Below, one piece after another: positions 1 through 42,607 of a stretch of 42,607 bases of DNA. The notes beneath the pieces are model-generated. The model saw only the letters and a list, made by a program, of their open reading frames with translations, made no database searches and was not told the origin of the DNA. Source of the DNA: an uncultured Acidimicrobiaceae bacterium (GTDB lineage: Bacteria > Actinomycetota > Acidimicrobiia > Acidimicrobiales > Bog-793); NCBI GenBank assembly GCA_903845085.1, contig CAIMWD010000043.1:1-42607 (forward strand), read 5' to 3'. Positions within the stretch are counted from its first letter, which is position 1. Each line of letters starts with the position of its first letter. The position numbers and the translations under genes were made by a program.

Positions 1-7
1 CAACGAT

Positions 8-53
8 CTCTCTTCCTCTCTCTCTCCCTCTCTCTCTCTCTCTCGCTGTCTCT
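8..53. repeat. Polypyrimidine (CT)n-like microsatellite
   Basis: Read directly: ctctcttcctctctctctccctctctctctctctctcgctgtctct. It is almost pure C/T on the + strand and (GA)n on the - strand. It lies downstream of the ATP-grasp stop, close to the window edge. Confidence 0.9.
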
Positions 54-179
54 AGAATGGCTAATCAAGCGTTTTCTTGTTGCTGTTTCCGTTGAAGGTA
101 AGATGGGAGGCGGACGCCATGGCCACGACGTTCGAGTCGGACCTATCGATATCGACTTTTCCGAAGAGCAGCATGCAAA

Positions 180-1880
<1,701 letters not shown>

Positions 1881-1933
1881 CAGAGGGATCGTTCGGTCAC
1901 TATCTGGGGTGTAATGGAGGGTCGAGGGTTAGC

Positions 1934-2338
1934 ATGAGGTTCGTGAGCGCCTCCGGTGATGCCTTCGACCTCGATCTCGCCCTCGCCGCGCTCGATGCCG
2001 ACGCCGGTGATCACCAGATGATGTTTCGACTCCTCGTGGAGCGTCTCTCTGCGGTTTTGGGCCCGCGACTACGGGTGGAGCGGGGTAGTCTCCTCAAGCG
2101 GAACGGCCCCATTCGCCGCCTCGAGATCTCGCTGGGCGCCTCCGAACTGATCGCCGAACTCGGCGAGGTCACTCCCCGCTTCTCGATCGCTAGGGTCTCT
2201 GGGGGGATCAAGATCCGTACCGAACCAAGTGATGCTGCGAGTTGGCTCCGCCTTCTTCTCGAGTCGCTGAATGAAGAGGCACAGCACAGCGCAACCGTGC
2301 GACAGGCACTCGAAGCGATAATTATCGGAGGAAACTGA
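1934..2338 (+). CDS. Small soluble hypothetical protein (134 aa), first gene of the YbjQ cassette
   Basis: ATG at 1934 follows GGAGG at 1916-1920. The stop overlaps the next start (TGATG at 2336-2340). No TM segment and no recognisable family. An alternative upstream start exists at 1874. Confidence 0.6.
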   Translation: MRFVSASGDAFDLDLALAALDADAGDHQMMFRLLVERLSAVLGPRLRVERGSLLKRNGPIRRLEISLGASELIAELGEVTPRFSIARVSGGIKIRTEPSDAASWLRLLLESLNEEAQHSATVRQALEAIIIGGN

Positions 2339-3147
2339 TGGCTCCAGGAGCAAATGAACCAGCTGACGACCTTCCCAAAGATGCGCATCACCGGCTCGAA
2401 GAGCTCGAACACGGTCTCTTCACCTCTGACCTATCGGTAAATGAGTTTCTTCTCGTCAAAGATGCCGGATTCCATCCACTCGGCTTTGTCATGGGCTCGT
2501 CGATCTACCACATCGGTCTCCAGACCAGGAAGTGGAGCCAGAGTCAGGAGCTCGACAAACTCACGAGCGCGATGTACTCCGCACGTGAGCTGGCGGTCAC
2601 ACGTATGGAGGAAGAGGCGATGGAGCTCGGTGCCGACGGCGTCGTCGGTGTCCGACTGGACGTCAATTACTACGAGTTTGGTGCCGACACCGCTGAGTTC
2701 ATCGCGATGGGCACCGCGATCAAGGCCGAGGATGGTCGCTCCTACCGTAACGCCGAGGGCAAACCGTTCACCTCTGACCTCTCGGGTCAGGCATTTTGGA
2801 CGCTGCGGAGGGTCGGCCATCTTCCGCTGGGTCTCGTGATGGGTACCTGCGTGTACCACATCGCCCATCGTGGGATCGGCCAGACGATGGGCTCGGTCGG
2901 TAAGAACCTGGAGCTTCCCAACTACACCCAGGCGCTCTATGACGCCCGTGAACTTGCCATGACACGGATGCAAGATGAGGCAAACCGCCTCGGAGCCTCG
3001 GGCATCGTTGAGGTGAAACTCATCGAGAAGTCCCACATGTGGGGAAGCCATACGATCGAGTTTCTCGCGCTCGGCACCGCGGTGACAAAGGAGGAGGGGG
3101 CGCCTCCGCTCCCCCAGATTCAGTCGACGATCTCGCTCGACAACTGA
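2338..3147 (+). CDS. Tandem double-domain YbjQ/UPF0145 (DUF74, putative heavy-metal-binding domain) protein, paralog 1
   Basis: Two modules. Each starts with FTSDLS followed by G(F/H)xPLG(F/L)VMG. Each ends with a YbjQ-like core: ARELAVTRMEEEAMELGADGVVGVRLDV...AMGTAIK and ARELAMTRMQDEANRLGASGIVEVKL...ALGTAV. Confidence 0.8.
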   Translation: MAPGANEPADDLPKDAHHRLEELEHGLFTSDLSVNEFLLVKDAGFHPLGFVMGSSIYHIGLQTRKWSQSQELDKLTSAMYSARELAVTRMEEEAMELGADGVVGVRLDVNYYEFGADTAEFIAMGTAIKAEDGRSYRNAEGKPFTSDLSGQAFWTLRRVGHLPLGLVMGTCVYHIAHRGIGQTMGSVGKNLELPNYTQALYDARELAMTRMQDEANRLGASGIVEVKLIEKSHMWGSHTIEFLALGTAVTKEEGAPPLPQIQSTISLDN

Positions 3148-3149
3148 CC

Positions 3150-4043
3150 ATGACGAACGCCACCGCCGCATCGGCTCCCATCGCAGCCGGAGCGTGGACC
3201 TCTGGGCTTTCCACCGCAGAGTTTGCTGCCACGCTCGAGGCCGGCCTCACCCCGCTGGGTTTCGTCCAGGGCTGCTCCGTCGTGAACTGGAATTTCTACG
3301 GGTTTGGCCTGAACTCTCTCGGTCTTGGCGGTGGACAGCTCTCGGGATACAGCGAGCAGTACAGCTGCCCGCACGGCATCGTCTCAAACGAGCACCGTAG
3401 GTACGGACTCAACTACGAGAAGACTTGGCTTGAGCGCGCCTATAAGAGCTCCTTCGCCGCTGCAAAGGAGCGACTCGTCAATGAGGCGCGTGCTATGGGG
3501 GCCTGCGGCGTCATCGATATCGTCGAGCGAACCGAGTATCACAGCGAATCAGGTGCCTTTGAGTTCACGCTGAATGGCACCGCGGTGGGTCTCTCTGGAG
3601 TCGCACCACCCTCGACCCCCTTCACCACCTATCTCGCCGGACAGCGCTTTAACCGTCTCATCGAGGCAGGCTTTGTTCCCGTTGAGATCACGCTCGCGAT
3701 CAGTGCAATAGGTGTCTACTCCTCCTGTGTCACGGAGTACCAACTCCGCGGCGCGGGAGCGACGGGACTCGGATTTGGGCAGATGTCCTACGGTGCGATT
3801 CCCGCCGGAGAGATCACGCAGATCACCAATGCGGAGATCGCTGCACGTTCACTGGTACGCGAACAGCTTCGACCGCAGCTCCACGGCGACATCCTGCACG
3901 GTGCGTTGCTAAAAGTTCGATCCCATGAGAGCGCCGAGGGTCCGCAGATAGAGGCGATCCTGCAGGGGACTCGTGTGCGTCAGTACCGAGATTTCGCCCC
4001 GATCGCTCCTCCCCGACCGGTGATCAGGTTGGTCGACCGATGA
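3150..4043 (+). CDS. Divergent tandem double-domain YbjQ-like protein, paralog 2
   Basis: ATG at 3150 lies 2 nt after the previous stop, so the longer ORF from 3039 was rejected. Module starts are WTSGLSTAEF...GLTPLGFVQG and FTTYLAGQRF...GFVPVE. Core: KERLVNEARAMGACGVIDIV...LNGTAVG. A long Gly/aromatic/Cys insert sits in module 1. Confidence 0.7.
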   Translation: MTNATAASAPIAAGAWTSGLSTAEFAATLEAGLTPLGFVQGCSVVNWNFYGFGLNSLGLGGGQLSGYSEQYSCPHGIVSNEHRRYGLNYEKTWLERAYKSSFAAAKERLVNEARAMGACGVIDIVERTEYHSESGAFEFTLNGTAVGLSGVAPPSTPFTTYLAGQRFNRLIEAGFVPVEITLAISAIGVYSSCVTEYQLRGAGATGLGFGQMSYGAIPAGEITQITNAEIAARSLVREQLRPQLHGDILHGALLKVRSHESAEGPQIEAILQGTRVRQYRDFAPIAPPRPVIRLVDR

Positions 4044-4888
4044 ACGAGGGGTTACCGAAGGATCTCCGCGCAGCGATAACCGCGCTTGGCGCTACCGGCG
4101 CCGCATCGACGACAGCTCGATCGATCACCTCCGACCTCTCGATCGATGAGACGCTCCTCCTGCACCAGATGGGTTTTGGCCCGGCCGATCTCGTTACCGG
4201 TTTCTCCATCGTCGCTATTCCCTACGGCACCTTCCTCAATCAATACGGACAGAGCGAACCGGTAGATCTGCCCGGTGCAACGAACGCCACCCTCGCCGCC
4301 TTTACCAACGCCATCGAACGGATGCGAGATGAGTGCCAACGGGCGGGAGGAATCGGTGTCGTGGGCGTAGAGGTGAAGGTGGAGGTGGCCGGTTCCTCGG
4401 TGTCGGTTGCGCTCTCTGGGACGGCGATCAATCCACTGGCGAGTGGCCAACGCCGTACCAAAGCAAGTCCCTTTGTCACCGACCTCTCCGTCCGTGACTA
4501 CGCCCTGCTGACCCGTGCAGGGTGGGGGCCGCTCGAGTTGGTCATCGGTGCAGGGTTCGTCGCCGCGCCACCACAACGTCTCGGTCAAGTGATGAGTCAG
4601 GCACGACAGAACGTCGAACTTCCCAATATCACTCTCGCGCTCCAACGGGCACGCGAGCAGGGGATGGAGCGGATGCAACAGGGCGCGATCGCGCACCACG
4701 CAGCCGGTGTTGTCGATGTGACCATCATCGATGGACCACTGGGGCACTCACATCATGTCTGCGCCTTCATCTGTTTTGGCACTGCAATCGAACTGATCGC
4801 TGAGCGACACCAGCTAATTGAGCCCCAGCTCATCCTCCCCCTCGACGACAGCTTTGACTTCGAGGCGACAGCGCTTCGGGGCGATTGA
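4040..4888 (+). CDS. Tandem double-domain YbjQ-like protein, paralog 3
   Basis: ATGA start/stop overlap at 4040-4043. Module starts are ITSDLSIDETLLL...GFGPADLVTG and FVTDLSVRDYALL...GWGPLELVIG. Cores: IERMRDECQRAGGIGVVGVEVKV...LSGTAI and MERMQQGAIAHHAAGVVDV...CFGTAI. Confidence 0.75.
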   Translation: MNEGLPKDLRAAITALGATGAASTTARSITSDLSIDETLLLHQMGFGPADLVTGFSIVAIPYGTFLNQYGQSEPVDLPGATNATLAAFTNAIERMRDECQRAGGIGVVGVEVKVEVAGSSVSVALSGTAINPLASGQRRTKASPFVTDLSVRDYALLTRAGWGPLELVIGAGFVAAPPQRLGQVMSQARQNVELPNITLALQRAREQGMERMQQGAIAHHAAGVVDVTIIDGPLGHSHHVCAFICFGTAIELIAERHQLIEPQLILPLDDSFDFEATALRGD

Positions 4889-5023
4889 GTCAATCTCACC
4901 GGTGAGGTACCGCTCGGGTGCCACGAGCGGATCTACAGACATGACAGCGGAGACCGCCTGCGATAGACCGTTGGCGGGGATCTGACACCGTGGGGGTGTT
5001 GGCAAGCGAGGGGGAGTTGCACG

Positions 5024-6118
5024 ATGGCAGAACTTGGCCGAACACCGGTGATCGATGCGGATGCACACGTCATCGAGTCCGAACGGACATGGGACTATCT
5101 GGAGCCAGCGGAGGCAAAATATCGTCCCCAGATCATTGAGTCCACCACCGACCCAAACACTCGCTATTGGTTGATCAACGGCAAGATCGCCGGCCTTCGC
5201 ACCGCGGCGACCTCCGACGCGGCATTTCAGCGCACCTCGGAGCGTTCACTTCGCAACGTCGCGGCAAGCGCAGCGGCGCGCAAGATGGAGGATATCGATC
5301 TCCGACTCGCGCATATGAGCGAGCTGGGTATCGACATCGAGGTTTTGCACCACAGCCTATGGATCGAGCAGGTCACCAACCGACCCGACATTGAGGTAGC
5401 GCTCTGTCGCTCCTGGAACCGTTGGCTCGCAGATATCTGGCGCGAGGGCAAGGGCCGGCTGCGTTGGACCTGTGTTCTGCCCACACTCGATCTCGAGGCC
5501 GCCAAAGAGGAGCTGCGCTTCGCGAAGGCAAACGGCTGCGTCGGCATCTGCATGCAGCCCTACATCGGTGATCTCATGATGCTCGATCCCTACTACTACC
5601 CGCTGTATGCGCTCGCGGAGGAGCTCGATCTACCCATCATCATCCATATCGCCAACGGCAACCCTGACTTTGTCGACATCGTACGAACCCGCTATCAGCG
5701 CAGCGCGGGTTTCTCCGCCTTCCGTATGCCGACCGTTCTGTCGTGTTTTGAGCTCCTCCAGAGTGAGGTTCCCGCGACCTTTCCCCGACTGCGATGGGGG
5801 TTTGTCGAAACCTCTGCACAGTGGGTGCCCTGGCTGTTGCACGAAGTTGCCCGTCGCAGCGGGGCGAAATTCACCCCCACCGAAAACCCATTTGTCGAGA
5901 AGAACATCTACGTCACCGTGCAAACCGACGATGACCATGACTATCTCATCAAGAAGATCGGTGAGGATCGGCTCGTCATCGGAACCGACTACGGGCACGC
6001 CGACACCTCAAGTGAGCTTGATGCAATCGGGATCTTTCGGCGCGGCGACCTTCTGGAGGAGCAGAAGCAGAAGATCCTCGCAACGAATCCGGCACGTCTG
6101 TACGCCATCACCAACTGA
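5024..6118 (+). CDS. Amidohydrolase-2 family metal-dependent hydrolase (PF04909-like)
   Basis: N-terminal VIDADAHVIE metal-binding motif, internal HIANG, C-terminal GTDYGHAD. A purine-rich RBS (gagggggag) lies upstream of the ATG at 5024. Confidence 0.8.
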   Translation: MAELGRTPVIDADAHVIESERTWDYLEPAEAKYRPQIIESTTDPNTRYWLINGKIAGLRTAATSDAAFQRTSERSLRNVAASAAARKMEDIDLRLAHMSELGIDIEVLHHSLWIEQVTNRPDIEVALCRSWNRWLADIWREGKGRLRWTCVLPTLDLEAAKEELRFAKANGCVGICMQPYIGDLMMLDPYYYPLYALAEELDLPIIIHIANGNPDFVDIVRTRYQRSAGFSAFRMPTVLSCFELLQSEVPATFPRLRWGFVETSAQWVPWLLHEVARRSGAKFTPTENPFVEKNIYVTVQTDDDHDYLIKKIGEDRLVIGTDYGHADTSSELDAIGIFRRGDLLEEQKQKILATNPARLYAITN

Positions 6119-6145
6119 ACGAACTCAAACCGAAGGAGTAGCAAG

Positions 6146-6937
6146 ATGGGAACCTCACTCACCCCCGCCGAGGGACAGCGACTCATAGGCAAGGTAGCCC
6201 TGATCACCGGAGGCGCCCACGGCATCGGCCGTGCCTACTGCGAGCGATTTGCTGCGGAGGGGGCGCGGGTAGCGGTCACCGACCTCGATGCGGAGGGCGC
6301 GACACTCGTCGCAAAGGGCATCGTTGCGAGTGGAGGCGAGGCGATTGGACTCGGGCTTGACGTGACCGATGAGATGGTGATCGCCGCCGCAGTGGCCGAG
6401 ATCGACACCAAGTTTGGAGGCATCGACATCTTGATCAATAACGCCGCGATGTTCTCCGTGGTTGCGATGTCGCGCGACCGCTTCGACGAGTTGAGCGTCG
6501 CCGAGTGGGACAAGATGATGGAGGTCAATGTAAAGGGACCGTGGCTCATGGCGCGCGGTGTCGTTCCGGTGATGCGTCGCGGCGGTGGTGGCAAGATCAT
6601 CAATATCTCCTCCGGTACCGCGCTCAAGGGAACTCCCACGCAGATTCACTACGTCACCTCCAAGGCGGCAACGCTCGGATTTACGAAGAATCTCGCGCGC
6701 GAGCTGGGTCGTGACGGCATCTGCGTGAATGCGATCGCACCGGGCAGCACCCTCTCCGAGGAGGAGCCCGATGATGCGATTATCAAGATGCGAAGTGGCA
6801 ATATCCCACTTCGCGCGATCGGACGGATCGAGGCTCCAGAGGACCTTGTCGGGACAGCGGTATTCCTTGCGAGCGCAGACAGTGATTTTGTCACTGGACA
6901 GACGATCGTCGTCGACGGAGGAACGGTGATGCACTGA
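6146..6937 (+). CDS. Short-chain dehydrogenase/reductase (FabG-like SDR)
   Basis: GKVALITGGAHGIGRA Rossmann motif, NNAA, S...YVTSKAA catalytic motif, PG...T. AAGGAG RBS upstream. Confidence 0.9.
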   Translation: MGTSLTPAEGQRLIGKVALITGGAHGIGRAYCERFAAEGARVAVTDLDAEGATLVAKGIVASGGEAIGLGLDVTDEMVIAAAVAEIDTKFGGIDILINNAAMFSVVAMSRDRFDELSVAEWDKMMEVNVKGPWLMARGVVPVMRRGGGGKIINISSGTALKGTPTQIHYVTSKAATLGFTKNLARELGRDGICVNAIAPGSTLSEEEPDDAIIKMRSGNIPLRAIGRIEAPEDLVGTAVFLASADSDFVTGQTIVVDGGTVMH

Positions 6938-7003
6938 GCCGCTCGCACGAGATCGGTCGCTCGGCGCTCATTCCGCAGCTCTTTACCCACCGGTGAGACC
7001 TCT

Positions 7004-8551
7004 GTGAGCAGACCTACGACCACTACGCTCAACCGCGTGAGCCGCCACCCACATCGAACGTCCGTGGCGCGATCGTTTGAGCGACTCCGAGCTCACCCAG
7101 CGCTCGCCCTCTCGCATCTTCTCGTCGCTGGCCTCGTCATCTTCGTTGCCACCTGGCGACTTGGCGTCGCAGATGCCGCACCCGACGAATACACCTATCG
7201 CACCTGTGCTCGCGAGTATCTCTCGGGGGTATTTACCTGTAACCGCGAGCATCCACCACTGGTCAAGGAGATCCTGGCGCTCGGGATCTCCCTCGGTCAC
7301 GCGACCCTCGCCGATGCCCGACTCATCACCGCCCTTGCTGCGATCGCTACGGCATTCTTTTGCTATCTCTTTGTCACCGACGTCACCGATCGTGTCGGAG
7401 GGCTCTTTGCTGCGGCGCTTTGGGGACTCCTCCCTCAGCTGGGACGTGAGGGATCGAGCTCCCTAGAGGTGATCCGTATCGATCGATACGCGCTGATCGA
7501 TCCCTTCCTCGCGGCGCTCTTTGCCATGGCGCTCGCTCTCACCTGGCGCTACATCAGCCGTGGTGGTAGAGGTTACGCGCTCGTAACTGGCGCTGCACTC
7601 ATGCTGTTGCCGCTCGCGAAGGCACCGGGCGCTGCGATCGCCGTCGTCTTGGGTTGCTTTGCCCTCGGTGCGCGCCGGAGGGAGGAGGCGCGTTTGATCA
7701 CCCCTCTCTTCCTCCTCATTGGGGCACTCGTCGTCTTTGCCAGTGTTTACGCACCACTGGGTATTCACGGCACAGAGCAGCAGCTCTCCTACATGTTGCA
7801 CTTCAAATTCAATCGTGCGGTCGTCGTCGCCGGCCACCTCTATCAGCGAACACCGTGGTGGGCCGATCTCAGCTTCGCGGCGGCCGGTATCGGACTTGCA
7901 CCTCTGATTGTGCTTGGATGCTTCGGCCTCTCCGGACTCTTGCGACGTACCCTCCCCGTGGCAATGGCGCTGAGTAGCGCGCTCGCGCTTATGCTCTTCG
8001 TGGCGTTCGGTGTGCACCTCTCCTCGCCCACCTACTACGTCGAGTGGGAGCCGGGTCTCATCGTCGGTGGTGCAATCGGGCTCCGCAGCCTCACCATTGC
8101 GCCACCGATCAAGCTTCCTCTGATCTCCGTGCCGTTACTTCTCGGCGCGGTCATTATCCTGTGCACCGCGATGGTCACCGATCTCGTCGACCTCACGGCG
8201 ATCTCACCGGGTCCCTATGCGACGAGTGCAGCAAAGATGCACTGCACCACACCCTGCGTCGTGGACTATGTCGCCTATAACAACATCCCGGTGAGCTACA
8301 CGGAGGCGACGATGACGCTCCTCCTCGAGCCGCCGGTGGGTCATCGGCAACTACGTCATAACCCCCGCTATGTCGCGATCGACCCCGCTCTCTTTTTGAT
8401 ACATCCTGGGTGGCGAAAGATCGTGAACCGTTTCATTGCGCATGCGGCCTCCCTTGGCTATCAAAGGGTCACCACGGGGACACGCATTGAATTATTTACT
8501 CAGCTTGGCTCATCTCACACCGCCGCTACTCCCACCACATCTGGCCCTTAG
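7004..8551 (+). CDS. Polytopic membrane glycosyltransferase, GT39/PMT_2-like (phospholipid carrier-dependent)
   Basis: About 12 hydrophobic segments. The first loop carries a DE...Y...EHPPLVK motif typical of PMT/ArnT-type GT-C enzymes. The GTG start at 7004 is unverified. Confidence 0.6.
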   Translation: MSRPTTTTLNRVSRHPHRTSVARSFERLRAHPALALSHLLVAGLVIFVATWRLGVADAAPDEYTYRTCAREYLSGVFTCNREHPPLVKEILALGISLGHATLADARLITALAAIATAFFCYLFVTDVTDRVGGLFAAALWGLLPQLGREGSSSLEVIRIDRYALIDPFLAALFAMALALTWRYISRGGRGYALVTGAALMLLPLAKAPGAAIAVVLGCFALGARRREEARLITPLFLLIGALVVFASVYAPLGIHGTEQQLSYMLHFKFNRAVVVAGHLYQRTPWWADLSFAAAGIGLAPLIVLGCFGLSGLLRRTLPVAMALSSALALMLFVAFGVHLSSPTYYVEWEPGLIVGGAIGLRSLTIAPPIKLPLISVPLLLGAVIILCTAMVTDLVDLTAISPGPYATSAAKMHCTTPCVVDYVAYNNIPVSYTEATMTLLLEPPVGHRQLRHNPRYVAIDPALFLIHPGWRKIVNRFIAHAASLGYQRVTTGTRIELFTQLGSSHTAATPTTSGP

Positions 8552-9330
8552 CGCTGCCGCGGTCGACGCCGTGGCACGACGATGATCCCTCCCACACCAT
8601 CATCAACAACCTCGACCGCGGCACCAAAGTGCTTCCTGATCCGATCGGGTGTCAGCACCTCTGCGACCGCTCCCTCCACCACGACGCGACCTCGATCGAT
8701 CAGGGTAAGTCGATCGCAGAATTGGCCGGCGACCGTGAGATCATGCATCGCACAGATGACGGTGAGTCCCCGCTCGTGTCGAAGCTCGTCGGTGAGTTCA
8801 AGAACCTGCTCCTGGTGACCAAGATCGAGACCCGTGGTCGGTTCGTCGAGCACCAGCACAGAGGCCTCCTGAACGAGCGCACGACCGAGGACCGCCCGCT
8901 GGGCCTCGCCACCGGAGATCTCCGAGAGCGTCCGGTCGCGCAGATGAGCAAGCTCCAATCGACAAAGTACCTCCTCGACAACCTGCAGGTCCCGGGGACC
9001 CTCCGTCGCAAAGAGTGAGAGATGTGGTGTGCGACCCAGCATCACATAGTCACAGACGCGCATCATCGGGGGGAGCTCCGGTCGCTGAGGTACGTAAGCG
9101 ATCATCCGCGCGCTCTCGCGACGATCGTGGTGGATATCACCGCGCCCCTCAATCTCCACTACCCCTGCGTAGGGGATCGTGCCGACGATCGCCCGCAAGA
9201 TAGTCGACTTACCCGCGCCGTTAGGGCCGATAATGCCGAGCCACCCTCCCCGATCTATACCCGTGGTAACCGCCTCGGTGACGACCCTTCCCGAAAGCGA
9301 CACGGTGAGATCGCGCACCCGCACACTCAT
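8548..9330 (-). CDS. ABC transporter ATP-binding protein (FecE/BtuD type)
   Basis: Walker A GPNGAGKST, signature LSGGEAQR, Walker B VLVLDEPT, H-loop AMHDL. The start overlaps the permease stop. Confidence 0.92.
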   Translation of the reverse strand: MSVRVRDLTVSLSGRVVTEAVTTGIDRGGWLGIIGPNGAGKSTILRAIVGTIPYAGVVEIEGRGDIHHDRRESARMIAYVPQRPELPPMMRVCDYVMLGRTPHLSLFATEGPRDLQVVEEVLCRLELAHLRDRTLSEISGGEAQRAVLGRALVQEASVLVLDEPTTGLDLGHQEQVLELTDELRHERGLTVICAMHDLTVAGQFCDRLTLIDRGRVVVEGAVAEVLTPDRIRKHFGAAVEVVDDGVGGIIVVPRRRPRQR

Positions 9331-10388
9331 CGGCTGCCTCCCGCACGCCGCAACACCATAAGGAAGAAGGGCGCGCCAAAGAACGCGGTGATCACGCCGA
9401 GGGGGATCTCCGCGGGCGCAGCGATCGTGCGAGCGAGAAGGTCAGCGAGCACCAAAAAGGCTGCACCAAAGAGCACTGACAGCGGAAGGATCCGACGATA
9501 GGAGGACCCAACGACGAGTCGAAGCGTGTGCGGGATGATGATGCCAACAAAGCCGATGAGACCACTCATCGAGACCGCTGCCGCGGTGCCGAGTGTCGCA
9601 AAGATCACCGTGACGAGCCTCACACGGTGTGCTCGGATACCCAAACTGTCCGCCTCCTCATCGCCAACACTCATCACATCGAGCACCCGCCGGTAGGCCA
9701 CGAGCACCCCGGCGCTGATCACGACGTAGGGCGCGACGATCTCTACCTGTTGCCAGCTCGCGGTCGTGAGTCCGCCGAGGATCCAGGCGTAGGTCTGTTG
9801 CAGGTTCTGGGTATTGCGCTGCTGGGCAAAGGTCTGGACGGCGGTAAAGAAGGCCGCCACGGCAACACCCGCGAGCACCAATGTTGCAGTCGCGCGATAG
9901 CGACCACCGGAACGACCGAGGAGAAAGGTCACGATCGCAGCAACGAGACCGCCAGCGAAGGCGGCGAGAGGAACGGGACTGACCGGCCAGGAGGTCGTCC
10001 GTGGAAAGAGCTCTATTGCCAGTGTGGCGCCGAGTCCTGCCCCCGCCGCAACGCCGAGCAGATAGGGATCGGCAAGGGGGTTTTGAAAGACTCCCTGATA
10101 GGTCGCGCCGGCCACTGCGAGCATGGCGCCGACCAAGGCGCCAAGCACGATCCGCGGCATTCGGATCTGCCAGACGACCTGTTGATCGGTAACACTGAGC
10201 GTTGAGTGCACATGTAGCAGCGGGAGTTTCTCTAACAGCGTGGAGATCACGCCGCCGAGGGGAAGATCAGCAGGTCCGATCAGCGCGGCGAGGGTCATAA
10301 CCCCGACGAGGAAGAGCACACCGACGAGAAGTTGCCACGGTTGACAGCTGCTCGGTACTCCCCTCTCGCGCGCCGATCGGACCCACAT
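9327..10388 (-). CDS. FecCD/BtuC-family ABC permease
   Basis: Hydrophobic throughout, with the family-typical end GVITAFFGAPFFLMVL. Start set to the ATG at 10388, 5 nt after the upstream binding-protein stop. The longer ORF to 10481 overlaps that gene. Confidence 0.88.
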   Translation of the reverse strand: MWVRSARERGVPSSCQPWQLLVGVLFLVGVMTLAALIGPADLPLGGVISTLLEKLPLLHVHSTLSVTDQQVVWQIRMPRIVLGALVGAMLAVAGATYQGVFQNPLADPYLLGVAAGAGLGATLAIELFPRTTSWPVSPVPLAAFAGGLVAAIVTFLLGRSGGRYRATATLVLAGVAVAAFFTAVQTFAQQRNTQNLQQTYAWILGGLTTASWQQVEIVAPYVVISAGVLVAYRRVLDVMSVGDEEADSLGIRAHRVRLVTVIFATLGTAAAVSMSGLIGFVGIIIPHTLRLVVGSSYRRILPLSVLFGAAFLVLADLLARTIAAPAEIPLGVITAFFGAPFFLMVLRRAGGSR

Positions 10389-10392
10389 TGGA

Positions 10393-11340
10393 CTAACCCT
10401 GCTGAGAGAGGTGGAGGAGTGCACGCTCGATCTGCTGCGCGAGCACGACGATGCGCGGACCCCAGCGAGAGGCGATGTCATCGTTCAATCCGATGACGTT
10501 GCCCTTCGCAACCGCACTCATCGTGGACCATCCCGCTCGACTACGAACGGTCGTGACCGATTGGCCACAACAGAGCGTGTCCGCGAGAAAGATCAGCCGC
10601 GGATTCTTCGCCACGATGTACTCAGAGGAGAGCTGGGGATAGCCCGTGGCCGCGCCGCTCGCCGCATCGGCGATGTTGTGCAATCCAAACAGCGAGAAGA
10701 TCTGTCCAAGAAAGGTCGCCGAAGTCGCGGAGTAATAGGTCTGATCCAATTCGACGTAGTAACTGAGATGCCGCGTCGCCACCGGCACCGCTGCCACCAC
10801 CGCTGCGATCCTTGCCCGCATCGTGGAGATGAGTCTCTGCGCCGCAGCTGAATTGCCCGTCAGGGCACCGAGAGAGGCGATCTCGCCGTAGGCACCGGAG
10901 ATAGTCGTCGTCGCTGGCTCCTCGGCAACGGGGATATGCAGCTTTGCAAGCGCAGCGATCACACCACCCTCGTTCCCCGAGACCACGACGAGATCGGGGT
11001 TGTAGTGCGCAATGGCCTCAATGTTGGGGGTGTAACCACTGAGTGCAGAGACTGGCGCGCTTCGTGGATAGGTCGAGTCATTGTCGACTGCGATGACCTG
11101 ATGGCCCGCGCCGACCGCAAAGAGGTCCTCCGTTGCGGTCGGTGAGAGCGAGATGATGCGGGTGGGTCGCGCGGGGATGGTCACGACACCATTAGCAAGT
11201 CGAACCGTAACCGGAAAGTGGCCGGCCTTTGTTGCTGCTGAGACGGCACCGGTGACACCGAGCGCAATGCCGAGTGAGCCCGAGAGGGCAACCACAACAG
11301 CAAGTGATCGAAGACGTGGCGCAATTTGTAGACGGTACAC
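10393..11340 (-). CDS. Periplasmic-binding-protein (BtuF/FecB type) ABC substrate-binding protein
   Basis: Signal peptide-like N-terminus. PBP-fold pattern PTRIISLSPTATEDLFAVGAG...VIAV, NPDLVV, IASRWGPR. GTG start with GAAGGAAA RBS. It sits directly downstream of a cobalamin riboswitch. Confidence 0.85.
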   Translation of the reverse strand: MYRLQIAPRLRSLAVVVALSGSLGIALGVTGAVSAATKAGHFPVTVRLANGVVTIPARPTRIISLSPTATEDLFAVGAGHQVIAVDNDSTYPRSAPVSALSGYTPNIEAIAHYNPDLVVVSGNEGGVIAALAKLHIPVAEEPATTTISGAYGEIASLGALTGNSAAAQRLISTMRARIAAVVAAVPVATRHLSYYVELDQTYYSATSATFLGQIFSLFGLHNIADAASGAATGYPQLSSEYIVAKNPRLIFLADTLCCGQSVTTVRSRAGWSTMSAVAKGNVIGLNDDIASRWGPRIVVLAQQIERALLHLSQQG

Positions 11341-11464
11341 GAGTGAATTTCCTTCTGGTCAGACGCGTGACCGATTGGTCGCCGCCACCACGAAGGGCCA
11401 AGCTCACTCCGGGCACCATCCCCGGAACATGACCTCAGTCACCCTACGCGAGGGACGAGTTCGT

Positions 11465-11632
11465 TCTGCGAGGCAGGTCTCCTGGCTCCTGGTTCATCGC
11501 TCGTCCGCACCTTCCCAAGAATTGCTTCTCAGTGGTCTCTTGCGGAGTCACTCCCAGTCACAGTGGCGCGACCGCGTCGGTTTTTCACCGACTTCCCTTT
11601 TCAACACTGACGTTTGAGACGTCAGCATCACC
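11465..11632 (-). promoter_or_regulatory. Cobalamin (AdoCbl) riboswitch leader of the ABC importer operon
   Basis: The - strand reads GGTGATGCTGACG...GTTGAAAAGGGAAGTCGGTGAAAAACCGACGCGGTCGCGCCACTGTGA...GAGACCACTGAGAAGCAATTCTTGGGAAGGTGCGG...AGCCAGGAGACCTGCC. It contains the B12 box GCCACTG (+ coordinates 11571-11577) and the conserved GGGAAG/GGTGAAA/GGGAAGG/CAGGAGACCTGCC blocks. Confidence 0.85.
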
Positions 11633-11768
11633 TTGCAGATGTATTTAATTTTCAAGGTAGTACTCACGATGGAAAAACCATCGTGCCCCTGCATCCTTGC
11701 CGAGCATCATCCACTTCGCAAGTGGGACCACCAAGCCACGAGATCTTGCGTCGAAGATTCCCAGAGTG

Positions 11769-11816
11769 ACGAGATCTCTGGGTCACGAGATCTCTGGGTC
11801 ACGAGATCTTTGGGTC
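11769..11816. repeat. 16-bp tandem repeat x3 (ACGAGATCTCTGGGTC), each unit containing the palindrome GAGATCTC
   Basis: Read directly. Units at 11769-11784, 11785-11800 and 11801-11816 (the third has one change). A degenerate fourth copy, acgagatcttgcgtc, lies at about 11738-11752. Intergenic, between the MMPL stop and the riboswitch promoter region. Confidence 0.9.
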
Positions 11817-11851
11817 ATCTGATCCCGCTTTGGTCCGAGGTCTATCGCGAT

Positions 11852-14026
11852 CTAGTCGACCGATGCCGCTGAGGAGACCGGGTGTGGCGCCTCCCTGGGC
11901 TGAGAGTGCAAAAGTTTGGCGAATCGCGGCGGATACCACCAGTTCCACCGACCAAAGAGTGCGATCAATGCCGGAACCAACAGGGCACGCACCACAGTGG
12001 CGTCCAACAAGATGCCCGCGCCAAGTCCAGTCGCGAGCACTTTGATATCGGTGTCGGGAGCGGATGCAAGTGAGGCAAAGGCGAGAAAGAGAATCAGTGC
12101 CGCGCTCGTGACGAGGCGACCAGTGCGCCCGAGTCCCTCAACGACGGCGCCATTCGTCGATCCGGAGCGGTCATACTCCTCGCTAATGCGGCTCAAGATA
12201 AAGACCTCGTAGTCCATCGAAAGTCCAAAGAGGAAGGCAAAGATCATCGTTGGAAGCCAGAAGGTGATCGCACCCGTCGCCGGGATATTGAAGACGACCG
12301 ATGATCCATGCCCGTCCTGCCAGAACCAAACGAGGAGCCCAAAGGTCGCCGCGAGCGAGACAAGGTTCAGCAAGACGGCCTTCACCGCAAGGAAGATCGA
12401 ACGGAATGAACGTGCGAGGAGGAGGAAGGTCAAGAGCGCGATGATCGCAAACATCAGCGGGAATTGACTAAACACCGCGTGGACGTAGTCCTGCTGGATA
12501 GAGCCGACACCTGTTACCCCCACCACGCCGTGGACACCAGCGAGCTCGCTTTGGACGGCGTTGACCGGCGCAAGGGTCTGGTTGTTGACCGTCTGCTCAG
12601 TAGGAACCGCGAGAATATCAACCTCACCATCGCGTACCGCGCCAGGACCCGTGGGAACCGCAACCGATCCAATGCCCGAGGTGCGTGCGAGTAGCTGTGC
12701 GACGTGAGCGGCCTCGCTCTCGTGGACAAGGACCTCTATCGGCGTCAAAACTCCGGAGGGGACGCCTCCCTCCAGCAGTGTCGTGTACGCAACGTGCGCT
12801 TTGCCCACCTTGGAGAATGCGGAGGCGCTCGTCTGTCCAATCTTGAGACCAAAGACCGGGGTGATGCACAGGACGAGAACGACAATTGCCGCTCCCGCAG
12901 CGATCCAACGGTTTCGGGTGATGAGATGTGCCCACCGACTCCATCCACGGCTTGCCCGATCTTCATGGCGGATCCGAGGCCAATCGACGCGTGGACCGAC
13001 ACCACCAAGGATTGCAGGAAGCAGCGTCAAGACCACGAGGATGGAGACGAGAGGGATCAACATCCCACCGATGCCCGTGGAGCGAAGACTTGGCACCGGG
13101 ATCACGATCAGTGCCAGCAGGCCGATCGCGACGGTAAGGCCGGAGAGCAGGACGGCGTGTCCTGCCGTCTCGACAGCGATCTTTACCGCAGTTGCATTAT
13201 CGGCACCGTGCGCACGCTCCTCGCGCCAGCGTGTGACAAGGAGAAGGGAGTAGTCGATGCCAATACCGAGGCCCACCAGAGCGACGAGGAACTGGACGAT
13301 AAAAGAGACCGGCGTGAGATAGGTAAGGCCGAGAAGCACGAGGAAGGTGGCCAGGATGGAGACGCTGGCGATGAGGAGCGGCACGAGAGCCAAGAACGAG
13401 GCGAAGACAAAACCAAGTACCGCCAGTGCACCGAGACCACCAAAGAGGGTCTCGACAAGGACACCGGGCCCCTTCGTAGCGCCGCCAGAGGCAAGCTGAT
13501 TAAGTCCGGTGACGCCAATGGAGTAACCGGGAAGTAGGTGCTGTGCGATCTTGAGCGCCACCTGCGCGTTCTGATCCGGGGCAAAGGAGGTTGGCGGTGG
13601 AGTGTAGACAAAGGCAAAGGTGCTGTGTCCGTCGTTGGTGTTAAAGCCCGTGTCACCGGTATTGGAAAAATCAACGACGCGAACTTTGGTATCAAGAGCG
13701 GAGACGACGCTCAGCGCGCCGCCGATCTTGGCGCTATCGGCACGTAGCGTCTGCCCCTTTGGCACGGTGACCACAACGATGGCGGGAGCCCCCTCCCCTC
13801 CATTGCCATAGAGGTGCAGCACCTGTTGGCTCGTCACATAGCCCGGCTGACCGGGAAGTGAGAAATCAAAGGCGAGGCGACTGGAGATCTTGCCTGCCGC
13901 TCCACCGCCGGCAAGAAAGACAACAAGCCAGAAGATCATGACGGCGCGTCGATGCCGCAGGACAAGATCAGCGAGACGCGACAACAGACTCGATGGGATA
14001 ACGGCACGTGCACGGCCGGAGGACAT
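11852..14026 (-). CDS. MMPL-family (RND superfamily) membrane transporter
   Basis: 724 aa with two blocks of about 6 TM segments, each preceded by a soluble loop. MMPL-typical GIDYSLLLVTRWREE and GLSMDYEVFILSRISEEY motifs. AAGGAG RBS. Confidence 0.88.
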   Translation of the reverse strand: MSSGRARAVIPSSLLSRLADLVLRHRRAVMIFWLVVFLAGGGAAGKISSRLAFDFSLPGQPGYVTSQQVLHLYGNGGEGAPAIVVVTVPKGQTLRADSAKIGGALSVVSALDTKVRVVDFSNTGDTGFNTNDGHSTFAFVYTPPPTSFAPDQNAQVALKIAQHLLPGYSIGVTGLNQLASGGATKGPGVLVETLFGGLGALAVLGFVFASFLALVPLLIASVSILATFLVLLGLTYLTPVSFIVQFLVALVGLGIGIDYSLLLVTRWREERAHGADNATAVKIAVETAGHAVLLSGLTVAIGLLALIVIPVPSLRSTGIGGMLIPLVSILVVLTLLPAILGGVGPRVDWPRIRHEDRASRGWSRWAHLITRNRWIAAGAAIVVLVLCITPVFGLKIGQTSASAFSKVGKAHVAYTTLLEGGVPSGVLTPIEVLVHESEAAHVAQLLARTSGIGSVAVPTGPGAVRDGEVDILAVPTEQTVNNQTLAPVNAVQSELAGVHGVVGVTGVGSIQQDYVHAVFSQFPLMFAIIALLTFLLLARSFRSIFLAVKAVLLNLVSLAATFGLLVWFWQDGHGSSVVFNIPATGAITFWLPTMIFAFLFGLSMDYEVFILSRISEEYDRSGSTNGAVVEGLGRTGRLVTSAALILFLAFASLASAPDTDIKVLATGLGAGILLDATVVRALLVPALIALFGRWNWWYPPRFAKLLHSQPREAPHPVSSAASVD

Positions 14027-14215
14027 AGCGCTCCTTGAGGGGGGTGGGGATCTTCGCGGGTGCCATCGTAGAGGGAGTTCACAATTCAGCGCTCAACAGC
14101 CCTCTGGTCTGCCAACTCAGACCGGTCTTTGAGCAGTGCGTCACCAACGCTGAGCGCGGCGGGCTCCCCTAGGCTTGACGAGGACGCACCGATGACACCA
14201 CCACGGAGGAGCCAG

Positions 14216-15886
14216 ATGCAGCCACTTGGCGTAGGACCCGCAGATCATCAGCCCGAGGGTCCACTCGTCTTTCTCGTGTTGGATGGTGTGGGCTGTGGAC
14301 TCGGTGACCGTTTCGATGCGGTAGCGAGCGCCCCGACGCCGGCACTTGACGCCCTGCGCAGTGAGGGGGTGCATCGCACCCTTCGTGCACACGGGACTGC
14401 AGTGGGCCTGGGCTCTGAGGCCGACATGGGAAACTCCGAGGTCGGCCACAACACCCTTGGTGCGGGACGGATCTTCGATCAGGGCGCAAAACAGATCGAC
14501 AAGGCGATCGATTCGGGGAGGATCTGGGAGGGTGAGTGGGAGACGCTTGTCGCTACCGCAAAAGCTCCTGGCGCCACACTGCATCTCATCGGCCTGCTCT
14601 CCGATGGAAATGTGCACGCCTCGATGGCGCATCTCTTTACGGTTCTCGACCGTGCCGCCGGTGATGGAGTCTCCCGAATCCGCATTCATGTGCTGCTCGA
14701 TGGACGCGACGTCCCCGACTTCTCTGCCCTTACCTACATCGACACCCTTGAGAACGAACTTTTGCGGCTCCACGAGCGCTACGGGGTCGACGCCAGGATC
14801 GCAAGTGGCGGCGGTCGTATGTCGACCACCATGGACCGCTACGGAGCGGACTGGGCCGTCGTAGCTCGGGGGTGGCACGCTCACGTACTGGGCGATGCGA
14901 GCCCAGCGCGATCGGCGAGGGCGGCGGTCGAAGCGGCCCGGGAGGCGACAGCGGGTGTGAGTGACCAAGACCTTCCCGCCTTCACCATCATCGATGCATC
15001 GGGACTTCCGATCGGAGCGATCGTCGATGGCGATGCTGTCTTGTTGATGAATTTCCGTGGCGATCGCGCAATGGAGATTGCACGCGCGCTCACCGAGGGT
15101 GCAGGGTTTACCGAATTTGATCGCGTGCGTGTTCCTCAGATTCATTTTGCTGCAATTGCGCTCTATGACGCCGATCTCAAGATCCCTGAGCACTACCTCG
15201 TCACTCCCGAGACAGTGCCTGGCACGGCAAGTGAATACCTTGCCGCTGCCAAGGTGACCCAGTTTGCCGTGGCAGAGACGCAGAAATTTGGCCATATCAC
15301 TTACTTTTGGAACGGCAATCGCGCCGGCAAATTTGATGAAAAGCGCGAGACCTACCTCGAGATCCCCTCCGATCAGGTTCCCTTTCAGCAGATCCCTGAG
15401 ATGAAGTCAAAGGAGACCGCTGACGCGTTGATCGAGGCCATCGAGAGTAATGACTTCCAATTTCTGCGGGCCAACTTCGCCGCCGGCGACATGGTGGGAC
15501 ACACCGCCGACTTAGAGGCCACCTATCGCGCCGTCGCTGCCGTTGACAGTGCGATAGAACGCGTCGCTGCAGCGGTCGCCAAGCGCCATGGCACCCTCGT
15601 GATCACCGCCGACCATGGAAACGCTGAGGACATGGCACAGCGCGATGCCGACGGGGCGCCACTGCGCAACGCGCAGGGAACGATAGCGATGAAGACCTCG
15701 CACTCGCTCAATCCGGTCGAGTGCCTCATCGTCGAGGCAGGGCGACGACAGCTGCATCTTCGTGATGACCTGCCTCAGGCTGGACTCGCCAATGTCGCCG
15801 CCACGTTGATTGAGCTCATGGGCTTCGTGGCACCTGTGGAGTATGAGCCATCACTCCTCTCCTGGTCCGCCTCCGCGCAAGCGTGA
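14216..15886 (+). CDS. gpmI: 2,3-bisphosphoglycerate-independent phosphoglycerate mutase
   Basis: LDGVG, MGNSEVGHNTLGAGR, LLSDGNVHAS, DGRD, GDMVGHT and ITADHGNAE motifs. Start set to the ATG at 14216, preceded by GGAGGA at 14205-14210. The ORF is open from 14129. Confidence 0.9.
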   Translation: MQPLGVGPADHQPEGPLVFLVLDGVGCGLGDRFDAVASAPTPALDALRSEGVHRTLRAHGTAVGLGSEADMGNSEVGHNTLGAGRIFDQGAKQIDKAIDSGRIWEGEWETLVATAKAPGATLHLIGLLSDGNVHASMAHLFTVLDRAAGDGVSRIRIHVLLDGRDVPDFSALTYIDTLENELLRLHERYGVDARIASGGGRMSTTMDRYGADWAVVARGWHAHVLGDASPARSARAAVEAAREATAGVSDQDLPAFTIIDASGLPIGAIVDGDAVLLMNFRGDRAMEIARALTEGAGFTEFDRVRVPQIHFAAIALYDADLKIPEHYLVTPETVPGTASEYLAAAKVTQFAVAETQKFGHITYFWNGNRAGKFDEKRETYLEIPSDQVPFQQIPEMKSKETADALIEAIESNDFQFLRANFAAGDMVGHTADLEATYRAVAAVDSAIERVAAAVAKRHGTLVITADHGNAEDMAQRDADGAPLRNAQGTIAMKTSHSLNPVECLIVEAGRRQLHLRDDLPQAGLANVAATLIELMGFVAPVEYEPSLLSWSASAQA

Positions 15887-15890
15887 GCTG

Positions 15891-15922
15891 ACCGAGCACC
15901 GAGCACCGAGCACCGAGCACCG
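15891..15922. repeat. Heptanucleotide tandem repeat (ACCGAGC) x4.5
   Basis: Read directly: accgagc accgagc accgagc accgagc accg, followed immediately by the ATG of the GNAT gene. It begins 5 nt after the gpmI stop. Confidence 0.95.
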
Positions 15923-16489
15923 ATGGAGCTCAAAGCGCGCAGTGAGCACTCGTCGACACGACCAGATATTCGTCGAGCAGAGTTTACGGAGGCGTCCGCG
16001 ATCGCCGCGCTCATCGAGTCCTGTTATCGCGGCGAGAGCGCCGCGCAGGGGTGGACGAGTGAGGCGAACCTCGTCAGTGGCGACCGCACCTCTCGGGAGG
16101 AGATCGAGAGCATCATCGCCTCGCCGCGATCCCTGCTTTTAGTTGGGGTGGAGAGCGAACAGATCATCGGTTGCGTCAAGCTCGAGCAACGCAATTCTCA
16201 GGAGGTCTTTCTCGGCATGCTCTGTGTGCATCCAACCCGACAACAACAGCGATTTGGCTCCATGCTCATCGCGAGGGCAGAGGAGGCGGCACACGAGCAC
16301 TTTGACGCAGAGAAAATTGAGTTGTGGGTACTCTCCGGACGCGATGAGTTAATTGCTTGGTACGAACGCCGTGGCTTTAGCGCGACGGGCGCGATGATTG
16401 ATTTTGGGGAAGAGGTCGATCCCTCCCTTGCCCTCGTCAACGATCTCGCCTTCATCGTCTTTCAAAAATCGATTGCACGCGAGCGGTAG
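15923..16489 (+). CDS. GNAT-family N-acetyltransferase
   Basis: Motif A region LGMLCVHPTRQQQRFGSMLI and C-terminal WYERRGF. No Shine-Dalgarno is visible because the repeat array occupies the whole leader. Confidence 0.8.
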   Translation: MELKARSEHSSTRPDIRRAEFTEASAIAALIESCYRGESAAQGWTSEANLVSGDRTSREEIESIIASPRSLLLVGVESEQIIGCVKLEQRNSQEVFLGMLCVHPTRQQQRFGSMLIARAEEAAHEHFDAEKIELWVLSGRDELIAWYERRGFSATGAMIDFGEEVDPSLALVNDLAFIVFQKSIARER

Positions 16490-16564
16490 CTTTCGCGCCA
16501 TCATCGGTGAGGTGGATACCTCATCGTTCACCGCGACCTCGGATCGCCGGTGCAGATGCGAGTC

Positions 16565-16777
16565 TCAGTTTTTTGGCGGGGCGATCGCAACGGGCCTGTA
16601 GAGGCCACCCGAGTGCAGATCGCAGGCGCTCACCAATCGAGCGATACCCTTCGGCGGGTTATAGTGACCACGCCAGCAGACCTCCTCGGTGCAACCGACC
16701 AGACGTCCCTCCTCGTTTTCGACGTAGCGAAAACACTTTCCTGGGTGGGTGCTGAAGACCTCGCTCGACGTGACCAT
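16565..16777 (-). CDS. Small Cys/His-containing hypothetical protein (70 aa)
   Basis: ORF only. It fills an otherwise empty gap. It has four Cys (C15, C29, C34, C52). GGAGG sits too close to the ATG for a classical RBS. No family recognised. Confidence 0.35.
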   Translation of the reverse strand: MVTSSEVFSTHPGKCFRYVENEEGRLVGCTEEVCWRGHYNPPKGIARLVSACDLHSGGLYRPVAIAPPKN

Positions 16778-16914
16778 ACCTCCATGGTCTCACGCATCTG
16801 ACCCAAGATCAGCACAGAGATCACCCCAGCTCATCGCTGCCGAGGCAGGCTCCCAAAGGGCGCCAGATAGGCCCTGCTGCCCTGTACAGAGCGCGATGAC
16901 GTTACATTGCCACT

Positions 16915-17196
16915 ATGACAAGTGTCGAAGAATCGGTACAGTCGCGTCTCTCCGAACCGCAGCTCGATGGGGGTCATGAACGATTTACCCACATCGTGCT
17001 GGAGGGATACCGACCGACACCGGAAGATTTTGTGGCAACCGGTAACTCTGTCGTAGAGGGGATGATCAACGGCACCCCGGTGAAGGCGCTCTGTGGAAAG
17101 GTCTGGGTTCCCAATAATGACCCAACCCGCTACCCCATCTGCCCCACCTGTCGAGAGATCGCCGAACGAAACGGCTGGGCGGTTCCGAAGGTCTAA
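16915..17196 (+). CDS. DUF3039-family protein (conserved actinobacterial)
   Basis: HERFTHIV...ALCGKVWVPNNDPTRYPICPTCREI matches the DUF3039 signature (ALCGK.W.P..DP..FP.CP.C). TACATT lies 6 nt upstream of the ATG, which may indicate a leaderless transcript. Confidence 0.8.
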   Translation: MTSVEESVQSRLSEPQLDGGHERFTHIVLEGYRPTPEDFVATGNSVVEGMINGTPVKALCGKVWVPNNDPTRYPICPTCREIAERNGWAVPKV

Positions 17197-17271
17197 GCGG
17201 TCACCGATAGGTCAACACGAACTCAGCGATCGCACCATCTTCTTCGCGGCTCAGTTGGCGCTCCCCCTCTG

Positions 17272-18042
17272 TTAAGCGAGAGCCCCATCGAGGGGAAAAC
17301 CCTCGCCGAGTAGCCGCTCACCCCGATCGGTGATCACCATCGAAAGGTAGCCCTCCGCGGCGAAGGATTCGAGTAACTCAGGTCCTGCGACACAGAGAGC
17401 CGTGGCACAGGCATCGGCCAACGCGAGATCGGGACCCACCACGGTTGCCGAGGCGACCGCGTGACGGGCACGGTGTGCAACTGGGTCGTAGAGATGCGCG
17501 CCGCGCTCGTAGGTGCCCGAGGTTGCGATCGCATGCTCAACGAGCACAACACCGGCAAGACGTTCGGCGTGGTGCGGATCTTGAATTCCAAATCGCCAAA
17601 GTACGCCCTCCTCCGGCGCACCTCTCGTCGCAATGTCTCCTCCTGCGTTGATCACCAACCTCCCAAAGTCGAGCGCGACAAGGTCATCGAGCGCCCGTTC
17701 GACCGACCAGCCCTTGACGAGCCCGGTCGGGTCCACTCCACCGGGAATTGCCCATGGATCGAACCAGCCGTCGGTCAGCGTCCGTGCATGCTCACAGAGC
17801 GCGAGCACCTCAGCTACCTCTGGCGGTAACTCTGCAAGTTCGACCTCGCCGCGGCGAAGGCGACTGATGGGACTGTGCTCTCGGTAGGTGGAGAAGACGG
17901 CATCCACCCGATGCATCCGCCGGCGCAGTGCGACCGTCGCGGAGAGCGAATCGATCGTCTCTCCCTCGGGTGAGTAGATATCGAGACTAACGACAGTGCC
18001 CATAACGGGCTCATCGTGATGAAAGCGTGAGCGCTCTGTCAT
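17272..18042 (-). CDS. apbE: FAD:protein FMN transferase (ApbE family)
   Basis: MGTVVSLDI, FDPWAIPGGVDPTGLVKGW, NAGGDI and IATSGTYERG motifs. The start lies 10 nt after the upstream gene stop. Confidence 0.85.
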   Translation of the reverse strand: MTERSRFHHDEPVMGTVVSLDIYSPEGETIDSLSATVALRRRMHRVDAVFSTYREHSPISRLRRGEVELAELPPEVAEVLALCEHARTLTDGWFDPWAIPGGVDPTGLVKGWSVERALDDLVALDFGRLVINAGGDIATRGAPEEGVLWRFGIQDPHHAERLAGVVLVEHAIATSGTYERGAHLYDPVAHRARHAVASATVVGPDLALADACATALCVAGPELLESFAAEGYLSMVITDRGERLLGEGFPLDGALA

Positions 18043-18051
18043 CGATCCTGA

Positions 18052-18672
18052 CTACTCACCCCGGTGAATCGGTTTACCCGCGAGCCAACGCGCACCGCGC
18101 TCATAGAGCGCCTCCACCTCCGGCCCGACGAGACCCGGCATATCCCGCTTCACCTCGTATCCGATGCTCGACTGCAGATAGGCAAGGTGGCGATACCCCT
18201 CAGGGAAGGAGTCGAGCACCGTTGCATCGAGTTTGAGCAAGACGGAGGAGTCAACGGGATCGATGCGATCGCGCTCGTAGATCGGCTGCCGCAATACGAT
18301 GCGCCACTCGCCCTTTCGTCGCTCAAAAAAATCATAGAAGCGACCGGTACAGACAACATCACTACGAACGTCGTGCACCATCGCTCGCTGAGAGATCGTC
18401 ATCTTGGTCTGCGCGATCGCTCGCTTACCACGACGTTCGACCGTGGTGCCACCGAGAAAATGGAGGATGCGAACGCCGCGCGAGAAGCCCTCTTGGCTCA
18501 CACGGATGAACTCCTCAAAAGATCCCTGGAACCAGGTTGCCATCATGACGCCCTCTGGGTGCCAGACGGTACGGAAGGAATCCCACTGGTTGGCATCTCG
18601 CCAGAGAACCCAGTTCTCCACTACCTCGCGGATCTGTTGACGCTCAGCGAGCGCTCTCTCCTCATTGGCCAT
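18052..18672 (-). CDS. NTF2-like (SnoaL_4-type) protein
   Basis: Start set to the ATG at 18672 (GGGAGAG RBS). The longer ORF to 18822 has no support. Pattern REVVENWVLWRDANQWDSFRTVWHPEG...TWFQGSFEEF is typical of the nuclear-transport-factor-2 fold family. Confidence 0.65.
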   Translation of the reverse strand: MANEERALAERQQIREVVENWVLWRDANQWDSFRTVWHPEGVMMATWFQGSFEEFIRVSQEGFSRGVRILHFLGGTTVERRGKRAIAQTKMTISQRAMVHDVRSDVVCTGRFYDFFERRKGEWRIVLRQPIYERDRIDPVDSSVLLKLDATVLDSFPEGYRHLAYLQSSIGYEVKRDMPGLVGPEVEALYERGARWLAGKPIHRGE

Positions 18673-18842
18673 GCTCTCTCCCAATGGTCGTTGCTCCGGC
18701 TCATGCTGCGCCGCCTTCGATGAGCATATGCCCTCTACCTCACCGCAAGATTGAGAGGGTGGCGAGTAGCGTAAGGAGGTCGCTCCCGAGGGGAATGCGG
18801 TGTGTCGTGTCCGATACGCCACGCGAGCATCAAGGAGAATGC

Positions 18843-21755
18843 ATGTCCGACACGGAGGACCAGACCGAGGAGCTGCGACGCGTCGTCGAACGCGATCGGG
18901 CGATCTTTCGGACCGTCATCGCGTTCGCGATCTCTGCAGCCGTTTCGCTGCTGCTCTGGCATCACATCGGTCACACGCTGACGGGAAAGACCGATGTCGT
19001 CGGCTACCCACTCTTTGCGAACTTCAACGTCAATCGATACTTCGATGCCTTCTACCTGAGCGCCATAGTCGGCCCACTGCTCTTTCTCTGTACCTACGAG
19101 GTCATCGCTCGCGTCGGTCCGCTGCGCCGCAGCGTCGGCCGCAGGCGTGCGGATCGGAGAGAGCTGGTCGCTGACGGCGATGAGCTTCGCGAGCCGAGCA
19201 ATCGTTCGGGGCGCGTGCTGCGAGAGCTAATACGCCTACTGGGTGTCGGAGCACTACTCGGTGTCGAGATCGTCGCGGCAACCGCCATCACCTCGCCCTC
19301 GAGTCCGATGAGCGAGGTTTCGATCGCACTCGCCTACACGGGCGCAGTTGGACTCATTGCTCTCGTGATCGCCCGAGTGGTCACCACACGGAGCTGGCGC
19401 TCCGTCGCGAGTGCCGTGAACCTCCTCGGCGTAGGCGCGATGATGCCACTCCTCTACGGCATCTCTCAGGCCACCAGCGTCACCATCGCCTCTACACATC
19501 AGGTCATTCCCTACCATTGGATGCCACTTTGGGTACCGGTCGCCTTTGACCTTGCACTGATCGCCTATGTCGGTCACCGACGGATACGAAACGGTCACTC
19601 TGTTGCTCGGATCGAACAGGCGCTCATCCTCTTCGTCGCCATTCCCATCGTCATCTTCACCCTGCACGCCAACCTCCCTGGCGCGCTCGGTCCCATGGAC
19701 CCCTTCGGCGACGGGGAGTACCTCGCTGCCGGTTGGATGATGATCCACGGTGTCATGCCCTGGCGAGATCTCTACCTCATCCACGGTGTCTTCGATGATG
19801 GTTTCAAGGGCCTGATTGGCTACGCACTCTTTGGCCCAAGTCGATGGGCATCGGTTGCGGGAATCTCACTTCTGTTAAATCCGATCTACTGGGTCTGCCT
19901 CTACTACTTCGGCGCCCTGCTCTTTCGGCGGCGTCCCCTCTTCATCCTTGGACTCGCCCTCGCCGTCACTATCGGTGTCTTTGTCGATCAGGATCCCCGC
20001 TACACCTTTTGGCCACTGGTGCTCGTCCTTCTCGCTCGCGTTCTGAAGGTCCGCAGCTGGCCGAGGGTTCTCGCATTCGTCATCGCACTTCTCATTCAGG
20101 CGATCCTCATTCCGGAGATGGCCTTTGCACTCGCCGCCTGCGCACTTACGCTCGTCGCCTTTGAGATCTATGAGCGCAGGGGACCTCGACTCGAACTCCG
20201 GGATCTGAGGACGACTGCTCTCACGGTTCTCTTTGGTGCCATCTTTGGCGGAGGCTTCCTCATCTGGCTGGTCGCCGAACATGCGATCACTGGATTCGTC
20301 GGTTATTACCGCAACTTTGCTGACGCACACTCGCTCGTCGGAGGCATACCGCTCTATACGAACTACGCCGTGGGCACCTCCACCAGCGCACTCGGCGTGA
20401 CCCTCCATGCGGTCGCGATCCCACCGTCGTTTACCCGATACAGCATTGAGCTCATTGTGCCAGTACTCGCGATCATTGCGACAATCGCGCTCATCACCGT
20501 GCGAGTGCGGACCGGTCGTCGGCTCGTCATCCTCGATTGGCTCTCTATCGCCGCAGCGATCATGGTCACCCTCTACTACCAGAAGGGGATCAGCCGTGGC
20601 GACACGGGCCACATAGCGGAGGTTTACGCCGTCGCGACGCCGCTCCTCATCCTGCTGACCTATCAGCTGGTCGTGGGACTCGAACGTGCCCCTCTCCTCA
20701 CCCGGCAGATCGCAAGACTTCACAGTCTCGGAGCGAGTGCACGAAATCGCCTCGTTGGTCGAGCGGTTGTCCTCATTCCCAGATCTCCAATCGCACTCCT
20801 TAGCGTGATCGCTCTCTTGATCCTCGCACCCTCCACCATCAACGCAGCCATCGTCAATGTGAACTGGTTTATGCGCGCGAGCGCTCCGACACCGGCGGAG
20901 GGTGGATTCGTCGCCGGGGGGCCCACACTTGGTTACAACGTGAATGCGATCGACAAGGTCGCTGTCAGCGATATCCGTACCATCTTCGACCGGTATGCCG
21001 GGACTGATGGCGCCGTCTTCGACTTCTCGAACACGCCTGCAGTTGTCTCCTACCTGCTCAACCGCAAGCTTGCCTCGCAGTTCTACAACATCAATGACGT
21101 ACTCACGCCTGCGGCGCAGGCAACGCTGATCTCCGAGCTCACGCTCTCCAAGCCGGTGGTTGTCCTCTTCAACGGACTAGGCATGGGGGCATGGGACTTC
21201 ATTCCCAATGAGATCCGCGATTCCACGGTATCTGACTACCTCCTGACGAACTACCACCCACTGGTCTATGCAGACGGCCAGCTCCTCCTCCTTCGCAACG
21301 GTACAAAGCATCATGGAGGCCTTCCCCATCTTGCGGGGCCGACGCGAACCGTGCGCCTCTACTCTGCGCTGGGAACCTGTGATTGGGGCTACATCCCGAA
21401 CTACCTCCAAACACCGACCACGCCGTCGATACCGCCGAAGCAGCCCTCGCTGAGCCTCGGACTTAAGTTCATTGCCCATACCGCCGATGGAACGATCTAC
21501 CAACTCAGCCGAGTCACCGACCTCCAGAGCTATCACTGGATCTCGGCAACGGTGCAGGGGGCCACGGGCGATGTCGGACTCTCGATATCGAGCTTTCCAC
21601 GCAAATCCAATCGTGACATCACCTGGATCTCGCAGGGATCGACGACAACTCAGGTAGAGGTAGCGAGTTGCCTGCAATGGCATGGCTATGAACATCAACT
21701 CTTCCTCCGTTACTTAGGCGCGGGACATCCCAGTGCCCTTACGCTGATCGGTTGA
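18843..21755 (+). CDS. Large polytopic membrane protein (970 aa) with a C-terminal soluble domain, function unknown (possibly GT-C-like)
   Basis: ATG at 18843 with AAGGAG at 18832-18837. Roughly 15-20 hydrophobic segments over the first ~700 aa, then a ~270-aa hydrophilic domain. No family motif recognised with certainty. Confidence 0.75.
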   Translation: MSDTEDQTEELRRVVERDRAIFRTVIAFAISAAVSLLLWHHIGHTLTGKTDVVGYPLFANFNVNRYFDAFYLSAIVGPLLFLCTYEVIARVGPLRRSVGRRRADRRELVADGDELREPSNRSGRVLRELIRLLGVGALLGVEIVAATAITSPSSPMSEVSIALAYTGAVGLIALVIARVVTTRSWRSVASAVNLLGVGAMMPLLYGISQATSVTIASTHQVIPYHWMPLWVPVAFDLALIAYVGHRRIRNGHSVARIEQALILFVAIPIVIFTLHANLPGALGPMDPFGDGEYLAAGWMMIHGVMPWRDLYLIHGVFDDGFKGLIGYALFGPSRWASVAGISLLLNPIYWVCLYYFGALLFRRRPLFILGLALAVTIGVFVDQDPRYTFWPLVLVLLARVLKVRSWPRVLAFVIALLIQAILIPEMAFALAACALTLVAFEIYERRGPRLELRDLRTTALTVLFGAIFGGGFLIWLVAEHAITGFVGYYRNFADAHSLVGGIPLYTNYAVGTSTSALGVTLHAVAIPPSFTRYSIELIVPVLAIIATIALITVRVRTGRRLVILDWLSIAAAIMVTLYYQKGISRGDTGHIAEVYAVATPLLILLTYQLVVGLERAPLLTRQIARLHSLGASARNRLVGRAVVLIPRSPIALLSVIALLILAPSTINAAIVNVNWFMRASAPTPAEGGFVAGGPTLGYNVNAIDKVAVSDIRTIFDRYAGTDGAVFDFSNTPAVVSYLLNRKLASQFYNINDVLTPAAQATLISELTLSKPVVVLFNGLGMGAWDFIPNEIRDSTVSDYLLTNYHPLVYADGQLLLLRNGTKHHGGLPHLAGPTRTVRLYSALGTCDWGYIPNYLQTPTTPSIPPKQPSLSLGLKFIAHTADGTIYQLSRVTDLQSYHWISATVQGATGDVGLSISSFPRKSNRDITWISQGSTTTQVEVASCLQWHGYEHQLFLRYLGAGHPSALTLIG

Positions 21756-21768
21756 TGGAGCGAATGCC

Positions 21769-22113
21769 TTGGCCCGCCTAGTACGCACCGATCGCGCGAT
21801 CGTCTTCACGCTCGGCCCAATCGAGCGACTCCTTGCCGTGCACTTCGCGCCGGTGGAGATGGAGCTCTCCACACTTCGCCGTGTGGAGGTCGTCGAGGAC
21901 ATCTGGACCAAGGTGAGAGGCGTTCGGGCACCCTTCACCTGGATAAAGGACCACGTGATGATCGGCACACGTCGAGGGCTCTTTGGAAAGGATTTCGACG
22001 TCGTCTATGGACTTGGTCGCGGCGTCTGTGTCGAATTTGAGGGAGGACCGTGGGCTCGATTCGTCATTAAAGACGGGTTTCCCGAGGACCTTGCGGCGCT
22101 GCTGCGCGGTTAA
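21769..22113 (+). CDS. Small hypothetical protein (114 aa)
   Basis: TTG start 14 nt after the membrane-protein stop, with GGAG 8 nt upstream. Soluble, no recognised family. Confidence 0.45.
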   Translation: MARLVRTDRAIVFTLGPIERLLAVHFAPVEMELSTLRRVEVVEDIWTKVRGVRAPFTWIKDHVMIGTRRGLFGKDFDVVYGLGRGVCVEFEGGPWARFVIKDGFPEDLAALLRG

Positions 22114-22162
22114 GTGACCGGCGAAGAGACTGCCACGACTTCGGTGCCGCCGCTCTCCTTGA

Positions 22163-23683
22163 TTAGGCCGGCGTAACCACCGGTACCGCGGCTACCGCGC
22201 GCGGCAATTCCATCGTGATCGTCGTCCCACTGCCGAGCACCGATTCCACACGAACCGTGCCATGGTGTGCGCTTACAATCGATTCGACGATTGCGAGCCC
22301 CAGACCGGATCCACCGCTTCCTCGCGTTCGAGAGGAATCAGCGCGGTAGAAGCGTTCAAAGATGTGAGGCAGATGCTCTTTGGCGATACCGGGCCCATGG
22401 TCGATGATCTCTACCCGTGCACGATCACCCTCCTCGGTGACGCGTAGTTCAATCGGCGTCGTCTCCGGGGTGTGCTTCAACGCATTTTGGAGCAGATTGA
22501 GCACGACCTGGTGTAGTCGCGAGAGATCGCCGGTCACCATCACATCAGGGGCGACCTCCACCGTGATCTGGCGATCTGGGGCTATTGCCTGTGTGTCTGC
22601 CGCAGCATCAAGCGCAAGATCTGAGATCGAGAGCTCACGCATCTCGAGTTCACGACCCTGATCGAGACGGGCGAGGAGGAGGAGATCGTCGACCAAGAGC
22701 CCCATGCGGATCGCCTCCTCCTCGATACGGCGCATCGAGAGTGCGAGATCCTCCGGTCGGCTTTGCGCTCCTCGACGGAAGAGCTCTGCATAGCCACGGA
22801 TTGAGGTCGTCGGAGTGCGTAGCTCATGGCTCGCATCGGCGAGAAACTGACGGAGCTGTTGCTGCGAGGCCTCCTGTTGGAGAAACGCATCCTCGATATA
22901 GCCGAGCATCGTATTGAGCGAGGCGCCGAGTCGTCCAACCTCTGTCGATGGATCATCTTGCTCGATCCGGCGCGAGAGATCACCCGCAGCGATCTCCGCG
23001 GCGGTGCGCTCGATATCTTCGAGCGGTCGCATACCGATCCGCACGACGATATATCCGAGCAGGATGAGAGCCGCAATTACCGCTGCCGTGACGGTTAGGT
23101 CTACGACAAGGAGGGTGTTCATCGTTCCTGCGACACCCGAGAGCGGCAACGCAACGAGAGCGAGTGCCGGTTCGCTTGGCCCGAACCCCACCTCAGAGCG
23201 AACGACGTAGAGCTCTGGACGTACACGAAAGACCCCAAGTTTGCTGCCATTGCTCGTGGCAGTCGCAGCAAAGATTGGCTGCTGGGAGACCGAACCCGCG
23301 ACAACCTCTGCACGCAGCATGCTCAAAATCGATCCGGGGATCTGCAGTTTGACCGATGAGTTGGTCGATCCGACAACCGTGGAACTACCGTCGAGTTCGG
23401 GGAGGATCACCTTGATGTAGGTGCCGGTCGGCAGCTCCTGATTCGGCGCGAGCTGCACCTGTCCCGAGGAGGTGAGATTGAAGTTGCCCGGCTGGATCGC
23501 AAGGAGCTCCTGATCGATCTGGGTAAGGAGATAGGAGTGAATCTGGCTGTAGATGACGACATCGGCGGCGACGAGGCCAGCGATCACGATCGAGACAACA
23601 CCGATCAGGATCCGTGCCCGAAGTGACAGATGTCGCGAGACGCGGTGGACGCGCACGAGAATCCTCGCGCCGAGGCTCGACAT
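22163..23683 (-). CDS. Sensor histidine kinase (TM - extracytoplasmic domain - TM - HAMP - HisKA - HATPase_c)
   Basis: H-box FLADASHELRTPTTSIRGY, N-box LLQNALKHTP, G-boxes IDHGPGI and GGSGLGLAIV. The start abuts the response-regulator stop. Confidence 0.92.
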   Translation of the reverse strand: MSSLGARILVRVHRVSRHLSLRARILIGVVSIVIAGLVAADVVIYSQIHSYLLTQIDQELLAIQPGNFNLTSSGQVQLAPNQELPTGTYIKVILPELDGSSTVVGSTNSSVKLQIPGSILSMLRAEVVAGSVSQQPIFAATATSNGSKLGVFRVRPELYVVRSEVGFGPSEPALALVALPLSGVAGTMNTLLVVDLTVTAAVIAALILLGYIVVRIGMRPLEDIERTAAEIAAGDLSRRIEQDDPSTEVGRLGASLNTMLGYIEDAFLQQEASQQQLRQFLADASHELRTPTTSIRGYAELFRRGAQSRPEDLALSMRRIEEEAIRMGLLVDDLLLLARLDQGRELEMRELSISDLALDAAADTQAIAPDRQITVEVAPDVMVTGDLSRLHQVVLNLLQNALKHTPETTPIELRVTEEGDRARVEIIDHGPGIAKEHLPHIFERFYRADSSRTRGSGGSGLGLAIVESIVSAHHGTVRVESVLGSGTTITMELPRAVAAVPVVTPA

Positions 23684-24385
23684 CTAGGCGGCGTTTACGG
23701 GGGTGCGCAGGCTATAGCCAGCGCCGCGCAACGTGTGGATCAAGGGCGGCCCCAGAGAATCGATCTTCTTGCGGAGATAACTGATGTAGGTCTCTACGAC
23801 GTTTGCGTCACCATCGAAGTCATACTCCCATACGTGATCGAGGATCTGTGCCTTCGAGAGCACCCGACGGGGGTTCATCATGAGATAGCGCAGAAGTTTG
23901 AACTCGGTCGGCGTCAGCTCGATCGAGGTACTCGAACGAAATACCTCTCGTGTCTCCTCGTCAAGTTCGAGATCGGAGAAGGAGAGACGAGCGGTTGTCT
24001 CCGTTGCATCGAGCGCGCGGCGAAGAACCGCTCGGATCCGCGCAAGTAGCTCCTCGAGACTGAATGGCTTTGTGACATAGTCGTCTCCACCAAGTGTCAA
24101 TCCACGCACCTTATCCTCGGTCGCATCCTTGGCTGTGAGGAAGAGAATCGGCACACGTTGCGCATCCTGACGAAGCCGCCTTGCGACCTCAAAGCCATCG
24201 AGGTCGGGCAACATCACATCCAACACCAGCATGTGCGGGCGGAACGCCTCGACCTGCGCGAGGGCCTCGCGACCGGTTGCCGCGGTCGCTACCTCAAATC
24301 CCTCATAGCGCAGCGCCGTCGCGACAAGCGAGGTGATGTTCGGTTCGTCGTCGATCACAAGGACGCGGGTGGTAAGTGTCTCCAT
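23684..24385 (-). CDS. OmpR/PhoB-family response regulator
   Basis: Receiver VLVIDDEP...LDVMLPDLDG...LTAKD. Winged-helix output LTPTEFKLLRYLM...VETYISYLRKK...IHTLRGAGYSL. Confidence 0.93.
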   Translation of the reverse strand: METLTTRVLVIDDEPNITSLVATALRYEGFEVATAATGREALAQVEAFRPHMLVLDVMLPDLDGFEVARRLRQDAQRVPILFLTAKDATEDKVRGLTLGGDDYVTKPFSLEELLARIRAVLRRALDATETTARLSFSDLELDEETREVFRSSTSIELTPTEFKLLRYLMMNPRRVLSKAQILDHVWEYDFDGDANVVETYISYLRKKIDSLGPPLIHTLRGAGYSLRTPVNAA

Positions 24386-24408
24386 GACATCTATCTTCGC
24401 CGCTCATT

Positions 24409-24441
24409 CTGTGACATTTCTGTGGATCTCCTGTTGATCAC
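24409..24441 (-). promoter_or_regulatory. Three direct repeats phased at exactly 11 bp (CTGTGAC / CTGTGGA / CTGTTGA on the + strand), candidate response-regulator box
   Basis: Read directly. Units begin at 24409, 24420 and 24431, which is 24-56 nt upstream of the regulator ATG at 24385. The function is an inference only. Confidence 0.3.
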
Positions 24442-24498
24442 CCGAGCATACGGTGACCAACGCTCGACTTTGGGATCGGTGCCGCGCTATCTCCGCAA

Positions 24499-25869
24499 TC
24501 AGACCCTTGCCATATTGGCAAAGCGGGCGTAACTGTCGACAAAGGCCAGCTCAATCGTTCCGGTCGGTCCACTGCGGTGCTTCGACACGATCACCTCTGC
24601 GGTGCCGCGCTTCTCGGTCTCCGGTTCGTATTTCTCATCCCGATAGATAAACATCACGACATCCGCATCCTGCTCGATTGCACCCGATTCACGCAGATCG
24701 GAGAGCATCGGGCGCTTATCCGCTCGCGACTCAAGCGTTCGCGAGAGCTGGCTCAGCGCCACCACGGGAACATCGAGCTCACGCGCGAGCACCTTGAGAC
24801 CGCGGCTGATCTCAGAGATCTCTACCTGACGGTTCTCTGAGTTGTGGCGACCCGACATCAGCTGGAGGTAGTCGATGACGACGAGCCCAAGACCCTCACG
24901 ACTCTTCATCCGTCGCGCCCTTGCACGGATATCCATCACCGTGACATTTGGGTTGTCATCGATATGGAGCGGAGCATGTCCGATCCGGCTGATCGCTCCA
25001 GTGAGCTTTGTGTAATCCGAGTCGATCAGTCGACCATTGCGCATCCGTGTCGCATCAACGCGCGACTCTGCGGAGAGAACTCGCTGAGCAAGTTCGAGGT
25101 GGCTCATCTCTAAGGAGAAGAAGAGAACTGGAATACCTGCCATCGCTGCGTGGGTGGCGGCACCAAGTGCGAAGGCGGTCTTACCCATGGAGGGTCGAGC
25201 ACCGACCACCACGAGGTTTGATGGCTGTAGCCCCGCGGTTAACTTGTCGAGATCGGTATAGCCAGTCGGCACACCCGTGATCTCCTCACCGCGATCGACG
25301 AGTTGCTCGAGGCGATCAAGGGTGGCCGTCAAAAGGTTCGATATCTCTTCAACCGAATCCGTCGTACGGCGCTGAGCGACCTCAAAGACCATCGTCTCTG
25401 CACGATCAACCGCCGCGGTCACATCGTCGGGAAGTCCGTAACCGATCTCCGCGATCTCATTTGCGACGCCGATCAGTCGGCGCAGCAGTGCGTGCTCCTC
25501 AACGATCGCCGCATAACGACCCGCGTTAGAGATCGCCGGCGTATTCGACTGCAATGTCACCAGTGCCGCGGCACCGCCGATCTCCTCCAACGCACCCGCG
25601 CGTCGCAGCTCCTCCGCGACGGTAACTGCGTCTGCCGGCTCACCCCGACCGTAGATCGCCGTGATGGCAGAGAAGATCTGTGCGTGTGAGGGGCGGTAGA
25701 AGTCAGCGGCGGAGCAGCGCTCCAAAGCAGCGGCAACTGCATCGCGCGAGAGCAACATCGCACCGATCACCGATTCCTCGGCCTCAAGGTTGTGCGGTGG
25801 TATCCGTCCAACGACGTGGCTGGATGATGATCGCGGGCCATTGCGGGCTTCGCTTGAGGTAAGTGTCAT
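24499..25869 (-). CDS. dnaB: Replicative DNA helicase DnaB (no intein)
   Basis: PPHNLEAEESVIGAML N-terminus, Walker A GARPSMGKTAF, VVIDYLQLM, LSQLSR, IEQDADVV. Confidence 0.97.
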   Translation of the reverse strand: MTLTSSEARNGPRSSSSHVVGRIPPHNLEAEESVIGAMLLSRDAVAAALERCSAADFYRPSHAQIFSAITAIYGRGEPADAVTVAEELRRAGALEEIGGAAALVTLQSNTPAISNAGRYAAIVEEHALLRRLIGVANEIAEIGYGLPDDVTAAVDRAETMVFEVAQRRTTDSVEEISNLLTATLDRLEQLVDRGEEITGVPTGYTDLDKLTAGLQPSNLVVVGARPSMGKTAFALGAATHAAMAGIPVLFFSLEMSHLELAQRVLSAESRVDATRMRNGRLIDSDYTKLTGAISRIGHAPLHIDDNPNVTVMDIRARARRMKSREGLGLVVIDYLQLMSGRHNSENRQVEISEISRGLKVLARELDVPVVALSQLSRTLESRADKRPMLSDLRESGAIEQDADVVMFIYRDEKYEPETEKRGTAEVIVSKHRSGPTGTIELAFVDSYARFANMARV

Positions 25870-25940
25870 GATGCCTCCACCCTTACCCAGATTGGCTGGG
25901 AATCGCTAGGGCAATAACTTCGGGAAATCTCTCCAGAACC

Positions 25941-25981
25941 TGTGGATGAAAGGTGGATAACTCCACCCGTCATGTGGATGA
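25941..25981 (-). promoter_or_regulatory. Cluster of three DnaA-box-like 9-mers in the dnaB upstream region
   Basis: The + strand reads TGTGGATGA (25941-25949), GGTGGATAA (25952-25960) and TGTGGATGA (25973-25981). Each is one mismatch from TGTGGATAA, the complement of TTATCCACA. All share one orientation, with starts spaced 11 and 21 bp apart. Confidence 0.4.
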
Positions 25982-26091
25982 CCGAAACCGAAACAACCCT
26001 GTAACACTAGGTCGATCAGCCAATTTCGATCCTAAAGTCCATCTGTATCACTCCTCTGCCGTCTGGGGATTACAAAATGCACTTCAGGGAT

Positions 26092-26128
26092 AAAAAATCG
26101 GCCGACCCGCCAGGGCGGATCGGCCGAT
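26092..26128 (-). terminator. Rho-independent terminator downstream of rplI
   Basis: The - strand reads ATCGGCCGATCCG-CCCTGG-CGGGTCGGCCGAT followed by TTTTTT. This is a ~13-bp GC-rich stem with one G-U pair, starting about 20 nt after the rplI stop. Confidence 0.75.
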
Positions 26129-26150
26129 CGTGTAAGAAAAACTGCCAAAC

Positions 26151-26597
26151 CTAGGCCGGAACGACCTCAAGTCGGAGTTCAAAGGTGACCTCGGGGTGAA
26201 GCCGCACGCCCACTGCATGCTCACCGATCTCCTTGATGGGCTCGTGCGCAGCGAGCGTATGACGGTCGATGACCGCCCCGGACTGCGCTTCGACAGCAGC
26301 AACGATGTCGGCCGGTGTCACCGAACCGAAAAGCTTGCCCTCTTTACCCGCCTTCGCCGTGATGGAGATGACCATAGGCACCAACTTCGATGCGATCGTC
26401 TGTGCAGACTCGCGATCCTTTGCGTCGCGAAGGTCCCGCGACCGTCGCATCGAGGCCGCCTGCTCAGCGATGCCCTCAGAGGCGGTGATGGCGCGTCCAT
26501 TCGGGATCAGGCTGTTACGTGCAAAGCCATCGGCGACAGCGACAATGTCACCGCGCTTACCTACACCAGGGACGTCGGAGCGGAGTACGACCCTCAT
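26151..26597 (-). CDS. rplI: 50S ribosomal protein L9
   Basis: [19 protein letters not shown]... N-terminus typical of L9. ATGA overlap with the rpsR stop. Confidence 0.95.
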
Positions 26598-27037
26598 TCG
26601 GTCTCACCCGCCTCAACGAGCTCCAACTCTGCACCCTCATCTTCGCCAAGGTCGATCGACTCAATCGCAGTCTCTGGATCCGCCTCGTCTGACTTTGGAC
26701 GTGAGTAGCCGCCCTCGCGTGGTCCGCGGCCAGGGCCACGCCCCCCGGGGCGCTCACTGGTCGTGCGCTGGGTATAGGGCAGCAGTGCAAGCTCACGCGC
26801 CGTCTTAATCGCAAGCGCAACATCACGCTGATGCTGCTGGCAGTTACCCGAGACGCGACGCGCCCGGATCTTGCCGCGGTCTGACATGAACTTCCGGAGG
26901 ATCTGCACATCTTTGTAATCGATGTGCGAGGTGTGATCCTTGCAGAACATACAGACCTTTTTCTTGATCCGACGTCCGTTGTCCTTGGGGGCCCGACGAG
27001 TATTCGTCGACCGGTCCCGATCATTATTACGCGCCAT
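26594..27037 (-). CDS. rpsR: 30S ribosomal protein S18 with a ~57-aa C-terminal RGG/acidic extension
   Basis: Core [10 protein letters not shown]...[50 protein letters not shown] is classical S18. The extra tail is [22 protein letters not shown]...[30 protein letters not shown]. Confidence 0.93.
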
Positions 27038-27495
27038 TAAAAGGGCTCCTCATCTTCGTTGTACGAAGGTGCACCAGCGGACTGGGCGCGGGGTGCACCA
27101 CTTGCAAAGTTGTTGGCCTCACCGGGGCCACGCCGTTCGTTCTTCACGACCTGCGCCGTTGCCCAGCGAAGGCTCGGACCGACCTCATCGGCGACGACCT
27201 CGACCTTGGAGCGCTTATCGCCCTCCTGGGTCTCCCATGAACGCTGCTCAAGGCGACCCTCAACGATCACTCGGGCGCCACGAGTCAGTGTCTCCGCGAC
27301 GTTCTCGGCCATCTCGCGCCAACAGACGACGTCAAAGAATGAGGTCGCCTCCTCCCACTCCTGGGTCTGACGGTTCTGCCAGCGACGATTGACTGCGAGA
27401 CCAAAGGTCGCGGTCGCCTGTCCAGCGGGGGTGAAACGCAGTTCGGGGTCGCGGGTCACATTTCCCACGAGCACGATGGAGTTTCCGACTGCCAT
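27037..27495 (-). CDS. ssb: Single-stranded DNA-binding protein
   Basis: OB-fold N-terminus [21 protein letters not shown]...[10 protein letters not shown], Gly/Pro-rich linker and the acidic tip DEEPF. Confidence 0.96.
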
Positions 27496-27507
27496 GTCTG
27501 GCCTCCG

Positions 27508-27816
27508 TTACTTCGCGACGGGAACGGAACGCTCGCTCTGTCGCAGCACGCGGTGACGGATCACTGCGTCGCTCAGCGAGAGCATGCGGTCAACCTCTGC
27601 AAGTACCGCCGGCTCGCCGGTGGCCTCAATGATGACGTAGTAACCCTCAGTCTTGTGGTTGATCTCGTAGGCAAAATTGCGCTTGCCCCAACGATCCACT
27701 CGACCGGTCGTTCCGCCCTTGGAGCGGACGTACTCGCCAATTTTGTCGGTGGTCTCGCGGATCACCGTATCTTCAAGCGTTGCATCAAAGATGACAACTA
27801 TTTCGTATGGCCGCAT
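27508..27816 (-). CDS. rpsF: 30S ribosomal protein S6
   Basis: MRPYEIVVIFD...RWGKRNFAYEI. Start set to the ATG at 27816 with AAGGAGG at 27825-27831. The ORF extension to 27843 was rejected. Confidence 0.95.
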   Translation of the reverse strand: MRPYEIVVIFDATLEDTVIRETTDKIGEYVRSKGGTTGRVDRWGKRNFAYEINHKTEGYYVIIEATGEPAVLAEVDRMLSLSDAVIRHRVLRQSERSVPVAK

Positions 27817-27975
27817 CGCGGCACACCTCCTTCGGACCAGCACCTTGCGGCGTGGGCCCCGATTTTCGGGGCAGGGGCATATCTAGGACTGTTCATCCTA
27901 GCCCACCGCTACCAGGTGACCTCTCGCCCCTCGCAGAGCGTCGCGCCGACCGCTACCGCAGGAGATACCGCGAGC

Positions 27976-28797
27976 TCAGTTGGGTTTCGGAGCGTGATAA
28001 CTCTCCTCATCACTGGGGAACCGCAGTGCACGGACGTCGGCACCAAAGGAAGCCACCGCCTCACGTGCGACCTCGGCGAGATCGGCGTAGCGCCGGACAA
28101 ATTTTGGAGAGGCGGAGGAGCCAAGCCCCAAGATGTCGTGGAGTACCAGCACCTGTCCATCGGTATCGGGTCCAGCACCAATTCCAATTGTGGGGATATC
28201 GATCGCCTCCGTCACCGTCGCGGCAAGTTCACGGGGGATCCCCTCCAAGACAACGGCGAAACATCCCGCCTCAGCGAGGAGCTCCGCATCACGCAGGAGT
28301 AGTTTTGCCGCCGCCTCGTCACGACCCTGCACCCGCAGTCCACCCATCATGTGAACCGACTGTGGCGTGAGTCCAAGATGACCCATGACAGGAATCTCTG
28401 CAGCGACAATCGCCTCAATCACGCGAACACGTCGGGCACCACCCTCCAGCTTGACGGCATCAGCGCCCGCTCGGATCAGCTCGGCGGCGTTCAACACCGC
28501 CGCCTCTGTCGTCGTGTGATAACTCATCCAGACCATGTCGGCGATGACCAGTGCGTGCGGACGCGCCCGACGAACTGCGCGGGTGTGATGCACAATGTCG
28601 GCGATGGTGACCTCCAGCGTGCTCTCGAGACCGAGCACGTTGTTTCCTACCGAGTCTCCGACAAGGATCAGGTCGACGCCCGCCTCATCGACGATGCGGG
28701 TAAATGGAGTGTCATAGGCCGTGACCATAACGAGGGGATCACGACCCGATCGGCGCTTGTGTGTCGCGATGCTGGGAACCGTCAACGCGTGAGCCAT
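27976..28797 (-). CDS. panB: 3-methyl-2-oxobutanoate hydroxymethyltransferase
   Basis: MVTAYD, LVGDSVGNNVLG, ADMVWMSY, VKLEGG and GHLGLTPQS motifs. Start set to the ATG at 28797 with a GGGAGG RBS. The 89-aa upstream ORF extension was rejected. Confidence 0.93.
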   Translation of the reverse strand: MAHALTVPSIATHKRRSGRDPLVMVTAYDTPFTRIVDEAGVDLILVGDSVGNNVLGLESTLEVTIADIVHHTRAVRRARPHALVIADMVWMSYHTTTEAAVLNAAELIRAGADAVKLEGGARRVRVIEAIVAAEIPVMGHLGLTPQSVHMMGGLRVQGRDEAAAKLLLRDAELLAEAGCFAVVLEGIPRELAATVTEAIDIPTIGIGAGPDTDGQVLVLHDILGLGSSASPKFVRRYADLAEVAREAVASFGADVRALRFPSDEESYHAPKPN

Positions 28798-28855
28798 CTT
28801 TGTAACCTCCCACCGTCCAGCGCCTCGTAGCTGCCGGCGGCAGAGTCCAGCGTAG

Positions 28856-29296
28856 CTAGGAGCGCGCCCGTGCCCGCCCAAGAGGGGTCCGGCGGATGAC
28901 CTCCTGGGAGGAAAACATACGGACAAGGTGGTTCCAACGACAGGAGACACAGACCTCCACCACATAGAAGGAGATTTCACCACGGAGCGAGCGTGCGAGC
29001 TGTCGGAGCTCTTTAGTGGACCCCACTGCCCGGCCGGAGGCAGGAAGACGTGGTCCAAATCCAAAGATGACGTGAGTTAACCGTTCTGTCGAACAGATGG
29101 GACAGATCTCCTCCGTCACATGGCCGAGGTTCGTCGCCACCCGCAAGAGCTCTACCTGCGCATCACAGACATCGAGGCGCGAGAGACGACCGCGCCGAAA
29201 CTCCCGAATTATCTGGTCACGAGCAAGGCGATATTCAACCTGACCGAGACCGGTGAGTTCATCATCGGACGTTGTGGAGGGGGTCCAAGAGCTCAC
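28856..29296 (-). CDS. DUF5318-like conserved actinobacterial protein (Cys4 motif)
   Basis: VEYRLARDQIIREFRRGRLSRLDVCDAQ...CPIC...VCVSCRWNHL. It lies divergent to PadR-ino1, the usual genomic context of this family. GTG start. Confidence 0.65.
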   Translation of the reverse strand: MSSWTPSTTSDDELTGLGQVEYRLARDQIIREFRRGRLSRLDVCDAQVELLRVATNLGHVTEEICPICSTERLTHVIFGFGPRLPASGRAVGSTKELRQLARSLRGEISFYVVEVCVSCRWNHLVRMFSSQEVIRRTPLGRARARS

Positions 29297-29422
29297 TCAA
29301 AAAGGGTAGCCGGATCGATCTCCGATCCCGCGGTGTACTGGAGCACCGTTTATGAACATTGGTGATCCGGCTGTAACGAATCAACATATCGACTCGATAC
29401 ATCAATCTGCTATGATGCCCAG

Positions 29423-30172
29423 ATGCTGGAATTTGCCATCCTCGGGCTCCTGAAAGAGCGGTCCATGCATGGTTATGACCTCCGCCGCCATCTTCGTGAT
29501 GATTTTGGCGTGCTGGCCAACCTCTCCTTTGGCTCGCTCTATCCCGCACTTTCACGTCTCGAAGGTACCGGAGCGATCCGATCCATCGGCCAGGGCCCGG
29601 AGAGTGCGGGCGAGTCGGTCCTGTTCACCGGCTCACTTGGTGGCGAGCGAGCGGCGACGGTCGCGCGACGCGCGACGCAGAAGGTAAAGACACTCAGCCA
29701 TTCGAGCACCCGCGCACGCAAGGTCTATGAGATCACCGCCGAGGGCGAGGCACTCTTTGAGAAGCTGCTCGCAACACCCTCAGCGACCGATGCCTCCCGC
29801 TCCTTCTCGCTGCGCCTCGCCTTTGCTCGTTACCTCTCCCCTACGCAGCGGATCCGCCTTCTCGAACGCCAGCGGATGGAGCTGGTTGATCGCCTCCAAC
29901 GCTCGAGCGATCACCTCGCGCAACCTGCGCGTGCGCTCGACACCTATGAGCGTTCACTCGCGGAACACGCACGTGACGCCGTCGAGAACGACCTCGCCTG
30001 GATTGAACGTCTCCTAGAACGTGAACGGACACTCGCCGATCGAGAGAGTCACACCACCCGAGTCGTCACTCCGGAATCTGATCTTTCAACGAGGGACACC
30101 ACTGTCCTTGGTACATCCCACACCGCTATCAGCGGCCAAAACTTTGCACATGAAGGAGGCATTACCCAATGA
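29423..30172 (+). CDS. PadR-family transcriptional regulator with a long C-terminal domain
   Basis: [23 protein letters not shown]...[18 protein letters not shown] winged-helix signature. The stop overlaps the ino1 start (ATGA at 30169). Confidence 0.9.
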
Positions 30173-31248
30173 CCGAGAGAAAGAGTCCCATCAAGGTCGC
30201 TATTGCCGGCGTCGGCAACTGCGCCAGCTCACTGATCCAAGGAGTGGAGTACTACCGCGAAGCAGATCCTGAGGAGTTCGTTCCCGGTCTCATGCACGTG
30301 GAACTCGGCGGGTACCACGTGCGCGATCTCGAGTTCGTCGCCGCCTTTGACGTCGACGCCTCCAAGGTCGGCCTCGATCTCGGCAAGGCAATCTTCTCTG
30401 GTCGCAACAACACGATCAAGTTTGCGCCGGTCCCCGAGCTCGGGATCACCGTTGATCGTGGACCTACCTATGACGGACTTGGCAAGTACTACCGAACCGT
30501 CGTTGATGAGTCACCGGTCGAGCCCTGTGATGTTGCTGCTGTTTTGCAGGCGACCGGTGCCGAGGTCCTCGTCTCCTATCTCCCTGTTGGCTCGGAGCAG
30601 GCACAGAAGTTTTACGCCAGCGAGGCGATCAAGGCAGGTGTCGCCTTTGTGAATGCGGTTCCGGTCTTTATCGCGAGTGACCCCGAGTGGGCACAGAGGT
30701 TCACCGATGCGAATGTTCCAATTATCGGTGACGACATCAAGAGCCAGGTTGGAGCGACCATCGTTCACCGCGTACTCGCCCGACTCTTTGAAGATCGCGG
30801 TCTCGTGCTTGATCGCACCTACCAACTCAACGTCGGCGGCAACATGGACTTTATGAACATGTTGGAACGAGAGCGCCTCGAATCGAAGAAGATCTCCAAG
30901 ACCCAAGCGGTCACCAGCCAGCTCGATCACAAGCTGCCAGCAGACTCCGTGCACATCGGTCCCAGTGACCACGTGGCCTGGCTCGAGGACCGCAAGTGGG
31001 CCTACATCCGTCTTGAGGGTCGCAACTTCGGTGATGTTCCACTCAATGTGGAGATGAAGCTCGAGGTGTGGGACTCTCCCAACTCCGCAGGGGTGATCAT
31101 CGATGCGGTTCGCTGTGCGCGGATCGCGTTAGATCGCAAGATCGGTGGCCCGATCCTCAGCGCCTCTGCCTACTTCATGAAGTCGCCGCCGGTGCAGTAT
31201 CGCGATGAGGCAGCTCGACTCATGGTAGAAGAGTTCGCGAACGGCTAA
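30169..31248 (+). CDS. ino1: myo-Inositol-3-phosphate synthase
   Basis: [48 protein letters not shown] and KSPP motifs. Confidence 0.94.
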
Positions 31249-31460
31249 CTCGTTCGCACCGGTGTCGTGAGATTGTTTCGATGCTCCCGATGCCGCCACC
31301 ATTCCTGTGATCTTCGGAGCTCGGAGATCTCCTCGCCTCGCTTGCGAGATACATGACCCGAGGCGAGTTCATCAAGAAAACTATTGATTCTCTTGACGAG
31401 ATCCCTCGTGTCGCACTGGAACCGCCCGTTGCGAAACCATCGATGAGAGCGCTCGTTCAA
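31245..31460 (-). pseudogene. Questionable 71-aa ORF, possibly a C-terminal remnant of an IS630-type transposase, or spurious
   Basis: HRWFRNGRFQCDTRDLVKRINSFLDEL loosely resembles the W...N+.F.....L...I..F C-terminal pattern of IS630/Tc1-type transposases. There are no inverted repeats and no DDE region. The ORF sits next to the pilin locus. Confidence 0.2.
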
Positions 31461-31471
31461 GGGTGCCGAAA

Positions 31472-32242
31472 TTAATACGCACCACTCTGTGTAGAGGTAA
31501 TCCCATTCGACGTTGTGGTCACGGACCAGGTATCGCCCGTAAAGGGGTGAACTGCCCCGGTTCCGCCGAACTGTGCACCGATCTGCCCGTTTGCGTAATT
31601 CGCGGGGATGGACTGATTCGAAGGTTCATTGTAGGTATAGGTGATGTATCCACCCGAAGTTGTGTTGTTCATATTCACTGCCCCACCGGGAAAGCTGTTG
31701 AACTGGGTGACGTAGGTCACCCCACTCGTCTGCGCCACCGTAATCGTGATGCTCATATTGGTAATGGCATAGCTGTTCGTAAAGGTGAGCGTCTCCGTAC
31801 CATTGCCATTATTTACACTCTGCGTCGGGTTCACTAGGAGGCCATTTGACCGCGGCAGTGTCGTCGTCGTAGAGGTAGTGGTCGAAGTAGTCGTTGAGGT
31901 AGTTGTCGAGGTAGTTGTCGAGGTCGTGGTAGTGCTCGGAAGTGTCGTCGTACTCGATGACGTCGTGGTCGTGCCCGAAACAGTGGTCGTTGTCCCTCCC
32001 ACAGCGGTGGTCGTGGTCGCACCTGCAATTGTCGTGACTGAGGCCGCGCCATCGCAGGCTCCGGAGGTGGTGTACACGACAGGGGTCGCAGAGGGGGGTG
32101 CCGCGACCATCACCTGTGCGTTGTTGTTTGCATCCGCCGTGATCGTGATTGCGTAATCGGGACTCGAGGGATACGACCTCAGGTAGGGCTTTGTGCCGCT
32201 TGTAAGGTCACTCGGCGTCGGCACTCCAGTAGCGCCGGTCAA
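31472..32242 (-). CDS. C-terminal portion of a type IV pilin-like protein: pilin globular part, Thr-rich linker and an Asn/Thr-rich beta domain. Same frame as 32246-32440, separated by one TAG
   Basis: The frame is identical to the upstream pilin ORF (32440-32242 = 198 nt). The only possible start is a TTG one codon after the TAG, without an RBS. It has no signal peptide of its own. Confidence 0.6.
   Translation of the reverse strand: MTGATGVPTPSDLTSGTKPYLRSYPSSPDYAITITADANNNAQVMVAAPPSATPVVYTTSGACDGAASVTTIAGATTTTAVGGTTTTVSGTTTTSSSTTTLPSTTTTSTTTSTTTSTTTSTTTSTTTTLPRSNGLLVNPTQSVNNGNGTETLTFTNSYAITNMSITITVAQTSGVTYVTQFNSFPGGAVNMNNTTSGGYITYTYNEPSNQSIPANYANGQIGAQFGGTGAVHPFTGDTWSVTTTSNGITSTQSGAY
31859..32038. 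repeat. Thr-rich low-complexity coding repeat, with a core (TSTT)n encoded by 12-nt periodic units
   Basis: Protein: ...TTTTAVGGTTTTVSGTTTTSSSTTTLPSTTTTSTTTSTTTSTTTSTTTSTTTT. The + strand shows gtagtcgttgag gtagttgtcgag gtagttgtcgag periodicity at about 31859-31936. Confidence 0.9.
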
Positions 32243-32245
32243 CGT

Positions 32246-32440
32246 CTAATAATCAAGGACCGCCTGCTCCACACTCTGTGCATCGGTCTGACAGGCCGCA
32301 ACCGAGGCCGATGACGACGTGCCACCAAGTGCAAAGACCACGATGCCAGCGAGCACACCCAAAACCACAATGACAACAAGGAGCTCAATAAGTGAAAATC
32401 CCCGCTCATCTCGAGTTCTTTTACGAAGATGGGATCGCAT
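32246..32440 (-). CDS. Type IV pilin N-terminal segment (prepilin-type cleavage/methylation domain), ending at an in-frame TAG
   Basis: MRSHLRKRTRDERG|FSLIELLVVIVVLGVLAGIVV is a class III signal peptide with the G/FxxxE motif and the hydrophobic alpha-1 helix. The ORF stops after only about 50 mature residues. Confidence 0.8.
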   Translation of the reverse strand: MRSHLRKRTRDERGFSLIELLVVIVVLGVLAGIVVFALGGTSSSASVAACQTDAQSVEQAVLDY

Positions 32441-32554
32441 TTTGAGTTGGCCTCTTCTTATGGCGCCGTCACAATGATTTTCGCAACAGACAGCATGTTA
32501 CCCAATTACTACTAAAGTAAAAATCATAAGTTTCTTTTGCTCACACTTGGACCC

Positions 32555-33982
32555 TTAATGGCTCTCATTCCACCATTTCAGCAATCGTCGCGTTGCCTCT
32601 GACTCCCCCAGAAGTCCCTCCTCGAGGCGTAATTCCAAGAGAAAACTCAGTGCACGACCCACCTCTTTGCTCGGTGAGAGCCCCAACAGCGTCATGATCT
32701 GCTCGCCATCAAGTTCCGGCCGAATTGCGTCCAGCGCCTCGCGCTCATTGAGCTCTGCCAGACGGACCTCCAGATCATCCATCGCGGCACTGAGTTCACG
32801 CACCTTGCGCTCATTCCTCGTCGTGCAGTCCGCTCGAGTGAGTTCATTGAGCTTCCCGACGAGTGGTCCTGCATCGCGGGCATATCGACGCAGCGCCGAA
32901 TCGGTCCATCCCATGCGATAGGTATGAAACCGGAGGTGAAGCTCCACTAGCTTGACTACCTCATCGATGTCGTCACCGGAGTAGTGCAGAGTCGTCATGC
33001 GCTTACGCGTCATACGTGCGCCGACCACCTCATGATGATGAAAGGAGACACCGTTCTCTCCGAAGGCGCGCGTCTTCGGTTTGCCCACATCATGGAAGAG
33101 TGCGGAAAGTCGCAGCAGTCGATCGGGTCGGGTCTGACAGACGACGGCGATGGTGTGCGCAAGCACATCTTTATGCCGATGCACCGGATCCTGTTCAAGC
33201 TCAAGGCCATCGAGTTCGGGTAGAAACTCCGAGGAGAGGCCGTGATGCACGATAAACCACAGCGCCATCTCGGGGTTAGGAAGCACGATGATCTTGTCGA
33301 GCTCGTCGCGGATCCGCTCGACCGAGACGATCGCGAGCCGATGATGCAGCGCTACCACGGCCTCGATGAGCTCTGGTGCGGGGGTTAGCTCATAGCCGGC
33401 GTGAAATCGAGCGGCTCGCAACATTCTCAGCGGATCATCGTTAAATGAGGACTGTGGGTCGATCGGCGTACGCAGTACACGACGGGCTAAGTCGCCAATG
33501 CCATCGAAGGGGTCCACGAGTACCAGATCCGGTAGTCGCAGCGCCATCGCATTCACCGTAAAATCACGCCGCGAGAGGTCCACCTCAATCTCATGGCCAA
33601 AGACAACCTCTGGTTTTCGTGAATCGGGTGAATAGGCCTCGGCGCGATGTGTGGTGATCTCAAAGTCCCGGCCGTGGTGCCGAAATCCAATAGTGCCAAA
33701 GCGACGTCCCTGCGTCCACATGGCCTCCGCGATCGGGCGAACGATCGCCTCAATCTCATCGGGAGGCGCATCGGTCGTCATATCGATGTCAGCTTCGGTG
33801 GCTGAGGCCGTCGTCGAAGCGGTGGATTCGCGATAGAGCGGAGTCGATTCCTGTCCCGGTCGGCCCGCGATCGCATCCCGCACGGTTCCGCCAACTAGAT
33901 ACAGCGAGCGGTTCGCGGCAACAAAACGCTCGGCAATCTCGCGCGTTGCTGCAATTACCGGTAAGAGTCGCGGCGGAATCAT
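32555..33982 (-). CDS. cca: CCA-adding tRNA nucleotidyltransferase / poly(A) polymerase family protein with HD domain
   Basis: LYLVGGTVRDA, DIDMTT, RDFTVNAM and RMLRAARF motifs, plus the HD region LFHDVGKP. Confidence 0.9.
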   Translation of the reverse strand: MIPPRLLPVIAATREIAERFVAANRSLYLVGGTVRDAIAGRPGQESTPLYRESTASTTASATEADIDMTTDAPPDEIEAIVRPIAEAMWTQGRRFGTIGFRHHGRDFEITTHRAEAYSPDSRKPEVVFGHEIEVDLSRRDFTVNAMALRLPDLVLVDPFDGIGDLARRVLRTPIDPQSSFNDDPLRMLRAARFHAGYELTPAPELIEAVVALHHRLAIVSVERIRDELDKIIVLPNPEMALWFIVHHGLSSEFLPELDGLELEQDPVHRHKDVLAHTIAVVCQTRPDRLLRLSALFHDVGKPKTRAFGENGVSFHHHEVVGARMTRKRMTTLHYSGDDIDEVVKLVELHLRFHTYRMGWTDSALRRYARDAGPLVGKLNELTRADCTTRNERKVRELSAAMDDLEVRLAELNEREALDAIRPELDGEQIMTLLGLSPSKEVGRALSFLLELRLEEGLLGESEATRRLLKWWNESH

Positions 33983-34046
33983 CTCTCAACGGTAGTGGTC
34001 AATGCTGCAGCAAAAGTATCGACATCGTTAATGCGAACGCAGATTC

Positions 34047-35090
34047 TCAACCCTCTTCACGTATCTGACGGTGCAGCTCCGCGACGTAGCGCACCACACG
34101 ACCAGATGCACCCTCCGTTCCATGGAGCGAATCGTGGCCCGCGCCCGAGATCGGTTCACCGAGATATGGCTGCTGGCCGAGCGTCGCGACCGTCGCTGCA
34201 ACGCTTCGCTCAAGTGCCTCCAGGTCGTAGCCGCCCTCAAGAAAGAAGATGCGCCTCCCCGGAGAGGAGAGATCCATCAGACGCTGGGTAAGGCGAACGT
34301 AATCGCCCGCAAGGAGACCGAGCTGCGTGAGCGGGTCATCTCGATGTCCATCAAATCCTGCGGAGACGAGAACCCAGGTTGGCGCAAAGGACTGTGCTGC
34401 GGGAGCGATCACCTCATCAAAGGCGAACTCGTAGGCATCGCCTGCCGTCAACGCCGCAAAGGGAAGGTTGATCGTGCGCCCAATACCCGCACCCTCGCCT
34501 ACCTCGGAGACTGCCCCAGATCCCGGGTAGAGCGGATACTGGTGCAACGAGATATAGAGCACCTCGGGCTCCAGGTAGAAGGCCGCCTGCGTACCATTTC
34601 CGTGATGCGCGTCGAAGTCGACGATCATCACGCGCTCGCCCTCAGCTACCAACGCGGCTGCCGTGATGGCGACGTTATTCAGCAGGCAAAAACCCATGGC
34701 GCGCTCGCTCAGTGCATGATGCCCCGGCGGGCGACAGATGAGAAATGCCGATGCTGCCTCACCGGCACGGAGTCGATTCGCCGCATCGATACCGGCCCCG
34801 GCTCCGCGCATCGCGGCCTCAAACGAGAGAGGTCCGACCGCGGTGTCAGGATCGAGGGAACCGCCGCCCGACGCGCACCGTTCCTCGAGTTCGGCAAGGT
34901 AGCGCGCGGTGTGATTTCGTAGGAGCTCCTCCGTGGCTGCACGACGAGGCGCAAACTCGATCAGATCTGCACCAAGTTCACTCCCCTTCGCGCCACGAAG
35001 CGCAGCTCGATACCTGCTGGGAGATTCGGGGTGTCCTTCGCCCGAATCATGCGCCAACGATGACTCATGTACACCAAGCAGAACCTTCAC
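34047..35090 (-). CDS. Histone deacetylase-family protein (AcuC/class II HDAC-like deacetylase)
   Basis: RPPGHHA, GFCLLNNVA, VDFDAHHGNGTQ, SLHQYPLYPGSG and GGY motifs. GTG start. Confidence 0.9.
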   Translation of the reverse strand: MKVLLGVHESSLAHDSGEGHPESPSRYRAALRGAKGSELGADLIEFAPRRAATEELLRNHTARYLAELEERCASGGGSLDPDTAVGPLSFEAAMRGAGAGIDAANRLRAGEAASAFLICRPPGHHALSERAMGFCLLNNVAITAAALVAEGERVMIVDFDAHHGNGTQAAFYLEPEVLYISLHQYPLYPGSGAVSEVGEGAGIGRTINLPFAALTAGDAYEFAFDEVIAPAAQSFAPTWVLVSAGFDGHRDDPLTQLGLLAGDYVRLTQRLMDLSSPGRRIFFLEGGYDLEALERSVAATVATLGQQPYLGEPISGAGHDSLHGTEGASGRVVRYVAELHRQIREEG

Positions 35091-35181
35091 GATCTCACGC
35101 TAGTGCTCGGGTCGCTCCGTTCCGCGGTGACACCACAGGTAGGCTCATGGGATCACGGATAACCACTGCCGAAGCGCGACT

Positions 35182-37254
35182 ATGAGACATCGACACCTCC
35201 TCTCCCCACTGCTATCGGTAGGAATCGCGGCGCTCATCATCGGGGTAATTTCTCCGCGGATAAACGCCGCGAGCGCGGCACCGGCTGCGACAGGACTCAC
35301 CCTGGTCGCACAGACCAACTGGGTCACACAGAACTCCGGATTTAATGTGACCCTCGCGGCGACAGGAACTGCGGCCGCAACGGATCTCGGGCTTCGCGTT
35401 GCGCTCTACCCCCGACTTTCCAGTCGATATGCCCTCGAAAATAACCCACTCGAGGGATCACCCAGCGAGATCTACCCCTCGTTGAATTTCCGTGGCGGAA
35501 CGCTCCACTTTCGAGTTATCGGTATCGCAGGCAGTGAAAGTGGTCTCCCGAGTGCCCGCACCCTACGACTCGATTGCGTTGCCAACACCTGCACCGGCGT
35601 CTACCCCATCGCCTTTTCCTTGATCGATCGGTCGAGTCGTCGCGTCGTCGCCAGTCTCACGACCTCGTTGATCTATTTAGACACCACTCACGCGGCGACA
35701 CCCCTCCGGGTAGCGATCACGCTGCCGATGGACCTCACCCCATCTGAGGTCACCCAGGCACAACCGCTGTCGCGGGGTCGAGCAGCCGGCATCAACTCAG
35801 TGGTGCACACGATTGCAACCGCAGGAGTCCCACTCTCACTCAATCTCTACGGTCGTCTCCTCCAACGCCTCATGCTTGATGCCAACGCAGGTTCGAGCGA
35901 TGCCACGGTCGCGCACGCCACCATCGTTGCGTTGCGTCGGCTTACCCTTCACCACCAAGAGATCCAACTCCTTGCCTCAACGTTCGCGCCACTCGACCTC
36001 AACGCAATGGATCGAGCCCCGAAAGTCCAGCGCACCACCTACGCCGCTCAACTTGCCACTACGCAGGCGCTCGATACCTCCGAACTTCACCTCTCCTCAC
36101 CCAGCTCCAGCGCCGCGATGCCATCGGTCCTCAGCTCAAGTGCCGTGGCGATGCTCGGACAGTCTGGACTCTGTAACCTCGCGCTTCCCGAAAGTGCGGT
36201 CTCGCTCTCCGAGAGCGGCCAGACGGTGGATGCTCCCTTTCGTCTCCTCAACACCAACTGCAACGGCCTGCCAATCCACTCCGTTGCCATCGTCTCGGGG
36301 CTCTCCAATGAGATGAACAGTTCGCCGCAAAATCCAGTTCTCGCGGCGCATCAGCTCGTGGCCGATCTCTCTCAGACCTACTTTGAGAACCCCAACGCCC
36401 CTCAGCCACGGGGCGTCGCAGTGATGCCCGCGACGTGGCAAAACTCGCCACTATTTATTAGCACCCTTGTCAGCGCCCTTCACGCCAATCCGGTGTTACT
36501 CCCCGTCACACTCGCCTCACTTTTCACTCAGGTCCCTGACGGCGCAAACGGCGAGGCCACAGCCGGCATCGTGACCGGGTCAACCACCTCCGCACCGATC
36601 ACTCGCCTCATGTTGAGTACTGCCTACGGTTCGCTGAACCGCGTCCGCGAGGTGCTGCCCAACGACTCCGCCGTCACCCAAGGCCTTCGCGCCGACATCT
36701 TCAATGCAGAGAGTATTGGTCTCACGGCTTCGGCGCGCCATTGGCTGCTCACTCGTTCAGATGCGGTACTTGCAGGCCTCGCTCACACGCTCGGGCTCTC
36801 CGGACCCTCACATGTCACGCTCACCGCCTCAAGCGGCAAGATCCCGATCACTATCCACTACACCGGAGGCTCGTACCCGCTCAACCTCCTACTCCGAATT
36901 AAGAGCTCCATCCTTGACTTCCCCGCGACTGAGGTCAGCCAGCACCTCGCCCTCGATCACGCCGACACCAACGAGGTATTGCACGTCAGCTCACGCACCT
37001 CCGGTGAGACGACCTTTACTATTGAGCTCCTGACGCCCTCAGGTGGGCGTGTTCTGCTCGCGCCCACAACGTTCACCGTTACCTCCACCGCCGCATCAGG
37101 AGTGGCCATCGGATTAAGTATCGGTGCGCTGTTGGTACTTGCGCTTTGGTGGTCCCGTTCGATTCTGCGCCATCGACGTGAGAAACTGGCCAAAGTTGCA
37201 GCTCACCCCCACGATGGGAACTCAGCAGGAGAGCCAGGGCCACACCTTCGATGA
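35182..37254 (+). CDS. Secreted, membrane-anchored conserved protein upstream of murJ (Rv3909-like, DUF6049-type)
   Basis: N-terminal signal peptide, a large Ser/Thr/Ala/Leu-rich ectodomain, and one C-terminal TM (VAIGLSIGALLVLALWW). ATGA overlap with murJ. The assignment rests mainly on conserved position. Confidence 0.6.
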   Translation: MRHRHLLSPLLSVGIAALIIGVISPRINAASAAPAATGLTLVAQTNWVTQNSGFNVTLAATGTAAATDLGLRVALYPRLSSRYALENNPLEGSPSEIYPSLNFRGGTLHFRVIGIAGSESGLPSARTLRLDCVANTCTGVYPIAFSLIDRSSRRVVASLTTSLIYLDTTHAATPLRVAITLPMDLTPSEVTQAQPLSRGRAAGINSVVHTIATAGVPLSLNLYGRLLQRLMLDANAGSSDATVAHATIVALRRLTLHHQEIQLLASTFAPLDLNAMDRAPKVQRTTYAAQLATTQALDTSELHLSSPSSSAAMPSVLSSSAVAMLGQSGLCNLALPESAVSLSESGQTVDAPFRLLNTNCNGLPIHSVAIVSGLSNEMNSSPQNPVLAAHQLVADLSQTYFENPNAPQPRGVAVMPATWQNSPLFISTLVSALHANPVLLPVTLASLFTQVPDGANGEATAGIVTGSTTSAPITRLMLSTAYGSLNRVREVLPNDSAVTQGLRADIFNAESIGLTASARHWLLTRSDAVLAGLAHTLGLSGPSHVTLTASSGKIPITIHYTGGSYPLNLLLRIKSSILDFPATEVSQHLALDHADTNEVLHVSSRTSGETTFTIELLTPSGGRVLLAPTTFTVTSTAASGVAIGLSIGALLVLALWWSRSILRHRREKLAKVAAHPHDGNSAGEPGPHLR

Positions 37255-39008
37255 CACCCCCGACGAACCGCCCGTCGCGTGCAGCGCACACGAGGCAGCG
37301 TCATCTTGGTCGCTCTGCGGCGCTCTCTGCAGGTGGAACGATACTTTCCCGTTTTACGGGGCTCCTTCGACTGATCGTCATCGCCTACACACTCGGCTCC
37401 GCGAACCTTGCCGATGCCTTCAACCTCTCCAACAACACCCCCAATATGATCCACGACCTCGTGTTGGGTGGAGTACTTGCGGCTACCTTCGTCCCTGTCT
37501 TCGTCGATCGCCTTGCAAAGGTCTCACGCACGGAGGCGGCGGCATCAATTTCCACGGTGCTCACGCTCTCGCTCATCGTGTTGTCTATCGCCACGGTGCT
37601 ATTTGAACTCTTGGCACCGGCGATCATCGATCTCTACACCGTCGGTCTCCACGACCTTGCCGAAAGAGCCGTCGCCGTGGAGCTTCTACGACTCTTCGCA
37701 CCACAGCTTCTCTTCTATGGCGCGATCAGCCTTATAACTGCGGTGCTCGCCACTCAAGACCGATTCGCACTCGCCGGCATCGTGCCGGTCATTAACAACG
37801 TGGTCGGCATCGTGGTACTCGCCAGCTTCGCTGCACTTGCGCACACCGCAAGCGCGCAGGGCGCTACTCAGCACCAATCGCTGCTCATCTTCTTAGGGGT
37901 GGGCACGACGTTGGGCGTTGCGCTACAAGCCGTTGCGCTCCTCCCCTCACTTCGGCGGTGCGGACTTGGACTACACCTCCGATTTCGCTCCGGCGATCCT
38001 GCAGTCGCAATGGTGGTCTCACTTTCCAGTTGGACCTTGGGTTTTGTTGTCGCCAACCAGGCCGCCGTCTTTATTGTGATGGCGCTCGCTGCGCACCTCG
38101 GTGCCGTGAGCATTTACACCTACGCGTTTACCTTCTTCCAGATGCCGTTTGCGATCGCGGCGACCTCGATTATCGCTGTAGCCACTCCCGAGATCGCCCG
38201 TGCCCATGTGCAGGGAGATCGCTCGCTTGTTGGTACACGTTTTGGCCGTGCCACGGCCCAGGTGCTTACCGTGATTCTTCCCGCAACCGTTGGCTACCTG
38301 CTTCTCGGACGTGCTGCGATGACCCTCGTGTTACGACACGGCCATCTCAGCGCAAGCGGTGCCCACCTCACCGGCTCCGTGCTCATCGATTTCTCATTAG
38401 GCCTTCCAGCATTTTGTCTCTTCTTTCTCGCAACCCGGACCTTTCAGGCAATCCATGAGCCACGGACAACTTTTCTGCTCTATCTGCTCGAAAATGGCAC
38501 CAACATCGTGCTCGCCTTCGTACTCTTTCATCGATTTGGCGTCCAAGGGCTTGCACTCTCTTACTCCATCGCCTACACACTCGCCGCCGCCGTTGCCATC
38601 GTCTTGCTCCGAAAACGACTCGGGACGATCGGCGGTACGGCAATACGGCAATCGGTCCTTCGCGCCGTAGGACTAAGTATCGTGATGGCGTTTGTCGTTG
38701 CCTTTGTCGTTGCTGTACTTGGTATTGGGAGTGGTCTTGGCGGCTGGGTAAAGATGGCACTCGCCGTTATCGCCGGTCTGGGTGCCTATCTCATTGGCGC
38801 GGGAGTTGCCTCAGCTATTGAGGCTCGGCGAGCACCGAAACATGCCGTACCAGCGGTGCGAAACGCCACCGTGGTACCGATGGCGAACTACCAGAGGGGG
38901 TCCATTGCGGATAGGAATCGTGACCGACAGCTCAAGCGACTTGCCCCCGTCCGTCTTCGCGCACGCGGACGCTATCTGCGTTCCACTCGACGTCCGCCTT
39001 GGCGATAG
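37251..39008 (+). CDS. murJ: Lipid II flippase MurJ (MviN)
   Basis: GTILSRFTGLLRLIVIAYTLG...LADAFNLSNNTPNMIHDLVLGGVL is the canonical MurJ N-terminus. About 14 TM segments. The basic C-terminal tail overlaps degV. Confidence 0.9.
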   Translation: MTPPTNRPSRAAHTRQRHLGRSAALSAGGTILSRFTGLLRLIVIAYTLGSANLADAFNLSNNTPNMIHDLVLGGVLAATFVPVFVDRLAKVSRTEAAASISTVLTLSLIVLSIATVLFELLAPAIIDLYTVGLHDLAERAVAVELLRLFAPQLLFYGAISLITAVLATQDRFALAGIVPVINNVVGIVVLASFAALAHTASAQGATQHQSLLIFLGVGTTLGVALQAVALLPSLRRCGLGLHLRFRSGDPAVAMVVSLSSWTLGFVVANQAAVFIVMALAAHLGAVSIYTYAFTFFQMPFAIAATSIIAVATPEIARAHVQGDRSLVGTRFGRATAQVLTVILPATVGYLLLGRAAMTLVLRHGHLSASGAHLTGSVLIDFSLGLPAFCLFFLATRTFQAIHEPRTTFLLYLLENGTNIVLAFVLFHRFGVQGLALSYSIAYTLAAAVAIVLLRKRLGTIGGTAIRQSVLRAVGLSIVMAFVVAFVVAVLGIGSGLGGWVKMALAVIAGLGAYLIGAGVASAIEARRAPKHAVPAVRNATVVPMANYQRGSIADRNRDRQLKRLAPVRLRARGRYLRSTRRPPWR

Positions 39009-39747
39009 TGATCCCAAGGAGCTCGCCTCGCTCACCGGCGAAGAGTTCTGGAGACGCGTCGCAGAAAGTGATTCCCTACCGACGACCGCAGCACCCTCTC
39101 CCGGGGATTTTGTCGCCGCATTTACCGCTCTTCACGACCAGGGTTGCGACGCAACTATCTGCATCACCATCTCCTCAGAGCTCTCTGCGACCCATCAGTC
39201 AGCCACTATTGGTGCGCGCGAGTCCGGGCTCGACGTTGCGGTCATCGATTCACGTACTGCAACGATGGGACAGGGGCTACTCGTCCTCGAGGCCATGGCA
39301 GCGCGTTCCACGAGGAACTCACCTGTGGATCTTCTCGAGCATCTACTCGCCGAGCGCGAGCTCATCAGCACCTTTGGCACACTAGAAAACCTGGAGAGCC
39401 TTCGACGTGGGGGACGCATCGGCGGAGCACAGGCGTTTGTTGGCACGCTGTTGTCGATTAAGCCGGTGATTGAGGTTCGTGATGGTCGCGTCGAGGGTGA
39501 ATCGCGTCAGCGCACTCGCGCAAGATCGCTCAGCTATCTGGCGGCAAAGATCCGTGAGGCAGGACCCCTGAAACGTCTCGCCGTCGTCCACGCAGGGGCC
39601 GATGATGTCGGCGATCTGATCAGCCTCATCGGTAACATCCCAGTTGATGAACCACTGACAATCTCCATAATGGGACCGGTGATCGGAGCACACACCGGCA
39701 TCGGAACGATCGCTATCGCTCTCGAACGTCTTCACGGCGATCGATAG
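38905..39747 (+). CDS. DegV-family fatty-acid-binding protein
   Basis: IGIVTDSSSDLP N-terminal motif, ISSELSATHQSA, GGRIG. The conserved N-terminus forces a start at or before 38911. The TTG at 38905 follows AGAGGGGG. Confidence 0.8.
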   Translation: MRIGIVTDSSSDLPPSVFAHADAICVPLDVRLGDSDPKELASLTGEEFWRRVAESDSLPTTAAPSPGDFVAAFTALHDQGCDATICITISSELSATHQSATIGARESGLDVAVIDSRTATMGQGLLVLEAMAARSTRNSPVDLLEHLLAERELISTFGTLENLESLRRGGRIGGAQAFVGTLLSIKPVIEVRDGRVEGESRQRTRARSLSYLAAKIREAGPLKRLAVVHAGADDVGDLISLIGNIPVDEPLTISIMGPVIGAHTGIGTIAIALERLHGDR

Positions 39748-39806
39748 TTCATCGCGATCGCCGAAGGGGCGACACGTTGGTTCGAGGAATTGTCTAACCT
39801 CGTGAA

Positions 39807-40139
39807 ATGGCACACCCCGAAGACACAGAGGGTCAGGGCGAGAGCTTGACCGATCAGCTCAACAGCTGGATCCGCGGATGGATCGACAATGTGCACGACC
39901 ACACGATCCGACCATTGCTCATCGCCATCCGTGGACTCATTATGGGTACGCTCGCTGTCATCATCGGCCTCGCTGTCGTTGCGATGATCTGCATTGGACT
40001 CATCCGACTCTTTGATGTCGAAGTGTTCTCCGGACGAGTTTGGGCGACCGATCTCCTCTTTGGAGCGCTATTTCTCCTGATCGGCGCAATTCTTTTGCGC
40101 CGCATCCGCCCACGAAAGGATCTTCATGCCGGGCGTTGA
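39807..40139 (+). CDS. Small two-TM membrane protein (110 aa)
   Basis: ORF with two clear hydrophobic helices, LIMGTLAVIIGLAVVAMICIGLI and LLFGALFLLIGAILL. It overlaps the trxB start by 14 nt. No family recognised. Confidence 0.5.
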   Translation: MAHPEDTEGQGESLTDQLNSWIRGWIDNVHDHTIRPLLIAIRGLIMGTLAVIIGLAVVAMICIGLIRLFDVEVFSGRVWATDLLFGALFLLIGAILLRRIRPRKDLHAGR

Positions 40140-41091
40140 GCCACGCGAAGTCATCATTATTGGCTCTGGACCTGCAGGTTTGACCGCAGCGATCTACTGT
40201 GCGCGCGCAGACCTTCACCCGCTCGTTCTCGAGGGAGAGCCCTCCTCCAACTCCGATCAGCCCGGAGGACAGCTCATGCTGACAACGGAGATCGAGAACT
40301 TTCCCGGATTTATCGAGGGCATCATGGGTCCCGAGCTCATGGCGAACTTCCGCGCTCAGGCACAGCGATTTGGCGCAGAGATCGAGACCGTCAAAGTGAG
40401 CCGCGTGGACCTTACGGAGCGGCCGTTCAAAGTGTGGGTTGGCGATCCCTCGCAGTCGGATCCGACGTACTCTGCACACTCGATCATCGTCGCGACGGGC
40501 GCCCGTTCGCTCATGCTCAACGTTCCAGGGGAGAGCGAACTACTCGGGCATGGCGTCTCGACCTGCGCGACCTGTGACGGATTTTTCTTTCGTAACCAAC
40601 CTATTGCCGTCATTGGAGGTGGCGACTCCGCAGTTGAGGAGGCGCTCTTCCTTGCGAAGTTTGCGAGTTCGGTGACGCTTATTCACCGACGTGGCGAGCT
40701 CCGGGCATCAAAGATCATGCAGGATCGCGCACGCGCACACGAGAAGATCTCCTTTCTCTGGAACTCGGTCGTCACCGAGGTAATCGGCGACAGCAGGTTA
40801 CGTGGTCTCTCGCTGCGCAATACGGTGACCGGCGAGACCTCTACCCTCGAAGTGGGTGGTTGCTTCATCGCTATCGGTCACTCTCCAAATACCGACCTCT
40901 TTCGCGGTCAACTTAACCTCGACGATGCCGGTTATCTCCTTACCCATGAGGGTTCGCGCACAAACATCGCGGGCGTCTTCGCCTGCGGAGATGTCCAGGA
41001 TTCGAACTACCGTCAGGCGATCACCGCCGCAGGTTCGGGGTGCATGGCGGCGATCGACGCCGAGCGCTACCTGGAGGGTGTCAGTGTCTGA
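40126..41091 (+). CDS. trxB: Thioredoxin-disulfide reductase
   Basis: IIIGSGPAGLTAAIY FAD motif, redox centre CATCDG, NADPH motif GGGDSAVEEA, C-terminal GDV...QA..AAGSGC. Confidence 0.96.
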   Translation: MPGVEPREVIIIGSGPAGLTAAIYCARADLHPLVLEGEPSSNSDQPGGQLMLTTEIENFPGFIEGIMGPELMANFRAQAQRFGAEIETVKVSRVDLTERPFKVWVGDPSQSDPTYSAHSIIVATGARSLMLNVPGESELLGHGVSTCATCDGFFFRNQPIAVIGGGDSAVEEALFLAKFASSVTLIHRRGELRASKIMQDRARAHEKISFLWNSVVTEVIGDSRLRGLSLRNTVTGETSTLEVGGCFIAIGHSPNTDLFRGQLNLDDAGYLLTHEGSRTNIAGVFACGDVQDSNYRQAITAAGSGCMAAIDAERYLEGVSV

Positions 41092-41212
41092 CGCGGAAAA
41101 CTCACTAGGGTAGGTAAAGGGTTTACGCACTTCGGAATGGAAACGTCCTGCGTGGCGTTACATCTAATGCCCCAGATTCTCGATTCGAGGGGCTAGTCGC
41201 CAAGGAGGCAAC

Positions 41213-41539
41213 GTGTCAGCATCAACTATCACGATTACGGATAACACCTTTGATGAGCAGATCGCCAGCTCGAGCACACCAGTCCTCGTTGACTTCTGGG
41301 CAGAGTGGTGTGGGCCATGCAAGATGGTTGCCCCTATTCTCGACGAGATTGCAACGGAGCAGTCCTCTCGCGTCACCATCGGCAAATTGAATGTCGATGA
41401 CAACATCCGCACCGCGCAACGCTTCGAGGTGATGAGCATCCCAACGATGATCCTGTTCAAAGATGGTGAAGCGGTCATGCGCATCGTAGGAGCGAAGTCG
41501 AAGTCCGCTCTCCTCGCGGACATCGAAGCGCACCTCTAG
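41213..41539 (+). CDS. trxA: Thioredoxin
   Basis: VLVDFWAEWCGPCKM active site, IPT cis-Pro region. GTG start with AAGGAGG RBS at 41199-41205. Confidence 0.95.
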   Translation: MSASTITITDNTFDEQIASSSTPVLVDFWAEWCGPCKMVAPILDEIATEQSSRVTIGKLNVDDNIRTAQRFEVMSIPTMILFKDGEAVMRIVGAKSKSALLADIEAHL

Positions 41540-41569
41540 ACCTCTCGCGGGTCGCCAAAAGAAATCATC

Positions 41570-42589
41570 ATGGCCTCGGAGCAGCGCGATCTGCCCTTAC
41601 ACCTCCAAGACGCGCTGCCCCTCGTGCCAGGGACATCTGGAGATTCCGTTCTTGACCTGCAGTTTCGTCTTGCTGAAGTCGATCTGCCCTGCTCCGACTC
41701 ACCCGGCGACTACGGCCCAGCCACGGAGGCTGCAATCCAGCAATTTCAGGAGCGTCGTGGTCTAGCGGTAACCGGATGCTGTGACCGACGCACCTGGTCG
41801 GCTCTGGTTGAGGCAGGTTACGACCTCGGTGACCGTCTGCTCTATCGCCGTGATCCGATGCTACGTGGTGATGACGTCGCTGATCTCCAACGCCGCCTCT
41901 CTATCCTTGGGTTCGACTCGGGACGCATCGATGGCATCTTTGGTAACGAGACCGCGGAGGCGCTCAAGGACTTTCAACGCAACGCTGGTCTACCGATTGA
42001 CGGCATGTGTGGTCCCCGTACCTTGGCCGACCTTGCGCGAGTCCAGGCCCCCGAGGGTGGTGGTGATCCAGTCTCGAACCTCCGCGAACGACTCCAAGTA
42101 CAGGAGACCGGGAATCGTACGCTCGCAGCGCGTGAGTTCGCTATCGGCGAGATCGGAGGATTTTCGAGTGGTGTCGTCGCTATCTGTCGCAGTCTGCGGC
42201 TTGCCGGTGCCCGTGCCCTCGAGCTGCACGACCCCAGCCCCTCACGACAGGCGGTGGCGGCGAACACTGCCAACGTCGATGCGTTCATCTCGATCCGAAT
42301 CACGCCCGAGCGCACGAGTTGCACGACCGCTTTCTACGCCGGGTTTCATTACGAATCTGTTACAAGTCGTCGATTAGCGGAGCTGGTCCAGGAGAGACTT
42401 CCCGGCACACTCGGCCTTGATGACGGTGGCATCTGCGGGATGGCGCTGCCAATTCTTCGCGAGACTCGGATGCCGGCAATCGAGATCCAACTGGGCTCGC
42501 CAGCCGTAATTATCCAACAGACAACGGCGCTCGCGCGTGTCATTGTGACCTCGCTGGGTGCATGGGTCGACCTGAGCTTCAATAACTAA
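41570..42589 (+). CDS. cwlM: CwlM-like N-acetylmuramoyl-L-alanine amidase (two PG_binding_1 repeats plus an Amidase_3 domain)
   Basis: Two repeats of the pattern D..V..LQ..L..LG......DG.FG..T..A...FQ...GL...G.....T. The C-terminal Amidase_3-like region includes RETRMPAIEIQLG. Its position after trxB-trxA matches the CwlM context. Confidence 0.85.
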   Translation: MASEQRDLPLHLQDALPLVPGTSGDSVLDLQFRLAEVDLPCSDSPGDYGPATEAAIQQFQERRGLAVTGCCDRRTWSALVEAGYDLGDRLLYRRDPMLRGDDVADLQRRLSILGFDSGRIDGIFGNETAEALKDFQRNAGLPIDGMCGPRTLADLARVQAPEGGGDPVSNLRERLQVQETGNRTLAAREFAIGEIGGFSSGVVAICRSLRLAGARALELHDPSPSRQAVAANTANVDAFISIRITPERTSCTTAFYAGFHYESVTSRRLAELVQERLPGTLGLDDGGICGMALPILRETRMPAIEIQLGSPAVIIQQTTALARVIVTSLGAWVDLSFNN

Positions 42590-42607
42590 CCCACAACTTC
42601 ATGCACA

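Follow-up and report, generated by a model that had tools for sequence, protein, structure and literature searches.

A four-gene operon of one small protein and three tandem-YbjQ proteins

The window, the whole 42,607-nucleotide stretch of DNA from an uncultured Acidimicrobiaceae bacterium that was analysed, carries a four-gene operon, A-B-C-D, in which a small protein (A) precedes three tandem-YbjQ proteins (B, C, and D). The initial annotation had described a tight unit of this composition, and its ORFs and junctions were recovered as noted, with the gene order kept elsewhere. B, C, and D are mutual paralogues, each with two YbjQ-type modules. The features of the operon are as follows.

1930-1935, + strand: candidate -10 hexamer TAGCAT, 7 nt before GTG 1943, read from the sequence
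1943-2338, + strand: gene A, the first gene of the operon, encoding a small soluble alpha/beta protein of 131 aa
2327-2332, + strand: Shine-Dalgarno-like GGAGGA within the 3' end of A, 5 nt ahead of the B ATG, read from the sequence
2338-3147, + strand: gene B, tandem-YbjQ protein of 269 aa; modules B1 at ~2407-2733 and B2 at ~2785-3123
3150-4043, + strand: gene C, divergent tandem-YbjQ protein of 297 aa; modules C1 at ~3189-3599 and C2 at ~3609-4019
3285-3365, + strand: Gly/aromatic insert in C1 (residues 46-72), variable in length and sequence in the alignment of homologues
3366-3395, + strand: invariant C73-P74-H75, near-invariant G76, and H82 of C, from the invariant columns of 43 diverse C homologues
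3726-3728, + strand: C193 of C, invariant in C
4040-4888, + strand: gene D, tandem-YbjQ protein of 282 aa; modules D1 at ~4115-4441 and D2 at ~4457-4807
4910-4931, + strand: stem-loop CCGCUCG...CGAGCGG directly past the D stop, without a U tract (z -1.6, not significant)

The A and B genes overlap by their stop and start codons (TGA/ATG, 2336-2340), B and C are joined by TGAccATG (3145-3152), and C and D by ATGA (4040-4043), as read from the sequence. None of the four proteins contains a transmembrane-grade hydrophobic segment, and NCBIfam returned nothing for them beyond far sub-threshold YbjQ matches. The stem-loop past D is a weak terminator candidate, and the terminator scan placed none at this position. 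The sole Rfam match in the window is a cobalamin riboswitch unrelated to the operon.

Gene A was initially annotated as a 134-aa protein starting at ATG 1934. The start is most likely GTG 1943, which yields 131 residues, the length of the nearest homologues (P0115-P0121); another upstream codon, ATG 1874, would give 154 residues. The -10 box lies 7 nt ahead of GTG 1943 and thus points to a leaderless operon mRNA. Of the 78 related loci, 64 have a TANNNT hexamer 5-9 nt ahead of the A start, compared with 0.3% of random positions. The scan for sigma-70 consensus promoters found none, and the leaderless -10 signal emerged from the comparison of loci.

The two PF01906 domains predicted for each tandem protein were returned for B (two stretches, E 6e-25, 88.2 bits) and D (two stretches, E 3e-9, 37.8 bits), but C gave a single stretch of 21.4 bits, slightly under the gathering score of 23. 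In hhalign comparisons of module profiles, B1 is linked to B2 (99.8%), D2 to B2 (99.9%), and D1 to D2 (99.2%), while C1 is linked to the B and D modules (97.6-99.1%) and C2 to B1, B2, D1, and D2 (83-89%, E 3e-6 to 1e-5); C2 and C1 show no link to each other (3.8%, E 0.011). The AF2 model of C (pLDDT 85, pTM 0.80) has a helix/hairpin/long-helix/hairpin layout in both halves, and its best PDB matches by Foldseek are the YbjQ structures 1y2i (E 3.7e-4) and 1vr4. Based on the hhalign comparisons and this model, all six modules are YbjQ-like, as initially proposed, and the accompanying statement that no core could be picked out in C2 is superseded. Apparent long D fusions at two loci (L062 and L075) were rejected as artefacts of ORF extension.

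The three tandem proteins evolve differently. Identity between loci is 73-91% for B but 34-65% for A, C, and D, and conservation reaches ≥ 90% at 66% of the B positions, a pattern that fits a hub with numerous interfaces. Across the wider B family, no invariant catalytic-looking residues were found, the invariant positions being fold-type Gly/Ala/Thr/Arg, and a sequence search of the PDB with B gave no match. In C, the long Gly/aromatic insert is present as first described, and it is modelled with low confidence to about residue 66 (pLDDT 56 over residues 51-60). C73-P74-H75, H82, and C193 form a candidate metal or redox site. An N-terminal LPxxAxxRL-type motif and a C-terminal PxPxhxL tail are conserved, yet have low pLDDT in the monomer model of C, and these termini may fit inter-subunit contacts.

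Conserved gene order and the recurrent A+B pair

The A-B-C-D order and strand are identical in each of the 84 related loci with flanks long enough to cover them, which come almost entirely from Acidimicrobiales. This arrangement, which is far beyond chance, bears out the conserved co-occurrence for which a neighbourhood search had been suggested. The homologous regions lie too close together for intergenic spacers, and most junctions are compatible with start/stop overlaps of 4 nt or 1 nt. At least 453 stretches from species-representative genomes encode relatives of C. When the flanking ORFs were clustered (816 ORFs from 82 loci), no family was present in more than 12 of the 82 loci, which indicates that the operon is a self-contained unit and that neither the ATP-grasp gene upstream nor the amidohydrolase/SDR genes downstream are linked to it.

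The system also occurs in Streptomyces, Cyanobacteria, and Bacillota, and is built in three layers, namely an invariant A+B pair, the optional paralogues C and D, and membrane-tethered variants. The variant on Streptomyces linear plasmids (NZ_CP108424 and NZ_CP108443) combines a B orthologue of 56-59% identity and a protein of the A family (A-profile E 1e-16 and 1e-13) with one extra divergent tandem-YbjQ paralogue, Y1, whereas the window operon has two, C and D. Its plasmid-borne genes are arranged as Y1-B-A, with an 8-nt overlap between B and A. Y1 is without the CPH...H...C signature of C, so the Cys/His site is not a general feature. An Aulosira plasmid (Cyanobacteria) carries A followed by B in a decayed form. 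Among the metagenomic loci, L090 has A-B alone and L093 has B-A, and at L088, which has Y1-B, A was not detected within 6.7 kb of sequence. A-B fusion proteins were seen only as P0248 and P0246 and reappeared in no fetched locus, so they may be frameshift artefacts.

Protein A had been assigned to no recognisable family, a statement that needs softening. The A-family profile search found 1611 proteins, so A is not an orphan. Its AF2 model (pLDDT 78) has a five-strand sheet preceded by two helices and followed by two more, and Foldseek against the PDB and BFVD gave no significant match; STING and NTF2-like rows were rejected with TM scores < 0.35. Likewise, the Acidimicrobiales A profile gave chance-level matches alone among PDB sequences (FliE and PCC), and A as a seventh YbjQ module was rejected (hhalign ≤ 1.2%).

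A weak but consistent similarity connects A to DUF5073, the family of M. tuberculosis Rv1761c. The window A protein has no match to Pfam DUF5073 (PF16817, gathering score 27 bits), and the best A-family member, from L090, reaches 20.2 bits (E 6.7e-4), below that gathering score; an Rv1761c fragment scores 141.5 bits against the same model. The A6 profile aligns with the Rv1761c fragment at 62% hhalign probability, the fragment ranks right behind the true A members (E 0.07-0.25, hmmsearch in a 1740-sequence decoy set), and the top PDB match of the L090 A protein is Rv1761c (E 0.37). Rv1761c and the window A are also alike in adjoining a tandem-YbjQ gene. Homology between A and DUF5073/Rv1761c is thus weakly supported by these comparisons.

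Relation to the YbjQ family and to Rv1761c/Rv1762c

YbjQ/UPF0145 (PF01906, formerly DUF74) is a very widespread bacterial family with structures available for about twenty years and a function that is still unknown. Canonical members are single domains of ~100 aa, whereas B, C, and D have two modules each, and the YbjQ fold (beta-hairpin, long helix, beta-hairpin) occurs twice in the C model. The operon further differs in an extra FTSDLS and helix element ahead of each module, in an additional ~30-residue insert with a Cys/His motif in C1, and in encoding three diverged paralogues alongside a fourth, unrelated protein. The operon defines a multi-component system around this known but uncharacterised family. 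No function for this architecture was found in the literature searched, in agreement with the initial annotation.

The structures 1vr4 and 2gtc (Bacillus cereus) and 1y2i (Shigella flexneri) are homo-pentamers, and an archaeal Se-binding protein uses the same fold (PMC4092069). That protein (2jz7), RcsF, and DUF1471 (YhcN/SrfN) resemble the operon proteins in fold only, without sequence homology. They are periplasmic or outer-membrane stress-signalling proteins or, for 2jz7, a single-Cys selenium binder, and unlike A-B-C-D they have no tandem or multi-paralogue operon. The 'YbjQ' credited with a ThiE-like activity we take to be YjbQ/UPF0047. That ascription (PMC7084401) was rejected as a mix-up with the latter name.

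The A+B core is probably the counterpart of M. tuberculosis Rv1761c/Rv1762c, with Rv1762c judged from its published descriptions. Rv1762c has 262 aa and two DUF74 domains (PMC9846648). It shares the RD152 block with Rv1761c, and in the M. bovis annotation of that block a DUF5073 gene directly adjoins a gene for a heavy-metal-binding-domain protein (PMC11449866). The B-type gene stands beside a small A-like gene (Rv1761c, PDB 2k3m) in the B-then-A order seen in Streptomyces. The mycobacterial pair differs from the window operon in being a two-gene version without C and D, in lying in the deletion-prone region RD152, and in being non-essential; Rv1761c is treated as a small membrane protein, whereas the window A has no hydrophobic segment. 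No mycobacterial member was found among the B-like clusters, one of which comes from Alicyclobacillaceae.

The view that such proteins had never been studied does not hold, since Rv1762c, the probable B-type protein of M. tuberculosis, has been observed experimentally. It was a consistent component of the pellet obtained through 38% sucrose and then fractionated together with 25-nm encapsulin particles (PMC8635971), which could alternatively reflect association with encapsulin or contamination. In a preprint, Rv1762c::Tn is moderately sensitive to H2O2 at pH 4.5, a result absent from the journal-version passages seen. Rv1761c and Rv1762c, probably the same system, are both unexplained and lie in a region that is clinically variable, and Rv1762c had turned up unexplained in encapsulin preparations. 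Treating them and the operon as one system gives testable handles on an old orphan family in tractable actinomycetes.

A predicted hetero-oligomeric assembly and its alternatives

We consider, with a probability of about 0.5, that A-D form a soluble, cytoplasmic, hetero-oligomeric assembly of YbjQ modules that has A+B as its core and is perhaps stress-related. The fixed gene order with overlapping junctions, the recurrence of A+B, and the conserved low-confidence termini make a hetero-oligomer of A-D plausible on genomic grounds, from which we infer the physical assembly and its stoichiometry. Transcription of the operon would start from a promoter immediately 5' of A and yield a leaderless mRNA, and the four proteins would then act as one hetero-oligomer of YbjQ-fold modules. 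B would serve as the invariant hub and the DUF5073-like A as its obligate partner, with C and D as paralogous subunits gained in Acidimicrobiales. The Cys-Pro-His...His...Cys site of C is the probable location of a metal or redox-active centre. By analogy with its probable counterpart Rv1762c, the assembly would be large and sedimentable and may contribute to oxidative or acid stress tolerance. Tandem modules cannot simply fill a five-fold ring, which counts against an assembly of this kind.

A different and rather unlikely arrangement is that B, C, and D are co-transcribed yet each homo-oligomeric and partly redundant or specialised, with A as an unrelated small regulator or chaperone. The homo-pentameric state of the solved YbjQ proteins and the very different evolutionary rates of the paralogues speak for it, as do the minimal A+B versions (L090 and Rv1761c/Rv1762c), which imply that C and D are dispensable elsewhere. 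However, strict retention, fixed order, and overlaps in every locus would be unusual for merely redundant paralogues, and the conserved terminal motifs lack structure in the monomer model. A metal-binding or metal-homeostasis system, in which the Cys/His site of C is a sensor or store, seems doubtful. The family's database name, 'putative heavy-metal-binding', the invariance of C73-P74-H75, H82, and C193 in C, the conserved His (YH motifs) in both B modules, and the fold shared with the archaeal Se-binding protein (PMC4092069) favour such a role, but the 'heavy-metal' label is a structure-based guess, the site is missing in Streptomyces Y1, and B, the most conserved protein, has a single Cys. 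Nor is there a conserved neighbouring metal transporter, metalloregulator, or metal-responsive operator.

Given the fractionation of Rv1762c, the B-type protein might be a cargo or accessory of encapsulin nanocompartments, with the operon supplying encapsulin-associated factors. We regard this as improbable, since the Pfam scan of 29 window ORFs found no Linocin_M18 (encapsulin) or DyP, the 82 loci share no conserved neighbour, inspection by eye found no recognisable cargo-loading peptide in the C-terminal tails, and co-sedimentation does not show encapsulation. Variable flanks, copies on Streptomyces linear plasmids, a copy adjoining an antirestriction gene on a cyanobacterial conjugative plasmid, and the position of the M. 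tuberculosis pair in variable RD152 would suit a mobile conflict or anti-phage defence module, but we find this highly improbable. B is conserved like a housekeeping protein, and no nuclease, NTPase, or other effector domain is encoded. The window copy occupies core chromosome of unremarkable GC content, with dnaB, murJ, and the gene for the CCA-adding enzyme nearby; A, B, C, D, and the ATP-grasp protein have no match in PADLOC-DB 2.0 at E ≤ 0.1, and no relatives were found in phage genomes or viral contigs. The initial annotation had also drawn attention to the divergent, circularly permuted ATP-grasp gene ~60 nt from the operon, with which the cassette could work, for example as a substrate or product handler in a peptide-modification pathway. 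The identity of this gene is solid (PF14403, E 3.5e-158), but its link to the cassette is barely credible, being contradicted by the comparative data; the gene adjoins the cassette in none of the other related loci, and no flank family is conserved.

Beyond the hetero-oligomeric assembly favoured above, the tandem-YbjQ proteins might conceivably be building blocks of a self-assembling megadalton particle, such as a cage or stacked-ring body, though we give this only a small chance. Five-fold contacts would come from one module and lateral contacts from the other, with B as the universal tile, C and D as lineage-specific tiles, and A/DUF5073 as an assembly, capping, or membrane-tethering factor. 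In BMC-T shells, a tandem-duplicated oligomerising domain with several co-encoded paralogues gives pseudo-symmetric tiles. The operon resembles them in its tandem duplication and paralogues, an analogy from general knowledge that is a lead only, and differs in having no homology to them, no enzyme cargo genes, and no sign of a closed shell. A particle of this kind would account for three observations: the pelleting of Rv1762c and its co-fractionation with 25-nm encapsulin particles, the evolutionary fixity of almost the entire surface of B, and the production of several tandem paralogues from a single compact operon.

Gene structure and conservation of the four-gene operon

The operon comprises a small first gene (A) and three genes for tandem-YbjQ paralogs (B, C and D).

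Genes of the operon and the candidate promoter element of its first gene
1874, 1934 or 1943 to 2338, plus strand: gene A, with three candidate starts in the ORF list
1930–1935, plus strand: candidate −10 box TAGCAT, read in the sequence, with GTG at 1943
2338–3147, plus strand: gene B, 269 aa (ORF list)
3150–4043, plus strand: gene C, 297 aa (ORF list)
4040–4888, plus strand: gene D, 282 aa, its stop TGA at 4886–4888 read directly

The ORF list confirmed genes B, C and D, and direct reading the junctions at 2336–2340, 3145–3152 and 4040–4043 that the initial annotation had proposed. The TGA of A (2336–2338) and the ATG of B (2338–2340) overlap by one base, with GGAGGA at 2327–2332 near this junction. 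The TGA of B (3145–3147) is followed by 'cc' and the ATG of C at 3150, and the ATG of D (4040–4042) overlaps the TGA of C (4041–4043). Across the related loci, the overlap is 4 nt in 66 loci and 1 nt in 9 loci for A–B, 4 nt in 7 and 1 nt in 52 for B–C, and 4 nt in 70 and 1 nt in 4 for C–D, where the start codon was taken as the one nearest the upstream stop. Since this choice is biased toward overlaps and NTGA starts are not rare by chance, the exact overlaps are less robust than the lack of intergenic space; spacers are ruled out in most loci because consecutive A–D homologous regions lie too close together.

The upstream regions of A share the hexamers TAGGGT, TAGCAT, TAAGGT or TACGAT across loci. 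In 64 of 78 loci, compared with 0.3% of random positions, a start codon at the N-terminus of A has TANNNT 5–9 nt ahead of it, and a minority of loci carry a GGAGG Shine-Dalgarno sequence in place of the hexamer. We take TANNNT directly before the start of A to be the actinobacterial leaderless-mRNA arrangement. A had been read as a 134-aa protein from ATG 1934, but this codon falls within the −10 box. From the position of this box and the GTG at 1943, the most likely start is GTG 1943, which gives 131 aa, the length of the nearest homologues (P0115–P0121).

C homologues form 113 clusters, and every named one is from Acidimicrobiales-type metagenome-assembled genomes. Three contexts found by exact protein have a small gene ahead of three YbjQ genes, with unrelated flanks. 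With one genome scanned for each GTDB species, at least 453 stretches were seen to encode C relatives, and the best 80 loci among them are almost all from Acidimicrobiales or Acidimicrobiaceae. When the window proteins were used as tblastn queries, A, B, C and D occurred in the same order and on the same strand in every locus with reaching flanks. When 816 flanking ORFs were clustered, even the most frequent family was limited to at most 12 of 82 loci. The four genes form a unit that is conserved and self-contained. Across loci, identity to their window counterparts is 73–91% for B, 37–65% for A, 34–59% for C and 39–63% for D, and 66% of the positions of B are at least 90% conserved, compared with 23–29% in the other three. 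None of the four proteins has a segment of transmembrane-grade hydrophobicity.

YbjQ modules and the predicted structure of C

Two PF01906 (YbjQ_1) domains had been expected in each of B, C and D. Pfam searches found two stretches each in B (E = 6e-25) and D (E = 3e-9), and in C a single stretch of 21.4 bits, slightly below the gathering score of 23. NCBIfam and PADLOC searches of the operon proteins added nothing. For a module-level comparison, the B, C and D family alignments were split into first and second modules (B1, B2 and so on), and the profiles were compared by hhalign. B1, B2, C1, D1 and D2 are mutually related at 97–99.9% probability. C2, in which the YbjQ core had earlier gone unrecognised, matches B1, B2, D1 and D2 at 83–89% probability (E = 3e-6 to 1e-5) and does not match C1 (3.8%, E = 0.011). 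The earlier count of six modules stands, and by these profile comparisons B, C and D together are assigned six YbjQ modules, not five.

The AlphaFold2 model of C (43 homologues; pLDDT 85, pTM 0.80) consists of a short helix, a hairpin, a long helix and a hairpin, present twice, and its closest PDB structures are YbjQ 1y2i and 1vr4, followed by RcsF. Only four regions are of low confidence: the N-terminus, insert residues 51–60, the loop 201–220 and the last ~20 residues. Among 43 diverse C homologues, the Gly/aromatic insert varies in length and sequence, and C73-P74-H75 and H82 after the insert and C193 in module 2 are invariant. Together these residues could form a metal or redox site.

Two terminal motifs are common to B, D and, in most lineages, C: an LPxxAxxRL-type motif at the N-terminus and, at the C-terminus, a Pro-rich tail in which hydrophobic residues alternate. 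In C, both terminal motifs are conserved yet poorly ordered in the monomer model, a pattern that would be expected of segments docking onto partner subunits.

The A family and the A–B core

A of the window has no match in Pfam, as the initial annotation had indicated in assigning it to no recognisable family. However, a single-sequence search found 8 relatives, a profile made from 49 sequences taken from the loci raised this to 1611, and the A protein of metagenomic locus L090 has weak DUF5073 similarity. The 120 listed of the 1611 are 129–196 aa long, nearly all 130–142 aa. One Trp is invariant in the family, and an SGGIRIR hairpin is nearly so. The AlphaFold2 model of A (pLDDT 78) has a five-strand antiparallel sheet with two helices before it and two after it, and Foldseek found no significant match to it in PDB or BFVD. 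A was rejected as a YbjQ module (≤1.2% against any module by hhalign). Weak Pfam matches were seen to DUF7433 in 7 of 49 family members (best E = 0.0019, spanning the last strand and the first C-terminal helix) and to PHA_gran_rgn in 4 of 49 (best E = 0.01).

An exhaustive phmmer search with B yielded 2211 representative proteins at E ≤ 1e-3, of which 326 reach E ≤ 1e-30. The majority are tandem proteins of 240–300 aa, the longer ones have no additional domains in Pfam, and one B-like cluster is from Alicyclobacillaceae. Two B-like tandem-YbjQ proteins, P0278 and P0330, are extended at the C-terminus by ~150 aa that include strongly hydrophobic segments, which suggests membrane-tethered variants of the system.

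Gene arrangements on plasmids and at metagenomic loci
Two Streptomyces linear plasmids: divergent tandem-YbjQ paralog, B orthologue (56–59% identity), A-family protein (E = 1e-16 and 1e-13)
Aulosira laxa conjugative plasmid: A-like fragment, then a decayed B-like gene
Metagenomic locus L090: A and B in that order, no paralogs within 6 kb
Metagenomic locus L093: B then A
Metagenomic locus L092: B, C-like and D-like genes in order
Metagenomic locus L088: paralog then B, A not detected

From these arrangements, the recurrent core is A and B, with C and D as accessory paralogs. On the Streptomyces plasmids, the B and A genes share 8 nt. About 2 kb downstream of the three-gene variant on one of these plasmids, NZ_CP108424 (L085 10280–12013), are genes for a TIGR04222-domain membrane protein and for a DUF692 multinuclear-iron protein; both are missing from the second plasmid. 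In a single case, L090, a gene for a BON-domain/YtxH-like protein, presumably of general-stress type, lies immediately upstream of A–B (5094–5777, plus strand). Two A–B fusion proteins, P0248 and P0246, were reproduced in no locus and may be frameshift artefacts.

The A protein of L090 has a sub-threshold match to DUF5073 in Pfam (20.2 bits, E = 6.7e-4), and its best PDB match is 2k3m, Rv1761c (weak, E = 0.37). The Rv1761c fragment aligned to it is a strong DUF5073 member (E = 1.7e-41). The diverse-A profile reached 62% hhalign probability against this fragment, which ranked just behind true A-family members in a 1740-sequence decoy set (E = 0.07–0.25). From annotation and this weak similarity, Rv1762c (UniProt O06797) and Rv1761c of Mycobacterium tuberculosis are probably the mycobacterial B–A pair. 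The pair is non-essential and lies within a deletion-prone region. As described in PMC8635971, Rv1762c-containing preparations were pelleted through 38% sucrose and run on a 10–50% gradient, and they also held encapsulin Cfp29 and DyP; the preprint version reports moderate susceptibility of Rv1762c::Tn to H2O2 at pH 4.5.

Full-text literature searches on YbjQ, UPF0145, DUF74, PF01906, DUF5073, Rv1761c and Rv1762c turned up no description of the operon and no function assigned to it. Thiamin phosphate synthase activity presumably belongs to YjbQ (UPF0047). The crediting of this activity to YbjQ family members (PMC7084401) is therefore taken as a name mix-up with YjbQ/UPF0047 and should not be transferred to PF01906. 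The component families are already known, though uncharacterised; the novelty seems to lie in the multi-paralog tandem architecture, the A–B core and the connection to Rv1761c/Rv1762c.

Proposed assembly, rival readings and the surrounding window

It is almost certain that the products of A–D work together. They would do so most economically as a soluble hetero-oligomer built of YbjQ-fold modules, in which B would be the hub and A its partner; solved single-domain YbjQ relatives are pentamers (PMC4092069). The way Rv1762c behaves points to a particle of very large size or to attachment to such a particle, and there is a minority chance that the operon specifies a self-assembling particle of a new type. 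For a role in oxidative or acid stress there is no more than a hint. Rival readings are that the tandem-YbjQ proteins form independent homo-oligomers, that the operon is an encapsulin accessory, or that it is a metal homeostasis system; metal binding by C is plausible but would be specific to the lineage.

Two further readings are largely contradicted. A defence module conflicts with the lack of PADLOC, phage or viral matches and with the location of the operon in core chromosome, close to dnaB, murJ and the gene for the CCA-adding enzyme. Partnership with an ATP-grasp enzyme draws on the divergent gene upstream of the operon (180–1880, minus strand), whose earlier identification as a circularly permuted ATP-grasp holds (PF14403, E = 3.5e-158); however, this neighbour is not conserved, as tblastn never placed it beside the cassette in the other loci.

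We would expect partner genes beside a circularly permuted ATP-grasp gene; this one is directed toward the window edge, so that any such genes would fall outside the window. Near the C-terminus of the ATP-grasp ORF, past its Pfam domain (aa 98–475), a run of 13 glutamines is encoded by a perfect (TGCTGT)x6.3 repeat at 241–278; a trinucleotide-type repeat of this sort within a bacterial enzyme gene could act as a contingency tail or one of variable length. Positions 7–53 hold a (TC)n tract.

Genes for DnaB helicase, PanB, inositol-1-phosphate synthase, the CCA-adding enzyme, MurJ and a PG_binding/amidase protein lie at 24499–42589 and place the cassette in the core chromosome; we take their order to resemble the origin-proximal region of other actinobacteria. 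Two long plus-strand ORFs, 18684–21755 (1023 aa) and 35182–37254 (690 aa), match nothing in Pfam at E ≤ 1e-5. A cobalamin riboswitch (126 bits; 11455–11650, minus strand) lies upstream of a Peripla_BP_2/FecCD/ABC_tran operon (8548–11340, minus strand), which is predicted to be a B12-regulated BtuFCD-type uptake system.

Follow-up and report, generated by a model that had tools for sequence, protein, structure and literature searches.

The stretch of DNA analysed here (the window: 42,607 nucleotides from an uncultured Acidimicrobiaceae bacterium) carries on its minus strand a type IV pilin-like gene interrupted by a stop codon. The gene begins with an ATG at 32440-32438, preceded at a distance of 10 nt by a Shine-Dalgarno-like GAAGAGG (32451-32457, direct sequence reading), and its first 64 codons (MRSHLRKRTRDERG, then FSLIELLVVIVVLGVLAGIVVFALGG...VLDY) lead to an in-frame amber codon, TAG, at 32248-32246 (context GAT TAT TAG ACG). 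Past this codon the same frame continues for 257 sense codons (TLTGATGVPTPSDL...SGAY) as far as 31475 and is closed by a TAA (31472-31474), the stop of the ancestral full-length frame, which aligns with the C-terminus of all homologues (...SG.F/Y and stop). A minus-strand scan of 31200-32700 found no sigma-70-like promoter or terminator. The neighbours of the gene are ino1, PadR, panB, cca, an HDAC-like gene and murJ, and genes for a prepilin peptidase, an assembly ATPase or a platform protein are absent from the larger ORFs of the window.

Chance does not account for the open downstream frame, because only 2 of 20,000 shuffles of its 771 nt were stop-free and because both halves of the gene align end to end with full-length homologues (E down to 2e-64). 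By direct reading, the downstream part has no ATG and no usable Shine-Dalgarno sequence, and it lacks a hydrophobic signal or signal peptide: the TTG two codons (4 nt) past the TAG has no Shine-Dalgarno sequence, and the GGAG near a GTG 22 nt past the TAG abuts that codon and is not at functional spacing. The peptide YLRSYPSSPDYAITITADANNNAQVMVAAPPSATPVVYTTSGACDGAASV is included in this downstream part. The two ORFs belong to a single gene. The initial annotation had described a pilin-like gene split by a single in-frame TAG, with a downstream ORF that continues the pilin head in the same frame and has no ATG, ribosome-binding site or signal peptide, and with no other pilus assembly genes in the window; all of this has held, the last point for the larger ORFs.

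The prepilin signal that had been recognized in the 64-aa ORF is likewise confirmed by profile matches, to PF07963 (N_methyl; E 1.1e-8, 34.7 bits, above the gathering score of 21.2) and to TIGR02532 (E 2e-8). The class III (prepilin) leader, M1-G14 (MRSHLRKRTRDERG; 32399-32440), has a predicted prepilin-peptidase cleavage site after G14, and the motif at this point (RG, then FSLIELLVVIVVLGVLAG) shows on direct reading the G-1, F+1 and E+5 of a type IV pilin N-terminus. The mature segment that precedes the stop, F15-Y64 (32249-32398), comprises 50 residues which, judging from the homologue alignment and the AF2 model of a full-length homologue (P0007), are nearly the whole of alpha-1 and include the conserved C50. 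The rest of the pilin head module falls in read-through residues 66-132 (32045-32245), where alignments and AF2 place a PYL.S.PSSP.Y motif, a small beta-sheet and C129. The two cysteines thus flank the stop, one on each side, as had been noticed earlier, and the alignments add that both are conserved in the family. In the model of the full-length homologue (pLDDT above 90), alpha-1 spans residues 24-75 and strands occupy 100-122, which is the lollipop fold (an alpha-1 of about 50 residues with a small beta-sheet head). The same strands were modelled in the window's downstream part (31-37 and 43-48, with pLDDT about 80-85 at residues 11-60); in the window's own gene the fold is interrupted by the TAG, whose equivalent in the homologue is T72, in the last turn of the modelled alpha-1.

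The head is followed by a disordered, Thr/Ser-rich linker (read-through residues about 133-196, at 31853-32044; pLDDT below 50 at model residues 67-118), which contains a 12-nt tandem repeat (TSTT units, 31866-31924) and which the alignment shows in all homologues, at variable length. The C-terminal residues, 197-322 of the read-through sequence (31475-31852), were modelled by AF2 as a beta-sandwich of about 125 aa with nine strands (pLDDT above 90), CBM-like and belonging to no Pfam family. The best Foldseek match of this module was to CBM2a 6qfs (E 1.5e-4, 25% identity, TM 0.50), and further matches were to 3ndy, 5dhd and 2czn, to the cohesin-like module 2jh2 and to chitin-binding domains; the match to the CBM2 fold is not specific, as cohesin and Ig-like domains score equally. 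Searches at the level of sequence were negative: Pfam gave no match at E up to 1 for this C-terminal domain or for any of 27 from the family, NCBIfam and profile-versus-PDB-sequence searches gave nothing relevant, and hhalign against the CBM2a of Cellulomonas fimi Cex (PDB 1exg/6qfs) returned a probability of 0.4%. The module therefore lacks a sequence-family match to CBM2 (Pfam CBM_2), and shares with that family a beta-sandwich fold appended to glycoside hydrolases. A profile of the module found 642 representative proteins (clusters at 50% identity), and about half of 60 long matches carry enzyme domains to which the module is C-terminal: GH5 (10), GH10 (5), GH113 (4), GH9 (3), LPMO10 (2), GH48, GH6 and GH12. 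It also occurs alone and on unrelated proteins. From the models, the module appears to be CBM2/cohesin-like by fold, and its association with glycoside hydrolases and LPMO proteins points to a predicted carbohydrate-binding pilin tip. Two confidently modelled domains with a disordered linker between them characterize a modular pilin, and this architecture belongs to the ancestral frame only; the full-length product was correctly described in the initial annotation as a 322-aa modular pilin.

A family of 46 single-ORF homologues (280-335 aa), mostly from Acidimicrobiia MAGs, matches the read-through sequence at about 100% coverage (44-55% identity, E 2e-64 to 1e-21), and the downstream part of that sequence keeps 47 of the 56 family-conserved columns, which is within the range of intact members, with mostly conservative mismatches. 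When homologues were aligned at the TAG, as had been proposed earlier, the column proved to be a sense codon in all 46 proteins and in all 75 scored genomic loci, the genome scan having been run with a 12-sequence alignment. The residues among the protein homologues were E (14), N (13), D (11), I (3), M (2), T (1) and R (1), and the codons in the 75 loci included AAC (26), GAG (14) and CAG (9) as well as others; full-length loci from GTDB genomes (L007-L016) have intact ORFs. Given that the TAG column is always a sense codon in homologues, the split is derived, and not a conserved PilA-N/PilA-C arrangement. The genes of the family are orphans, situated away from pilus clusters, and related Acidimicrobiaceae MAGs have T2SSE (7), T2SSF (4) and Peptidase_A24 (4) beside short pilin paralogues. 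No homologue locus shares the ino1/cca synteny, and protein searches, a GTDB genome scan and JGI metagenome scans found no close orthologue above about 55% identity (best 46-55%), so that both the age of the mutation and the codon that preceded it are read from paralogue-level alignments only.

Among the long-read MAG homologues, four loci (L020, L050, L080 and L029) have frameshift-type disruptions that are probably errors. One of these, L029, has an in-frame TGA at the same place as our TAG, and was rejected as a parallel case: reading in the +1 frame gives back the family consensus GFETENA, and one extra G in a G-run is needed to come back into frame, which indicates a compensating pair of indels, probably long-read errors.

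The amber codon itself is not an assembly error, since five further contigs, which represent at least three biosamples and at least two SNP haplotypes, have the same TAG. These contigs (L003, L004, L005, L006 and L087 in our locus numbering) come from ERZ18625878, ERZ18626004 and ERZ18625689 (SAMEA6872775, -776 and -774), ERZ27313087 and Logan ERR4195092. The haplotypes differ at window positions 32514 and 31523, conspecific contigs show three SNPs in all, and past the stop the coding sequences of these contigs differ only by a synonymous change of TCC to TCG (n = 1). MAG contigs are not free of single-base errors, and the probable frameshift errors just mentioned are a reminder of this, but for the true genome to have a sense codon here would require the same mistake in six independent contigs from different assemblers (scaffold-type, MEGAHIT k141 and Logan) that differ at other sites, and would require it at a substitution, not a homopolymer indel. 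We regard such an artefact as extremely improbable. The initial annotation had suggested either a recent nonsense mutation or a sequencing error; the second of these can be set aside, and the first stands. Exact-sequence look-ups gave TAG-bearing copies only, and no intact (sense-codon) allele was found in any sample. The TAG allele is genuine and, in its habitat, a common one, with the qualification that all the samples that carry it are seemingly from one study, and that its spread may reflect only a locally clonal population.

Might the amber codon nevertheless be translated? A near-cognate or suppressor tRNA could decode it at low frequency, by leakage or under regulation, to give a little of the full-length 322-aa modular pilin, and even a small yield could be enough for a tip pilin of low abundance. 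In favour of this, the downstream frame has no interruption and has kept its family-conserved residues, the TAG is present on more than one haplotype with the one downstream coding SNP being synonymous, and the codon is followed by an A, which in E. coli makes for a relatively weak fourth-base context. However, TAG is a normal terminator here, ending 7 of the 37 other provisional genes in the window, which argues against amber reassignment (in the response-regulator gene at 23684-24385, the terminal TAG abuts the ATG of a kinase gene). Moreover, the window contains no tRNA gene, and around the stop there is neither an RNA structure that might stimulate read-through (fold z = -0.04) nor an Rfam element. 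We see no sign of programmed recoding of the TAG, and the lack of a stop at this column in any homologue gives no hint that such recoding is conserved. All in all, read-through seems to us unlikely.

It might also be supposed that the truncated product is functional in its own right. The pilA-N and pilA-C genes of Geobacter sulfurreducens are each translated on their own, are conserved throughout the Desulfuromonadales and belong to the pilBTCSRA cluster (PMC6201914). As in that split pilin, the short prepilin of the window ends right after alpha-1 and is followed by beta-strand-rich sequence resembling the missing head, and the 50-residue, alpha-1-only product might conceivably assemble as PilA-N does, the downstream part being dispensable or reinitiated at the TTG. 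Leader, E+5 and hydrophobic alpha-1N are all undamaged, the Shine-Dalgarno sequence is good, a TTG is at hand 4 nt past the TAG, and the mature 50 aa resemble the short Geobacter pilin (PMC6201914). Unlike the Geobacter genes, however, the two parts share one frame divided by a single stop, the second part is without a start, ribosome-binding site or signal, relatives all have the gene undivided, and the 42.6 kb contain no pilus cluster; thus separate translation signals, a conserved split and a pilus-cluster location, which together distinguish the Geobacter type, are all three missing. In addition, the truncated peptide would retain a Cys whose conserved partner lies downstream, a C-terminal product made by reinitiation would, for want of a signal peptide, not leave the cytoplasm (where a Thr-rich linker and a CBM-like module have no evident role), and one contig has the substitution D53V at a family-invariant residue. 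A functional short pilin is, in our judgement, very improbable, and the split in the manner of PilA-N/PilA-C that had been envisaged for this locus finds no support, given the single continuous ORF, with a sense codon, of every homologue found, and the want of a start, ribosome-binding site and export signal downstream. We are also quite doubtful of the wider idea that the TAG is being kept in the population, whether for an assemblable 50-residue, alpha-1-only pilin or for a low, tunable read-through that gives a few binding-tip filaments. If this were nevertheless true, the locus would offer a live snapshot of short or split pilins of the Geobacter style arising from full-length ones.

We therefore think it likely that the orphan modular type IV pilin gene of this Acidimicrobiia-type actinobacterium carries a recent amber nonsense allele, most probably no more than an ordinary loss of function by mutation and not a split by design. 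The ancestral protein would have had four parts: the prepilin leader, a pilin module consisting of a long alpha-1 helix and a small disulfide-bonded head, a flexible Thr-rich linker that was probably O-glycosylated, and a C-terminal beta-sandwich that most likely bound plant or fungal polysaccharide. Processed by prepilin peptidase, the intact form would have entered a type IV filament, probably at its tip, and so displayed the substrate-binding module. A single base substitution would then have changed a sense codon in the last turn of alpha-1 to TAG; GAG, CAG and AAG, each one change away from TAG and all three present at this column in relatives, are candidates for the ancestral codon. Translation would now halt after 64 residues, and cleavage of the leader would leave only alpha-1, as a peptide of 50 residues whose Cys has no partner; the head, the linker and the binding module would go unmade except through rare leakage of the stop codon. 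The allele would seem to be young, as the 257 codons downstream are free of further lesions, and a recent origin also agrees with their retention of 47 of the 56 conserved columns. An undecayed downstream frame would also be expected of a functional read-through gene, and a TAG shared by several haplotypes, together with a sole downstream SNP that is synonymous (n = 1), is compatible with continued selection.

The stop codon by itself matters little, nonsense alleles in genes for surface structures being common. Of wider significance is the finding that soil and peat Acidimicrobiia, which are little studied and for the most part uncultured, possess a family of orphan type IV pilins, the C-terminal module of which is common to many cellulases, xylanases, mannanases and LPMOs and yet has no Pfam model. 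If the module does bind polysaccharide, it would represent a new family of CBM-like modules (642 representatives when clustered at 50% identity) and would indicate pilus-mediated attachment to plant biomass in Acidimicrobiia, and the natural amber allele would then be a ready-made knockout for population comparison.

Finally, we consider how this predicted protein relates to better-known systems. Like the CBM2s of actinobacterial cellulases, it has a C-terminal beta-sandwich of about 100-125 aa behind a linker rich in hydroxy-amino acids, although there is no relationship to CBM2 at the sequence level, TM-scores are only about 0.5, and the module is attached to a pilin instead of an enzyme. 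Type IV pili have been linked to attachment to plant cell-wall polysaccharide in Ruminococcus flavefaciens, Ruminococcus albus and Fibrobacter succinogenes (PMC3672088, PMC6851124), and a tie between pilus subunits and plant polysaccharide would be shared with our case, for which it is only predicted; those organisms are gut anaerobes, not Acidimicrobiia of soil or peat, and no report was found of a separate CBM-like module on a linker in their pilins. The closest parallel is with the modular type IV pilins, such as PilB and PilC of Streptococcus sanguinis, which carry a vWA and a lectin module respectively, and CofB of ETEC (Raynaud et al., 2021, PMC8179133). These differ in having a short loop where the present family has a Thr-rich, disordered linker of about 60 aa, and the extra module of the family described here has no Pfam or InterPro-type signature; the genes of this family are also orphans, away from pilus clusters, and the copy in the window is interrupted by an amber codon. 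In their general plan, however, the read-through product and all 46 homologues agree with the modular pilins in possessing a class III signal peptide, a small pilin module, a linker and an additional C-terminal module, and the role proposed for modular pilins is likewise the binding of a ligand by a module that the filament presents, probably at its tip (PMC8179133).

The pilin gene is preceded by a Shine-Dalgarno-like GAAGAGG (32457-32451, minus strand), separated by a 10-nt spacer from the ATG at 32440 (-), from which an ORF of 64 codons (its product reading MRSHLRKRTRDERG and then FSLIELLVVIVVLGVLAGIVVFALGGTSSSASVAACQTDAQSVEQAVLDY) runs to an amber TAG at 32248-32246 (-). In the same frame, 257 sense codons follow, as far as a TAA at 31474-31472 (-). 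The N-terminal ORF is matched by two models of the prepilin methylation motif, PF07963 (E 1.1e-8, exceeding its gathering threshold) and TIGR02532 (E 2e-8), and the downstream 257 residues matched no Pfam or NCBIfam model. The length of this open frame is not expected by chance, as two of 20,000 shuffles of its 771 nt were stop-free. A prepilin ORF, an in-frame TAG and a same-frame downstream ORF, as described in the initial annotation, are thus borne out in every detail by our reading of the sequence.

What was the earlier state of the gene? A search of 5.8 billion proteins with the read-through sequence (X at the stop) gave 46 relatives of 280-335 aa (about 100% query coverage, 44-55% identity, E 2e-64 to 1e-21), the named members of which come from Acidimicrobiia MAGs. 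In alignment they share a leader, a GFTLxELL alpha-1 whose alpha-1C part holds a conserved Cys, a head with the motif PYLxSxPSSPxY, a further conserved Cys, a Thr-rich spacer that varies in length, and a C-terminal domain, also conserved, that spans about 125 aa and finishes with GDTWSVTSTSxGxTSTxSGxF. Scanning GTDB at one genome per species gave 218 relatives, nearly all of them in MAGs of Acidimicrobiaceae or Acidimicrobiales recovered from soil, peat and bog. The alignment of related loci proposed by the initial annotation gives a sense codon at the TAG column in all 46 proteins (E in 14, N in 13, D in 11, otherwise I, M, T or R) and in all 75 loci whose pilin module could be aligned (AAC 26, GAG 14, CAG 9, GAC 4, others); loci L007-L016, which are full-length, each hold one uninterrupted ORF. 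Since the homologues are single ORFs with a sense codon at this column, comparison of the sequences indicates that the interrupted state is derived. GAG, CAG and AAG, each one substitution from TAG, all occur there.

A Ferrimicrobium-like MAG carries a tandem pair of family members (L017:10001-11988), the second holding an assembly gap (a run of N). In three proteins of 366-372 aa (P0043, P0045 and P0046) the same Thr linker and C-terminal domain stand on a different N-terminal region, with a hydrophobic segment and without the canonical GFxxxE motif; the sequences suggest that linker and domain have been shuffled as a module among several anchor types.

The exact 64-aa product is recorded on five further contigs, and a one-residue variant (D53V), also of 64 aa, on a sixth. 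The contigs with the short product belong to assemblies of three biosamples (SAMEA6872774, -775 and -776), and two more to ERZ27313087, assembled in MEGAHIT style, and to the Logan assembly of ERR4195092; in all of them the stop stands in GAT TAT TAG ACG. Contig L003, which covers the entire pilin gene, differs from the window (99.89% identity) at two sites, 32514 (intergenic) and 31523 (TCC to TCG, synonymous, downstream of the stop), the former difference being shared with contig L087. Because contigs of several samples share the TAG on at least two haplotypes, assembly error does not explain the stop. The first reading in the initial annotation, a recent nonsense mutation or a sequencing error, therefore divides: a sequencing or assembly artefact is very improbable given the same TAG on further contigs, in three biosamples and on at least two haplotypes, and the nonsense mutation is favoured by the sense codon in all relatives and the TAG in several samples. 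The right explanation is probably a real and recent amber nonsense allele, common locally, that truncates an orphan modular pilin; of those considered it is the likeliest. Protein and metagenome searches returned no intact near-identical allele, a negative that is weaker than it appears, the protein searches having missed the window's own short product too. Several independent assemblies break off downstream of the TAG at a distance of no more than about 180 nt (window position 32152 for L004 and L005, 32200 for L006, about 32070 for L087), and the first 33 nt of L087 (L087:1-33) do not correspond to the 3' end of cca in the window; strain heterogeneity or low coverage around the pilin gene may be responsible.

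Might the amber codon still be read through at a low level? The downstream part matches 47 of the 56 columns conserved in at least 80% of the family, within the range of intact members (0.69-0.98), and therefore appears from its sequence to be free of visible decay; the mismatches are mostly S/T, V/L or F/Y, G108A and L272E being less conservative. Such a frame fits a young mutation and, equally, one that is still used. Against read-through, TAG ends 7 of the 37 provisional window genes (TGA 19, TAA 11), the window contains no tRNA gene, and the 141 nt surrounding the stop are no more stably folded than shuffled versions (z = -0.04) and gave no match in an Rfam search. One of these TAGs (23683-23686, -) ends a response-regulator gene (23684-24385), the ATG of a histidine-kinase gene following immediately and in frame: a normal operon junction, which we took as an internal control for TAG as a terminator in the window's organism. 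We consider low-level read-through unlikely. Still less probable is a functional short pilin with a separate second part, as the gene is split in no relative and the candidate restarts, a TTG two codons past the stop and a GTG 22 nt past it (the start chosen by the gene caller in L003), both lack a Shine-Dalgarno sequence at working distance and would give a protein without any signal peptide, as the initial annotation had said of the downstream part. We see no sign of programmed recoding, nor of a second protein exported on its own. The remaining probability belongs to scenarios that we have not formulated.

An AF2 model of the full-length homologue P0007 (mean pLDDT 80.6) comprises alpha-1 (residues 24-75), a small sheet (100-122), a disordered Thr-rich segment (137-180) and a nine-strand beta-sandwich (202-321). 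The TAG aligns with T72, in the last turn of the modelled alpha-1, and leader cleavage of the truncated product would leave a 50-residue helix that keeps C50 and loses C129, a residue invariant in the 12 closest sequences. In the AF2 model of the window's downstream part, pLDDT is about 80-85 for the head strands and above 90 for the C-terminal domain.

The C-terminal domain (31475-31852, -; P0051-P0195) has no relevant match among PDB sequences, and for 27 family C-terminal domains Pfam gave nothing even at a limit of E 1. With Foldseek, the best PDB match was CBM2a of Cellulomonas fimi Cex (6qfs; E 1.5e-4, 25% identity, TM 0.50), and cohesin-like 2jh2, the archaeal chitin-binding domains 5dhd and 2czn and other Ig-like sandwiches were also among the best; as judged from the model, the fold match is real but unspecific. 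A profile search of 1.84 billion representative proteins gave 642 matches with E of 1e-3 or lower, of which 299 reach 1e-10 or lower; these proteins are 90 to 2,366 aa long, and the domain almost always lies at their extreme C-terminus. Among 60 long matches, Pfam identified GH5 (10), GH10 (5), GH113 (4), GH9 (3), LPMO10 (2) and one each of GH48, GH6, GH12 and pectate lyase, with CBM_3, CBM_6, PA14, fn3 and Ig-type repeats also present; P0082, for example, has GH5 (34-336), then fn3, then the C-terminal domain (564-686). This distribution looks like the classic signature of a carbohydrate-binding module. Because hhalign against Cex CBM2a (sequence verified as 1exg) gave no significant similarity, we describe the domain as CBM-like without assigning it to CBM2. 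This widespread module, represented by 642 clusters and lying outside Pfam, may constitute a new family of carbohydrate-binding modules.

Other disrupted family members were seen. A short pilin paralogue adjoining T2SSE/T2SSF genes (L029:10043-10400, +; CAVWJS010000006.1, Acidimicrobiaceae MAG MFD05512.bin.2.141) has an in-frame TGA at the alignment position of the window's TAG (TAMVRF*DRERGVIG...APYLKSFPSNP); we rejected it as a second nonsense codon, since its +1 frame gives GFETENAV, matching the family consensus, and a pair of compensating indels in the long-read assembly seems to account for it. Frameshifted members in Microflora-Danica-type MAGs (L020:9851-10900, L050:9905-10849 and L080:9236-10844), mostly disrupted within or near the Thr-rich linker, could owe their breaks to long-read errors in homopolymers or repeats, to genuine decay, or to phase variation of the repeat.

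The window is the conserved actinobacterial housekeeping block (in gene order dnaB, rplI, rpsR, ssb, rpsF, panB, PadR, ino1, the pilin gene, cca, an HDAC-like gene, a 690-aa unknown, murJ, trxB and amidase), with metabolic and transport genes in its first 18 kb. As first noted, our gene survey found no pilus-assembly gene among the larger ORFs of the 42.6 kb. The homologues are likewise orphans, each in a different neighbourhood, and none of their loci has ino1 or cca as a neighbour. The lineage nevertheless possesses type IV filament machinery: eight MAG loci with short (about 130 aa) pilin paralogues yielded, by Pfam, T2SSE in seven ORFs, T2SSF in four and prepilin peptidase A24 in four. A 515-aa membrane protein (7004-8551, +) weakly matches PMT/PMT_2 (E 9e-6 and 4e-5, below or near cut-offs), which are GT-C protein O-mannosyltransferase-like; enzymes of that type could in principle glycosylate Thr-rich linkers, but this gene lies as far as 24 kb from the pilin gene. 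The 690-aa ORF just upstream of murJ (35182-37254, +) went unmatched in Pfam at a limit of E 1e-3, as did a 1,023-aa ORF (18684-21755, +) at a limit of E 1e-5. Of two paralogous YbjQ_1-domain genes (2338-3147, +; 4040-4888, +), the first shares 78% identity with a gene of Acidimicrobiaceae MAG 8 (JABEUQ010000215.1; L019:13600-16500), the closest taxonomic anchor seen for the window.

As posed, the interrupted pilin is an ordinary finding; the uncharacterised CBM-like pilin family merits modest follow-up. Geobacter pilA-N/pilA-C form a conserved two-gene operon in the pilBTCSRA cluster (PMC6201914), but the position of the break is all that the window locus shares with them: separate initiation, a conserved split and the cluster context are all absent, and the Geobacter-style split pilin suggested in the initial annotation fails on each. 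The closer comparison is with modular pilins, in which a functional module is grafted onto a pilin module, as in PilB and PilC of S. sanguinis and more than 1,200 InterPro proteins, many more being predicted with modules that lack a database signature (PMC8179133). The ancestral form of the window's pilin fits this definition, and its family is a case of modular pilins without such a signature.
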